A stretch of 64,000 nt of DNA from Octopus sinensis. Lineage: Eukaryota. A program made the translations under genes and the position numbers. The notes below the pieces were generated by a model. It made no database searches, was not told the DNA's origin, and worked only from the letters and a program-made list of their open reading frames with translations. This document shows positions 1 to 64,000 of the stretch, in pieces. The stretch is from positions 46,562,001 to 46,626,000 of the forward strand of contig NC_043014.1 of assembly GCF_006345805.1 (NCBI RefSeq). Reading direction: 5' to 3'. How positions within the stretch are numbered: position 1 is the first letter of the stretch; every line of letters starts with the position of its first letter.

Positions 1-489
1 ATATGAAAATTTCCTGACTCCCTTCCCATCAGAAAACAGCTTCAGGAGTTGTGAAGAACCAATTTGTACATAGTCTGTTTCCGAGAGCTATTCTATTGGA
101 CCTCTGTCTAATCATTAAAACATTGATTTAATTATGAACATAGAAAGAAATTATACATTAATCCCTATTTTTGTAAGCAGTTGTATCTGTGAAAAAAATT
201 TATTTGCAGAAGAAAGAGGGGAATTCCATTAGAAAAAGTTTCAAGTGATTTTCTAAGTAACTATGGGGGCTAGGAAAAAAATACAAACTGCATTCCAATC
301 TATGCACCTGTTTCCACATGTGTGCCATTTTTCAGGTGAATCCACTCAGCCGTTTGGCTGTGAACCTCAAGACAAGAAAGAATACAACGATCGCCCATGT
401 CCAATTTATATTATAGAGTAGAAATGATATTTTGCTTTGTGACTCATTTGAATCTTATTAACACTGTCCCTTTGTTTGCTACATCTTAG

Positions 490-591
490 CTGTTGTCCAC
501 CGCTATCGACTCAGGAACTGACACAGCTCTGGAGAAGGCAAGAGAAGATACAGACCAACCAGGTCAACATCAAGACTCTACACCATCGCCT
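490..591 (+). CDS. PIEZO: PIEZO exon (LLSTAIDSGTDTALEKARE...TPSP), phase 0-0
   Basis: cttag acceptor, gtaagt donor, 102 nt open; position fits the post-beam segment. Confidence 0.8.
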
Positions 592-3500
592 GTAAGTAAA
601 TAAGAGATGATGCAAGATTATCTGTTTTATAGCTTCTCTTTTTTTTTAATAAATCTGTTGTTTCTTGTTTTAACCTTTAGCGTTCGGATACTCTGTCAAA
701 CGTAATGCTTATTGGTTTGCAGTGTTTTGAATCATGAATTATCTTGTAGCTTCAAGATTTTGATAATGTGATTGTTTACTTTTAGAATGACACTGTGTAG
801 GATAGATGTGAGAGGCCAGAGCTGGCCAATTTGAACATAAAATGGGTAGAATACCTGGACCTGATATCTGATACCTGGTCTAAATGCTAAGTGGTTAAAC
901 AGTTCATTATTTACATTAGACAGATATTTGTCCTCATCTTGTTTGTTGTTAACCCTTTTAATACCAACCCAGCTGAAACTACTTCTGGCTCTGTAGTACA
1001 AATGTCTTGTTTTCATAAGTTTTGAATAAAAATCTTCCACCAAACCTTAGTCACAATTTATGTTCCTAACACTAGCTTAATAATAACCAAGTTAGTTTAC
1101 TAAATTCTTTGTTATATTTAAAATAAATTGAAAGAAACACAGAGCATCTCCAAATAAATACAGTAACGAATGGATTAAATATATAATAGAGAAACAATTC
1201 TTAACCCTTTTGATACCAACCCAGCTGAAACCGGCTCTGGCTCTGTAGTACAAATGTCTTGTTTTCATAAGTTTTGAATTAAAATCTTCCACCACTCTTT
1301 AGTCACAATTTATTTTCCTAATACTAGCCTAATGATAACTAAGTTATTGTACCAAATTCTTTATTATATTTATTATATTTATTATATTAAATGAAAGAAA
1401 CACAGAGCATCTCAACAGAAATACAGTAATGAAAGGGTTAATGTGTTAACAACAAAGAAGATGACAAATATCCATCAAATGTAAATAATGTACACAATTC
1501 CTCATCTCAGATATAGAAACTGGTTAAACAGTTGTTACTTATCATAACACTACTTCAGCTTTTGTTGCAATTAAGTACACTGTATGGTTGAATTCAATTA
1601 TATTTCTCCAGTTGCATTCGGCATCTTCTGGCAGAAACGTTAGCACGCCGGGCAAAATGCTTAGCAGTATTTCGTCTGCCGTTACGTTCTGAGTTCAAAT
1701 TCCGCCGAAGTCGACTTTGCCTTTCATCCTTTCGGGGTCGATAAATTAAGTACCAGTCACGCACTGGGGTCGATGTAGTCGACTTAATCCGTTTGTTCTT
1801 GTTTGTCCCCTCTGTGTTTAGCCCCTTGTGGGCAATAAATAAATAGGTATTTCGTCTGCTGTTACGGTCTGAGTTCAAATTCCGCTGAGGTCGACTTTGC
1901 CTTTCATCCTTTCGGGGTCGATAAATTAAGTACCAGTTACGCACTGGGGTCGATGTAATCGATTTAATCCGGTTGTCTCTCCTTGTTTGTCCCCTCTGTG
2001 TTTAGCCCCTTGTGGGTAGTAAAGAAATATATTATTGTTATTGTACAAAATAAGAAAATGAGTGTAATTATTGTACTGTATTAATGTCTAATCTTAATGC
2101 TCTTGTGTAGTGTTTTAATAAAGTATGTGATTCGGTATTATCTGATAGTTGATAAATGATTTAGATGTATTTCTCCATTTTCTTATTTTGTATTATTAAT
2201 TTATGGTAAAAATAATTTTACCGTTGCCCACCTAATACAGTAAATGAATTAATTGCATCGCAATTCTTAACATTTATGTATTAGCTTTGTTGGGTACTTC
2301 TCTAGCAGTATATTGGATATATGTTATCCCATGGAGGGTTGAATTTACAACCCCTATCTCATTTTATAATTATTGTTATTGTAAATATTTCACACAAATT
2401 CCTTTCAATCTTTCCCTTCTTTCATTTAAGAAACGCATCGCGATCGACATGGGATCTTCCGTTGATAAGGTTGAAGATGAAGAAACTACTAAACCTAAAG
2501 GTTTGTTGCAGTTTGTTTGGTATTTTAATTGTCGGTCTTTTTATCTTTTACTAGTAGTATCGCCCGGCGTTGCTCGGGTTTGTAAGGGAAATAACTATAC
2601 AGCATTTTTAGAGAGTTATAGCCAAAAAATAGCAAAAAAATGCATTAAAAATGGAAAAAAAATTGATGGTAAATTTTTTAAAAATCGTGATTGTTCATCG
2701 TAGACATTTTTAGAGAGTTACTTCCCTTTAAAAAATATGCATGAAAATGGAAAAAAATGATGGTAAAATATTTTAAAATTGTAGACTCATCGTAGACGCG
2801 CGCTAATACCAAAGGCTCGATATGAATCACGACTATAAGATACCCGGTTTTGGTTAAACTGCACCGCAAAATGTGGGAGTAGTTAGGAATCTAAATCGAA
2901 GGGGACAGACACTCACACAACTACATCATCATCATCATCGTCGTTTAACGTCCGTTCTCCATGCTAGCATGGGTTGGACGGTTCGACCGGGGTTCTGGGA
3001 AGCCAGAAGGCTGCACCAGGCTCCAGTCTAATTTGGCAATGTTTCTACAGCTGGATGCCCTTCCTAACGCCAACCACTCCGTGAGTGTAGTGGGTGCTTT
3101 TTACGTGCCACCTGCACAGGTGCCAGGCGGGGCTGGCAACGGCCACGGTCAGATTGGTGTATTTTATGTGCCACCGGCACGGAAGCCAGTCGAGGCGGTG
3201 CTGGCATCGGCCACGAGTCGGATAGTGCTTTTTACGTACCACCAGACCAGGGATCCTGGCTGGTTCAATTCGATTTCGATTCGCTTGCCCCAACATGTCT
3301 TCACAAGCAAAGGGGGTTGGCAAGGGTGCCTGTCGTACGGTCGCATTGGAGTATTTTACGTGCCACGGCCACGAGTCGGATAGTGCTTTACGTACCACCA
3401 GACCAGGGATCCTGGCTGGTTCAATTCGATTTCGATTTCGCTTGCCCCAACATGTCTTCACAAGCAAAGGGGGTTGGCATGGGTGCCTGTCGTACGGTCG

Positions 3501-6500
3501 CATTGGAGTATTTTACGTGCCACGGCCCCGAGTCGGATAGTGCTTTTTACGTACCACCAGGCCAGGGATCCTGGCTGGTTCAATTCGGTTTCGATTTCGA
3601 TTTCGATTTCGCTTGCCCCAACATGTCTTCGCAAGCATGGGGGGTTGGGATGGGTGTCTGTCGTCGGATGAGGTTCTATATCGACTTCGCTTGCCTCAAC
3701 CGGTCTTTGTGTCCAAGGGAGGAAAGGCATTCATAAGTGGGCTGGGCTCACTTGTCCTGCCTGGTCTTCTCACGTACAGAATATTTCCAAAGGTCTCGGT
3801 CTCTGGTCATTTCCTCAGTGAGGCCTAAAGTTCGAAGGTCGTGCTTCACCACCTCGTCCCAGGTTTTCCTGGGTCTACCTCTTCCACGGGTTCCCTCAAC
3901 TGCTAGGGATTGGCACTTTCTCACACACCTATCTTCATCCATTCTCGCCACATGACCATACCAGCGCAATCGTCTCTCTTGCACACCACAACTGATGCTT
4001 CTTAGGTACAACATTTCTCTCAAGGTGCTAACGCTCTGTCGAGTATGTACACTGACATTACACATCCATCGGAGCATACTGGCTTCATTCCTCACGAGCT
4101 TACGCATGTCCTCAGCAGTCACAGCCCATGTTTCGCTGCCATGTAGCATGGCTGTTCGTACACACGCATCATACAGTCTGCCTTTTACTCTGAGCGAGAG
4201 GCCTTTAGTCACCAGCAGAGGTAAGAGCTCCCTAAACTTTGCCCAGGCTATTCTTATTCCTCTAGCAGTTACACTTTCAGCGCACCCACCCCCACTACTG
4301 ACTTGGTCACCTAGATAACGGAAGCTATCAACTACTTCTAGTTTTTCCCCCTGGAAAGTGACGGAAGTTGTTTTCTGCAGATTTTCGGAGGTTAATGCTC
4401 CCGAGCATCTGCCACATACAAAAACTATCTTCCCAGGTAGCCTACCTTTGACATTGCTGCACCTCTTATGTGTCCATAGCTTACACTGGGTACATCTTAT
4501 AGAGAGTTTCTACCTACACCTTTTCTACAGATCGAGCAGGGCCATCTTCCTGAAGATATTTGTGGATTGTCTACCTTTCTACTTATTAGTACTTTGGTTT
4601 TAGCTAGGTTGACTCTAAGGCCCCTTGATTCTAACCCTCCTTCCACACCTGGAACTTCTCCTCCAGTTCTGATAGTGACTCAGCAATAAGAGCAAGGTCG
4701 TCAGCGTAGAGGAGCTCCCAGGGACAGCCTGTCTTGAATTCCTCCGTAATTGCCTGGAGTACTATGATAAATAGGAGGGGGCTGAGTACTGAACCCTGGT
4801 GGACCCCAACCTCTACTTTGAATTCTTCTGTGTACATGTTGCCAACCCTAACCTTACTTACGGCATCTCTGTACATGGCTTGCACAGTCCTCACCAGCCA
4901 TTCATCTATCCCTAGTTTCCTCATTGACCACCAGATAAGGGATCGGGGGACCCTATCAAAAGCTTTCTCCATGTCAACGAAAGCCAGGTACAGGGGCTTA
5001 TCTTTGGCTAGGTATTTCTCCTGCAGCTGCCTTACCAGGAATATAGCATCAGTGGTACTTTTTCCTGGCACGAACCCAAACTGCATCTCATCTAAACTAA
5101 CTCTCTCTCTAATTAGTTGGGCTATGACCCTCTCCGTAACCTTCATTACTTGATCCAACAGCTTGATACCTCTGTAATTATTTGTATCTAGGGCATCACT
5201 TTACCTTTGTAGCAGTTGACTAGTATGCTGCTGCACCAGTCATTGGGTATGACTCCTTCGTGTATCACCTGGTTGACTATACGGGTGACTAGGTTATAGC
5301 CGACACTGCCAGATATTTTGAGCATCTCTGCAGTAATTCCTGATGGGCCTGGGGCTTTCCCTGTCTTCATGCTTCTAATTGCCTTAGCTACCACGGAACT
5401 ATCAACTCGGATAGCTGGTCCCTCTGTAGGGTCAACATTCGGCAGACTCTCTTTATCCCATTCATTTTCCTCATTCAGTAACCTTTCATAGTGGCGTCTC
5501 CAAGCTTCTCTCTTTGCATCCTCATTTAGCGCAAGTGAACCATCCTCCATGCGAACACATTTCTCTCCTACCACATCACGATTCTCTCTCACACACTGTC
5601 TTGCAACACGAAATACCTCAAGTCTTTCATCCTCACGGCGCAGGACATTGGCAAATTTCTCTTATCTGCTTCCCCTCTGGCTAGATAGACCTGTCTCCTA
5701 GCTTCCCTTCTGGCAGTCTGATACCCTTCCCTGCTACCACCGTTCTTCCAGGCCTTCCAAGCCTGTTTCTTTTGTCTAATAGCCCTGTCAACAATATTGT
5801 TCCACCACCACGTTATTTTGGGTCTTAAGGGGACTTTGCACCAGCCACAGATCTGGTCAGCGGCTTTCAGCAGGTTGTCCCTCAGAAACGTCCAGTTGTC
5901 TTCTACCCCATGTGTAGCTATACCCCCTTCCACTTCGTCAAAGGCTTCAAGTAACATATCTCTAAATCTCTGTCCATTCGCAGGGGCTTTAAGCTTCCAG
6001 ACCCTTCTTCTCCATGTTGGTCGTCTTCTAGTCGCCCTCTTTGTCCTGATCCTAAAGTCACTAACTACCAGTCTATGTTGTGGGGTGCATTCTTCACCTG
6101 GGAAGGTTTTGGCATTTATAAGCAGCCATCTTTCCCTTTTTCTGGCAAGGATGTAGTCGATTTGGCTAGTATGCCGGCCCGATCGGTATGTGATCGGTAG
6201 GTGACCAGGTGCTTGTCGGTTTCCTGAAGTTAGTGTTGCAAATCATAAGACTATTCGCATCATCGAGAACTCCAGCAGCCTGGTTCCCTCCTCGTTGCGG
6301 GAACCATAACCGTAGCCTCCATGCACGCCATGGAAGCCCCCAGCACGTCGTCCAACATGCCCATTGAAGTCACCAGCCACAAAGAGAAGGTCCCTGTCGT
6401 TCGTCAATGATGTGGTCTGCAGTAAGGTGTCATAGAAACAGTCTTTCTGTCCATCAGGTAGCCCTGGCTGAGGGGCATAGGCCGATATAATAGTTGCTAA

Positions 6501-9500
6501 ACTATGGTGGAGCACTAATCTAATCTTAATTATTCTGTCACTTACTCTGACTACTCTCGATTACCTTATCTACCCATTTTTCGGCGATAAGCATGCCCAC
6601 ACCCCCGACTCCGTCAGTATTCCCAGCCCAGAAAATCTTGTACCTCTGTCCTTTGCCTGTGAGGAACCTAGCAGAACCTCCTCTCCACCTCACTTCTTGA
6701 ATGCAGCATATATCAACCCACCTCCGTTCAAGCAATTCAACTATCTCGCCAGATCTGCCTTTCAGTGTGCCGACGTTGAGGGTGCCAACCCTGAGGCTGT
6801 GGGTGGGGGTGGAAGTGGTATTGGTCCTAATAGCGTCATGTACCTGAAAAGAAAACTCGCGTTTGGCAGTATTCATAGACAAACAATGGAACTTAAGTTC
6901 AAACCTCGTATACAACACTAAACATATCTTGCAATGACTGACCACTACCTTTTATGGAAGGAGGTGGGGGTGGCGTATGACTTTGAGTGTATAAGGGAGA
7001 CAAGGATGAGAAAAATTTAGGACTTCCTGTACCGGTGGTGGGGGTGGGAGGGCAGGTGCACCGCGAAAACCGGGCGGCAGCCATTCCTTTCTTAGGAGAG
7101 AAATAGTTATTAGTAGCTATAAATAAATACCTAAATTTTGCCTAATCTATGGGAGAAGCGTGGACGATAAGGAGCTATAAATTATAAATACATTTATTCT
7201 ATATCTACGAGGCGTGAGACTGATCGATAAAATAAAATAAAATTAGGGGCAAGCTTTAAGATTAAATATATATTTAACACAAGACATGAGACAACGATAT
7301 ATAATTAAGATGAACTATAGAATTATATGTACATATAAAAAGACACAAGGCGTGAGGCTAAATTTCACAAGTCATAACAATAATACTAATAGAGATAAAA
7401 CAGGGCTAACTAAAAGATCAGATCAGTTGCAGATAGTTAAGTAGGTACACGGGTTGAAATTAAATATAGATTGCTTAGCTTGGATTCATATTTCGTATTT
7501 CGTATTTTTCGTAGGGAGTCGGATACCAGTCTGAATTCAAGTGAGGCCGTTGAAATCAGTCGCTGGTTTATATGCATATAGGGTTGCGGAGAGAGGGGCC
7601 GAATGGCGATCGAAAGAGATATAAGACAATTGAAGAGGAACGGGGGGGGGGGGGGGGGTCGTGGCCCACCAAGAATCGTCCGGCAGCCATTCCTTTCTTA
7701 GGAGAGAAATAGTTATTAGTAGCTATAAATAAATACAGTTTTATATATATAGATGTGTTTCAGTCATTGGATTACAGCCATGCTGGGGCACTACTTAGAA
7801 GTGTTTTAATCAAACAAACCCACCCCAGTACTTGCTTTTAAGTCTGGTTAGAGCATCAGGCTCAGAATCATGAGGTAGTGAGTTCGATTCCTGGACCAGG
7901 CTGTGTATTGTGTTCTTGAGCAAGACACTTTATTTCATGTTGCTCCAGTTCACTCAGCTGTAGCAATGAGTTGCAGCATCACTGGTGCCAAGCTGTATCG
8001 GCCCCTTTGCCTTTCCCTCGGATAACATCAGTGGTGTGGAGAGGAGAGGCTGGTATGCATGGACGACTGCTGGTCTTCCATAAGCAACCTTGGACTTGTG
8101 CCTGGGAGGGTAACTTTCTAGGTGCAATCCCATGGTCATTCATGACCAAAGGGGTCCTTTACCCTTTACTTATTCTAGCAGTCTCTTTTACTGCAAAGGG
8201 GCACGAGTGCTGATCTTCATAACTGGTTGAAATCTTTCATTCTCAGTTGAAAAGAGGTAGTTGCACTTTTAGGACCACTCTATTTCTTATGCAGTGCCAT
8301 CTGGTGTCCTGCAGTTTTCTTTGTTGCATATGTTAATGAAATAGATACCAAATTGAAGTATGTTATTTTTATAAATAATGCAAACAACATCAGGCTGTCA
8401 AGAGATAAAAAGTGTATTGTGCATCTTTCTTTACTTAACTTTTGGCTGCTTTCGGTTCCTTCTTTTACCCCTTTTCTGATGAGCTGTAGTGCATCTGAGA
8501 ACTATATGCAATCTCTTTACTATTTGCATAGGCGCAGGAGTGGCTGTGTGGTAAGTCGCTTGCTTACCAACCACATGGTTCCAGGTTCAGTCCCACTGCG
8601 TGGCACCTTGGGCAAGTGTCTTCTAAAATACCCCCGGGCTGACCAAAACCTTGTGAATGGATTTGGCAGACAGAAATTGAAAGAAGCCTGTTGTATATGT
8701 GTATGTGTATGTATATGTGTGTGTGTATGTATGTATATGTGTGTATATGTATGTATATGTGTGTGTTTGTGTATATGTTTGTGTGTCTGTGTTTGTCCCC
8801 ACCACCATCACTTGGCAACTGATGCTGGTGTGTTTACGTCCCTGTAACTTAGCAGTTCGGCAAAAGACACCAACAGAATAAGTACTAAGCTTACAAAGAA
8901 CAAGTCCTGGGGTCGATTTGTTAAACTAAAGGCGGTGCTCCAGCATGGCCGCAGTCAAATGACTGAAACAAAAAACGAACACACACACACACACACACAC
9001 ATCCACATCACATTTACTGTATAGATTGTATCATCATCATCATCATCATCATCGTTTAACGTCCGTTCTCCATGCTAGCACGGGTTGGATGGTTCGACCG
9101 GGGATCTGGGAAGCCAGAAGGCTGCACCAGGCTCCGGTCTTATCTGGCAATGTTTCTACAGCTGGATGCCCTTCCTAACACCTATGTATGTCTATAGATA
9201 ACAGAATTGTTTGTAAAAAGAGCTTATTTATGTGAAGAGAAATGGAATTGCTGAATAAAGATGGTGACTTGACTTTTTTGTCTGCTTTCTTTCCAGAGTC
9301 TCTCTGCTCAAAGATTTCCAATAGCTTCAATTTATTCATCGCTATCCTAGTTAGCATGGCAAACTGGCTTATTAAATTCTTCAATAGAATATCTAGGAAT
9401 TACCGACGTGTCGCTTATACTTTGACTGATGACATGAGGAAAGAGAAGTTGAAAATACAGGTTAGTTCTTTTTTATTAATATGTTTTGTAATACTTCATG

Positions 9501-12500
9501 TATTGGTTATATTAACATGTATTCCATCATCATCATCATTTGACATCCATTTTCCATACTGGCATGAGGTGAACAGTTTGACAGGAGCTCACAAGCCAAA
9601 GAACTGCACCAGGCTCCAGTTGTTCGCTTTGGCACGGTTTCTATGGCTGGATGCCCTTCCTAACACCAACCACTTTATAGAGTGTACTAGATGCTTTTTA
9701 TGTGTGTGGAGGCACATGGCCTACTGGTTAGAGAAGCGGACTTGTGATCGAGGGATCGCGGGTTCAAATCTCCGACTGGGCGATGTGTGTGTTTATGAGC
9801 GAAAGCACCTAAGCTCCACGCGGATCCGGCAGAAGGTAATGGTGAACTTCTGCTGTGGAGGCACATGGCCCACTGGTTAGAGCAGTGGACTCACGATCGA
9901 GGGATCGCGGGTTCAAATCTCCGACTGGGCGATGTGTGTGTTTATGAGCGAAACTCCTAAGCTTCACGCAGCTCCTGCAGAAGGTAATGGTGAACTTCTG
10001 CTGACCCTTTCACCACAACTTTCTCTCACTCTTTCCTCGTGCATCTTGCAGCTCACCTGCGTCCCATCTAGGTGGGGGACCTATACGCCAAAGAAACCGG
10101 GAAACCGGCCCTTATGAGCCAGGCATGGCTTGTGAAGGAACAAACAAACAGTACAGGTGCTTTTTATGTGGTGCCATCAAGGGTGCTTTATATGTGTCAC
10201 ATATATTATTTCTTGGTGGGCTCTCTGATGTGTTGGATCTTGTAAAACTGTCCAGCCAATACCAATATGGAAGACAGATGTTAAATGATACGTTTATATA
10301 TTTGTTTTGCAAGATTTTTGATGTGATATCGTGTGTTGAAACAGATATTGTTGTATTTAGGAATGGTCATTTTGCCAGTTTAGCCAAATGGTTGACTGTT
10401 AGTAAGGAGAGACACACAAATAAGAAAGAACAAAGCAAAGGACCACTGATGCAGTCACAGGAGTGTGACGAAAGAACTCTGGCCGAAATAAGATTAAGAT
10501 TAATGTAAAAAAAATAAATAACGCTGAAGCAAAGTAACACCAAATATATAGTGCGTGTGTTTTTATTGGCTAAACTGGCAAAATTACCATACCGAAATAC
10601 AACAATAGATGTTAAATGATTATTGTTGAATGTCAAAGATTCATTATCACATACCACTTGTTCAATATTAATTAGAAAATAATTCGTACTATATTAATTC
10701 CTTGTATAAGATATTATTAACACATCCTTAAGGTGGTGAGCTGGCAGAAATGTTAGCATGCCAGGTGAAACACTTAGTGGTATTTCATCTGTCTTTACTT
10801 TCTGAGTTCAAATTCTGTTGAGATCGACTTTGCCTTTCATCCTTTCGGGGTTGATAAATTGAGTATCAGTTGTATACTGGGGTCAATCTAATCTACTGCC
10901 CCACCTTCCTGTTCATGCAGTTTTTGGTTACTTATTCTGATGAATTGTAGAGCATCTGAGCACTATATACAATAAGTTCATTATTATTATTATTATTATT
11001 ATTTTAAAAAAAAACTTGGTTTTTTTCCTTTTTCTTTCAGGCTGAGAAGTTGACATTTTTATCCTTATCGGCAATGGAAGAAGGCATAACAACTGTTGAT
11101 TCCAAAGAGGCTGTTACCAGAGCAGCAGAAGACATGTAAGAAATATATTAAATGTTTTCCTTTTTTTTTTTATATATGAAGATAACATTTTATTTATAAT
11201 GATAACCTCCAAGTACTAGGCTTACAAAGAATAAATCCTGGGGTCGATTTGCTTGACTAAAGGTGTTAAGTTAAGTTAAGTTAATTTGGCTCAAAAAGCA
11301 AAAAGCAAGGCCATGTAGGGGGACATGGAATTATGTACAGGGTGGTGTTCATGCAAAGAGTTCAGGCCATTTCTGGTCAAGAGAGACCTTGAACCGAGCG
11401 GTCGTCGGCATCTTCACTATCTCGTCTGGCAGCTTATTCCACGGGTCCGCAACCCGGATGGTGAAAGCCCCTCTCCTTCGATTGAGATGAAATCGTCGCA
11501 GATAGAGCTTCTCCAGCATGGCTGCAGTCGAATGACTGAAACAAGTAAAAGAGAAAGAAACTTAAGCTGCAATTTCTGTATAGCTTACAATATTTAAAAC
11601 TCATTGCTGTATTCATTGACCAGGTGTGTTTCAGGGAGCCATCAGTAACTGACATAAGTTACATTATATTGAAGCACTGATCTGAAACTGTGCTACAGGT
11701 AAACCAGTAAAGATTAAGATAAACTTTTTGCACAGCTTGAGAATGTATGAAATGACTTGTTCATTCCTTTTGTCTCTTGCAGCGGCGTTAACAAAATAGC
11801 AGTGGATATAGACACTACGCCAGAAACTGACATCAAAAAGTCTTTCACCAAGACAAAGTAAGTATTTCACACACACACACACACACACACATGCACGATG
11901 GCATGCAAACTTTGCAATAGGTATTGTCTTGTGTTAAGTGGGAGCCAGGGGTTTGCCATAGTCTGTTAGACTAAGAGAAAAAAAGAGGTCAATACCACTA
12001 CAAAATGGAAAGGTTATGCAAGTTAGAGTAACTGATATATATATATATATATATACTAGCAGTATTACCCGGCTTTGCAAAATGGTCACATTTAATCCAA
12101 AGTGTTAAAAATGTTATGAAAACAATTGGTATATGTTCACAAAGTCCAAACGATTAATACGAAAAAACCCTCCAGGCTACATCCCGAAAATTCCTTTCTT
12201 TGCTGAATTTCTACAATGTTTACGGCGATTCATTTTTATATCTTGATTTTTTATTTTTCATGCAATTTATGCATGCTTGCAAGTGTGGTGAGCACAGTTC
12301 ACGTCAAACAGCTGACTGAGTAAAGTTCACTATTCAATGCATGGGATAAGGCCTAAACAAACACATTATAGATTTTTGCACTTGCGAGATGAATTTCGGA
12401 ACAGAAATAGTGCAGTTCAATTTTCATTCGCCTAAACTTTAAGTGACCCATTTTTGGTGGTTCTACGATTTGTTGGCTAGGAGGAGATGTGCCGGGAAGT

Positions 12501-12548
12501 TAAACACACAGATATACACACAGACACACAAGTTGAGTTTTATATATA

Positions 12549-12607
<59 letters not shown>

Positions 12608-15600
12608 ATATATATATATTGGATAACTGCTAGATATAATATATATATATAATGGATGACTGCTATGTATAAATATTAGATTACTGCTATATATAATAAA
12701 TACTGGATTACTGCTATATATAATATACCGTAAATCCTCGAGTATAGTCCGCCTTTGAGTATAATACGCAGGGGATATTTAGTGGGGCTGTACCTCTGAA
12801 AAACCTAAACCTTGTGTATAATATGCACCCCTTCTCTAACTTGAGTCTCTTTGTAAAACTGTATATGGTAACATCCTTTATTATTATTGTATATATAACA
12901 TAATGCAAACGTGTAACTTTTTTGTGCATTTTGTTTGCAGAAAATAAAGAAATAACAGTAATAACGTTTAATAAATGTTGCTTACTGCAAGTTATGGATG
13001 ATTCTTTTATGACTTCATTGCTTTCAGGCTTAGCTTAGGGTATTTTCGTGCCCGACATCACAAAATGCGTCTGAATAAACATTGCCAGACAGCAAATAGA
13101 TACTTGGACATTGCTTAGGAAATATTTTTCATTTTTAACCTCGTATATAGAACACACTAGGGATTTTGACCTTTAAATTTTGGGGAAAAAATGCGGATTA
13201 TACTAGAGGATTTATGGTATATATTGGATAACTGCTATCTATACTTTATGTATATAACTGCTATATATATAATATATATATATATATATAACTGCTATAT
13301 ATAATATATATATATATAACTGTTATATATACAAGATAACAGGATAAATGTTATATGTAATTTATATACAGGATAACTTATATTTCAGGATGGTCATTTT
13401 TTTTTCCTTGCCAAATAAACAAATGCTCTATGTATTCACTCTTCACTCATTTGATATTGTTCTCATTTTATCTTGTCTTTTGTCTGGAAAACTTTCGTCA
13501 CACACCTGTGACCTCTTCAGCAAATTCTCTCTCCTACGTTTACTCCGTTGCCTGTGAGTATACCCTGGAACTTCACCGCCTTCTCTCCCCTGTTCTCCCT
13601 TGCTCCTTCGCTGTTTTCTACTCCTTCTCTCTCTCTCTCTCTCTTTCCCTTGCTCTTCCCTCTGACTAAGTAATCAAGTATCTCCTCTAAATTGGCACCC
13701 CTGTTTCTGACCTCTTTCTTGTTACCTCTTTCTCTCTTTCCCCTCTCTCTCATCCTCCTTCCTCTCTTCTCCCCCTCTCCCTGGGTAACCATGTACCTCC
13801 TCTATAGCAAGACGCCTGTTTCTGTCTCTCTGTTTCGCTCTAACCTTTCATTATCTGACTCAAGATCCCTGCTTCCATTACCCTCTCTCCTCTCAAAATT
13901 CCTCATCTTGCAAGTTACTTGGTGACCCTGCAGATGCTGATGCCACATAAAAAGCATCCAGTCCACACTTTGAAGTGGTTGGTGTTAAGAAGAGCATCCA
14001 GCTGTAAAAACCCTGCCAAAACAGACACAGAAGTTCAGTGCAGGCTCCTGCCTGGCCAGTTCCTGTCAAACCATCCAACCTATGCCTATATGGAAAGTGG
14101 ACATTAACCCTTTTGATACCAACCTGGCTGAAATCACCTCTGGCTCTGTAGTACAAATGTCTTGTTTTCATAAGTTTTGAATTAAAATCTTCCACCAAAC
14201 CGTAGTCAAAATTTAAGTTCCTAACACTAGCTTAATGATAACCAAATTATTTAATAAATTCTTTGTTATATTTACAATTAATTGAAAGAAACACAGAGCA
14301 TCTCAAAGTAAATACAATAATGAAAGGGTTAAAATATATAATAGAGAAATAATTCTTAACCCTTTTGATACCAACCCAGCTGAAACCGGCTCTGGCTCTG
14401 TAGTACAAATGTCTTGTTTTCATAAGTTTTGAATTAAAATCTTCCACTAAACCTTAGTCACAGTTTATCTTCCTAACACTAGCTGAATGATAACTAAGTT
14501 ATTTTACTAAGTTCTTTGTTATATTTAAAATTAATTGAATAAAACACGAGCATCTCAACAGAAATACAGTAATGAAAGGGTTAATGTGTTAACAACAAAG
14601 AAGATGACAAATATCCATCAAATGTAAATAATGTACAAAATTCCTCATCCCAGATATAGAACTGGTTAAACAGTTGTTACTTATCATAACACTACTTCAG
14701 CTTTTGTTGCAATTAAGTACACTGTATGGTTGAATTCAATTATATTTCTCCAGTTATATTCAGCATCTACTGGCAGAAACGTTAGCACACCGGGCGAAAT
14801 GCTTAGCTGTATTTCGTCTGCTGTTACGTTCTGAGTTCAAATTCCGCCGAAGTCGACTTTGCCTTTCATCCTTTCGGGGCCGATATATTTAAAATTAATT
14901 ATATTTAAAATTAATTGAAAGAAACACAGAGCAGTCGCAATTTATGTTCCTAACACTAGCTGAATGATAACTAAGATATTTTACTAAATTCTTTTTTGTA
15001 TTTAAAATTAATGGAAAGAAATACAGAACATCTCAACATAAATACGGAAATGAAAGGGTTAAACGATGATGATTTTGATATTGATGATGATGATGATGAC
15101 GATTACTGTCTACTAAAAAATATTTTTTCCCAATTAAACCAAGATTTTCTGCAAGGCTGCAGCAGAACTGGCTTCAGTTTGGAGGTTGCTGTTAGACCTG
15201 TTCCCTCTTTTTTTGCTTCTTACATTTTTAAATATATTTCACTCAGCCAATCAAGTGTCAGTGTTACTGTTTGTCTCTATGTATATGTATGAATACGCAC
15301 ATCTGCCAGCATTTCGGTGTATGTGTACATGTGCCTTTATTATATGTCTTTATTAGTGTTTGCCAGCGTGGAGGCGCAATGGCCCAGTGGTTAGGGCAGC
15401 GGACTCGCGGTCGTAGGATCGCAGTTTCGATTCCCAGACCGGGCGTTGTGAGTGTTTATTGAGCGAAAACACCTAAAAGCTCCACGTGGCTCCGGCAGGG
15501 GATGGTGGTGATCCCTGCTGTACTCTTTCACCACAACTTTCTCTCACTCTTACTTCCTGTTTCTGTTGTACCTTGTATTTCAAAAAAGGGCCGGCCTTGT

Positions 15601-18074
15601 CACTCTCTGTGTCACGCTGAATATCCCCCGAGAACTACGTTAAGGGTACACGTGTCTGTGGAGTGCTCAGCCACTTACACGTTAATTTCACGAGCAGGCT
15701 GTTCCGTTGATCGGATCAACCGGGACCCTCGTCGTCATAACCGACGGAGTGTTTGTCAGCGTGGAGGCGCAATGACCCAGTGGTTAGGGCAGTGGACTCG
15801 CGGTCGTAGGATCGCGGTTTCGATTCCCAGACCGGGCGTTGTGAGTGTTTATTGAGCGAAAACACCTAAAAGCTCCACGTGGCTCCGGCAGGGGATGGTG
15901 GTGATCCCTGCTGTACTCTTTCACCACAACTTTCTCTCACTCTTACTTCCTGTTTCTGTTGTACCTTGTATTTCAAAGGGCCGGCCCTGTCACTCTCTGT
16001 GTCACGCTGAATATCCCCAAGAACTACGTTAAGGGTACGCGTGTCTGTGGAGTGCTCAGCCACTTACACGTTAATTTCACGAGCAGGCTGTTCCGTTGAT
16101 CGGATCAACCGGAACCCTCGTCGTCATAACCGACGGAGTGTTTGTCAGCGTGGAGGCGCAATGGCCCAGTGGTTAGGGCAGCGGACTCGCGGTCGTACGA
16201 TCGCGGTTTCGATTCCCAGACCGGGCGTTGTGAGTGTTTATTGAGCGAAAACACCTAAAAGCTCCACAAGGCTCCGGCAGGGGATGGTGGTGATCCCTGC
16301 TGTACTCTTTCACCACAACTTTCTCTCACTCTTACTTCCTGTTTCTGTTGTACCTTGTATTTCAAAGGGCCGGCCTTGTCACTCCCTGTGTCACACTGAA
16401 TATCCTCAAGAACTACGTTAAGGGTGCACGTGTCTGTGGAGTGCTCAGCCACTTACACGTTAATTTCACGAGCAGGCTGTTCCGTTGATCGGATCAACCG
16501 GAACCCTCGTCGTCGTAACCGATGGAGTGCTTCCATCCCATTAGTGTTTGTCAATAGATATGCTTTCAAATCAAGCATTTTCCATCTCTTCTTCTATGTT
16601 CAACTGTTATTTTTTTTGCTTTTTTAAATGGGAAACAAAACCTTCTCTTTGTTAATTGCTTAATACTGTATTTTCCAACATACCATTTGAATATTTCTGA
16701 TCAAAATTTACAGGTGTAGGAGTGGCTGTGTGGTAGGTATCTTGCTTATGAACCACATGGTTCCGGATTCAGTCCCACTGCGTGGCACCTTGGGCAAGTG
16801 TCTTCTACTATAGCCTTGGGCTGACAAAAGCCTTGTGAGTGGATTTGGTAGACGGAAACTGAAAGAAGCCCATTGTATATATGAGTATATATGTTTGTGT
16901 GTCTGTATTTTTCCCCCACCAACATCGCTTGACAACCAATGCTGGTGTGTTTACATCCCCGTAACTTAGTGGTTCGGCAAAAGAGACCGATAGAATAAGT
17001 ACGAGGCTTACAAAGAATAAGTCCTGGAGTGGATTTGCTCGACTAAAGGCGGTGTTCCGGCATGGCCACAGTCAAATGACTGAAACAAGTAAAAGAGTAA
17101 AGAGAGTAAAAAGAGAGAGTCGACTCAATCACCAAGACAATCTTGAAAAACCAAAACAATTCCATGTGAAATGCAGCAGAATTAGGAAAGATAGGGACAA
17201 CATTTGAATGTTTTATATTACATGCTTACACTATATACTACATTGATTTGTATGCTAGAAAATAAATTAATTGTTTAATGGCTTATTTCAAATGTTTAAT
17301 GATAATTTTATTCAATACTCTTTTACTCTTTTTACTCTTTTACTTGTTTCAGTCATTTGACTGCGGCCATGCTGGAGCACCACCTTTAGTCGAGCAAATC
17401 GACCCCGGGACTTATTCTTTGTAAGCCCAGTACTTATTCTAACGGTCTCTTTTTGCCGAACCGCTAAGTGACGGGGACGTAAACACACCAGCATTGGTTG
17501 TCAAGCAATGCTAGGGGGACAAACACAGACACACAAACACAGACACACAAACACAGACACACACATACATATATATATATATATACATATATACGACAGG
17601 CTTCTTTCAGTTTCCGTCTACCAAATCCACTCACAAGGTATTGGTCGGCCCGGGGCTATAGCAGAAGACACTTGCCCAAGATGCCACGCAGTGGGACTGA
17701 ACCCAGAACCATGTGGTTGGTTAGCAAGCTACTCACCACACAGCCACTCCTGCGTAATGTGTTTTTAATTATTTCTTTTTCTTCTTATTCTTCTTCTTCA
17801 TATTATTGCAGTTTGCAAGACATTGATAATGCAGAAGAGGAAAATGAATTCGAGTTGGCCCAACCAGTGTTCTACAGATTACTCGTAGCGTTCTATTACA
17901 TGCTCATCTCTCGCTCCGAGTTGGTTTGCTATTTTCTCATCGTCCTCAACCAAATGATGTCTGCTAGTCTGCTCTCCATGCCTCTGCCAATTATGGTCTT
18001 CCTCTGGGGAATGCTGTCTGTTCCACGACCATCCAAGACATTTTGGGTCACCGTTATCACCTATACTGAGGTAG

Positions 18075-18136
<62 letters not shown>

Positions 18137-18867
18137 TATTATTGTTATTATTATTGTTATTGTTATTATTATTATTGTTATTTTTATTATTGTTATTGTT
18201 ATTGTTATTATTATTATTATTGTTGTTGTTATATTTCAAAATCTGCCAAGTTCGACTTTTCCTTTCATACTTTATGGGTCAATAAATCAAACCCCAGTGA
18301 AACACTGGGGTCGATATGATTGACTAGTGCCCTTCCACCAAATATGAGGCCTTGCGCTTCCAGTAGAAAGGATGATCATTATTATTATTATTATTATATT
18401 ATTATTGAGTGAGAGTGCACTGCATGCCATCAAAGTGACACTGGGGTAAAATATATGAAGCCCAATATACCCATCATGACTACCCGTCTGATAAGGGTAC
18501 ACCAGGCACATGCATCACAACCATATGTGCGCGACATGGTGATCTCATATCAAGATAAACAGCACATGACCTTGCAGGTGGGGCCCAGTTAGAATTTTCT
18601 TCTGGTCAAGTAGCCCATCCCGCTCAAAAGGTCCCTGAATAAGGGTTGTTTAAGGATGTTGAAAGAACCACCCATGTTTCCAGAGGTGAATTATTCAAAC
18701 CCCAAAGAATCTCTCTCAACACATGGCTATGATGCTCCCCCACTACTTCTGCTCGTGATCAGAGATGCACATATCGTCAGCCACCAAGGGACATGCTCAA
18801 CTGGTTACGGTCAAACAACTGACAAGCAAATCTGTGGTATTGAGCAGAATATTTGCTGTAGCCCATC

Positions 18868-18898
<31 letters not shown>

Positions 18899-20775
18899 GT
18901 ATTACTACTGCTGCTGCTGGTGCAGCTACTACTACTGCTGCTGCTACTACTACTACTACTACTACTAAAAAACAGCAAGCTGGCAGAATTGCTAGCATGC
19001 CAGGTGAAATGCTTGGCCATATTTCATCCGTCTTTTATGTTCTGAGTTCAAATTCCACCGAGGCTGACTTTGCCTTTCATCCCTTTGGGGGTCGATGAAA
19101 TAGTGAATAAGTTCGACTTTTATAATCCTGTATTGTGTTGTATTACTTCTGTTTCCAGAATGACAAATGCACATTAGAAATTATGAAATTTAAGTTTAAT
19201 TTTGTTTTGACTTATTTAAGTCAGTTACAGTGAGATTTAAATGGTTTATTTTTTCTTCTTCTCTTGTTTACAGGCTATCGTCGTATTAAAATACTTGTTC
19301 CAGTTTACATTCTTCCCTTGGAATGATGACGACAATTCTAAAAACTGGAAAAACAATCCATTTTGGCCACCACGAATCTTGGGTATTGAGAAGCAAGATT
19401 ACTATGCAACGTATGATCTTGCCTTACTTTTAGTTCTCTTCATACACAGAACCATTTTAAAGGTACGAGACATTCTTGGTTTATTCCTCTTATTCTACAG
19501 GATTACAGCAAATGTGTGTATATGGGAGGTCCATTGTTAGTTAGTTAGTTAGTTAGTTAGTTAATTTGGCTCAAAAGCAAATAGCAAGGCCATGTAGGGG
19601 GACATGGAGTTAAGTACAGGGTGGTGTTCATGTAAAGAGTTCAGGCCACTTGAGGTCCAGGGAGGTTTTGAACAAAGCGGTCGTCGGCATCTTTACCATC
19701 TCGTCTGGCAGCTTGTTCCACGGATCCGCAACCCGGACGGAGAAAGCTCCTCTCCTTCGATTGAGATGAAATCGTCGCAGGTAGAGCTTTTCGGAATGAC
19801 CCCGCAGCCGACGCTCTGGAGCAGGAGTGAAGAACAGTTCTTTCGAGAGGTTACACTTTCCGCTTATGATGCTGTGGGCGAGAATGAGATCACCACAGCG
19901 GCGGCGTTTTTCAAGAGAGAATGCTGTCACCAAGAGGACTTTGATAAATAGCACGCGTTTCCTCACACTTTAACTTATTCAATAGATACTTTGTTTCCAT
20001 GTGCAGAAAATTCACCTTAAGAAATTTCACTGTAAAGGAAAATTCATCATATGGACATCGTCCGTTCATCGTTTAACGTCCGCTTTCCATGCTAGCATGG
20101 GTTGGATGATTTGACTGAGGACTGGCGAACCAGATGGCTGCACCAGGCTCCAATCTTGATCTGGCAGAGTTTCTACAGCTGGATGCCCTTCCTAACGCCA
20201 ACCACTCCGAGAGTGTAGTGGGTGCTTTTACATGCTACTGACATGAGGGCCAGTCAGGCAGTACTGGCAACGGCCACATTCGAGTGGTGTTTTTTATGTG
20301 CCACCTGCACAAGATCTAGTCCAGTTGCACTGGAAACAACCCCACTCGAATGATAAAGCATTTAAAAAAACAAAAAGCCTGAGATAGGCAAGTCTTTATT
20401 CAATATCAAACATTAAAAGAATGCATAATGAGATAATTTAAAATAAAGTTTCTTTATCCTAAAGCAAGTGTCTTCTACAATAGCCTTGGGCCAACCATAG
20501 CCTTTGAGTGGATTTGGTAGACGGAAACTGAAAGAAGCCCATCGTATATGTGTGTGTGTGTGTGTGTGTGTGTCTGCGTTTATCCCCTCATCATCACTTG
20601 ATAACTGATGTCGGTGTGTTTACAACCCTGTAACTTAGCAGTTCGGCAAAAGAGACCAATATAATAAGTACTAGGCTTACAAAGAATAAGTACTGGGGTC
20701 GATTTGTTTGGCTAAAGGTGGTGCTCCAGCATGGCCACAATCAAATGACTGAAACTAATAAAAGAATATAATATA

Positions 20776-20811
<36 letters not shown>

Positions 20812-21941
20812 TCATCATCGTTTAACGTCCGCTTTCCATGCTAGCATGGGTTGGATGGTTCGACTGGAGTCTGGTAAGCCAGGAGGCTGCACCAGGCTCC
20901 AGTCTGATCTAGCAGTGTTTCTACAGCTGGATGCCCTTCCTAACGCCAACCACTCCGAGAGTGTAGTGGGTGCTTTTTACATGCCACCGGCACATGTGCC
21001 AGGCGAGGCTGGCAACGGCCACGATCAGTTTGTGCTTTTTACGTGCCACCGGCACGGAAGCCAGTCAAGGCAGCACTGGCATCGGCCATGTTCGGATGGT
21101 GCAATTTACGTGCCACCGGCACAGGTATCAAAACTACAATTTCCATTTGATTTTTTGATGTTGATGTACTTGACTCAATAGGTCTCCTCAAACTGTATGT
21201 AACTATAGGAAGGACTTTCTCAAATAAATATTGTGGTTGAATAGTTTAGATCAGTGGTTTTCAACCAGGGTTCCGCGGAACGTTAGGGTTCCGCCAGTAC
21301 AGTGCAGGGGTTCCGCAAGAAGTTACAAAACTGCTAAAATCGGCAGTAATTTTTAATTCTCCTGTGCAGACATGTGTGCATAAGACTATTAAATTATTGC
21401 ACAGGGTTCCTCGAGCCAGTGGAATGTTTCCTTGGGGTTCCGCTCCAGCAAAAAGTTTGAAAAGCACTGGTTTAGATTTTAGATTCCTGTTTGCTTCGAT
21501 TAAGAATTCATAATTTATATCGAACGTTGGGTCCATGAACAAGACACTCATTTTGTGCTGCAATAAAAACATGTCGTATCTAAATTAAATGAATTGCTGT
21601 GTTTTACTGTAGCGTTACGGCTTGTGGAAAGATGCTGAAGATATCACAGCTGATCTGGCAAAAGCTGAAGGAAAGGAACTTAGCCCTCCGGCATCACCTC
21701 AGGTGCAAGATGTGAGTAAATCACTTTTCATTTTTCAATTTTCTCGGTGACACTGGCTTGGCTTGCATGGGTGATAGGAAGCTTGCTTCCCAATCACTTG
21801 CTTTGGGGTTCAATCTCACTGCATGGCTTCTCAGGCAAGTGAGTTCTATTATAGCCATGGGCTGACCAAAGCCTTGTGAGTGGATTTGGTAGATGGAAGC
21901 TAAAAGAAGTCCACTGTATAAATATATAGAAAATACACACA

Positions 21942-21993
<52 letters not shown>

Positions 21994-24900
21994 CTGTGTG
22001 TGTGTATATATTGGTGTGTGTGTATATATATATATCTATGTATGTGTATCTTTGTGTTTATGTTTGTCCCCCCCATCACCGATGAACATAAGGTGTATTT
22101 TTATATGGTAGGAGTTATTGCAACAATGGCAGTCATAGTGGTTAGGATGTTGGACTCATGATTGTAAGGTTGTGGTTTCAATTCCTGGAGCAGACAATGT
22201 GTTGTGTTCTTGAGCAGAACACTTCATTTCATGTTGTTCTACTCAGCTGGCAAAAGTGAGTAAGCCTGTGAGGGACTGGCATCCCATCCAGGTGGGGAAT
22301 GAATATATATATGCCATGAAACTGGGAAACCGTCCCTTGTGAGTCAGTGTGACTTGAGAAGGTAACTTTACCTTTACTTTTTACCTAACGATTCCTGATT
22401 TCTTTGAATCAGAAGAAAGACCGACTTCCATGATGTGCCGGGGTTTATGTCATTTTTGCATTGCTGGGTTTTCCTATCAATGGTGGTGGAGAGAGAGAGG
22501 AGAGAGAAGGGGAGAAAGAGAGAGAGAGAGATAGTGAAAGAGAAAGAGAGAGGGGGAGAGAGAAAGACTTAGAAGACTGAATTCAACAGTTGGCTATGGG
22601 CTGGAAATAGTTTGTGATGTTGGGTTTATATGTCATTTTTCTTATCAATGGTGGTGGCAGAGAGAGTGAGAGAGAGGGGATAGAGAGGAGAGAGAGAGGG
22701 GGGATAGAGAGAAGGAGAGAGAGAGAGGGGATAGAGAGAGGGAGAGAGAGGGGATAGAGAGAAGGAGAGAGAGTGAGAGGGGATAGAGAGAGAGAGAGAG
22801 AGGATATATATAGAGAGAGAGGGGATAGAGAGAGAGAGAGAGGGGTGATAGAGAGAGGGTGAGAGAGAGAGAGAGAGACTCAGAAGGCTGGATTCAACAG
22901 TTGGCCATGGGCTGGAAACAGTTTGGGATGCTGGGTTTATTCCATCAGAAATCTCACTGATTTTCGGTGTTGTTTTATTTGTCTACAGATAGAAAGGAAG
23001 TTTGCTGCCTGTGCTGCTGCCCTCGAAAAGCAGGAATACGACTTCGACGCTGGGCAGGAGTCAGAAGTTGATGTTCCTTTGAAAAAGAAGATGATAGTTA
23101 CTCAAGACCCCAAGGACAACAGTCCCCATATTACCACGGTGGAACCTGAACCTGTAGAAGAAGAAGAAATACAGAAGAGAAAGTAAGGATTTCTATTTCA
23201 TTTTTCTTAAAGTACAATCATCAAGAGGAATTGCTATTTAATCAAGTTTTTGCTTTGTTTTTCTCCCAAGAAATTTGTGGCTATAAAAGGGAATGTGTGA
23301 AGCTAGGATTCATCATCATCATCATCATTTAGCATCCGCTTTCCATGCTAGCATGGGTTGGACGGTTCAACTGGGGTCTAGGAAGCCAGAAGGCTGCACC
23401 AGGCCCAGTCTGATCTGGCAATGTTTCTACAGCTGGATGCCCTTCCTAACACCAACCACTCCATGAGTGTAGTGGGTGCTTTTTACGTGTCACCGGCACA
23501 GGTGCCAGACGGGGCTGGCAAACGGCCACGGTCGGATGGTGCTTTTTACGTGCCACCGGCACAGGGGCCAGGCGAGGCTGTCAAACGGCCACGATCGGAT
23601 GGTGCTTTTTACGTGCCACCAGCATGGAGGCCAGTCGGGGCGGCGCTGGCAACGGCCACGATCGGATGGTTCGCTTACGTGCCACCGGCACTGGTATCAC
23701 AGCTGCAATTTCCATTGATGTTGATCGACTTCGATTTTGGTTCTGATTGTTTCTGCATTTTGTCTGGTGAGAATATGCTTGACACATACCTAATGTAGTT
23801 AAGGGATTCCTAACCGACCCTTTTAGACTAACATTCTTGAGTGCAGTACTTTGGCTTCAGAATATCGTTGCCCATTTATTATTCTGGATTGCATCTGGTT
23901 CTCTTTGAGGATTTTGGTAAAGATTTGTGGAGACATAGAAACTTAGTTTCAAAACAGATAAACATTGACTCCTGTGTGTATGTGTGTGTGTGTATATACA
24001 CACGCATACTTCCACAAATTATGTTTATTATGAGACTTCAAATTACACTGTAATTAATTTTAATAAGACTGTGCTAAATATTAACTGGGATGATGTTTAA
24101 ATGCCATCCTCTCCCACAATTAGATGTGAGCCAAGCCTGTTGGTAAAGGATGGCAATTATCCACGTCTTTGAAAGTACCAGGATTTCAATGGTGTTAAGT
24201 TAAGTTAGGTTAATTTTTTGGCTCAAAAAGCAAAAAGCAAGGCCATGTAGGGGGACATGGAGTTATGTACAGGGAGGGTGTTCATGCAAAGAGTTCAGGC
24301 CATTTCTGGTTAAGGGAGACTTTGAACCGAGCGGTCGTCGGCATCTTCACTATTTCGTTCGGCAGCTTATTCCACGGATCTGCATCCCGGACGGAGAAAG
24401 CTCCTCTCCTTCGATTGAGATGAAATCGTTGCAGATAGAGCTTTTCGGAGTGACCCCACTGCCGACACTCTGGAGCAGGAGTGAAGAACAGCTCTTTCAC
24501 AATGGTGTGTTTGTATATTTTTAGAATGACATTGTAGGGTAGGTATGAAAGGTCAATTTGAAGACAAGACAGGTAAAATATTTGGGCCACATATTAAATG
24601 TTAAAGGGTTAATGTTAAATGTTTAAATTAAATGTTAAAGGACTAATCATCATCATCATCAGCAGCAGCATCATTTAGCGTTCACTTTCCATGCTAGCAT
24701 GGGTTGGACGGTGCAACTGGGGTCTGGGAAGCCAGAAGGCTGCACCAGGCCCAGTCTGATCTGGCAATGTTTCTACGGCTGGATGCCCTTCCTAATGCCA
24801 ACCACTCCGAGAGTGTAGTGGGCGCTTTTTACGTGCCACCGGCACAGGTGCCAGACGAGGCTGGCAAACGGCCACCACGGATGGTGCTTTTTACGTGCCA

Positions 24901-26198
24901 CCGGCACGGGGGCCAGGCAAGGCTGGCAACGACCACGATTGGATGGTGTTTGTTACGTGCCACCAGCACGGAGGCCAGTCGATGCGGTGCTGGCTACGGC
25001 CACGTTCGGATGGTTCTCTTATGTGCCACCGGCACATAATGATGTTGATCGATTTCGAATTTAATTTTGATTTTGATTTTGAAAAAAATCGAAATGTATG
25101 TGTTAAGGGTGGAAGATTTAGGACGACGACAACGACGCAGATGAATTTATGGATGGAAAAAGGATGATGATTGTGTTAACAAAATTTATTTTGTAACCAT
25201 TTAATAAAGCTTTGCATTGTTTTATTGTTGACCTCTTTGCAAAAGGTCATTGCATGTGGCTGTTGCTTCTGTGTTTGTGACATTTTCTTTGCTCTTGCTC
25301 TTCAGTGTTTTAGCAGTTCTTGAAGCAAGGTAAGATATTTTGTTGCATGCGGTGTCGGGTAATCCCTCGTCCCCTTCAATATCCTCCCTCCTGTGTTGCT
25401 GAAACATTTTAACATGCCGTAGGTTTTAGGTGTAGTATTCTATCTGGTTTCCCCTGCTTCATTTTTTTTTTTTTTCACCCGCCGCACTTGCTAATATAAA
25501 TAAACTGACCTTGCTTTTTAGGTTTGGAAGAGATCGATAAAGTGATACACGTGTAGTTTAGAGTTAGAAGATAGAGCGAATGGCAAAAGAACAGGAAGGT
25601 TGTCCAGCCAAACATCTACCCTATCAGATTTCTGTTTTAGTCTCAATAAGGTCAAATTTATCCACCCCATCATCATCATCATCATTTCTTTTGGTTGCAC
25701 GTCGCTGAACGGCTTCCAGATGATTAATATCCTGGGCAAGATAGGGTTTCCAGACCGGTGATGCAAATTCCAGGTGAGGTCTTACCATAGCTATATAAAG
25801 CCGCAGACAGATAGCTGGAGAGCGGCTCACAAAGGATTTGGTGAGTGATGCCAAGACACCCTCAGCCTTCTTGACAATTTTAGCGATGTGTTTTGTCCAA
25901 CGCAAATCACTGTCGACAATAACACCCAGGTCACGTTCACATGAAGACTTTTTGTGATTAGTGTTGTGGAGGGAGTAGGTGGACACTGGGTTTCTCCTCC
26001 CAAAATGTATGGTGGTACATTTGTCCACAGCCAGCTTGAGTTGCGAGTCCATGATCCACTGCTGCATTGTGTCCAGGTCTGCTTGCAATAGAGATCTATA
26101 GTGTGCAGGATTTGACCTCTTTATTTCGAGGTACAGCTTAATGTCATCTGCATATTTCAGCACTGTGGCATTCTTTAAGTTGGCATCTATGTCATTAA

Positions 26199-26229
<31 letters not shown>

Positions 26230-29200
26230 GTTTAGCGTCCGCTTTCCATGGGTTGGACGGTTCAACTGGGGTCTGGGAAGCCAGAAGGCTGCACCAGGCC
26301 CAGTCTGATCTGGCAATGTTTCTACGGCTGGATGCCCTTCCTAACGCCAACCACTCTGTGGATCATCATTTAACATTCCCTTTTCCATGCTGGTATGGGG
26401 CAGACAGTTCACTTAGGTCCAGTGTCTGCTTGGTATGATTTCTACAGCTGGATGTCCTTCCTAATGCCAACCACTTCATAGAATGTACTGGGTGCTTTTT
26501 ACGTGGCACTAGCATTAATGAGGTCATCAAGTACTTGCAAGACAAAATCCTGTGTTCAAATGAGTGGGGTGTAGTATTGAGGGACATAAAAATATGATAG
26601 AGGGGCAGGAACAGGTGTGTCTTGCTAGAGAGACGAAAGCATGGCTTCCCCATCTGGAAAGAGAGAGAATAAGGTTTGAGATGAATACAAGAGAAGGATT
26701 AGGGATAGAGGAACAGAAAAGATGGGTGGGTAGGTAAGTGTACTAGAGTGAAAAGTGTGTGACAAATGATTAGTGATTGAAGTGGACACAATAAATATCA
26801 GTGGAGGCACATGGCCTAGTGGTTAGAGCAGCGGACTCACGATCGAGGGATCGCGGGTTCGAATCTCAGACCGGACGATGTGTGTGTTTATGAGCGAAAC
26901 ACCTAAGCTCCATGCGGCTCCGGCAGAAGGTAATGGCGAAACTTCTGCTGACTCTTTCGCCACAACATTCTCTCACTCTTTCCTCCTGCGTCTAGCAGCT
27001 CACCTGCGACGGACCAGCGTCCCGTCCAGGTGGGGAGCCTATATGCCAAGGAAACAGGGAAACCGGCCCTTATGAGCCAGGCATGGCTTGAGAAGGAACA
27101 AACAACAACAATAAATATCAGTTTGAAGGAGGGGAAGTGAAAGAAATGAAATAGGAGTGGGTCAGGGAGGAGAAGGAGGAGGAGGTGATAAGGGACAGCA
27201 GTGGGGGATACAATGTGATTTGTAGTAGAGTATTGGGTAAATAGTATCTATTTCTTTACTGCCCACAAGGAGCTAAACACTGAGAGGACAAACAAGGACA
27301 GACAAACGGATTAAGTCGATTATATTGACGCCAGTGCGTAACTGGTACTTATTTAATCGACCCCGAAATGATGAAAGGCAAAGTCGACCTTGGCAGAATT
27401 TGAACTCAGAACATAACGGCAGATGAAATACCTATTTCTTTACTGCCCACAAGGGGATACACACAGAGGGGACAAACAAGGACAGACAAATGGATTAAGT
27501 CGATCATATCGACCCCAGTGCGCAACTGGTACTTATTTAATCGACCCCGAAAGGATGAAAGGCAAAGTCGACCTTGGCAGAATTTGAACTCAGAACATAA
27601 CGGCAGATGAAATACCTATTTCTTTACTGCCCACAAGGGGATACACACAGAGGGGACAAACAAGGACAGACAAATGGATTAAGTCGATCATATCGACCCC
27701 AGTGCGCAACTGGTACTTCGACCCCGAAAGGATGAAAGGCAAAGTCGACCTCGGCAGAATTTGAACTCAGAACGTAAAGACAGACAAAATACCGGTAAGC
27801 ATTTTGTCCGGCGCGCTAACGATTCTGCCAGCTCATTGCCTTAAATAGTATCATTTATAACGCTTGAATGAGTAGTACTGTATTTAGAAGATTGATGGAT
27901 GGATTGTTGTTCGTTTAGCGTCTGTTTTCCATGCTAGCATGGGTTGGACGGTTCGACCGGGGATCTGGAAAGCCAGAAGGCTGCACCAGGCTCCAGTCTG
28001 ATCTGGCAGTGTTTCTACAGCTGGATGCCCTTCCTAACGCCAACCACTCCGTGAGTGTAGTGGGTGCTTTTTACGTGCCACCTGCACAGGTGCCAGGCGA
28101 GGCTGGCAACGGCCACGATCGGATGGTGCTTTTTACATGCCACCTGCACAGGTGCCAGGCGAGGCTGGCAACGGCCACGATCGGATGGTGATTTTTACAT
28201 GCCACCTGCACGGGGGCCAGGCGAGGCTGGCAACGGCGACGATCGGATGGTGCTTTTTACGTGCCACCAGCACGGAGGCCAGTCAAGGCGGCACTGGCAT
28301 TGGCCTAACTCTTTGGGCTCGTCCGGGAAATCACTGTTAGAAAATGAGATGCTGGAGGAAGGCTTGACAGGAAAATCGTTGTTGCTGCGATGGATGGGTC
28401 TCCTCAAGTACAGCGTAGTGTCATTCATCTTGCTCCCTTGTCATCTCCCCTGAGGAACTCAACATTTTGAGGTGAATCTTCACTATTTTAAATTTCACGT
28501 CTTCTTGGATTTCCTTTTGAGATAACTCTAAGTGATTTACTTTGGGCTGAAAGATTTGCATCATGGCCCCACTGATGTGGCAAGTTGATTCTGGTTTGTA
28601 AAATGCTCCCATTGTTTAACCCTTTAGTATTTAAACCGGCCATATCTGGCCCAGATATTCTACATGTTTTATATTCAAACTAGCCAAATCTAGCCTCTCG
28701 CACCTAACCTACATTGACATTCTAAAAATAAGCAATCACATCATTGAAACTTCAAAGCTATAAGATAATGCTTGATTAATTTAAAACAATTTGAGTGAAA
28801 AAGTATTACAATTAACAGAGTAATCTGAACACTAAAGGGTTAAAGCTCAATACATGAAACCTACAATCCAGTTTTGTGTCCTTCGAGTTAGCTAGACATA
28901 GATCTTGCGTGAGAGAGCTGATAGATACATAAAGAATAGCTTCACAGATTTTGTTAAACATAATTCTTAAGACAAGTATAATTTGTAATGCAATTCATCC
29001 TAAGTTAGATCGTTTTCATATCATTCCATTACCGTTATTTTCACAAACCTGAGCATCATCTTCCATTCCTCATTTCTTCATTAATATTTCCCCTCCTCCA
29101 AACTGATATTTATTGTGGCCACTTCAGTCCCAATCACTAATCGTTAATCATTAATATGAGGTTTTCATTAACTTACAGTTCAAGACAAGGATATATTTAT

Positions 29201-32200
29201 GTGCTGTGTAGTGATAGTAACTGCCACTTTAAATGGAGTCCACCCGCCTCTAATCTATGTTGAAGTACAAATTTGATGGCAGTGAAATTGAGGATGTAAA
29301 GGAGTACATCTACTTGGGATACACAATGAATATACACTAAGACACAGGCAACCTTTGGATCCTTTTGGTTTGAACGGCAGTTTTTTCTAGCGGTGTCATA
29401 TAAAATTGTCACCCATAATTATGACCCTAGCATCGATCTATTGCATTTCAATCTGTTTTAGGGTTAGGGTTAGTTAGGGGTGGGGGGAAGGGTATCTTTT
29501 TTTTCTTCAGAAATGTAAATAAACCCAATCTGTTTCTTAAACGAGGGACATATTCATACAGCCACAGAATGTTTTTTTACCTCAATACACGTCATTGATT
29601 GGTTGAAATTGCAGAAATTGAAGAAATAAAAACAACAAATATCTTACAAACTATAGAATTTTCTCAATAAAGCCAAGAGAAAAAGATGTTTTATAAACAC
29701 ATTCTACCAGTATACGAAGTTTAAAATTTTTTAGTTACCTAGAAATTATGTTAAAAACTGCCGGTCAAACCGAAAAGATCCAGATACTGAAATCTCTCAA
29801 AGAACAAAAGCAGGACAGATGGCATTAACCTCAATGAAAGTTGTGTTGAGAGTAAAGCTGGACAAGACCCTACCTGGTGGTCTCTTCAAAGGGACAGTCC
29901 TACTTGAGCTCATTTATACAAATGAGATGTAGGCTGCTACAGAGAGGGAAGAACATTGATCAGCTGTGATGCAAAGAGCTTTGGAAAGATTTATGCCAGG
30001 AATATCACTGAGAAAAATCTGAAATGAAGTAATGCAAGAATGGAACGAAGTGAACAATGTGATCACAGAATACTAGAAACACAAGTTCCTCCCTGCTGGA
30101 CTTGTGACAAAGTTCACAGACAATGGGTTGACCTGTGCAATTGCTGTGAGATATTCTTTTCTACTCTAGTCACAAGGCCCGAAATTTTGTGGGAGGGGGC
30201 CAGTCAATTAGATCAACCTCAGTACGCAACTGGTACTTAATTCATTGACCCTGAAAGGATGAAAGGCAAAGTTGACCTTGGCGGAATTTGAACTCAGAAC
30301 GTAAAGACAGATGAAATACCGCTAAGCATTTCACCTGGCACACTAATGTTTCTGCCAGCTTGCTGCCCTTGAGATATTCAAGAGATCAGAAAAGGCCACT
30401 CAGAATGCCTTTACTCTGATGAGGAGACAATTCAGTTAAAAAATTTAAGCCAAGATGGAAAAGAAGGGCTTAATCAAGAACGAATTGGAAGCGCATTGTG
30501 ATCAGCAGTGTACAACATATGATTATCTGGTTGGTACAGGTGATACATATACATAATCATCGTCATCACTTAATGTCCATGTTCCATACAGGCATGGGTT
30601 GGATAATTTGACAGGATATTCATTGCAATGTATGAGTGTAATGACACACACTGCAATGAATATCTCTTGTAAGATGTGAAACCAGTTTGTAATTATGTCC
30701 TTTGTAATATTTATTTATGTACTTTTGTAATTATATGCTTTGGAGTGTTTAATAATAAATTTTGAAATTATTTAAATGTAAAAATGTACCTTGGAACACG
30801 TAATTTTGAAGTGCAGTGATTCATTTTGGATATACGTAAAGATACGTTGGAATATGTAATAATTTATTTTGAAATCTTTTGATTGTAACGATATACTTTG
30901 AAATTAATTGTCTGCAATGTAAAGGGAATAACATCTTCTTTTATTATTTTTCCATGCCTCCTGACTTGTGTGGGATATTTTTAACATTATCTACCCATCT
31001 GTCTCTGTCTGTCCATGTCTGTATATTAAGGATTTTCGGTTTTGGTAGCTTTTTATAAGAGTTTTGTTTGACTGACACAGAACCCCTTTTTATACCCTGA
31101 CACTTTTGCCCCCTTCATTAGGTTCTTTATTGTGTTTTCTATATTTTTCTCAGTGAAGTCCTTGGTAAGTCACTAGCTGAATCTACAACCCCTTATGTGT
31201 ATAAATTAATAGTGGCACTAGATCCCTTTTTTTCTTTCCTATATATATACCTCTTAATATCTCTTATGTGGTGTTGTGTTGATTCTGTGATAAATAAACT
31301 GAAGTGGATCCAATTAACATTAATTTATTGCTGTTGTTTTCACAACCTGGATGTCACATCTCATTTCCTGTTCCTTCTGCGTATCCAGTTTCATCCCCAC
31401 CCGAATAATTTTCTTTATTATCTCCACCTTGCCTCATCTCACCATCACCATCACACACCCATCATTCAATGAATATGTTGTCACAGCCTGTGTAATCTTG
31501 CATTACACAGCAGCTGAGAGAGAACTGACTGATTTTGCGTCTTATGCGTATGTGTGAATGTAGACTGGGACGTTTTACCATGTTATCAGCATTGGAGAAG
31601 TTCCAAGCAAGATGGAGAAGAAGCTGGCATCCAGTCTCAGTTCTTATTTGGAGTTACTCCCCTTTGATATGAATAACCAGCAATGTTACTTGCAAAGATC
31701 ATGTTTCACTCGAACAATATATCTCATATTTTCATATCATCATCATCATCACCACCATCATCACCATCATCATCATCACCACCATCACCACCATCACCAC
31801 CACCACCATCACCACCACCATCAACACCATCACCACCACCATCAACACCATCACCACCACCACCACCCCATCACCACCATCACCCTCACCACCACCACCA
31901 TCACCACCATCATCACCATCACCATCACCATCATCATCATCGTTTAACGTCCGCTTTCCATGCTAGCATGGTTCGGACGATTTTGAATGAGGTCTGGCGA
32001 ACCAGATGGCTGCACCAGGCTCCAATCTTGATCTGGCAGAGTTTCTACAGCAAAACAAAGCCAGCAGTATGTTTTGAACTTTTGATGGATCTTTTCGGTT
32101 TGAATGGCAGTTTTTCTAGCAGTGTCCTATGAGATGTTACCCATAATTATGACCCTAGTATCGATCTATTGCATTTCAATCTGTTTTAGGGTTAGGTGTG

Positions 32201-33142
32201 GGGGGAAGGGTATCTTTTTTTCTTCAGAAATGTAAATAAATACAATCTGTTTCTTAAACGAGGGACATATTCATACGGCACAGAATGTTTTTTTACCTCA
32301 ATAGACGTCATTGATTGGTTGAAATTGCAGAAATTTAAGAAAAAAAAGAAAACCAAATATCTTACAAACTATAGAATTTTCTCAAAAAGCCAAGAGAAAA
32401 AGATGTTTTATAAACACATTCTACCAGTATACGAAGTTTAAAATTTTTTAGTTACCTAGAAATTATGTTAAAAACTGCTGTTTAAACCGAAAAAAGATCT
32501 CTTTTGATCATGTTGCCAAGTGAATAAAATTCTTTCCTTTGTATACATCTGTAACATCTCTGTTTTTTACCTCTCTCTCTCTTATGTACTTACAATACAT
32601 CAATGTGTATAACGTATAATTACATGATGTAAATATTGTTTGTTTATCTGTTGCAGGTTCGTATCAGTTATGAAACCATTCCAGAATTTCTATCGCCAAA
32701 TGACCAACTCCGCCTACAATGCAGTTGTCGATGTATATGCACCAATGTTTGTCTGTGACTTTTTGGCCTTCCTCATTGTTGTCTTTGGATATTGGGCCTT
32801 CGGACCTGTCGTAAGTAATACCATTTTTTCTCTCTATCAGAGCTCAGTTTTCCAAATGTTTGTTGTTACCTTCTCCGTTTCCTTTTGAAATTATTTTTTT
32901 TTGCCAAATCTCTTTACTCATTGATCTTTTCTGTTCAAGATATACAGAATTAAAGGTTTAAATTTAAAAAAAAAAAAAATTTGTCAAGCAAGCGTGGCTG
33001 TGTGGTAAGAAGCTTGCTTCCCAACCACATGTTTCTGGGTTCAGTCCCACTGCATGGCATCTTGAACAAGTGCTTTCTTCTATAGCCTCGGGCTGACCAA
33101 AACCTTGTGAGTGGATTTGGCTGATGGAAATGGAAAGAAGCC

Positions 33143-33183
<41 letters not shown>

Positions 33184-33750
33184 GAGGCACAATGGCCCAG
33201 TGGTTTGGGCAGTGGACTCGCGGTTGGAGGATCACAGTTTCGATTCCCAGACCGGGCGTTGTGAGTGTTTATTGAGCGAAAACACCTAACAGCTCCACGA
33301 GGCTTTGGCAGGGGATGGTAGTGATCCCTGCTGTACTCTTTCGCCACAACTTTCTCTCACTCTTTCTTCTGTTGGTCTGCTCGCTTAGCCACCGGGGTGG
33401 CGTCATTCGAAGGCTAAAACAATGCGAAGCACATTGTGACCAGCAATGTGTAGCAACATCTGATAGCGTGGTCAATCAAAATAGAAATAGAAAAAAAAAA
33501 TATATATATAAATATCATTATTTCTAATTCTCTCTAAAGGAGACTATGGCAGCTGCACTGGATATTAATAATTATCGCCAAGCTAATATGGCAGTCCAGA
33601 TAAATAGGACGAATGCTGCTGTTGATTAGCTCCAAGAGGCCATCGCCTCTAGCTAGCTATGTGACACACAAACTTGTGTCCATTATAACCTTCATACAGG
33701 GGAGGTCAGCAGCTTCCCCAAGGCGACTGCCTTATTAGCTTGGCGTTAAT

Positions 33751-33782
<32 letters not shown>

Positions 33783-36700
33783 CGCACACACATATACCCC
33801 TTTTTTTTCGACCTGGTTTTGAGCTCGCTGGATACAAAAAAGTGCCACTCCTTTATGACAGCTGGCTTGCCATGCCTGTTATTCACCATACATACATACA
33901 CACACACGCACGCACGCACAAACACACTTGTCATCCTTGCACACACACACACACACACACACACGCACCCACACACATTCCTTGTCTTTGAAACTCTCTT
34001 GTTTTTAAAAATCATGATTCGTCTACCTCTCAACTTCTGTTCTTTCAACATGTGATCTCTTGAGCACCGCCAGCAAAAATATTTTTTCCCTCTGTCTTCC
34101 CTTCTCTGGATCTTTCCTTCTCCTTTGTTTCCGACGAAGAGCTCCTTTCGAAACGTTAAACCCTCCTTCTTCCCTTCTTTCCTGAGCGTCAAATAATACT
34201 TTAATTGTTCCACGTCCTCACGTTGCTGTGTGTTTTTCTGTGTTTTCTTGTTTGGATTAACTTTATATATATATATATTTATGTATGTGTATCATCGTGT
34301 CTGTGTTTGTTCCCCATCACTGCTTGACAACCGGTGCTGGTGTGTTTATGTCCCCGTCACTTAGCAGTTCAGCAAAAGGGATCGATAGAGTAAGTATCAG
34401 GCTTTTAAAAAATAAGTACTGGGGTCAATATATTCAACTAAAATTTCAAGGTGGTGCCCCAGCAGGGCCACAGTCAAATAACTGAAACAAGTAAAGGAAA
34501 TGCTAAAAGATAAAGGCTAAAATGGTGATGTTCATGCCTTTCTCCAGACCGTCAGAGATGTATGGAAGATGACCCACCATCATCACCACTAGGTACTACT
34601 TAAGAAGAGTGGTCCCAGTGCGTGCATTCGCGTACTCGCGCATCCGCGTTAGCTAGTCGTGACTAGTCGATCCTACGATTACCTAGCAAAGTAAATAAAA
34701 CACAAAATGAATAATTTTTTTTACACAAACTAATTTCGGCGATCTCCGGCGATTTCCGGCGACCTCCGTCGATCTCCGGCGATTTTCGGCGAAAGTAAAT
34801 AAAACAAAAACACAAAGTAAGGATCGACTAGTCACGACTAGCTAGCGCGGATGTGTGAATACGCGAGTGCGCGCACCGGGACCACTCTTCTTAAGTAGTA
34901 CTCCATTTAGTACCATCATTGCCTTTATTATGGATGATAATAATTTGTAGTGTGTACACATTGTCTCAGATCTGGTTACGAAATACAGTTGATTAAAATG
35001 GGCTAATTAATGACTGACTTGAAGTTTATTAAAATTAGTTAAAACTAAAACTAGAGTCTAGCAAGGTTTTTGGTGACAACTGTGGCTATCTCAGCAATGA
35101 TATCAGACAATTTTGGGCGATCCTTCGGTAGAGGTACGGGAAGTGGCTCTGTTTACATTTCTGAAGATAACAGAAACCCTTTCTCCCCCCCTCCCCCCAT
35201 ATATAGAAAAAAAAACACTTTCTTGAATTGTATCCGGTACTTCCGGTACCTATACCGAAGTTATGCCAATATTTACGGCGCCTGATGCTAAGAAAGCAAA
35301 CGGTGAATGCTACGTTGCCATGGTGAATATTTCCAAGAGAGGTAACTGTGCTTGTTGCAAGGGAGATTATTCTGTGTAATTAGAATTCTTTGTAGACTGA
35401 GCGTATAACACACCATTGTTAAATAGAACACAAATACTAGAAACTCCCGCGTCTGGCAGGTGACTTGGCAGACACCCATAAAATTATTAACCATCTTACT
35501 AACAACAACTCTGAGCACCTTTTCAAACTCCACGCGTCTAACACCCGTGGACATGTTTACAAAGTCAGAAAACAGCACAGCTCCCATGACTTTCGGAAAC
35601 ATTTTTTCACGCTAAGAGTTGCTGGAGTATGGAACAAACTGCCGGCATCAGTTGTTAGTTGTCGGAGCACTGCATCCTTCAAAACTTCCATGCTTCCTGA
35701 GATTCGCCAACACTACACCTGATTTCTCCCCTCCATACACACGCAAGCATGTATCTGACTCATACACGGTTCGCTTTCCAGACATTTGTACATTACTGCA
35801 TATGCTTTATACGCACTTTCTGACAAGTTGTGGTGCACCTGAGCACTGTATACAATAATTTCATTATTATTATTATTATTATGTTTTAGCTGTTGTGAAT
35901 GCTTCTATCTTCTTCAAATGTCTTGTGTTGCATTTGGCTCTTGTATCGGTTCCAAATTCCACTACAGCAACCAAGCTCAATACAAGACACTTGGAAAAGG
36001 TCAGGGCGTACAATAACCGAAATGTAGTGAAAGCAGCAACGAAAATAAGGACATCAGTCCAACTAATATAAACAGTATACATAATAAGGCAGTGAGCTGG
36101 CAGAAACGTTAGCACACCAGGCGAAATGTGTAACCGTATTTTGTCTGCCGTTATGTTCTGAGTTCAAATTCCACCGAGGTCGACTTTACCTTTCATCCTT
36201 TCGGGGTCGATAAATTAAGTACCAGTTACGCACTGGGGTCGATGTAATCGACTTAATACCTTTGTCTGTCCTTGTTTGGCCCCTTGTGGGCAATACAGAA
36301 ATATACAAACAGTATACATCATATAAGCGCAGGAGTGGCTGTGTGGTAAGTAGCTTGCTAATCAACTACATGGTTCCGGGTTCAGTCCCACTGCATGGCA
36401 TCTTGGGCAAGTGTCTTCTGCTATAGCCCTGGGCCGACCAATGCCTTGCGAGTGGATTTGGTAGACGGAAACTGAAAGAAGCCTGTCGTATATATGTATA
36501 TATATATATATGTATGTGTGTCTGTGTTTGTCCCCCTAGCATTGCCTGACAACCGATGCTGGTGTGTTTACGTCCCCGTCACTTAGCGGTTTGGCAAAAG
36601 AGACCGATAGAATAAGTACCGGACTTACAAAGAATAAGTCCCGGGGTCGATTTGCTCGACTAAAGGCGGTGCTCCAGCATGGCCGCAGTCAAATGACTGA

Positions 36701-39700
36701 AACAAGTAAAAGAGTAAAAGAGAGTATATAAATTTTTCATCTCAGGAATATAGAATTAAATTTTTTTGCTATTGAAAGCCATATTTTATTGAATTATTGT
36801 TTTATTATAACGGCTGATATTGGTATTCTTTTAATTTGGCAGCAATCTGGTGAAGGAAGTGTTACAACATATCTTGAAGAAAACCGAGTAAGTGTTCAAT
36901 TAACCTTATGTTATGTCTTTCTCTTCCTCTATCTCTCTCTCAATTTATTTTGATAACTGAATCCATGGATGCAGTGAAGTAACCCCAGGTTTTTACTGTT
37001 AACCCTTTCATTACTGTATTTATTTTGAGATGTTCTGTGTTTCTTTCAACTATTTTAAATATAACAAAGAATTGAGTAAAATAACTTAATTATCATTAAT
37101 CTAGTGTTAGGAACGTAAATTGTGTCTAAGGCTTGGTGGAAGATTTTAATTCAAAACTTATGAAAACAAGACATTTTACACAGAGCCAGAGCCGGTTTTG
37201 GCCGGGTTAGTAACAAAAGGGTTAAAGACACGAGGCCCATATCTCATTAGATAGACTGTTATTCTTCTTACTTTATTACAATTTCTCTGTATCCTCCAAT
37301 CAAGTAATTTGAAAATCGAGCAGTTACTAACAAAACTCAAATTTCTCTCTCTCTCTCTCTTCAGGTTCCAATCCCATTTCTTGTGATGCTGGTTGTCCAA
37401 TTTATGTTCATCATCATTGACCGTGCTCTGTTCCTTCGTAAGTGTGTCCATGGGAAATTTATTTTCCAAGTTGCCCTTGTCATCATTGTCCATATCTGGC
37501 TCTTCTTCATCCTACCAGCAATTACAAACAGGTGAGCCGACTTCATTCTTTCTTTCTATTGTTCTTTTCAATTCCACATTTACCTTTATCATCTCTTTTC
37601 TCTATTTTTACACTCTCCAGTACTCCATCTTCTTCACCTTCTGTTCCTGGGAAGGTCACTGGGAGTAACTGAAAACTCTGTTGGTTATGATGACTCTCTG
37701 CAATGGTTATGATGACTCTCTGCAATGGTTGTGATGACTCTCTGCAATGGTTATGATGACTCTCTGCAATGGTCATGATGACTCTGCAATGGTTATGATG
37801 ACTCTCTGCAATGGTTATGATGACTCTCTGCAATGGTCATGATGACTCTCTGCAATGGTTATGATGACTCTCTGCAATGGTCATGATGACTCTCTGCAAT
37901 GGTCATGATGACTCTCTGCAATGGTCATGATGACTCTCTGCAATGGTCATGATGACTCTCTGCAATGGTCATGATGACTCTCTGCAATGGTCATGATGAC
38001 TCTCTGCAATGGTCATGATGACTCTCTGCAATGGTCATGATGACTCTCTGCAATGGTTATGATGACTCTCTGCAATGGTCGTGATGACTCTGCAATGGTC
38101 GTGATGACTCTATGCAATGGTTATGATGACTCTCTGCAATGGTTATGATGACTCTGCAATGGTTATGATGACTCTCTGCAATGGTTGTGATGACTCTCTG
38201 CAATGGTTATGATGACTCTCTGCAATGGTTATGATGACTCTGCAATGGTTATGATGACTCTGCAATGGTTATGATGACTCTCTGCAATAGTTATGATGAC
38301 TCTGCAATGGTTATGATGACTCTCTGCAATGGTTATGATGACTCTCTGCAATGGTTATGATGACTCTGCAATGGTTGTGATGACTCTCTGCAATGGTTGT
38401 GATGACTCTCTGCAATGGTTGTGATGACTCTCTGCAATGGTTATGATGACTCTCTGCAATGGTTGTGCTGACTCTCTGCAATGGTTGTGATGACTCTCTG
38501 CAATGGTTGTGATGACTCTCTGCAATGGTTATGATGACTCTCTGCAATGGTTGTGCTGACTCTCTGCAATGGTTGTGATGACTCTCTGCAATGGTCATGA
38601 TGACTCTCTGCAATGGTCATGATGACTCTCTGCAATGGTCATGATGACTCTCTGCAATGGTCATGATGACTCTCTGCAATGGTCATGATGACTCTCTGCA
38701 ATGGTCATGATGACTCTCTGCAATGGTCATGATGACTCTCTGCAATGGTCATGATGACTCTCTGCAATGGTCATGATGACTCTGCAATGGTCGTGATGAC
38801 TCTATGCAATGGTTATGATGACTCTGCAATGGTTATGATGACTCTCTGCAATGGTTGTGATGACTCTGCAATGGTTGTGATGACTCTCTGCAATGGTTAT
38901 GATGACTCTCTGCAATGGTTATGATGACTCTCTGCAATGGTTATGATGACTCTCTGCAATGGTTATGATGACTCTGCAATGGTTATGATGACTCTCTGCA
39001 ATGGTTATGATGACTCTCTGCAATGGTTATGGTGACTCTCTGCAATGGTTATGATGACTCTGCAATGGTTGTGATGACTCTCTGCAATGGTTGTGATGAC
39101 TCTCTGCAATGGTCGTGATGACTCTCTGCAATGGTCATGATGACTCTCTGCAATGGTCATGATGACTCTCTGCAATGGTCATGATGACTCTCTGCAATGG
39201 TCATGATGACTCTCTGCAATGGTCATGATGACTCTCTGCAATGGTCATGATGACTCTCTGCAATGGTCATGATGACTCTCTGCAATGGGTGTGAGAGATG
39301 ATCTTTTTAACTGGTTGGAGTCCTTTGTTCTCAGCTGAAAAGAGATTGTCCTGGTTCTAGGACAGCATTCTTCACCCTGTGAGATGTCATCTGGTGTACT
39401 GCAGAGATCTGTTCTTGGCCTCTGTTTGTTTGTTGCATACATTAACGACATAAATACCAACTTCAAGAATGCCACAGTGCTGAAATGTGCAGACGAGATC
39501 AAGCTGTACTTTGAGATAAAAAGGACAGAACCTGAGCACTGTAGATCTGGACACAATGCAACAATGGATCATGGTCTGGCAACTCAAGCTGGCTGTGGAC
39601 AAGTGTGCTACCATGCATTCTGGGAGGAAAAACCCAGTGTCCGCATACTCTATATTAGTGTCCACAACACTAATATCAAGAATTCTTCTTGTGAACATAA

Positions 39701-42700
39701 TCAGGGTATTATTGTCAGCAGCGACTGGCGCTGGACAAAGCATGTCCCTAAAATTGTCAAGAAGGCCGAAGGTGTCTTGGCATCACTCAGCAAGACCTTT
39801 GTCAGCCACTCTCCAGCTATCTATTTAAGGCTGTATATGGCTATGGTGTGGCCACACTTGGAATTTGCATCACCAGTCTGGAACCCTTATCTTGCTCGGA
39901 CATTGACCTCCTGGAAATTTTTCAGAGATGTGCAACCAAGAAAATACCCTCCATCAGGCACCTACCATACTCTGAACGCCTTGCTTCCCTGAACATAGAT
40001 ACATTGAAGCTCCGACGTGTGGCAACTGACTTAGTAAACACCCACAAAACTATTAACCATCACACCAACAACCACCTTCAGCATCTTTTTGAGCTCCATG
40101 TGTCTAACTCACGTGGGCATGCCTACAAAAGTCAGAAAAAAAGCACGGCTCCCATGACTTTCAGAAACATTTTTTCATACTCAGAGTTGCTGAAGCAGGG
40201 AACAAACTGCCTGCATCCGTAGTTGGTTGCCAAGACATTGCATCCTTCACAACCTCCATGCTTCCTAAAATTCGCCAACGCTACACCTGATATCTCCCCC
40301 TCCATATGCATGCACACATGTATATCATGACTCTTACGCTTTAGAGGAACCCCTTTTCAGGTGCTTGTATTTGTGACAGTACTCTTTCAGTCCTTACCCA
40401 ACCTGCAAGACCATAAGCAAGGATAAACACAGAACCCTATATCTTTTAATCTCTAGCCCTTTTCTATTTCATGTTTCCCCTTATTGTCTTCCTATATTTT
40501 TACATTCTTCCCTCTTTCTACGCAATTTCCGTCGGATATGGTCTAATGTTGTTGTTCTTCTTGTTTTGATTTATTCTCTTTTCAGAATGTTTATCAAAAA
40601 CATTCCAGCAATGTTGTGGTACTTTGTGAAATGCATCTATTTTGCTCTGTCTGCACATCAAATTCGTTCAGGTTATCCAACCAGGATTCTTGGAAACTTC
40701 CTTACCAAAAATTATTCATACCTCAACTTGTTCCTGTTTAAAGGGTAAGCGCTTTCAGAACTTTCCTCCATTCATTTCTGCAACATCTTGTCATCTTGCC
40801 TCGACCTTTAATTTAACATAGACCGAATATTTGGTGTTGACATATCTGAACCTATTTCTTTATTACCCACAATGGGCTAAACACAGAGAGGACAGACAAG
40901 GAGATTAAGTCGATTACATCGACCCCAGTGCATAACTGGTACTTAATTTATCGACCCCGAAAGGATGAAAGGCAAAGTCGACCTCAGCGGAATTTGAACT
41001 CAGAACGTAACGACAGACGAAATATGGCTACGCATTTCGTCCGGCGTGCCAACGTTTCTGCCAGCTCACCGCCTTACATATCTGAACCGTATCTGAACCG
41101 TAAGGTGCCATTCTGTGTATAATTCTGCGGTTTACCATCTAGAAAATATTTGCTCCCATATTTAGACCAGAGTTTCAGGATCACTCATGACACTCACGTC
41201 GGGGTCACCAATTGTAAAAGGATGAGAGTTCAGGAACACTGGAGGGGTGTCCAATCTGATCTTGTCACATACAAGTTGAAGAAACGGAATCAAAGTCAGG
41301 CTGTCTTCAATAACAACAATAGTAGTTTATTCTGTGGTTCTCAGGTAAAACATATACATATGTATTTCCTGTGAGGAAACCGGCAGCCGAGTCCACAGGA
41401 CTGTTTACAAATGTTTACTTGTGTGAGCCAAGAAGATACGGTGTTCGTTGAGAGAAGTCGAGCCATGTCCGACCGCTAGCGCTGCTCTGCCAGAAAGACC
41501 GATTCAGTGGTCACGCTTTCAGGTTGCAGTTCCTGCGCATGCGCATACTTCTGGTGGCCAACCGGAAGTAATCCAATTCTGCGCATGCACGCTGAAACTT
41601 CCACTGTAGCATCACTACAACACTAACAAGGACAAAGGAACACATATAACGAACTCATTAGACTGTTACATAACTGACTGTTTGATACTTTCTAATCAGA
41701 GACATTTGTTGACAAATGGTTGGCCCTGTTTGATTTTTAGAGTGGAGAATACATCATCTAGGGAAGATATATATTCGAGTTGTGTCTTCAGTCTCTTTGA
41801 AAGATATGAGCAACTTCAGCTATTTTCAACATTGGACTGTCTTACATATAATATCTGTTTATAGCTAGCTAATAATTGCTGCTTTAGAGGCGTCTCTGTC
41901 TTTGCCGTTAACTCATTTGTAGCACTAATTAGGGGATATGAAATAAATTGTAGGGTGGTTAGTCCACATTGGGAGCATAGGGCTGGGCCAGTTTTCTTGT
42001 TTCTCTCACGTATGTATTTCTCCCCTGGATAGGACGCCAGTCAATTGCAGAATTACTCATTTTTACCTGCTGAGAGTGGACTGGAGCAACGTGAAATAAA
42101 ATGTTTTGCTCAAGAACACAACATGCAGCCTGGTCTGGGCTTCGAACTCACAACCTCACGATCGTAAGCTCGACGCTCTAACCACTGAGCCATGCACCTA
42201 TGTATACTTTCTCAATAAAAGCTGGTAATTCCTCAAAATATGCGACATTCATATGTCAAGCTAACAAGGCGCTCACAGGTTGCATAACTGAAATTTCATT
42301 CAATGCCTAGTTCTAAGATTATTGTGAAGTTCAAATTACTTGACTACAACAGCCAAATCACACTCTACTATCTTCAAAAGTTGAAAAGGAAAGGACACGT
42401 TGACTAATGTAGTTCTTGATACGCCTAAACAGGATGACCACGGTTGGAATGTTTTCAATCGTTGGGCAACTCTATCAGGGCTGACCCTAAAACTGACGAT
42501 AAATTTCTTCAAATCAGTAACAAGGGAGATTACTCTTTCTTACTGTTTACTACCCTTGATATCTTGTACGTTATACAGAAATTGAACTGAGACACTTGGA
42601 TTGCAGAAAATAAGGCGGCGAGCTGGCAGAAACGTTAGCACGCTGGACGAAATGCTTACAGGTATTTCGTCTGCCGTTACGTTCTGAGTTCAAATTCCGC

Positions 42701-44559
42701 CGAGGTCAACTTTGCCTTTCATCCTTTCAGGGTCGATAAATTAAGTACCAGTTCCGTCCTGGGGGTCGATGTAATGGACTTAATCTCTTTGTCTGTCCTT
42801 GTTTGTCCCCTCTGTGTTTAGCCCCTTGTGGGTAGTAAAGAAATAGGTATTTCCTCTGCTGCTATATTCTGAGTTCAAATTCTGCCGAGGTCGACTTTGC
42901 CTTTCATCCTTTCGGGGTCGATAAATTAAGTACCAGTTCCATACTGGGGTCGATGTAATCGACTTAATCCCTTTGTCTGTCCTTGTTTGTCCCCTCTGTG
43001 TTTAGCCCCTTGTGGGTAGTAAAGAAATAGGTATTTCGTCTGCCGTTACGTTCTGTGTTCAAATTCCGCCGAGGTCAACTTTGCCTTTCATCCTTTCGGG
43101 GTCGATAAATTAAGTACCAGTTACGTACTGGGGGGGGGGGGGGTCGATGTAATGGACTTAATACCTATGTCTGTCCTTGTTTGTCCCCTCTATGTTTAGC
43201 CCCTTGTGGGCAATAAAGAAATAAGAAAATACAATTCAGGAAACATTTAGACTAAGAATTTGCTAGAATTTCCAGTAGTTTTTAGCTTGTCCTTTCTACT
43301 GCTGGAGGAAGGAACGTTACCTATTCTAAGAAGTGGCCGTGTGACTAACAGCTATATTCAACATGGAGAGGGATGGTTAGTGATAATAAAAGAAAACAGT
43401 TGTTTCAGCATAAAAAAAAAATAGGAGACATCTCACCAATTCTGATGCGGTAAAAGTGTTGTAAAAGAACTATCAGATTCACTGTCCATTTTCTTGTCGC
43501 CTCCACCAACTCTGTTCTTTGTTTCAGGTTTCTCGTCATTCCATTCCTTCTGGAACTTCGTGCTCTCATGGACTGGATGTGGACAGACACCACCTTGGCG
43601 CTGGGCAGTTGGCTACAGATGGAAGATATCTATGCCAATATATTTGTTCTGAAGTGCTGGCGGCATGCCGAAGCTGTAAGTTTTCGTCTTGTACATGTTT
43701 ACCATTATTATTACTCTTACTCTTTTCACTCTTTTACTTGTTTCAGTCAGTTGACTGCGGCCATGCTGGAGCAGCGCCTTTAGTCGAGCAACTCGACCCC
43801 GGGACTTATTCTTTGTAAGCCCCAGTACTTATTCTATCGGTCTCTTTTGCCGAACTGTGTTTACCATTATTATTACTCTTACTCTTTTTACTCTTTTACT
43901 TGTTTCAGTCAGTTGACTGGGGCCATGCTGGAGCAGCGCCTTTAGTCGAGCAACTCGACCCCGGGACTTATTCTTTGTAAGCCCCAGTACTTATTCTATC
44001 GGTCTCTTTTGCCGAACCGTGTTTACCATTATTATTACTCTTACTCTTTTTACTCTTTTACTTGTTTCAGTCAGTTGACTGGGGCCATGCTGGAGCAGCG
44101 CCTTTAGTCGAGCAACTCGACCCCGGGACTTATTCTTTGTAAGCCCCAGTACTTATTCTATCGGTCTCTTTTGCCGAACCGTGTTTACCATTATTATTAC
44201 TCTTACTCTTTTTACTCTTTTACTTGTTTCAGTCAGTTGACTGGGGCCATGCTGGAGCAGCGCCTTAGTCGAGCAACTCGACCCCGGGACTTATTCTTTG
44301 TAAGCCCCAGTACTTATTCTATCGGTCTCTTTTGCCGAACGTGTTTACCATTATTATTACTCTTACTCTTTTTACTCTTTTACTTGTTTCAGTCAGTTGA
44401 CTGCGGCCATGCTGGAGCAGCGCCTTTAGTCGAGCAACTCGACCCCGGGACTTATTCTTTGTAAGCCCCAGTACTTATTCTATCGGTCTCTTTTGCCGAA
44501 CCGCTAAGTGACGGGAACATAAACACACCAGCATCGGTTGTCAAGCAATGCTAGGGGGA

Positions 44560-44605
<46 letters not shown>

Positions 44606-47600
44606 TATACACATATATATACGACGGGCTTCTTTCAGTTTCCGTCTACCAAATCCACTCACAAGGCATTGGTCGGCCCGGGGGCTATAGCAGAAGACAC
44701 TTGCCCAAGATGCCACGCAGTGGAACTGAACCCGGAACCATGTGGTTGGGAAGCAAGCTACTTACCACACAGCCACTCCTGCGCCTATTACGATTTATTT
44801 TAAAATCTAATTTTTATGTGTTAAAATCACTGTCAGGTTTCTTTTATTTTTTAAAATTGATTCATCATCATCTTCATCTTCATCATCATCAGCATCATTT
44901 AACATCCATATTCCATGCTGACATGACTGTGTTGAGCTCTATTGTCCGCTTTGGTATGGTTTCTACAGTTGGGTGCCCTTTCTAACATCAACCACTATAC
45001 AGAGTATACTGTGTGCTTTTTTCATGGCACTAGTAGGTAGTGGGTAGTGATTTTCTTCACTACTTCATGGAGTGATGACTCTGCCTGACACGAGTCCCGG
45101 GCTCAGCTGACTCTGGCTGACAGTACCTGGTATGGGCCCTTATCCAGGGTTATAGAAAGGAGACAACCTTCAAAGAAATCTGGAGTGGAGCCCCGTAGGC
45201 GGTTTAGTGTTCGACTGGACACTCTTCCGGCAGCTCCTGCAACCAAGCTGGTGCCAAACATAATGCTCAGCACTCCTTTGGACTACGTCAGCAAGGTCGA
45301 GAGAGGAATCCTGATGATTGGGCTACCCAGGATTTTCTTACATCTAGCCCAGGCCTGCGCAAAATTGGAGAGGACATGAAATGTAAAACCAGACTGGATT
45401 AGTTTATGCGCAACTCCATTGTCTCCCGAGACAAAAGGATGCCAATAAGTGAGGTCACCAGGTAACTCCTTTAACATAGTTTGGGGTGTAGTACTGAGAG
45501 TGGTGGCTTTGTGCCAGGTGCTGCTAGGCTAAAGTGTGATAATGGGACAGAAACAAGTGGTTCAGTTCAGGAATATGATAATCTTTAACATTACCTCACT
45601 TTTGTAGCTGTTGTTATGATTGATGTTGATTGCTATAACTTGGAGTTGTTGATATTGTTGTACTAGCAATTATAAGAAGTCGCAAAGACCTGTTGAGGCA
45701 AGTGAAATCAAAATCAAAGTGAAATTCGATGACTGGCACCCGTGCTAGTGGGGTGCGAAGAGCACCATACGAGTGTGAGCGTTGACAGAGCGGCTAACTG
45801 GCTTCCGTGCCAGTGACACATTAAAGGCACCATTCAAGTGTGATCTTTACCTATTTCTTTATTACCCACAAGGCTCTAAACATAGAGGGGACAAACAAGG
45901 ACAGACATAGGTATTAAGTCGATTACATCGACCCCAGTGCATAACTGGTACTTAATTCATCGACCCTGAAAGGATGAAAGGCAAAGTCGACCTCGGCGGA
46001 ATTTGAACTCACAACGTAACGCAGACGAAATACTGCTAAGCATTTCGCCCGGCGTGCTAACGTTTCTGCCAGCTTGCCGCCTTTTGATCTTTACCAGTGT
46101 GATCTTTACCAGCGTCGCCTTAATGGCACTTGTGTCCCGTGCTAGTAGGGTGCTAAGAGCACCATCCGAGCAGGATCATTGCCGGAGCGGGTAACTGGCT
46201 TCCGTGCCGGTGGCATGTAAAAGGCACCATTCAAGTGTGATCTTTACCAGCGTCGCCTTACTGGCACCTGTGCTGTTGGCATGTATAAAAAGATTCGAGC
46301 AAGGTCGTTGCCAGTACCGCCTGACTGGCCCCCGTGCCGGTGCCACATAAAAGCACCCACTACACTCTCGGAGTGGTTGGCATTAGGAAGGGCATCCAGC
46401 TGTAGAAACTCTGCCAGACCAAGATTGGAGCCTGGTGCAGCCATCTGGTTCGCCAGTCCTCAGTCAAACTGTCCAACCCATGCTGGCATGGAAAGCGGAT
46501 GTTAAACGATGATGATGATGATGATGATTAACTTTGAAATGTTTGTTACTTTTGTTGTCAGACCCTTTGAAATAATTGCTTTATATCACAATGCTTGTTA
46601 TCTTACAGACGTACCCTACCCCTCGAGCCCTTAAGAGAAAGTCAACTATCAAATATGGAGTAGGAGGTCTGCTGCTACTATTAATCATTTTCATCATTTG
46701 GTTCCCCTTGGTGCTATTTTCCTTTGCTAACACTGTTTATGAAGTCAATCCACCCAAAACATGTACTGTCAGGATTTCCCTGGGTGGTTATCAAGTAAGT
46801 GTACTCTTCCTTTCAATGCCTCTTAGGCCTTTTCTCTTTAAATTATCATGGCTAAGTATAATTAATAGCGTTAACCATTTTGTTACTAACTCGGCCAAAA
46901 CCAGCTCTGGCTCTGTAGTGCAAATGTCTTGTTTTCATAAGTTTTGAACAGAAATCTTCTACCAAACCTTAGTCACAATTTATGTCCCTAACACAAGCTG
47001 AATGATAACTAAGTTATTTTACTAAATTCTTTGTTATAATTAAAATAAATTGAAAGAAACAGAGCATCTCAAAATAAATACGGTAACGAATGGGTTAAAA
47101 TATATAACAGAGAAATAATTCTTAACCCTTTTAACACCAACCCTGCTGAAACCACTTCTGGCTCTGTTGTACAAATGTCTTGTTTACATAAGTTTTGAAT
47201 TAAAATCTTCCACCAAACCTTAGTCACAATTTATGTCCCTAACACAAGCTGAATGATAACTAAGTTATTTTACTAAATTCTTTGTTATAATTGAAATAAA
47301 TTGAAAGAAACACAGAGCATCTCAAAATAAATACAGTAACGAATGGGTTAAATATATAATAGAGAAATAATTTTTAAGAAATTTTAAATCTAATTCTTTT
47401 CTGACATTTAGCATTTTTTTAAAGATCCTTTAGCATTCACATTACTTTTTCAAATGTAATGCTTTTTTATTCACATTTTTTTGAATTAATCATGGATTTT
47501 CATGTAGCTTAGAGATTTTGATGAAGTAACTGTTAATTTTCAGAATGACATTGTAGGGTTGGTGTGAGAGGCCAGATCTGGCCAGTTTGACCATAAAACA

Positions 47601-50200
47601 GGGGAGAATATTTTGGCCGGATATGGCCGGTTTGAATGTGCTAAACAGTTAGATTTAATTAATCTGCAGTGTTCCTTCTCGACCCATGCCTGGCTCATAA
47701 GGGCCGGTTTCCCGGTTTCTTTGGCGTATAGGTTCCCCATCTGGACTGGACGCCGGTCCGTCGCAGGTGAGCTGCAAGATGCAGGAGGAAAAAGTGGGAG
47801 AAAGATGTGGCGAAAGAGTCAGAGAAGTTCGCCATTACCTTCTGCCGGAGCCGCGTGGAGCTTAGGTGTTTCACTCATAAACACACATATCGCCCGGGCT
47901 GAGATTCGAACCCGCGATCCCTCGACCGCGAGTCCGCTGCTCTAACCACTAGGCCATGTGCCTCCACAATCTGCAGTGTAGAACTGGATGTTAAATTAAT
48001 ATCAATGGTTAATGATATTAAATTTCAAAGAAGTATGGAGCTTGTGCGCCTCCTCTTCACAAACTTATTAGTTGATGAAATAAATGTTATCACTTCACAT
48101 ATGAAGGACTGGTATACTATATGGAAATACTGTAGGTTTTATAGGAGTATTTTGACAGATGCTGAAAAGCAGGGGTGTCGTATATAAATGTGGGAATGTA
48201 AAATGTGAAATATAAGAGTATAAACTTAGATATGTTTCGACCAAAGATTGGTCCAGGCCATGTCTAACTTAATAGCACCACCTGATAGGATTATCTAAAT
48301 CCTGTTTAAGTCAAGTTTTGTTTATGGTCCATTCAAGAAGTGAGTTTTTGTTGGGTGAGTTGTATCCAATTAAGGGTGGCTTATCTGGTATTCCTTGAAG
48401 GAATCTATCCAGACTTCGTTTAAAGTTGATGGGATCCTTTTCCTCTTTGATCTCTTTTGGGACAATGTTAAATAGGGCAGGGCCTGTTGAGGAAAAGAAA
48501 TTATGTTGCAGTGTACATGTATGCTGTGATCTTGAATTGGGCAGGGGACGTATGGCCCGTGGAAATTATGTTGCAGTGTACATGTATGCTGTGATCTTGA
48601 ATTGGGCAGGGGACGTATGGCCCGTGGAAATTATGTTGCAGTGTACATGTATGCTGTGATCTTGAATTGGGCAGGGGACGTATGGCCCGTGGAAATTATG
48701 TTGCAGTGTACATGTATGCTGTGATCTTGAATTGGGCAGGGGACATACTGCATGAAACAGTAAAAATGCACAATCTAAGTCAGGATGTTTACTTTTCTTG
48801 CTTTTTTTTTTGTTTTTTTTTTTCCAGCCCCTGTTCAAAATGACAGCACAGCAAGCAGACATTTTCCCATTAGATGAATCACAATACAAGCTTCTACACA
48901 AATACTATGATACGAGTCCTGTAAGTCAATGTCTGACCATTTTGTCCTTAATACAGCTTTTTAATTCACAATTGCTCTTTACCATTCTAATTATTATTAT
49001 TATTCTAATTATTATTATTATTATGTTTTTTCCTTCTTTCTTCAAATTTTCTTCCTTTTCTCGCCGAGTGTTTTTCATACACCTAGGGCAGAGAAGGGCA
49101 TTGTATGCATTCCCAGATTACACGCGCAAATAAATAAATTCATGGATGGATGTTATTTTCACAGCAATAGTGCTCTTCTCAGTACATGAGCCGTTCCAGT
49201 TAACACGATTTTTTGCACTTCTTGTAGGGATGGTAAGCCTGGAATCATTTTCAAATAGGTTTCAGTACCTTTTTTTTATCATTCCTAGAGATCCTACAAT
49301 CACTGGTACTGTAGTCGCCTTGAGGTACCACATTTTTTCAATTTCTATAGCAGGTCTTTATATTTACTAATCTTGTCAAATTCTTTCGCCGCTATATTGT
49401 GATCACAGGGATATTATTATTATTATTGTTATTATTTTTATTGTTATTATTATAAGGGAGTGAGTTGGCAGAATCGTTAGCACGCTGGATGAAATGCTTA
49501 GTGTTTTTTCACCCGTCGCTATGTCCTGAGTTCAAATTCCGCTGAGGTTGACTTTGTCTTTCATCCTTCCGGGGTCGATAAAATAAGTACCAGTACCAAA
49601 TTTCAGGCTTTGTGCCTTTAGTTGAAAGGATTGTTATTGTAATTATTTAAGGTGGCGAGCTGGCAGCGCCGTTAGCACACTGGATGAAACGCTTAGTGGT
49701 ATTTCACTTGTTGCTCCATTCTGGGCTCACATTCCGCCGAGGTTGACCGCCTTTCATTCTTTCGGAGTCAATAAAATAATTACCAGTTGAAGAGTGGGGT
49801 CAATGTAATCAACTCGTCCCCTCCCCCAAAATTGCTACCCTTGTGACAAAATTTGAAATCATCATTATTATTAGGAGTGACTGTGTGGTAAGTAACTTGC
49901 TTACCAACCACATGGTTCTGGGTTCAGTCCCACTGCGTGGTACCTTGGGCAAGTGTCTTCTACTATAGCCTCGGGCCGACCAAAGCCTTGTGAGTGGATT
50001 TGGTAGACGGAAACTGACAGAAGCCCGTCGTATATATGTATATATTAGGTAGGTACAATAAATTCAGAGTGAATGCTTGATAAATGTAAGCACCTAGTAG
50101 CATAGGTGAGAGGATATATGTATCAAAGGAAATAGAATGAAAAACAGGACACAAAGGATGTCGTCCTGTTTTTCATTTTATTTCATTTGATACATATATA

Positions 50201-50257
<57 letters not shown>

Positions 50258-51198
50258 TTTGACCGACCAGTCCGTCAGGCGTCCATTTGACACCGCTGGT
50301 CACAGCACGTTGTCCACTCCTCTCTGGATCGCGCCTTTCTCATCCACGTGATCCCAATCGTCCTCTTGAAATCGTCACTCCAATATATATATATATATAT
50401 TTATATATATTCATATGTCTGTATATCTGTGTTGGTCCCCCAACATCGCTTGACAACCGATGCTGGTGTGTTTACGTCCCCGCAACTTAGCAGTTCGGCA
50501 AAAGAGACCGATAGAATAAGTACTCGGCTTACAAAGAATAAGTCCTGGGGTCGATTTGCTCGACTAAAAGTGTTGCTCCAGCATGGCCGCAGTCAAATGA
50601 CTGAAACAAGTAAAAGAATAAAGAGTATTGCTAGTAAGATGTTTTAGTTTCAAGATTTATGCTAATATTCAGAATCTCTCCCTTTTTTCCATTCAAAGTA
50701 TCCCTATTTTGCTTTCTGCCGTCTCTCTTCTCTCTGTCTTACATTCATACTAACTCCTTACATATTATAATAATCACATCTATAAATACGTACATACTTC
50801 CGAAACAGAGAGCCAGCAGTTTTCTAACCAGCTATGACCCAGAAGATATTACAATAATCACTATCAACGGCGAATCAACGTCTGTGTGGGGGATAAGTCC
50901 ACCAAGTCAGAAGAAGCTCATTCGTGACCTCATGGAGGCCAAACATATGGACATGGATCTTGATGTCTCGTTTACAAGGTAACTGCTTTTTTCATGATTT
51001 TATTTTTCTTTTTTTTAAAGAATCTTTAGTATAGGCGCAGGAGTGGCTGTGTGGTAAGTAGCTTGCTGACCAACCACATGGTTCCGGGTTCAGTCCCACT
51101 GCGTGGCATCTTGGGCGAGTGTGTTCTGCTATAGCCCCGGGCTGACCAATGCCTTGTGAGTGGATTTGGTAGACGGAAACTGAAAGAAGCCTGCCGTA

Positions 51199-51242
<44 letters not shown>

Positions 51243-53633
51243 AAATAAGAAAATGGAGAAATACACCTTAATCAATAATCAACTACCAGATAATACCCAA
51301 TCACATAATTTATTAAACCACTACATATGAACATCAAGGTCAAACATAATAGTATAGAACAAAACAATGCACATCAATGAGTAATATGATACAATAAGTA
51401 CAGTATGTATAAGTGATTATAAATAAATACAAATATAAATATAAACTATATCTTACAGCTGTTTCAGCCATGCAGATATGGTATCTCATTATGCTCGTAT
51501 TAGCCAGGTGTGTGGGTTGCACTCACAACCCCTATCTCAATTTGTATATATATATATGTGTGTGTGTGTTTGTGTGTCTGTGTTTGTCCTCCCAGCATTG
51601 CTTGACAACCGATGCTGGTGTGTTTACGTCCCCGTTACTTAGCGGTTCGGCAAAAAGAGACCGATAGAATAAGTACTGGGCTTACAAAAGAATAAGTCCC
51701 GGGGTCGATTTGCTCGACTAAAGGCGGTGCTCCAGCATGGCCGCAGTCAAATGACTGAAACAAGTAAAAGAGTAAAAGAGAGTATAGCTGGCAAAATGCT
51801 TACTGGGATTTCATTGGTTTTTGCATTCTGGGTTCAGGTTCTGCCAGCATTGACTTTGCATCTCATCCTTTCGGCAGGGTCAATAAAATAAGTACCTGTT
51901 GATACTAGGGTTGATGTAATCGACTTACCCCACTCCCTCAAAATTGCTGGCCTTGTGCGAAAATTTGAAGCCATTATTACATAGTGGTGAAATGACTGAA
52001 TATATAAGCTTGCAAGATGAGCTATAGCATCACGTTGGAGTATCATGGTTTTCAGTTCAAATCCTTTACTAGCATCTAATGTATGTTTTTAATTGTTTTG
52101 GGTCGGACATGGTAAATAAAGTGGGTCCCAGTTTTACTTAAAAATCACGATGGCAGCGTATCATCAGGGTTAAGTCATCATCTGCTTTGTTAGAAATCCA
52201 AGTCTCATGAGCCCACGTGCCTGTTTGATGGTAGGTTGTTCTGTTAGGGCGGCGAGCTGGCAGAATCGTTAGCATGCCAGGCGAAATGTTTTGCGGTATT
52301 TCGTCTGCCGTTACGTTCTCAGTTCAAATTCCGCTGAGGTCGACTTTGCCTTTCATCCTTTCGGGGTCGATTAAATAAGTACCAGTTACGCACTGGGGTC
52401 GATATCATCGACTTCACCCGTTTGTCTGTCCTTGCTTGTCCTCTTTATATTTAGCCCCTTGTGGGCAGTAAAGAAATAGGTATTTCGTCTGCCGCTATGT
52501 TCTGAGTTCAAATTCCGCCGAGGTCGACTTTGCCTTTCATCCTTTCGTGGTCGATTAAATAAGTACCAGTTACGCACTGAGGTCGATATAATCGACTTAA
52601 TCCGTTTGTCTGTCCTTGCTTGTCCTCTTTGTATTTAGCCCCTTGTGGGTAGTAAAGAAATAGGTATTTCGTCTGCCGCTACGTTCTGAGTTCAAATTCC
52701 ACCGAGGTCGACTTTGCCTTTCATCCTTTCGGGGTCGATTAAATAAGTACCAGTTGCGCACTGGGGTCGATATAATCGACTTAATCCATTTGTCTGTCCT
52801 TGTTTGTTCCCTCTGTGTTTAGCCCCTTGTGGGCAATAAAGAAATAGGTAGGTTGTTCTGTAATCTGTTATAGGCTGATTGTTGTACTAACTAAAACGAT
52901 TGTTCCACCTTTTTCTCTCTTCAGAGGTAAGAGATCACCTCAGTCTCCAGGCACCTTTTCTAAGCAGTTTCAAGTCAGCCTCACCAATGACACCTCAAGA
53001 AAACTTGCTCAACTCATCAGTGGTGGAAACTCAAGTCAACTGGTGTAAGTAGTTTCAATCCATTCATTGTCTGACCAAATGTGTTTATTTTTAATATTTT
53101 ATATGTTTTTCATAGGCGCAGAAGTGGCTGTGTGGTAAGTAGCTTGTTTACCAACCACATGGTTCCGGGTTCAGTCCCACTGCGTGGCTTCTTGGGCAAG
53201 TGTCTTCTTCTAAAGCCTCAGGCCGACCAAAGCCTTGTGAGTGGGTTTGGTAGATGGAAACTGAAAGAAGCCTGTCGTATATATGTATATATATATGTGT
53301 GTGTGTGTGTGTTTGTGTATCTCTGTTTGTCCCTCTAGCATTGGTCTCTCATTTACTATGTGTTTTTGGAGATGAAATACTTGGCAGTCTTGTGTGAAAC
53401 CCTGGAAGGTGTCCTGCATAGGGTGTCTGGAGTGGCTTCATAAAGATGCACTACCAGACTTCACAAGTAAAAGTGGGAGGAAGCAGAGAAGAGAAAGAAA
53501 GATGGAAACAAACAGATAAAGAAAGCTGTATTTAAATTCATTCAATGACAGAAGAGAACGGTAGTGATGACGACGACAATGATGATGATGATGATGATGG
53601 TGACTGATGCCTCCACCACTGCAACTGATACCG

Positions 53634-53664
<31 letters not shown>

Positions 53665-56600
53665 TTGATGGTGATGGTGGTGGTGGTGGTGGTGGTCGCT
53701 GCCAACTGACAAGCTTTGTGAATAAAAATCTTTAAATGGGATTTCCTTCCTTACAAGAAGACATAAGACGAATGTTTAATAAATCTTTAAGCTTGTCAGT
53801 CAGCTTAGAAATTTCACGTTAATGGAATCTCAGAGAGACAGACAGTTTGTCAGATGTTTCTTACTATCCATAGCAAGCAGCCTGCATTTTGATGAGCTTA
53901 GTGATTCGTGAGCAAATCTTACTCTAACACGAAGCATCTGCCTGTCAGTGTCATTTTGGATGAGATCCTTCGGAGTCTGACTGAATTTTAAATTTCTTTA
54001 TTTAGTTTTTGTCAAAAACGAGCAAATGATTTTCGTGCAAAGTAACAATAAAACAATCAAAACTTGCTGGTAATCACTTCTGGTTGAAATAACAGCCCAC
54101 ACGAATTATTATTATTCCTGGCAGGATTTATAGGCCATAGTAATCAGACAACAAGTGAATTAGGTGTTATAATCTGTTGCACTATTTCAAACTTTTTGAT
54201 GACAATTTTGGCAACAGAAAGAAGCAATTAAAACAGTGACTAAATTTAAAAATCATATGCTTTGAGCATGAGCCATATTTTCCCTCTCTGAAGTGGACTG
54301 AAAGCTTAAGGAAAGATCTTCAGTCAAAAAATATCATGGATTAATGAGGATTAAAAAGCTTGCAGGTATCTACTCACAGTTGCAGTTAAATCTTCCTCAA
54401 TAATCTCGACTTCTAAAATTGCAACCGCACATTTTAAAGTCTTACAGTTTAGTACACACCTACTGAATAGTTTTACCATTATAGATATTCCTCTTCTAGT
54501 GATTGTCCAAGTTTTGTATCCCACCAGGTCAGGAAGGAGCTAACCATGTTCCCAGAAATTCTGAGTTCAAATTCCACTGAGGTCGGCTTTGCCTTTCATC
54601 CTTTTGGGGGTCGATAAGTACCAGTCAAATGTAATCAACTTGCCCCCCCCCGTCCTTACAACTGCTGGCCTTGTGCCAAAATTTGAAATCAGTAATTCAA
54701 TGGGCTTCTTCGATTCCAAGGTCTGCTTAAAGTAGAGCCAACTGAAATTACAGAATTACATCTCTATATATAAACAGCAAAATGTCTGTGTGTGTGTCCT
54801 TTATACAAATCCACAATTTTTCAGTTAGAGGGTTCGCACTTTCTATGGTCATTCAAAACCACCCAAGGGTGGTCGTGCACATCTTTACATTTCCCCAGTC
54901 ACCCCGCAAAGCCATTAAAAAATTAATAGAAGTGACTTTTTTGTGAATTTTCTATCCAAAACCCAATCAAAATGCCTGAAACTTGATACGCCAATTGAAT
55001 GCCAGCTAGCTGTATGTGATTGGTTGGAGATTTGGACAGTACTCACATGTATGTGCGCACGCACGTAGCTGTATATGTATGCACTAGCACTATGACCTGG
55101 CAACACCGGGTCGTAGTGCTAGTCTTTAATTAAAACAGATAATTGACGCTTTAGCTTTCAAATTACTCTGTCAAATGTAATGCTCATTTACTCTCATCGT
55201 TTTGTATTAATCATTCAATATCTTGCAGCTTTAAGATTTTGATGATGTGACTATTTATGTTTAGAATGACATTGTCGGGTCAGTGTGAAAGGCTAGAACT
55301 GGCTAGTCTGAACATAAAGCAGGTGGAACATATGGTCAGTTTAAACACTAAAGGGTTAAAGAGGAAATAATGACCCAGATAACCTGTACAAAATATGTAA
55401 AAAGGCGCAGGAGTGGCTGTGTGGTAAGTAGCTTGTTTACCAACCACATGGTTCCGGGTTCAGTCCCACTGTGTGGCACCTTGGGCAAGTGTCTTCTACT
55501 ATAGCCTCGGGCCGACCAAATCCTTGTGAGTGGATTTGGTAGACGGAAACTGAAAGAAGCCTGTCGTATATATATGTATATATATATATGTATGCGTGTG
55601 TGTGTTTGTGTGTCTGTGTTTGTCCCCCTAGCATTGCTTGACAACCGATGCTGGTGTGTTTACGTCCCCGTTACTTAGCGGTTCGGCAAAAGAGACCGAT
55701 AGAATAAGTACTGGGCTTACAAAAAGAATAAGTCCTGGGGTCGAGTTGCTCGATTAAAGGCAGTGCTCCAGCATGGCCGCAGTCAAATGACTGAAACAAG
55801 TAAAAGAGTAAACTTTTATGAAGTGATAACCTTTTGAATTGTCTTTTATTTTCTCTCTAATTCCAGTGCCATATCACAGCTGTTCTACCCGTTTATGAGG
55901 TTGCAGAACAATGGTATCATTTCGGTTGTAAATTCCTTAATGGGTAAGTTATAACTTTGGTATTGTACACTTGTGTCGGATTTACTAATTTGACAGGTTG
56001 AAATATTTGTATGCAATTTAATCTTAAATAACTGTTACTGCTGCTGGTGTAACCTTCTGGTAGCCAAGAAACAATTAATCACACACACACACACACACAC
56101 ATGCATATGCACACACACACACACACACAGACACAGATACAAGGCTCAAAGGCCCTTCCCAAGCCATAAGCTCATAAGGTCAATTTCCTTGATTCTGTGG
56201 TGTATATATTCCCCCTTGATAGGATGCCAGTCCATCGCAGGATTACTCACTTTTTGTCAGCTGAGTGGGCCTGGAGCAATGTAAAATAAAGTGTTTTGCC
56301 CAAGAACACAATGCATTGCCTGGTTCAGGAACTGAAACCACAATCTGACGATCATACGCACAACACCCTATCCCTTAAGCTACACACCTCCACTATATAT
56401 ATATATATATTGCTAATAAGAGGAGCACAATAGTTGGTTCATCAACTTTAGGACATTAATGTTAACTTATTTATTTATTAAACTGATAATTATAATAACA
56501 TACATACATATAGCATATTATTCTATGCATATAAAATAAGGATACAAGTAATTATTAAAAAACATGAATATAAATTATTAAAATAACTTACAGCTGTTTC

Positions 56601-57658
56601 AGCCCATAGATAAAAACATTTCATTCTGCCTGCACACATACACACTAGAATAATATAACTCAGAGATGGAAGAGATATCAAGCTGTATTGGCTTTTGCCT
56701 TTCCCTTGAATAACATTGGTGGCATGGAGAGGAGCGTCTGGTATGCATGGCTGACTGCTGGTCTTCCATAAACAATCTTGCCCAGACTTGTGCCTTGGAG
56801 AATCAATCCTATGTTCATTTGTGACAAGAGGGGTCTTTTACAAATTATGTGACTGTTGATGAGTGAAACACTGGAAAAGATGCACATACGCATGTGTGTA
56901 TGTGTGTGTTTAGTATAATTTGGGTGAAAACCTTCTAACATGCATTTAAGAATTCTTCTGTCATTATTTAGCTCCCACATAATAGTCTACCATTGGGAAT
57001 ATCCCAGGGCTGGATAAACATGCAGAATGCCTCTTTGCATAAGATTAATACAAGTATAATATAACACAGGGATGGGGGATAATAAGCTTTAATAGTAGAT
57101 CACAACATTTGTTTCTGCACTGTACACTCAACAGGAGGCGCAATGGCCCAGTGGTTAGGGCAGCGGACTCGCGGTCATAGGATCGCGGTTTCGATGTGGT
57201 GTTAAATGCAGAGGGCTGAACCAATGTTGTAAAGTGGGATTTGTAGGCTGAGGATATTTAAAATTCTTGCAAGTGTGCATAGGAAGGTGATTGGTTTGTG
57301 TGGTGCTGTTTCTTTAAGGATCTAGAATCGTTATAATTCCACTTGGTTTGAAGATTTTCAGGGGAATTTGCAGTTGGTATGAGCAGCTCAAGATATTGGT
57401 GAGTACAAGAATTACTTCCTGGTACTAGAAATTTTTTGTTTTTATTGCAGAAGATGAAGAAGAACCTGACATATATTTGGGTTTCCGGTCTGGGAATATA
57501 AGCAAGAGCAGTGGTCGAGTAGACTGGTGGTATGTTACTGAAGAACATGACTTAAAAATCTGGACACCGTTCCCGAAGAGTAATGCCAGCCATTTGATCT
57601 TGGTCACTTTCAATGACCGTATAGCACCGGCCACTTTCTCTTTAATTACTGGCTATGG
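490..57658 (+). CDS. PIEZO: Piezo-type mechanosensitive ion channel, spliced partial CDS (3' portion; 20 chained exons, gene continues both sides of window)
   Basis: Exons joined by AG/GT sites with matching phases give a continuous ORF with Piezo hallmark motifs: SELVCYFLIVLNQM, VFLWGMLSVPRPSKTFW, KYLFQFTFFPWN, DVYAPMFVCDF, VPIPFLVML..QFMFIIIDRALFLRK, YPTRILGNFLTK, PFLLELRALMDWMWTDT, KYGVGG, IWFPLVLFS, WGISPPS. Confidence 0.97.
670..898. mobile_element. piggyBac-like MITE, family 2 (also 28617-28843, 55140-55358, partial 47395-47650)
   Basis: TTAA at both ends, imperfect TIR CCTTTAGC.TT/AAATGCTAAG.GG, shared internal sequence. Confidence 0.65.
949..1441. mobile_element. Tandem pair of ~235-bp piggyBac-like MITEs, family 1
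   Basis: TTAA-CCCTTT...AAAGGG-TTAA termini; copies 949-1178 and 1201-1441. Confidence 0.8.
1628..2028 (+). mobile_element. SINE-like family C with ~180-bp internal tandem units (other copies: 27250-27845 minus, 36100-36305, 40860-41075 minus, 42612-43230, 45850-46085 minus, 52245-52850, 58778-59190)
   Basis: Recurrent gagctggcagaaacgttagcac...gttcaaattccgccgaggtcgactttgcc sequence. Confidence 0.8.
2431..2500 (+). CDS. PIEZO: PIEZO exon (KRIAIDMGSSVDKVEDEETTKPK), phase 0-1
   Basis: Pyrimidine tract + taag acceptor, gtttgt donor; supplies the phase-1 junction required by the 9297 exon. Confidence 0.75.
2551..7753 (-). mobile_element. Non-autonomous Helitron split by the RTE insertion (parts 2551-~2923 and ~7737-7753)
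   Basis: On the minus strand A|TCTATATATATAAAAC... and ...CCCGAGCAACGCCGGG hairpin-CGATACTACTAG|T: canonical TC/CTAG ends at an AT site. Confidence 0.75.
2924..7736 (-). mobile_element. Near full-length RTE-clade LINE, frameshifted
   Basis: APE endonuclease (TLNVGTL, CIQEVRW, GDFNGH), RT (QFGF, FVDMEKAFDRVP, GVHQGSVLSPLLF, LLYADD at ~4697-4708), C-terminal GRGRPRKTW; repetitive 3' UTR ending GGACGTTAAACGAC(GAT)n. Confidence 0.93.
8529..8975 (+). mobile_element. tRNA-derived SINE family B with central (TA/TG)n (other copies: 16712-17118, 17317-17754 minus, 36325-36725, 43696-44786 minus, 49873-50625, 51033-51785, 53115-53345, 55405-55810)
   Basis: Head aggcgcaggagtggctgtgtggtaag...ggttcagtccc (A/B-box-like), tail gactgaaacaagtaaaagag. 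Confidence 0.85.
9297..9460 (+). CDS. PIEZO: PIEZO exon (ESLCSKISNSFNLF...RKEKLKIQ), phase 1-0
   Basis: tttccag acceptor, gttagt donor; resembles the Piezo clasp helix region. Confidence 0.88.
9708..10140 (+). mobile_element. tRNA-derived SINE family F with duplicated head (other copies: 26803-27110, 47670-47970 minus)
   Basis: ggaggcacatggcc.agtggttagag...gggttc.aatc tRNA-like head. Confidence 0.75.
11041..11135 (+). CDS. PIEZO: PIEZO exon (AEKLTFLSLSAMEEG...RAAED), phase 0-2
   Basis: Long T tract + tttcag, gtaaga donor, open frame. Confidence 0.8.
11265..11510 (-). mobile_element. CR1-type LINE 3' fragment inserted into a SINE B tail
   Basis: Same family as 19538-19965 (FSVRVADPWNKLP); (TTAAC)n tail; SINE tail sequence resumes on both sides. 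Confidence 0.75.
11783..11857 (+). CDS. PIEZO: PIEZO exon (GVNKIAVDIDTTPETDIKKSFTKT), phase 2-2
   Basis: ctcttgcag acceptor, gtaagt donor, 75 nt symmetric exon in a loop region. Confidence 0.75.
12056..12550 (-). mobile_element. Non-autonomous Helitron
   Basis: a|CTAGcagtattacccgg terminus; other end cacacaagttgagttttatatata merges with (TA)n, same architecture as the 2551 element. Confidence 0.6.
12728..13217. mobile_element. Tc1/mariner (Tigger/pogo-like) MITE
   Basis: TA target duplication; TIR ccgtaaatcctcgagtatagtccgc / gcggattatactagaggatttatgg (3 mismatches). Confidence 0.8.
14104..14584. mobile_element. Tandem pair of family-1 piggyBac-like MITEs
   Basis: Copies 14104-14332 and 14356-14584, same termini and spacer. 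Confidence 0.8.
15370..16538 (+). mobile_element. Tandem trimer of tRNA-derived SINE family A (~390-bp period); related pieces 33182-33370, 57135-57195, 62920-63103 minus
   Basis: Three near-identical units; 14-bp flanking duplication attagtgtttg(c/t)ca at 15352 and 16540. Confidence 0.85.
17812..18070 (+). CDS. PIEZO: PIEZO exon (LQDIDNAEEENEF...SELVCYFLIVLNQM...PRPSKTFWVTVITYTE), phase 2-0
   Basis: ttgcag acceptor, gtagat donor; strong Piezo TM motifs. Confidence 0.96.
18074..18232. repeat. (ATT/GTT)n microsatellite directly after an exon donor
   Basis: Direct reading. Confidence 0.95.
19274..19462 (+). CDS. PIEZO: PIEZO exon (AIVVLKYLFQFTFFPWN...FIHRTILK), phase 0-0
   Basis: ttacag acceptor, gtacga donor; KYLFQF/FFPWN motif. 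Confidence 0.96.
19538..19965 (-). mobile_element. CR1-type LINE 3' fragment
   Basis: RLRGHSEKLYLRRFHLNRRRGAFSVRVADPWNKLP; (CTAA)n tail. Confidence 0.85.
20810..21190 (-). mobile_element. Short element carrying the RTE LINE 3' end (other copies: 9031-9180, 20060-20350, 23310-23740, 24645-25080, 26200-26360, 27905-28300, 31925-32050; + orientation 13930-14105, 45690-46530)
   Basis: (CAT)n-cgtttaacgtccgctttccatgctagcatgggttgg, matching the 2924-3250 tail of the full-length RTE. Confidence 0.8.
21252..21469. mobile_element. hAT MITE
   Basis: TIR cagtggttttcaa / ttgaaaagcactg; perfect 8-bp TSD gtttagat. Confidence 0.9.
21613..21711 (+). CDS. PIEZO: PIEZO exon (RYGLWKDAEDITADL...PQVQD), phase 0-0
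   Basis: ctgtag acceptor, gtgagt donor; GLW motif follows HR..LK as in Piezo proteins. Confidence 0.92.
22989..23182 (+). CDS. PIEZO: PIEZO exon (IERKFAACAAALEKQEY...EEEEIQKR), phase 0-2
   Basis: ctacag acceptor, gtaagg donor, acidic loop. Confidence 0.85.
24194..24500 (-). mobile_element. CR1-type LINE 3' fragment
   Basis: GHSEKLYLQRF...FSVRDADPWNKLP; (TTAAC)n tail. Confidence 0.8.
25306..25329 (+). CDS. PIEZO: Candidate 24-nt PIEZO micro-exon (N-VLAVLEA-R), phase 2-2
   Basis: ttttctttgctcttgctcttcag acceptor, AAG|gtaaga donor, frame-preserving; no transcript evidence. Confidence 0.6.
25700..26195 (-). mobile_element. CR1-type LINE RT fragment
   Basis: LKYADDIKLY, CERDLGVIVD, YIAMVRPHLEFASPVW. 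Confidence 0.88.
29357..29781. mobile_element. ~420-bp MITE with ~29-bp TIRs (second copy 32087-32500); superfamily unassigned
   Basis: ggatc.ttt.ggtttgaacggcagttttt / aaaaactgcc.gtcaaaccgaaaagatcc; two highly similar copies. Confidence 0.75.
29785..30160 (-). mobile_element. Highly degenerate LINE endonuclease-linker fragment
   Basis: Remnant motifs CDHIVH (SDH-like) and FLSDIP(W); weak. Confidence 0.3.
31154..31164 (+). CDS. PIEZO: Candidate 11-nt PIEZO micro-exon (EVL), phase 2-1
   Basis: ttttctatatttttctcag acceptor, TTG|gtaagt consensus donor; in frame only with the 31511-31547 exon. Confidence 0.55.
31511..31547 (+). CDS. PIEZO: Candidate 37-nt PIEZO small exon (AAERELTDFASY), phase 1-2
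   Basis: cttgcattacacag acceptor (NAGNAG), gtatgt donor; restores phase after the 11-nt exon. Confidence 0.55.
31734..31942. repeat. (CAC/CAT)n microsatellite merging into an RTE-tail element
   Basis: Direct reading. Confidence 0.95.
32657..32810 (+). CDS. PIEZO: PIEZO exon (FVSVMKPFQNFY...DVYAPMFVCDF...WAFGPV), phase 2-0
   Basis: ttgcag acceptor, gtaagt donor; DVY/DF/FG.WAFG motif. Confidence 0.95.
34050..34262 (+). mobile_element. Penelope-like retroelement terminal remnant with hammerhead-like motif
   Basis: gttt-ccgacga-agagctcctttc-gaaa-cgtt-aaac at 34127-34161 within pyrimidine-rich sequence. Confidence 0.5.
34593..34901. mobile_element. CpG-rich foldback MITE with ~80-bp TIRs
   Basis: gtactacttaagaagagtggtccc...gtcgatcct inverted at the other end; internal 11-bp repeats. 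Confidence 0.8.
35290..35881 (+). mobile_element. CR1-type LINE 3' end
   Basis: TRGHVYKV...HFFTLRVAGVWNKLP then 3' UTR and (ATT)n tail. Confidence 0.85.
36843..36887 (+). CDS. PIEZO: PIEZO exon (QSGEGSVTTYLEENR), phase 0-0
   Basis: ttggcag acceptor, gtaagt donor; links directly to VPIPFL. Confidence 0.9.
36999..37225. mobile_element. Family-1 piggyBac-like MITE, single copy in opposite orientation
   Basis: TTAACCCTTT...AAAGGGTTAA; reverse complement of the other copies. Confidence 0.8.
37365..37531 (+). CDS. PIEZO: PIEZO exon (VPIPFLVMLVVQF...DRALFLRK...LPAITN), phase 0-2
   Basis: (TC)n + tcag acceptor, gtgagc donor; IDRAL.LRK motif. Confidence 0.96.
37682..39287. repeat. 21-bp minisatellite (GGT[T/C]ATGATGACTCTCTGCAAT)n, with 19-bp variants, roughly 75-80 units
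   Basis: Direct reading; contiguous with the CR1 fragment at its right end. Confidence 0.97.
39270..40320 (+). mobile_element. CR1-type LINE RT fragment, degenerate and 5'-truncated
   Basis: SGVLQRSVLG, KCADEIKLY, LYMAMVWPHLEFASPVWNPY. Confidence 0.85.
40586..40744 (+). CDS. PIEZO: PIEZO exon (MFIKNIPAMLWYFVKCIYF...GYPTRILGNFLTK...LFK), phase 2-2
   Basis: tttcag acceptor, gtaagc donor; WY.VKC.YF and GYP.RILGNFLTK motifs. Confidence 0.96.
41275..41619 (-). mobile_element. Probable solo LTR
   Basis: Minus strand begins TGTAG, ends ...TTCTTCAAC, AATAAA near its 3' end, GC-rich promoter motifs in the 5' part; no clear TSD. Confidence 0.5.
43528..43675 (+). CDS. PIEZO: PIEZO anchor-domain exon (FLVIPFLLELRALMDWMWTDT...WLQMEDIYANIF.LKC), phase 2-0
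   Basis: tttcag acceptor, gtaagt donor; signature PFLxELR/DW.WTDT/W...EDI. Confidence 0.97.
46609..46794 (+). CDS. PIEZO: PIEZO outer-helix exon (TYPTPRALKRK...KYGVGG...IWFPLVLFS...LGGYQ), phase 0-0
   Basis: ttacag acceptor, gtaagt donor; KYG.GG and IWFPL motifs. Confidence 0.96.
46871..47351. mobile_element. Tandem pair of family-1 piggyBac-like MITEs
   Basis: Copies 46871-47098 and 47122-47351. Confidence 0.8.
48498..48743. repeat. 65-bp perfect tandem repeat, ~3.8 copies
   Basis: ttatgttgcagtg recurs at 48501, 48566, 48631, 48696. Confidence 0.95.
48828..48920 (+). CDS. PIEZO: PIEZO cap-domain exon (PLFKMTAQQ...YDTSP), phase 0-0
   Basis: Poly-T + ccag acceptor, gtaagt donor; PLF.M.AQ motif. 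Confidence 0.93.
50255..50382 (-). mobile_element. 5'-truncated RTE LINE of a second family, inserted in (TA)n
   Basis: Minus strand encodes WSDDFKRTIGITWMRKARSREEW (RTE C-terminus-like), stop, short UTR, then (TA)n. Confidence 0.65.
50809..50978 (+). CDS. PIEZO: PIEZO cap-domain exon (RASSFLTSYDPED...WGISPPSQKKL...SFT), phase 0-2
   Basis: aaacag acceptor (weak tract), gtaact donor; Y..ED and W.ISPPS motifs. Confidence 0.9.
52925..53044 (+). CDS. PIEZO: PIEZO cap-domain exon (GKRSPQSPGTF...GNSSQL), phase 2-2
   Basis: ctctttcag acceptor, gtaagt donor, open frame. Confidence 0.88.
53870..54340 (-). mobile_element. Degenerate hAT transposase C-terminal fragment
   Basis: Remnants resembling FST...TKTK.RN...D.+MR; heavily decayed. 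Confidence 0.3.
54761..55122 (+). mobile_element. Non-autonomous Helitron, intact ends
   Basis: A|TCTCTATATATAAA start; long terminal hairpin ctagcactatgacctgg-caaca-ccgggtcgtagtgCTAG|T. Confidence 0.8.
55867..55943 (+). CDS. PIEZO: PIEZO cap-domain exon (AISQLFYPFMRLQNNG...LM), phase 2-1
   Basis: ttccag acceptor, gtaagt donor, phase fits neighbours. Confidence 0.88.
57451..57658 (+). CDS. PIEZO: PIEZO exon, end of cap domain (DEEEPDIYLG...DWWYV...LVTFNDRIAPATFSLITGY), phase 1-2
   Basis: ttgcag acceptor, gtatgt donor; WW and F.D+..P..F..I.GYG motifs preceding the inner helix. Confidence 0.95.
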
Positions 57659-57898
57659 GTATGTAACGCCTATCACCTATTTTCATATTCATTGTCCTTT
57701 TTGTCTACATATCGTTTCATTTCACTTTTACTGTTTTACTCTCCTCCCTATCTTATTATCCACAACTTGTCTTCTAATCAAATCCCTTCTACTGTCCACA
57801 TGTCATTATCTAATCCACGTCCTTCTTTTCTTGTCTACATCCTTTTTATCTATGTCATTCCACTTCCTTCTTGCCATCATTATTGTGTCTCTGTTTCA

Positions 57899-58385
57899 TT
57901 AACACTTTTGATACTAACCCACCTGAAACCACCTCTGGTTCTGTAGTACAAAAGTCTTAATTTCAAAAATTCTCCATTAAAATCTTCCACCAAACCTTAG
58001 TCACGATTCATGTCCCTAACACTAACTTAAAGATAACTAAATTATTTTACTAAATTCTTTGTTATATTTAAAATTAATTGAAAGAAACACAGAACATCAC
58101 AAAATAAATACAGTAACGAAAGGGTTAAAATATATAATAGAGAAACAATTCTTAACCCTTTTGATACCAACCCACCTGAAACCACCTCTGGTTCTGTAGT
58201 ACAAATGTCTTATTTTCAAAAATTCTGCATTAAAATCTTCCACCAAACCTTAGCCACAATTTATGTTCCTGACACTAGCTGAATGATAGATAAGTAAGTA
58301 ATTTTACTAAATTCTTTGTTATATTTAAAATAAATTGAAAGAAACACAGAGCATCACAAAATAAATATGTTAACGAAGGGGTTAA
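57899..58385. mobile_element. Tandem pair of family-1 piggyBac-like MITEs
   Basis: Copies 57899-58128 and 58152-58385. Confidence 0.8.
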
Positions 58386-60170
58386 ACTACTTTATGCTTA
58401 ATTAGAATGACCTTGTCGGCCAGTACAAATGTGTTCAAATCTGTAAGGATTGACTTTTTACCTTTCATTAGTTTGTACCAGTAATATAGTGAGGTCTGTT
58501 TTAAGGTTATAAGTTGCCTCCCTTTTACAAATTTGTCAATCTGCCCAAATCAGAAGATTGTTATTGTCCGATGCAATGGTTGAGTTTAACCACTTTTCCA
58601 TTCTTGTTTCATATCCCATTGCTGTTGATGTTGTTCTGTGTATTTAGTCAGGGAAAGCATGTCAGTTTGTTTATGTGGTTAAAAAAAAATAATTCTTTCT
58701 ACTATAGGCACAAGGCCTGAAAGTTTTGGGGAGGGGTTAAGTTGATTACGTTGACCCCCAGTATTTCACTGGCACTTGAGCTGGCAGAAACGTTAGCACG
58801 CCGGGCGAAATGCTTGGCAGTATTTCGTCTGCTGTTACATTGTGAGTTCAAATTCCGCCGAGGTCGACTTTGCCTTTCATCCTTTCGGGTTCGATAAATT
58901 AAGTACCAGTTACGCACTGGGGTCGATGTAATCGACTTAATATCTATGTCTGTCCTTGTTTGTCCCCTCTGTGTTTAGCCCCTTGTGGGTAGTAAAGAAA
59001 TAGGTATTTTGTCTGCTGTTATGTTGTGAGTTCAAATTCCGCCGAGGTCGACTTTGCCTTTCATCCTTTCGGGTTCGATAAATTAAGTACCAGTTATGCA
59101 CTGGGGTCGATGTAATCGACTCAATACCTATGTCTGTCCTTGTTTGTTCCCTCTATGTTTAGCCCCCTTGTGGGTAATAAAGAAATAGGTACTTAATTTA
59201 TCGACCCTGAAAGGATGAAAGGCAGATTCGACCTCAGCAGAATTTGAACTCAGAACATAAAGACAGATGAAATTTCGCTCGGTGTGCTAATAATTCTGGG
59301 GCCCAGCTCGCTGCCTTTGGTTTAAACGGTAACATTGTTGTATAACATTAACTGGCAGAATCATTGGTCCACCAGACAAAATACTTAGCAACATTCTGAG
59401 TTCAAATTCTGCAGAGGTTGACTTTGTCTTTCATCCTTTTGGGGGTCAATAAAATAACTGCCAGTTGAGCGTTAGGGGTTAATAAAATTGACCTGCTTCC
59501 TTCCTTAAAATTTCAGGCCTTGTTCCTAAAGTAGAAAGAATACTAATTAGAATTATTAACATCCAATGATGATAACGAATGCTTTGTTTTATATTACAGC
59601 GTTTTTTTTTGTTTTTTTTTCTTTGTTCATTTATTTGTTTTTAATTTTAATTTTTTAAATTTTTGATGTTCTTTTGTTTTTGTTATTGAATTTTATTTGA
59701 TGGTTGTTGTGATATTTTTGCAACCACTGCTCGTTTGTGTAGTGGGGGGCATCGGGAAGTCCTGTACGCATAAGATGTGGACAAAACAGACAAGGAACCA
59801 CGTTCGTTTGTAGCTTATTACAAAGAAAGATTAAAACAATAGGGCAGGTGAGGCAAGTGTAGTTAATTCAAGATAGGAATATTTAAGGTAAGTGTTTCAC
59901 AGTAGCAGTATATAGGAGTTCTCATAGGGATAAGTCAAAGGGGCCACGGCCAGTTAGTTCTGAAGAAGATTTTGATAGAATAGGAGAGACAGACAGGAGA
60001 AAGAATAGAGAATGATTATTAGCTTCGAGAGGAGACTGTTAGGATTCAGGTATGATAATTAATAATTTCTGATTGGTTATTGATTGGTCATTAATTATAA
60101 GCAACTCATTGATGTAATTGCCAAAAAGGACCCACATATGAAAACTCAGGTTAGCATCCATATTCGGACA

Positions 60171-60307
60171 TGGTCGAGTAGACTGGTGGTATGTTACTGA
60201 AAAAAGTGACTTAAAAATCTGGACACCGTTCCTGAAGAGTAATGCTAGCCATTTGATCTTGGTCACTTTCAATGACCGTATAGCACCAGCCACTTTCTCT
60301 TTAATTA
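60171..60307 (+). pseudogene. Partial (137 bp) duplicate of PIEZO exon sequence 57512-57648
   Basis: 131/137 identical by manual alignment; lacks both splice sites. Confidence 0.9.
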
Positions 60308-60755
60308 TTAGCTTTGAGAGGAGACTGTTAGGATTCAGGTATGATAATTAATAATTTCTGATTGGTTATTGATTGGTCATTAATTATAAGCAACTCATTG
60401 ATGTAATTGCCAATCAGGACCCACATATGAAAGCTCAGGTTAACATCCATATTTGGACATGTTGATGTATCTCCTCCAGCCACTGAAAACGAGCAAATTC
60501 TTGACCGAAGCTTTATATTTCTTTCTCCATCTTCAGGAGAATTAATCATTTATGTCATAGTTGAGACAGTTCGCTAAAGAGATTAATCAAGCTAAACTGT
60601 TTTTTATTATACAATTATCTCCAGAGGAAATAATAAGCTTGCCAATATTTTGTTAATCTGCAGAACATTCATTGATCTCGGCTGTGATGATCTTAAAATA
60701 GTAAGATGGAGATGTGGCGATTGATCGAGTTTTGATAAAAAGAAAAATCAACACT

Positions 60756-61467
60756 GGGACATCGGGAGATGATTTGATGATCATTGATGAGTGTTGCCAA
60801 GGTGGACGTGTACGGGTAAATAGTTATGATTCGGGCGACAAGGTGTCTGATATGTTGGGTGAAGGTTTGTGAATTGGGACATTGGGAGATGATTTGATGA
60901 TCATTGATGAGTGTTGCCAAGGTGGACGTGTACAGGGAAATAGTTATAATTCGGGCGACAAGTTGTCTGATATGTTGGGCAAAGGTTTGTGAATTGGGAC
61001 ATTGGGAGATGATTTGATGATCATTGATGAGTGTTGCCAAGGTGGACGTGTACGGGGAAATAGTTATAATTCGGGCGACAAGTTGTCTGATATGTTGGGC
61101 AAAGGTTTGTGAATTGGGACATTGGGAGATGATTTGATGATCATTGATGAGTGTTGCCAAGGTGGACGTGTACAGGGAAATAGTTATGATTCGGGCGACA
61201 AGTTGTCTGATATGTCGGGCGATGGTTTGTGAATTGGGACATCGGGAGATGATTTGATGATCATTGATGAGTGTTGCCAAGGTGGACGTGTACGGGGAAA
61301 TAGTTATGATTCGGGCGACAAGTTGTCTGATATGTTGGGCGAAGGTTTGTGAATTGGGACTTTGGGAGATGATTTGATGATCATTGATGAGTGTTGCCAA
61401 GGTGGACGTGTACGGGGAAATAGTTATGATTCAGGCGACAAGTTGTCTGATATGTTGGGTGAAGGTT
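60756..61467. repeat. 120-bp tandem satellite, ~6 copies, plus an isolated unit at 61756-61862
   Basis: gatttgatga at exact 120-bp intervals from 60771 to 61371. Confidence 0.95.
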
Positions 61468-63359
61468 TTGCTCAAGAACACAATGTTTCACCTGGTCCAG
61501 GAATCGAAACCACAATCTTACAATCATGATGCTGACACCCTAACCACTAAGCCACATGCCACCACATAAAATAAATGCACCCTTTTATAAAGCCTAGCCA
61601 GGCTCATGGGCCCGGTTTCCCAGTTTCAATGGTGTATGTGTTCCCCAGCTGGACGGGACGCCAGTCCATCGCAGCGTTACTCACTTTTGCCAGCTGAGTG
61701 GACTGGAATAATGTGAAATGAAGTGTTTTGCTCAAGAACACAATGTGTCACCTCGGAGATGATTTGATGATCATTGATGAGTGTTGCCAAGGTGGACGTG
61801 TACGGGGAAATAGTTATGATTCGGGCGACAAGTTGTCTGATATGCTGGATGAAGGTTTGTGAAGGTTGTTGCCCCAGTGTCAGAAGCCAGTGGGTGTTTG
61901 ATAGAAGTTGAATTAGGGTTAGATAAGAGGGATATCATTGATATTTGGTGAAAAGCAAAAATAAAAATAACATGGTGAAAATGTTAATAGTTATCGCCAA
62001 GCTAATATGGCAGTCCAGAAATATAGGACGGATGCTGCCGTTGATTAGCACCAAGAGGCCATCGCCTCTAGCTAGCTATGTGACATATGAACCTGTGTCC
62101 ATTATAACCTTTGAATAGGGGAGGTCAGCCACTTCCCCATGCTGGTCAGGCGTTTGCAGACTAGTTTCAGGGTATTTGCTCCTTATCAATTCAGAGCAGC
62201 CAAACCAAGCAGGTGTCGCTACTGACAGTCTGTTCGAAGGATTATTTACCTAAATTCAGTGGAATACATCCACTGGTTTTCAAAAATAGAAATATTAAAA
62301 TTTCTAAGTCTCTCTAAAGGAAACTACAGCAGCGGTACTGGATATTAATAGTTATCGCCAAGCTAATATGGCAGTCCAGAAATATAGGACGGATGCTGCT
62401 GTTGATTAGCTCCAAGAGACCATCGCTTCTAGCTAGCTATGTGACACACTGACCTGTGTCCATTATAACCTTCAAACAGGGGAGGTCAGCCACTTCCCCT
62501 TGCTGGTCAAGCATCTACAGACTAGTTTCAGGGTATTTGCCCCTTATGGTGAAAAGGTTGTTTGATATAAACTTCACATTTAAGTATCAATTGATGTTAG
62601 AAAAGACATCTGACTTGGAAATATAATTACATCGATAATATAAAAAACAAAAAGAAAAAAAGACAACTAAAGAAGAAACTGAAAGAATTGCAGGAACCTC
62701 CAAGTTTTTTTTTTTTGCTTTTTTTTGTTGTCATTGTTTTACTTTTGATGTCTTTCATTTGAAATGTTTTTTGCCTCTTAAATGTGTTATTTATTTGTTG
62801 CTGTTGTTGCTTTAGAAAATGTTAAGTTTTAAAAAGTAGTCAACCTTCTGTTCTGTCTAATCCCAACTCATCTACATAACCAGAAGACACATACCGATTC
62901 CTCTTGGATACTTAGGTTTATGGAAGCACTCTGTCGGTTACGACGACGAGGGTTCCGGTTGATCCGAATCAACGGAACAGCCTGCTCGTGAAATTAATGT
63001 GTAAGTGGCTGAGCACTCCACAGACACGTGTACCCTTAACGTAGTTCTCGGGGATATTCAGCGTGACACAGAGAGTGACAAGGCCGGCCCTTTGAAATAC
63101 AGGTTTGAAATACTTAGGTTATGACTTCATAAATCGGATCTTTTTTATAGAAAGTTACTGAAGTTCTCTTGAATTGACTTAACCTATTGTTTTGACATAA
63201 TTTTTCGTTAAAAGTTTAATATGGAGAGGCAGTTGAATTACCTTCTTGCAATTAACTAAGAGCACAGATTGGCCACTATTTCTTCTTGGGATACTTGTTG
63301 ACTTTAGTGGCCAGTAACATTTGATAGAGTGATCTGTGGAGGCACAAGTGTCCTATAAA

Positions 63360-63880
63360 AAATAATAAATGCCCCCTTTTAAAGCCTAACCAGGTTCATG
63401 GGCCCGGTTTCTCAGTTTCTATGGCATATGTGTTCCCCAGCTGAACGGGACGCCAGTCCATCTCAGCGTTACTCATTTTTGCCAGCTGAGTCGACTGGAG
63501 TAATGTGAAATGAAGTGTTTTGCTCAAGAACACAACGCATCGCCCGGTCCAGGAATCGAAACCACAATCTTACGATCATGGTGCTGACACCCAAACCACT
63601 AAACCACGTGTCACCACATAAAATAAATGCGCCCTTTTATAAAGCCTAGCCAGGCTCATGGGCCCGGTTTCCCTGTTTCTATGGCGTATGTGTTCCCCAG
63701 CTGGATGGGACGCCAGTCCATTGCAGCATTACTCATTTTTGCCAGCTGAGTCGACTGGAGTAATGTGAAATGAAGTGTTTTGCTCAAGAATACAATGTGT
63801 CACCTGGTCCAGGAATTGAAACCACAATCTTACAATCATGATGCTGACACCCTAACCACTAAGCCACGCACCTCCACACA
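63360..63880 (-). mobile_element. Tandem tRNA-derived SINE family E (related: 61467-61755, 7848-8170 plus, 22130-22380 plus, 41940-42200, 56160-56390)
   Basis: Minus-strand head ggaggtgcgtggcttagtggttagggtgtcagc...ggtttcaattcc; core gtgttcttgagcaaaacact. Confidence 0.75.
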
Positions 63881-64000
63881 AATGTCCTACAGGCATAAGT
63901 AACAGTAATGTTTTGTAAATCCTGCTCGCATGTCCATTAACATCCCAGTAACTTTGGGGTCTCCACGGAGATTCCATGGGTGGACATGCTTTTGGATGAT

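What the first reader, a model, noticed from the sequence alone, without database searches (positions are those of the whole stretch)
25306..25329. Candidate 24-nt neural-type micro-exon in PIEZO with UGC and Rbfox motifs
Seen: TGTTTTAGCAGTTCTTGAAGCAAG is symmetric phase 2-2 and adds N-VLAVLEA-R. It has a long pyrimidine tract, TGC at -16 and -10, an AAG|GTAAGA donor, and TGCATG both upstream (25251) and downstream (25344). Known: UGC near the 3' splice site is the Srrm3/4 eMIC enhancer of bilaterian neural micro-exons, and UGCAUG is the Rbfox site. Inference: a neuron-specific PIEZO isoform; with the 11+37 pair, at least four in-frame loop variants are possible.
Basis: partly seen in the sequence, partly recalled or inferred. 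Interest (0 to 1): 0.75.

Follow-up and report, generated by a model that had tools for sequence, protein, structure and literature searches.

The report
Candidate 24-nt PIEZO microexon, conserved in octopods
A 24-base stretch inside an intron of a cephalopod PIEZO touch-channel gene looks like a real, optional mini-exon, because a second octopod genome has a matching in-frame mini-exon in the same intron; whether it is used only in neurons cannot be tested here.

Summary
Window 25306-25329 (cttcag|TGTTTTAGCAGTTCTTGAAGCAAG|gtaaga) lies on the + strand in a 9.5-kb phase-2 intron of a PIEZO gene, between exons 22989-23182 and 32657-32810. Including it replaces one Lys with N-VLAVLEA-R.

- **Splice sites:** they score as well as or better than most of the gene's real exons. 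It is the single best microexon-sized AG..GT pair in the window on either strand.
- **Conservation:** the closest homologue is Argonauta hians PIEZO. Its orthologous 1.87-kb intron has, as its best candidate, a 27-nt (or 24-nt) in-frame open microexon with the same CTTCAG|T acceptor and an identical GCAAG|GTAAGA donor. The body sequence differs.
- **Negative controls:** the same ancient intron in Lottia and in another mollusc contig holds no candidate.
- **Motifs:** the UGC cluster and the two UGCAUG sites are unlikely by chance in this genome, but both are absent in Argonauta.

My reading is a probably genuine, cephalopod-restricted cassette microexon at the junction between the disordered THU8-THU9 loop and THU9. 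Neuron-specific, eMIC/Rbfox-controlled use is plausible but untested, because no RNA data were reachable. It is a new member of a known kind and of moderate interest.

The parts
22989..23182 (+). Upstream PIEZO exon B (IERKFAAC...EEEEIQKR + AA). It encodes the acidic disordered THU8-THU9 loop and ends in phase 2 (AA|gtaagg).
   Evidence: The A. hians orthologue L001 16475-16744 ends AAA AA|gtaaga in the same phase.
25080..25660 (+). An island of sequence that is single-copy within the window, between two repeat copies. It carries the candidate exon.
   Evidence: Self-BLAST. 24639-25079 and 25660 onward are repeated in the window, while 25080-25660 is not.
25238..25298 (+). UGC cluster upstream of the 3' splice site: TGC at -68, -55, -42, -16 and -10.
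   Evidence: Empirical p is 0.005 for five or more in 70 nt and 0.027 for two or more in -20..-3. The cluster is absent from 11 real exons of the gene.
25251..25256 (+). Upstream TGCATG (Rbfox-type hexamer) at -55.
25283..25305 (+). Polypyrimidine tract (UCU/CUC-rich, 2 G) plus the acceptor AG. A possible branch point is tgtgAc at 25280.
   Evidence: Acceptor PWM score is 7.06, 12th of 3,618 AG sites on the + strand. The AG-exclusion zone is 60 nt.
25306..25329 (+). Candidate 24-nt cassette microexon, phase 2-2. Inclusion turns ...QKR-K-FVSVMK... into ...QKR-N-VLAVLEA-R-FVSVMK...
   Evidence: The positional counterpart is A. hians L001 17769-17795.
25330..25335 (+). Donor AAG|GTAAGA.
   Evidence: Donor score is 6.83, 6th of 3,937 GT sites on the + strand. 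It is one of only 10 AG|GTRAG sites on the + strand. The 11-mer GCAAG|GTAAGA is identical in A. hians.
25344..25349 (+). Downstream TGCATG at intron position +15.
25248..25260 (+). 5' arm of a possible 13-bp RNA stem (5 G.U pairs, duplex -15.2 kcal/mol). It pairs with 25342-25354 and would loop out the exon with both of its splice sites.
   Evidence: The whole-region z-score is only -1.07, and no counterpart exists in A. hians.
25342..25354 (+). 3' arm of that possible stem.
32657..32810 (+). Downstream PIEZO exon C (G + FVSVMKPFQNFYRQ...YWAFGPV). It encodes the pre-TM33 helix and TM33 of THU9.
   Evidence: It maps to mouse Piezo1 from residue 1953.

Best explanation
Window 25306-25329 is most likely a genuine cassette microexon of a cephalopod PIEZO gene, restricted to the cephalopod lineage. 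It sits in an ancient phase-2 intron six codons before the conserved Pro of the pre-TM33 helix.

**Shown**
- Both splice sites are competent, and the frame and ORF are preserved.
- A positional counterpart exists in a second octopod.
- No counterpart exists in two non-cephalopod molluscs.

**Inferred**
- The spliceosome defines the 24-nt exon through its strong 5' splice site and its UCU/UGC-rich 3' region.
- Skipping joins AA|G to give Lys. Inclusion inserts eight net residues (N-VLAVLEA-R) where the disordered THU8-THU9 cytoplasmic loop meets structured THU9 (about mouse Piezo1 residue 1950).
- This lengthens and makes more hydrophobic the segment leading into the pre-TM33 helix. It could change how that loop couples to the blade/anchor region.
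- In this genome the UGC cluster and the flanking UGCAUG sites make Srrm234-eMIC and/or Rbfox-type neuronal control the most likely regulation. That step is inference only.
For: - **Host gene and phase:**
- **Splice-site strength:** acceptor 7.06 and donor 6.83, against 10 real exons scoring -2.6 to 12.7 and 1.3 to 7.9. It is the best microexon-sized pair in 128 kb.
- **Strong acceptors are often real:** at least 4 of the other 11 acceptors that score as high belong to confirmed exons.
- **Orthologous intron in A. hians (L001 16745-18613):** its top candidate is 17769-17795, tccttcag|TAGTAACTGGACCTCAATAAAGGCAAG|gtaaga. It is 27 nt, or 24 nt from a tandem CAG|TAG acceptor, and it is in frame and open (N-SNWTSIKA-R). 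It shares T at exon +1, GC at donor -5/-4 and A at +6. The PWM either ignores or disfavours all four positions.
- **Background rate:** across 240.5 kb of both loci and both strands, only three candidates pass score, frame and ORF. These are the two orthologous ones and one repeat-derived site. The rule-based scan agrees.
- **Negative controls:** the Lottia intron (1.16 kb) and the L003 intron (0.49 kb) have best sums of 0.75 and 2.7, with nothing in frame.
- **Motif statistics:**
- **Literature on SRRM3/4 and eMIC exons:** these carry UGC between branch point and AG, UCUC-rich tracts and, in mammals, strong 5' splice sites (10.1101/2024.09.17.613571). In flies they are enriched in ion channels (PMC8797185).
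Against: - No transcript evidence could be reached. The protein collections hold no cephalopod PIEZO apart from the A. hians gene model, and that model skips the exon.
- The exon body and the encoded peptide are not conserved between the two species (p=0.7). The hydrophobic VLAVLEA contrasts with the polar SNWTSIKA.
- Whole-region similarity does not single out the orthologous site. The flanks align only weakly.
- UGC and UGCAUG are absent from the A. hians flanks.
- Score thresholds were set after the fact, and the PWM came from memory.
Confidence: 0.6

Rival explanations
1. It is a chance pseudo-exon. Two good but unused splice-site look-alikes happen to lie 24 nt apart in a long, repeat-rich intron, and the Argonauta site is an independent coincidence.
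For: - Long introns carry decoy sites.
- The sum criterion gives an expectation of up to 0.55 per strand before frame and ORF filtering.
- The exon body is not conserved.
- The regulatory motifs are not conserved.
Against: - The joint occurrence of an in-frame, open, high-scoring candidate in both orthologous introns has a background rate of about 0.004 per kb. That gives roughly 0.04 x 0.008.
- The two sites are identical at four positions that the PWM does not favour.
- Two mollusc control introns are empty.
Confidence: 0.22
2. It is a constitutive small exon that gene predictors missed. The true protein would always contain N-VLAVLEA-R.
For: - Microexons are commonly missed by ab initio annotation.
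- Both splice sites are strong rather than weak.
- Vertebrate PIEZO1/2 carry an extra helical stretch constitutively at this place, e.g. ...LLAVGHKIKHVFISG|IQSIYRP....
Against: - Direct B-to-C splicing is in frame, and this is what the A. hians model uses.
- Lottia and L003 have no such exon.
- The peptide is unconstrained between the two octopods.
Confidence: 0.1
3. The conserved element works at the RNA level rather than as coding sequence. One possibility is a decoy or intermediate splice-site pair that helps remove the intron. Another is an exon-looping stem formed by the two UUGCAUG-containing arms.
For: - A 13-bp stem (25248-25260 with 25342-25354, -15.2 kcal/mol) brackets the exon. The chance of such a bracket is about 0.04 by my estimate.
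- Only the bases next to the splice sites are conserved.
Against: - The fold z-score is -1.07.
- A. hians has no comparable stem.
- Frame and ORF are preserved in both species, including a 3-nt length difference, and an RNA-only role does not require that.
- The A. hians intron is only 1.9 kb, so it needs no help for removal.
Confidence: 0.05

Closest known systems
Alternatively spliced cytoplasmic-loop exons of mammalian PIEZO2 (exons 10, 18, 19, 22, 33, 35, 40) and PIEZO1.1 (exon 30 skipping)
   Same: - Both are in-frame optional exons in disordered intracellular loops of a PIEZO channel.
- In mammals they are cell-type specific, with many variants in sensory neurons and one prevalent variant in lung and bladder.
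- They change permeation, inactivation or tension sensitivity (PMC12934605, PMC12490864, PMC8924262).
   Different: - Those exons are longer; exon 30 of Piezo1, for example, encodes 24 aa.
- They lie in other loops. Exon 35 is in the THU7-THU8 loop, and exons 30/33 encode the lateral plug.
- Orthology with this site was not shown. I could not establish whether exon 40 lies in the THU8-THU9 loop.
- Here nothing is known about expression or function.
eMIC (Srrm234 / SRRM3/4)-dependent neural microexons of bilaterians
   Same: - The length is 24 nt and a multiple of 3.
- UGC motifs lie between the putative branch point and the AG.
- The pyrimidine tract is UCU/CUC-rich, and the 5' splice site is strong.
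- The host gene is an ion channel (10.1101/2024.09.17.613571; PMC8797185).
   Different: - The 3' splice site is not weak.
- The UGC motif is not conserved in the Argonauta counterpart.
- Typical neural microexons are well conserved in sequence, whereas this one keeps only its boundaries.
- Dependence on eMIC is untested.
Rbfox-regulated cassette exons
   Same: UGCAUG lies within 60 nt on both sides. The downstream site at +15 is in the classical enhancer position. The position rule is from my own knowledge.
   Different: - An upstream site usually represses inclusion.
- Neither site is conserved in A. hians.
- The two sites may instead pair with each other.
C. elegans pezo-1 and other invertebrate PIEZO isoform diversity
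   Same: A single invertebrate PIEZO gene is diversified by extensive alternative splicing (PMC12951647).
   Different: The pezo-1 isoforms differ mainly through alternative N-termini and large segments, not through a microexon at this junction.

Membership tests
PIEZO mechanosensitive channel gene (host) | THU9-anchor, THU and cap domains in the order typical of PIEZO | tested here: met
   PF24874 2.6e-94 (1-238/238), PF23188 3.3e-19, PF12166 5.3e-13. PDB hits to PIEZO1/2 at 1e-34.
PIEZO mechanosensitive channel gene (host) | The closest relatives are PIEZO proteins of the expected clade | tested here: met
   The best hit is the Argonauta hians protein P0152, 834 bits, followed by Lottia. Exon order is colinear with L001.
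Cassette microexon | Length of 27 nt or less (51 at most), a multiple of 3, with no stop in the host phase | tested here: met
   24 nt, phase 2-2, reading N-VLAVLEA-R.
Cassette microexon | Competent AG acceptor with a pyrimidine tract, and a GT donor | tested here: met
   Scores of 7.06 and 6.83, at or above most real exons of the gene. It is also the top pair in the window.
Cassette microexon | Presence in related species at the orthologous intron | tested here: met
   A. hians L001 17769-17795 keeps the same boundaries and frame, although the body differs. No counterpart exists in Lottia or L003.
Cassette microexon | Both inclusion and skipping seen in mRNA | not testable with these tools
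   No cephalopod transcript data were reachable.
eMIC/SRRM3/4-dependent neural microexon | UGC close to the 3' splice site, between branch point and AG, with a UCUC-rich tract | tested here: inconclusive
   Met in the window: TGC at -16 and -10, five in 70 nt, p 0.005. Not met in A. hians, which has none within 150 nt.
eMIC/SRRM3/4-dependent neural microexon | Long branch point-to-AG distance and a weak 3' splice-site context with a strong 5' splice site | tested here: inconclusive
   The 5' splice site is strong, and the AG-exclusion zone of 60 nt is within the range of the other exons. The branch point was only guessed (tgtgAc at -26).
eMIC/SRRM3/4-dependent neural microexon | Neural-specific inclusion that depends on the eMIC domain | not testable with these tools
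   This needs RNA-seq across tissues or a minigene assay.
Rbfox-regulated exon | (U)GCAUG in the flanking introns near the exon | tested here: met
   Sites at 25251 and 25344. There are only 15 on the + strand, so the chance is about 2e-4.
Rbfox-regulated exon | Conservation of the motif in orthologues | tested here: not met
   The nearest TGCATG in A. hians is 256 nt upstream, and there is none downstream within 300 nt.
Orthologue of a mammalian PIEZO2/PIEZO1 alternative exon | The same intron or position as a known vertebrate alternative exon | not tested
   The intron position itself is shared with a fish Piezo1 (...LLSG|IQSVYRP). I could not place Piezo2 exon 40, because the Szczot 2017 text is not held.

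The most novel reading that the evidence does not exclude
Octopods evolved their own neuron-specific PIEZO microexon at the loop-THU9 junction, independently of mammals. It would be read out by the ancestral Srrm234-eMIC and/or Rbfox machinery and would tune mechanosensitivity in arm and sucker sensory neurons. This would be convergent evolution with the cell-type-specific PIEZO2 loop exons of mammalian touch neurons.
Probability: 0.25. Interest if true: 0.65.

Novelty: new member of a known kind. Interest (0 to 1): 0.45.

Why it matters
If transcripts confirm it, this would be the first described splice variant of a cephalopod PIEZO that I could find in the searchable literature.

- It would give a natural 8-residue insertion exactly where the unresolved THU8-THU9 loop enters the structured channel. 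That is a convenient handle for asking what this loop does in gating.
- It would add a case of lineage-specific microexon gain in an ion channel. Recent comparative work reports recurrent, convergent evolution of neural exons in the same genes (10.64898/2026.09.05.749416), and this would fit that pattern.
- Practically, it flags an exon that current cephalopod gene models probably miss.

Tried and rejected
- **First protein search:** the query included the microexon peptide. It returned only two distant fragments and no cephalopod isoform.
- **Representative search:** it gave no close relative. The best real homologue was 57% identical. The top hit, P0003, is an artefactual duplicated model.
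- **BLASTN of the intron and of the unique island against the A. hians locus:** it found only repeats. Local alignment did not pick out the orthologous site, so homology rests on structured features and not on overall similarity.
- **Transposon origin, rejected:** 25080-25660 is single-copy within the window. The 14-mer GGTAAGATATTTTG shared with three A. hians repeat copies does not extend beyond those 14 bases.
- **Recursive splice site or poison exon, rejected:** the acceptor and donor are not juxtaposed, and the frame has no stop.
- **Literature:** Szczot 2017 is not held. The octopus splicing preprint has no supplement held as text.
- **Apparent 14-aa gap in a Liparis Piezo1 model:** this turned out to be a mis-called donor, not a small skipped exon.

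Full report
**Observation.** The candidate exon is 25306-25329, TGTTTTAGCAGTTCTTGAAGCAAG. It is preceded by ttttctttgctcttgctcttcag and followed by gtaaga. TGC lies at -16 and -10. TGCATG lies at 25251-56 and 25344-49.

**Host gene.** Stop-free stretches on the + strand give a colinear series of PIEZO exons.

| Exon | Coordinates |
|---|---|
| A | 19274-19462 |
| A2 | 21613-21711 |
| B | 22989-23182 |
| C | 32657-32810 |
| D' | 36843-36887 |
| D | 37365-37531 |
| E | 40586-40744 |
| F | 43528-43675 |
| G | 46609-46794 |
| H | 48828-48920 |
| I | 50809-50978 |
| J | starts at 52925 |

- I missed A2 at first and recovered it from the Argonauta model.
- The spliced translation hits Piezo_THU9_anchor over its full length (2.6e-94), plus THU_Piezo1 and Piezo_cap.
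- Exon B ends AGA AA|gtaagg and exon C begins G TTC GTA. The intron is therefore phase 2, and direct splicing gives Lys.
- Including the candidate gives AAT GTT TTA GCA GTT CTT GAA GCA AGG, that is N-VLAVLEA-R.
- The candidate lies 2.1 kb into a 9,474-nt intron full of repeats. It sits on a 580-nt island that is single-copy within the window.

**Is it more than chance?** I scored all AG and GT sites with a simple metazoan PWM written from memory.
- The candidate scores 7.06 for the acceptor and 6.83 for the donor. That ranks fourth and second among the candidate plus ten real exons.
- Only 12 of 3,618 AG sites and 6 of 3,937 GT sites on the + strand score as high. At least four of the other eleven strong acceptors belong to confirmed exons.
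- Among about 21,700 AG..GT pairs spaced 3-51 nt on both strands, this pair has the top combined score. Expected numbers per strand are 0.055 (both scores at least as high) or 0.55 (sum at least as high), before asking for frame and an open reading frame.
- A PWM-free rule gives the same picture. The rule requires AG|GTRAG and a YAG with at least 12 of 18 pyrimidines upstream.

**Related species.** The first protein search found nothing useful. A longer query found a hypothetical protein of Argonauta hians (P0152) as the best relative. It is about 90-95% identical through THU9 and the anchor, but divergent in the loop. The window therefore comes from an octopod-like cephalopod.

Its locus (L001, GCA_054771915.1) has the same exon order. 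Exon B' ends AAA AA|gtaaga and exon C' starts G GCT GTC, so the intron position and phase are the same. The intron is only 1,869 nt.

Scanning that intron, the best candidate by a wide margin is L001 17769-17795, tccttcag|TAGTAACTGGACCTCAATAAAGGCAAG|gtaaga.
- It is 27 nt, or 24 nt from the tandem CAG|TAG acceptor.
- It is in frame and open, reading N-SNWTSIKA-R.
- It shares CTTCAG|T and an identical GCAAG|GTAAGA with the window. That includes four positions the PWM ignores or disfavours: exon +1 T, donor -5 G, donor -4 C and donor +6 A.

Across 240.5 kb (both loci, both strands) only three candidates pass the same score, frame and ORF filter. They are these two and one repeat-derived site. That puts the background near 0.004 per kb. 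The expectation is then about 0.04 for the window's intron and about 0.008 for the Argonauta intron.

**Negative controls.** The same phase-2 intron, six codons before the conserved Pro, exists in three other places:
- Lottia gigantea (L002 4548-5707);
- a marine-metagenome mollusc contig (L003 2937-3421);
- apparently a fish Piezo1.

Neither mollusc intron has any candidate.

**Caveats on conservation.**
- The exon body is no more similar than chance (p=0.7).
- The downstream flank aligns only weakly (p 0.002 against random segments, 0.04 against shuffles).
- Unguided alignment does not find the site.
- What is conserved is a splice-competent, frame-preserving shell. The peptide is not conserved.

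**Regulatory motifs.**
- TGCATG occurs 15 times on the + strand. One within 60 nt on each side of the exon has a probability of about 2e-4.
- TGC occurs five times in -70..-1 (empirical p 0.005) and twice in -20..-3 (p 0.027). None of 11 real exons matches this.
- These features fit published descriptions of SRRM3/4 and eMIC targets. Those have a UCU_CUC...UGC enhancer between branch point and AG, with a UGC present in 74-79% of targets and a strong 5' splice site (10.1101/2024.09.17.613571). In flies the targets have UGC near the 3' splice site, UCUC tracts and enrichment in ion channels (PMC8797185).
- The Argonauta counterpart has a GUU-repeat tract with no TGC within 150 nt. Its nearest TGCATG is 256 nt upstream.
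- The two UUGCAUG-containing 13-mers can also pair (25248-25260 with 25342-25354, 13 bp with 5 G.U, -15.2 kcal/mol), which would loop out the exon. The fold as a whole is not unusual (z -1.07), and Argonauta has no equivalent.
- The motif evidence is therefore real for this genome but unsupported by conservation. It does not establish neuron specificity.

**Position in the protein.** The junction Lys aligns just before mouse Piezo1 residue 1953. The Met of VMKPF aligns with human PIEZO1 Tyr1939, and the junction falls near mouse Piezo2 residue 2233. It is 24 residues ahead of the Pfam THU9 domain.

From my own knowledge, this is where the unresolved THU8-THU9 loop ends and the resolved pre-TM33 segment begins. 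Vertebrate PIEZOs carry a longer, helix-like stretch at this position constitutively. The hydrophobic VLAVLEA could extend that segment, but the polar Argonauta peptide argues against a conserved structural role. A change in linker length or flexibility is the safer inference. I could not model the isoform.

**Comparison with known systems.** Optional in-frame exons in disordered PIEZO loops are well known.
- Piezo2 has alternative exons 10, 18, 19, 22, 33, 35 and 40. They have neuron-subtype specificity and affect permeation, inactivation and tension sensitivity.
- Piezo1.1 lacks exon 30 (PMC12934605, PMC12490864, PMC8924262).
- C. elegans pezo-1 is also heavily spliced (PMC12951647).

I found no report of a PIEZO microexon or of cephalopod PIEZO isoforms. 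This is therefore a new member of a known kind.

**Verdict.**

| Reading | Probability |
|---|---|
| Genuine, probably alternative, cephalopod-restricted PIEZO microexon | about 0.6 |
| Unused pseudo-exon | about 0.2 |
| Constitutive exon that annotation missed | about 0.1 |
| RNA-level element only | about 0.05 |

Neuronal eMIC/Rbfox control is plausible, about 0.25 overall. Testing it needs RNA data that these tools do not provide.

Noticed in passing
window 21613-21711, with TGCATG at 21764 and 21820: PIEZO exon A2 (RYGLWKDAEDITADLAKAEGKELSPPASPQVQD, 99 nt, or 90 nt from an earlier donor) has two of the window's 15 plus-strand TGCATG sites at +53 and +109 of its downstream intron. A-to-B splicing without it stays in frame, so it could itself be an Rbfox-type cassette exon.
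   Followed up: partly
window 36843-36887: A 45-nt exon (QSGEGSVTTYLEENR) lies between the TM33 exon and the next exon. It is conserved as 48 nt in A. hians (L001 about 19542-19604) and is present in Lottia. I found no support for splitting it.
   Followed up: partly
window 25248-25260 and 25342-25354: The two TGCATG sites sit in near-identical 10-mers (TTGCATGTGG and TTGCATGCGG). These can form a 13-bp stem enclosing the microexon and both of its splice sites.
   Followed up: yes
window 52925-52926: A very strong acceptor is followed two bases later by GTAAGA (cttcag|AG|gtaaga). It looks like a recursive splice site, but it is the true start of the next PIEZO exon ((R)GKRSPQSPGTFSKQFQV, matching A. 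hians SKRSPKSPATFGKQFQV).
   Followed up: partly
window 3751-6950 (minus strand) and many other places: Long minus-strand open frames lie in the upstream part of the window. One is a retrotransposon-like ORF (...FVPGKSTTDAIF...) by eye. There are many copies of a short repeat that begins with a CAT/CAC (His-codon) microsatellite, at 2858, 8963, 20762, 23287, 24639, 26199 and 27888. There are also abundant TA/CA microsatellites.
   Followed up: no
window 60700-61430: A tandem array of roughly 120-nt units, seen as repeated ORF peptides on both strands.
   Followed up: no
L001 1-8613 and 10001-46250; L001 53367-53597: The A. hians annotation splits PIEZO into two gene models, an N-terminal one of 1329 aa and a C-terminal one of 839 aa. 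A 65%-identical second copy of the last exon lies about 7 kb downstream.
   Followed up: no
L002 5016-5700 and L004 5142-5178: The Lottia PIEZO model reads through intron sequence in the loop region. The Liparis tanakae Piezo1 model uses a donor 36 nt too early and so loses 12 residues (VGDKIKQVLLSG). Both look like annotation errors and not isoforms.
   Followed up: partly
P0003 (representative library): The top-scoring representative is a 1884-aa protein that carries the same PIEZO segment twice (residues 909-1350 and 1442-1882, identical). It is probably an assembly or annotation duplication.
   Followed up: no
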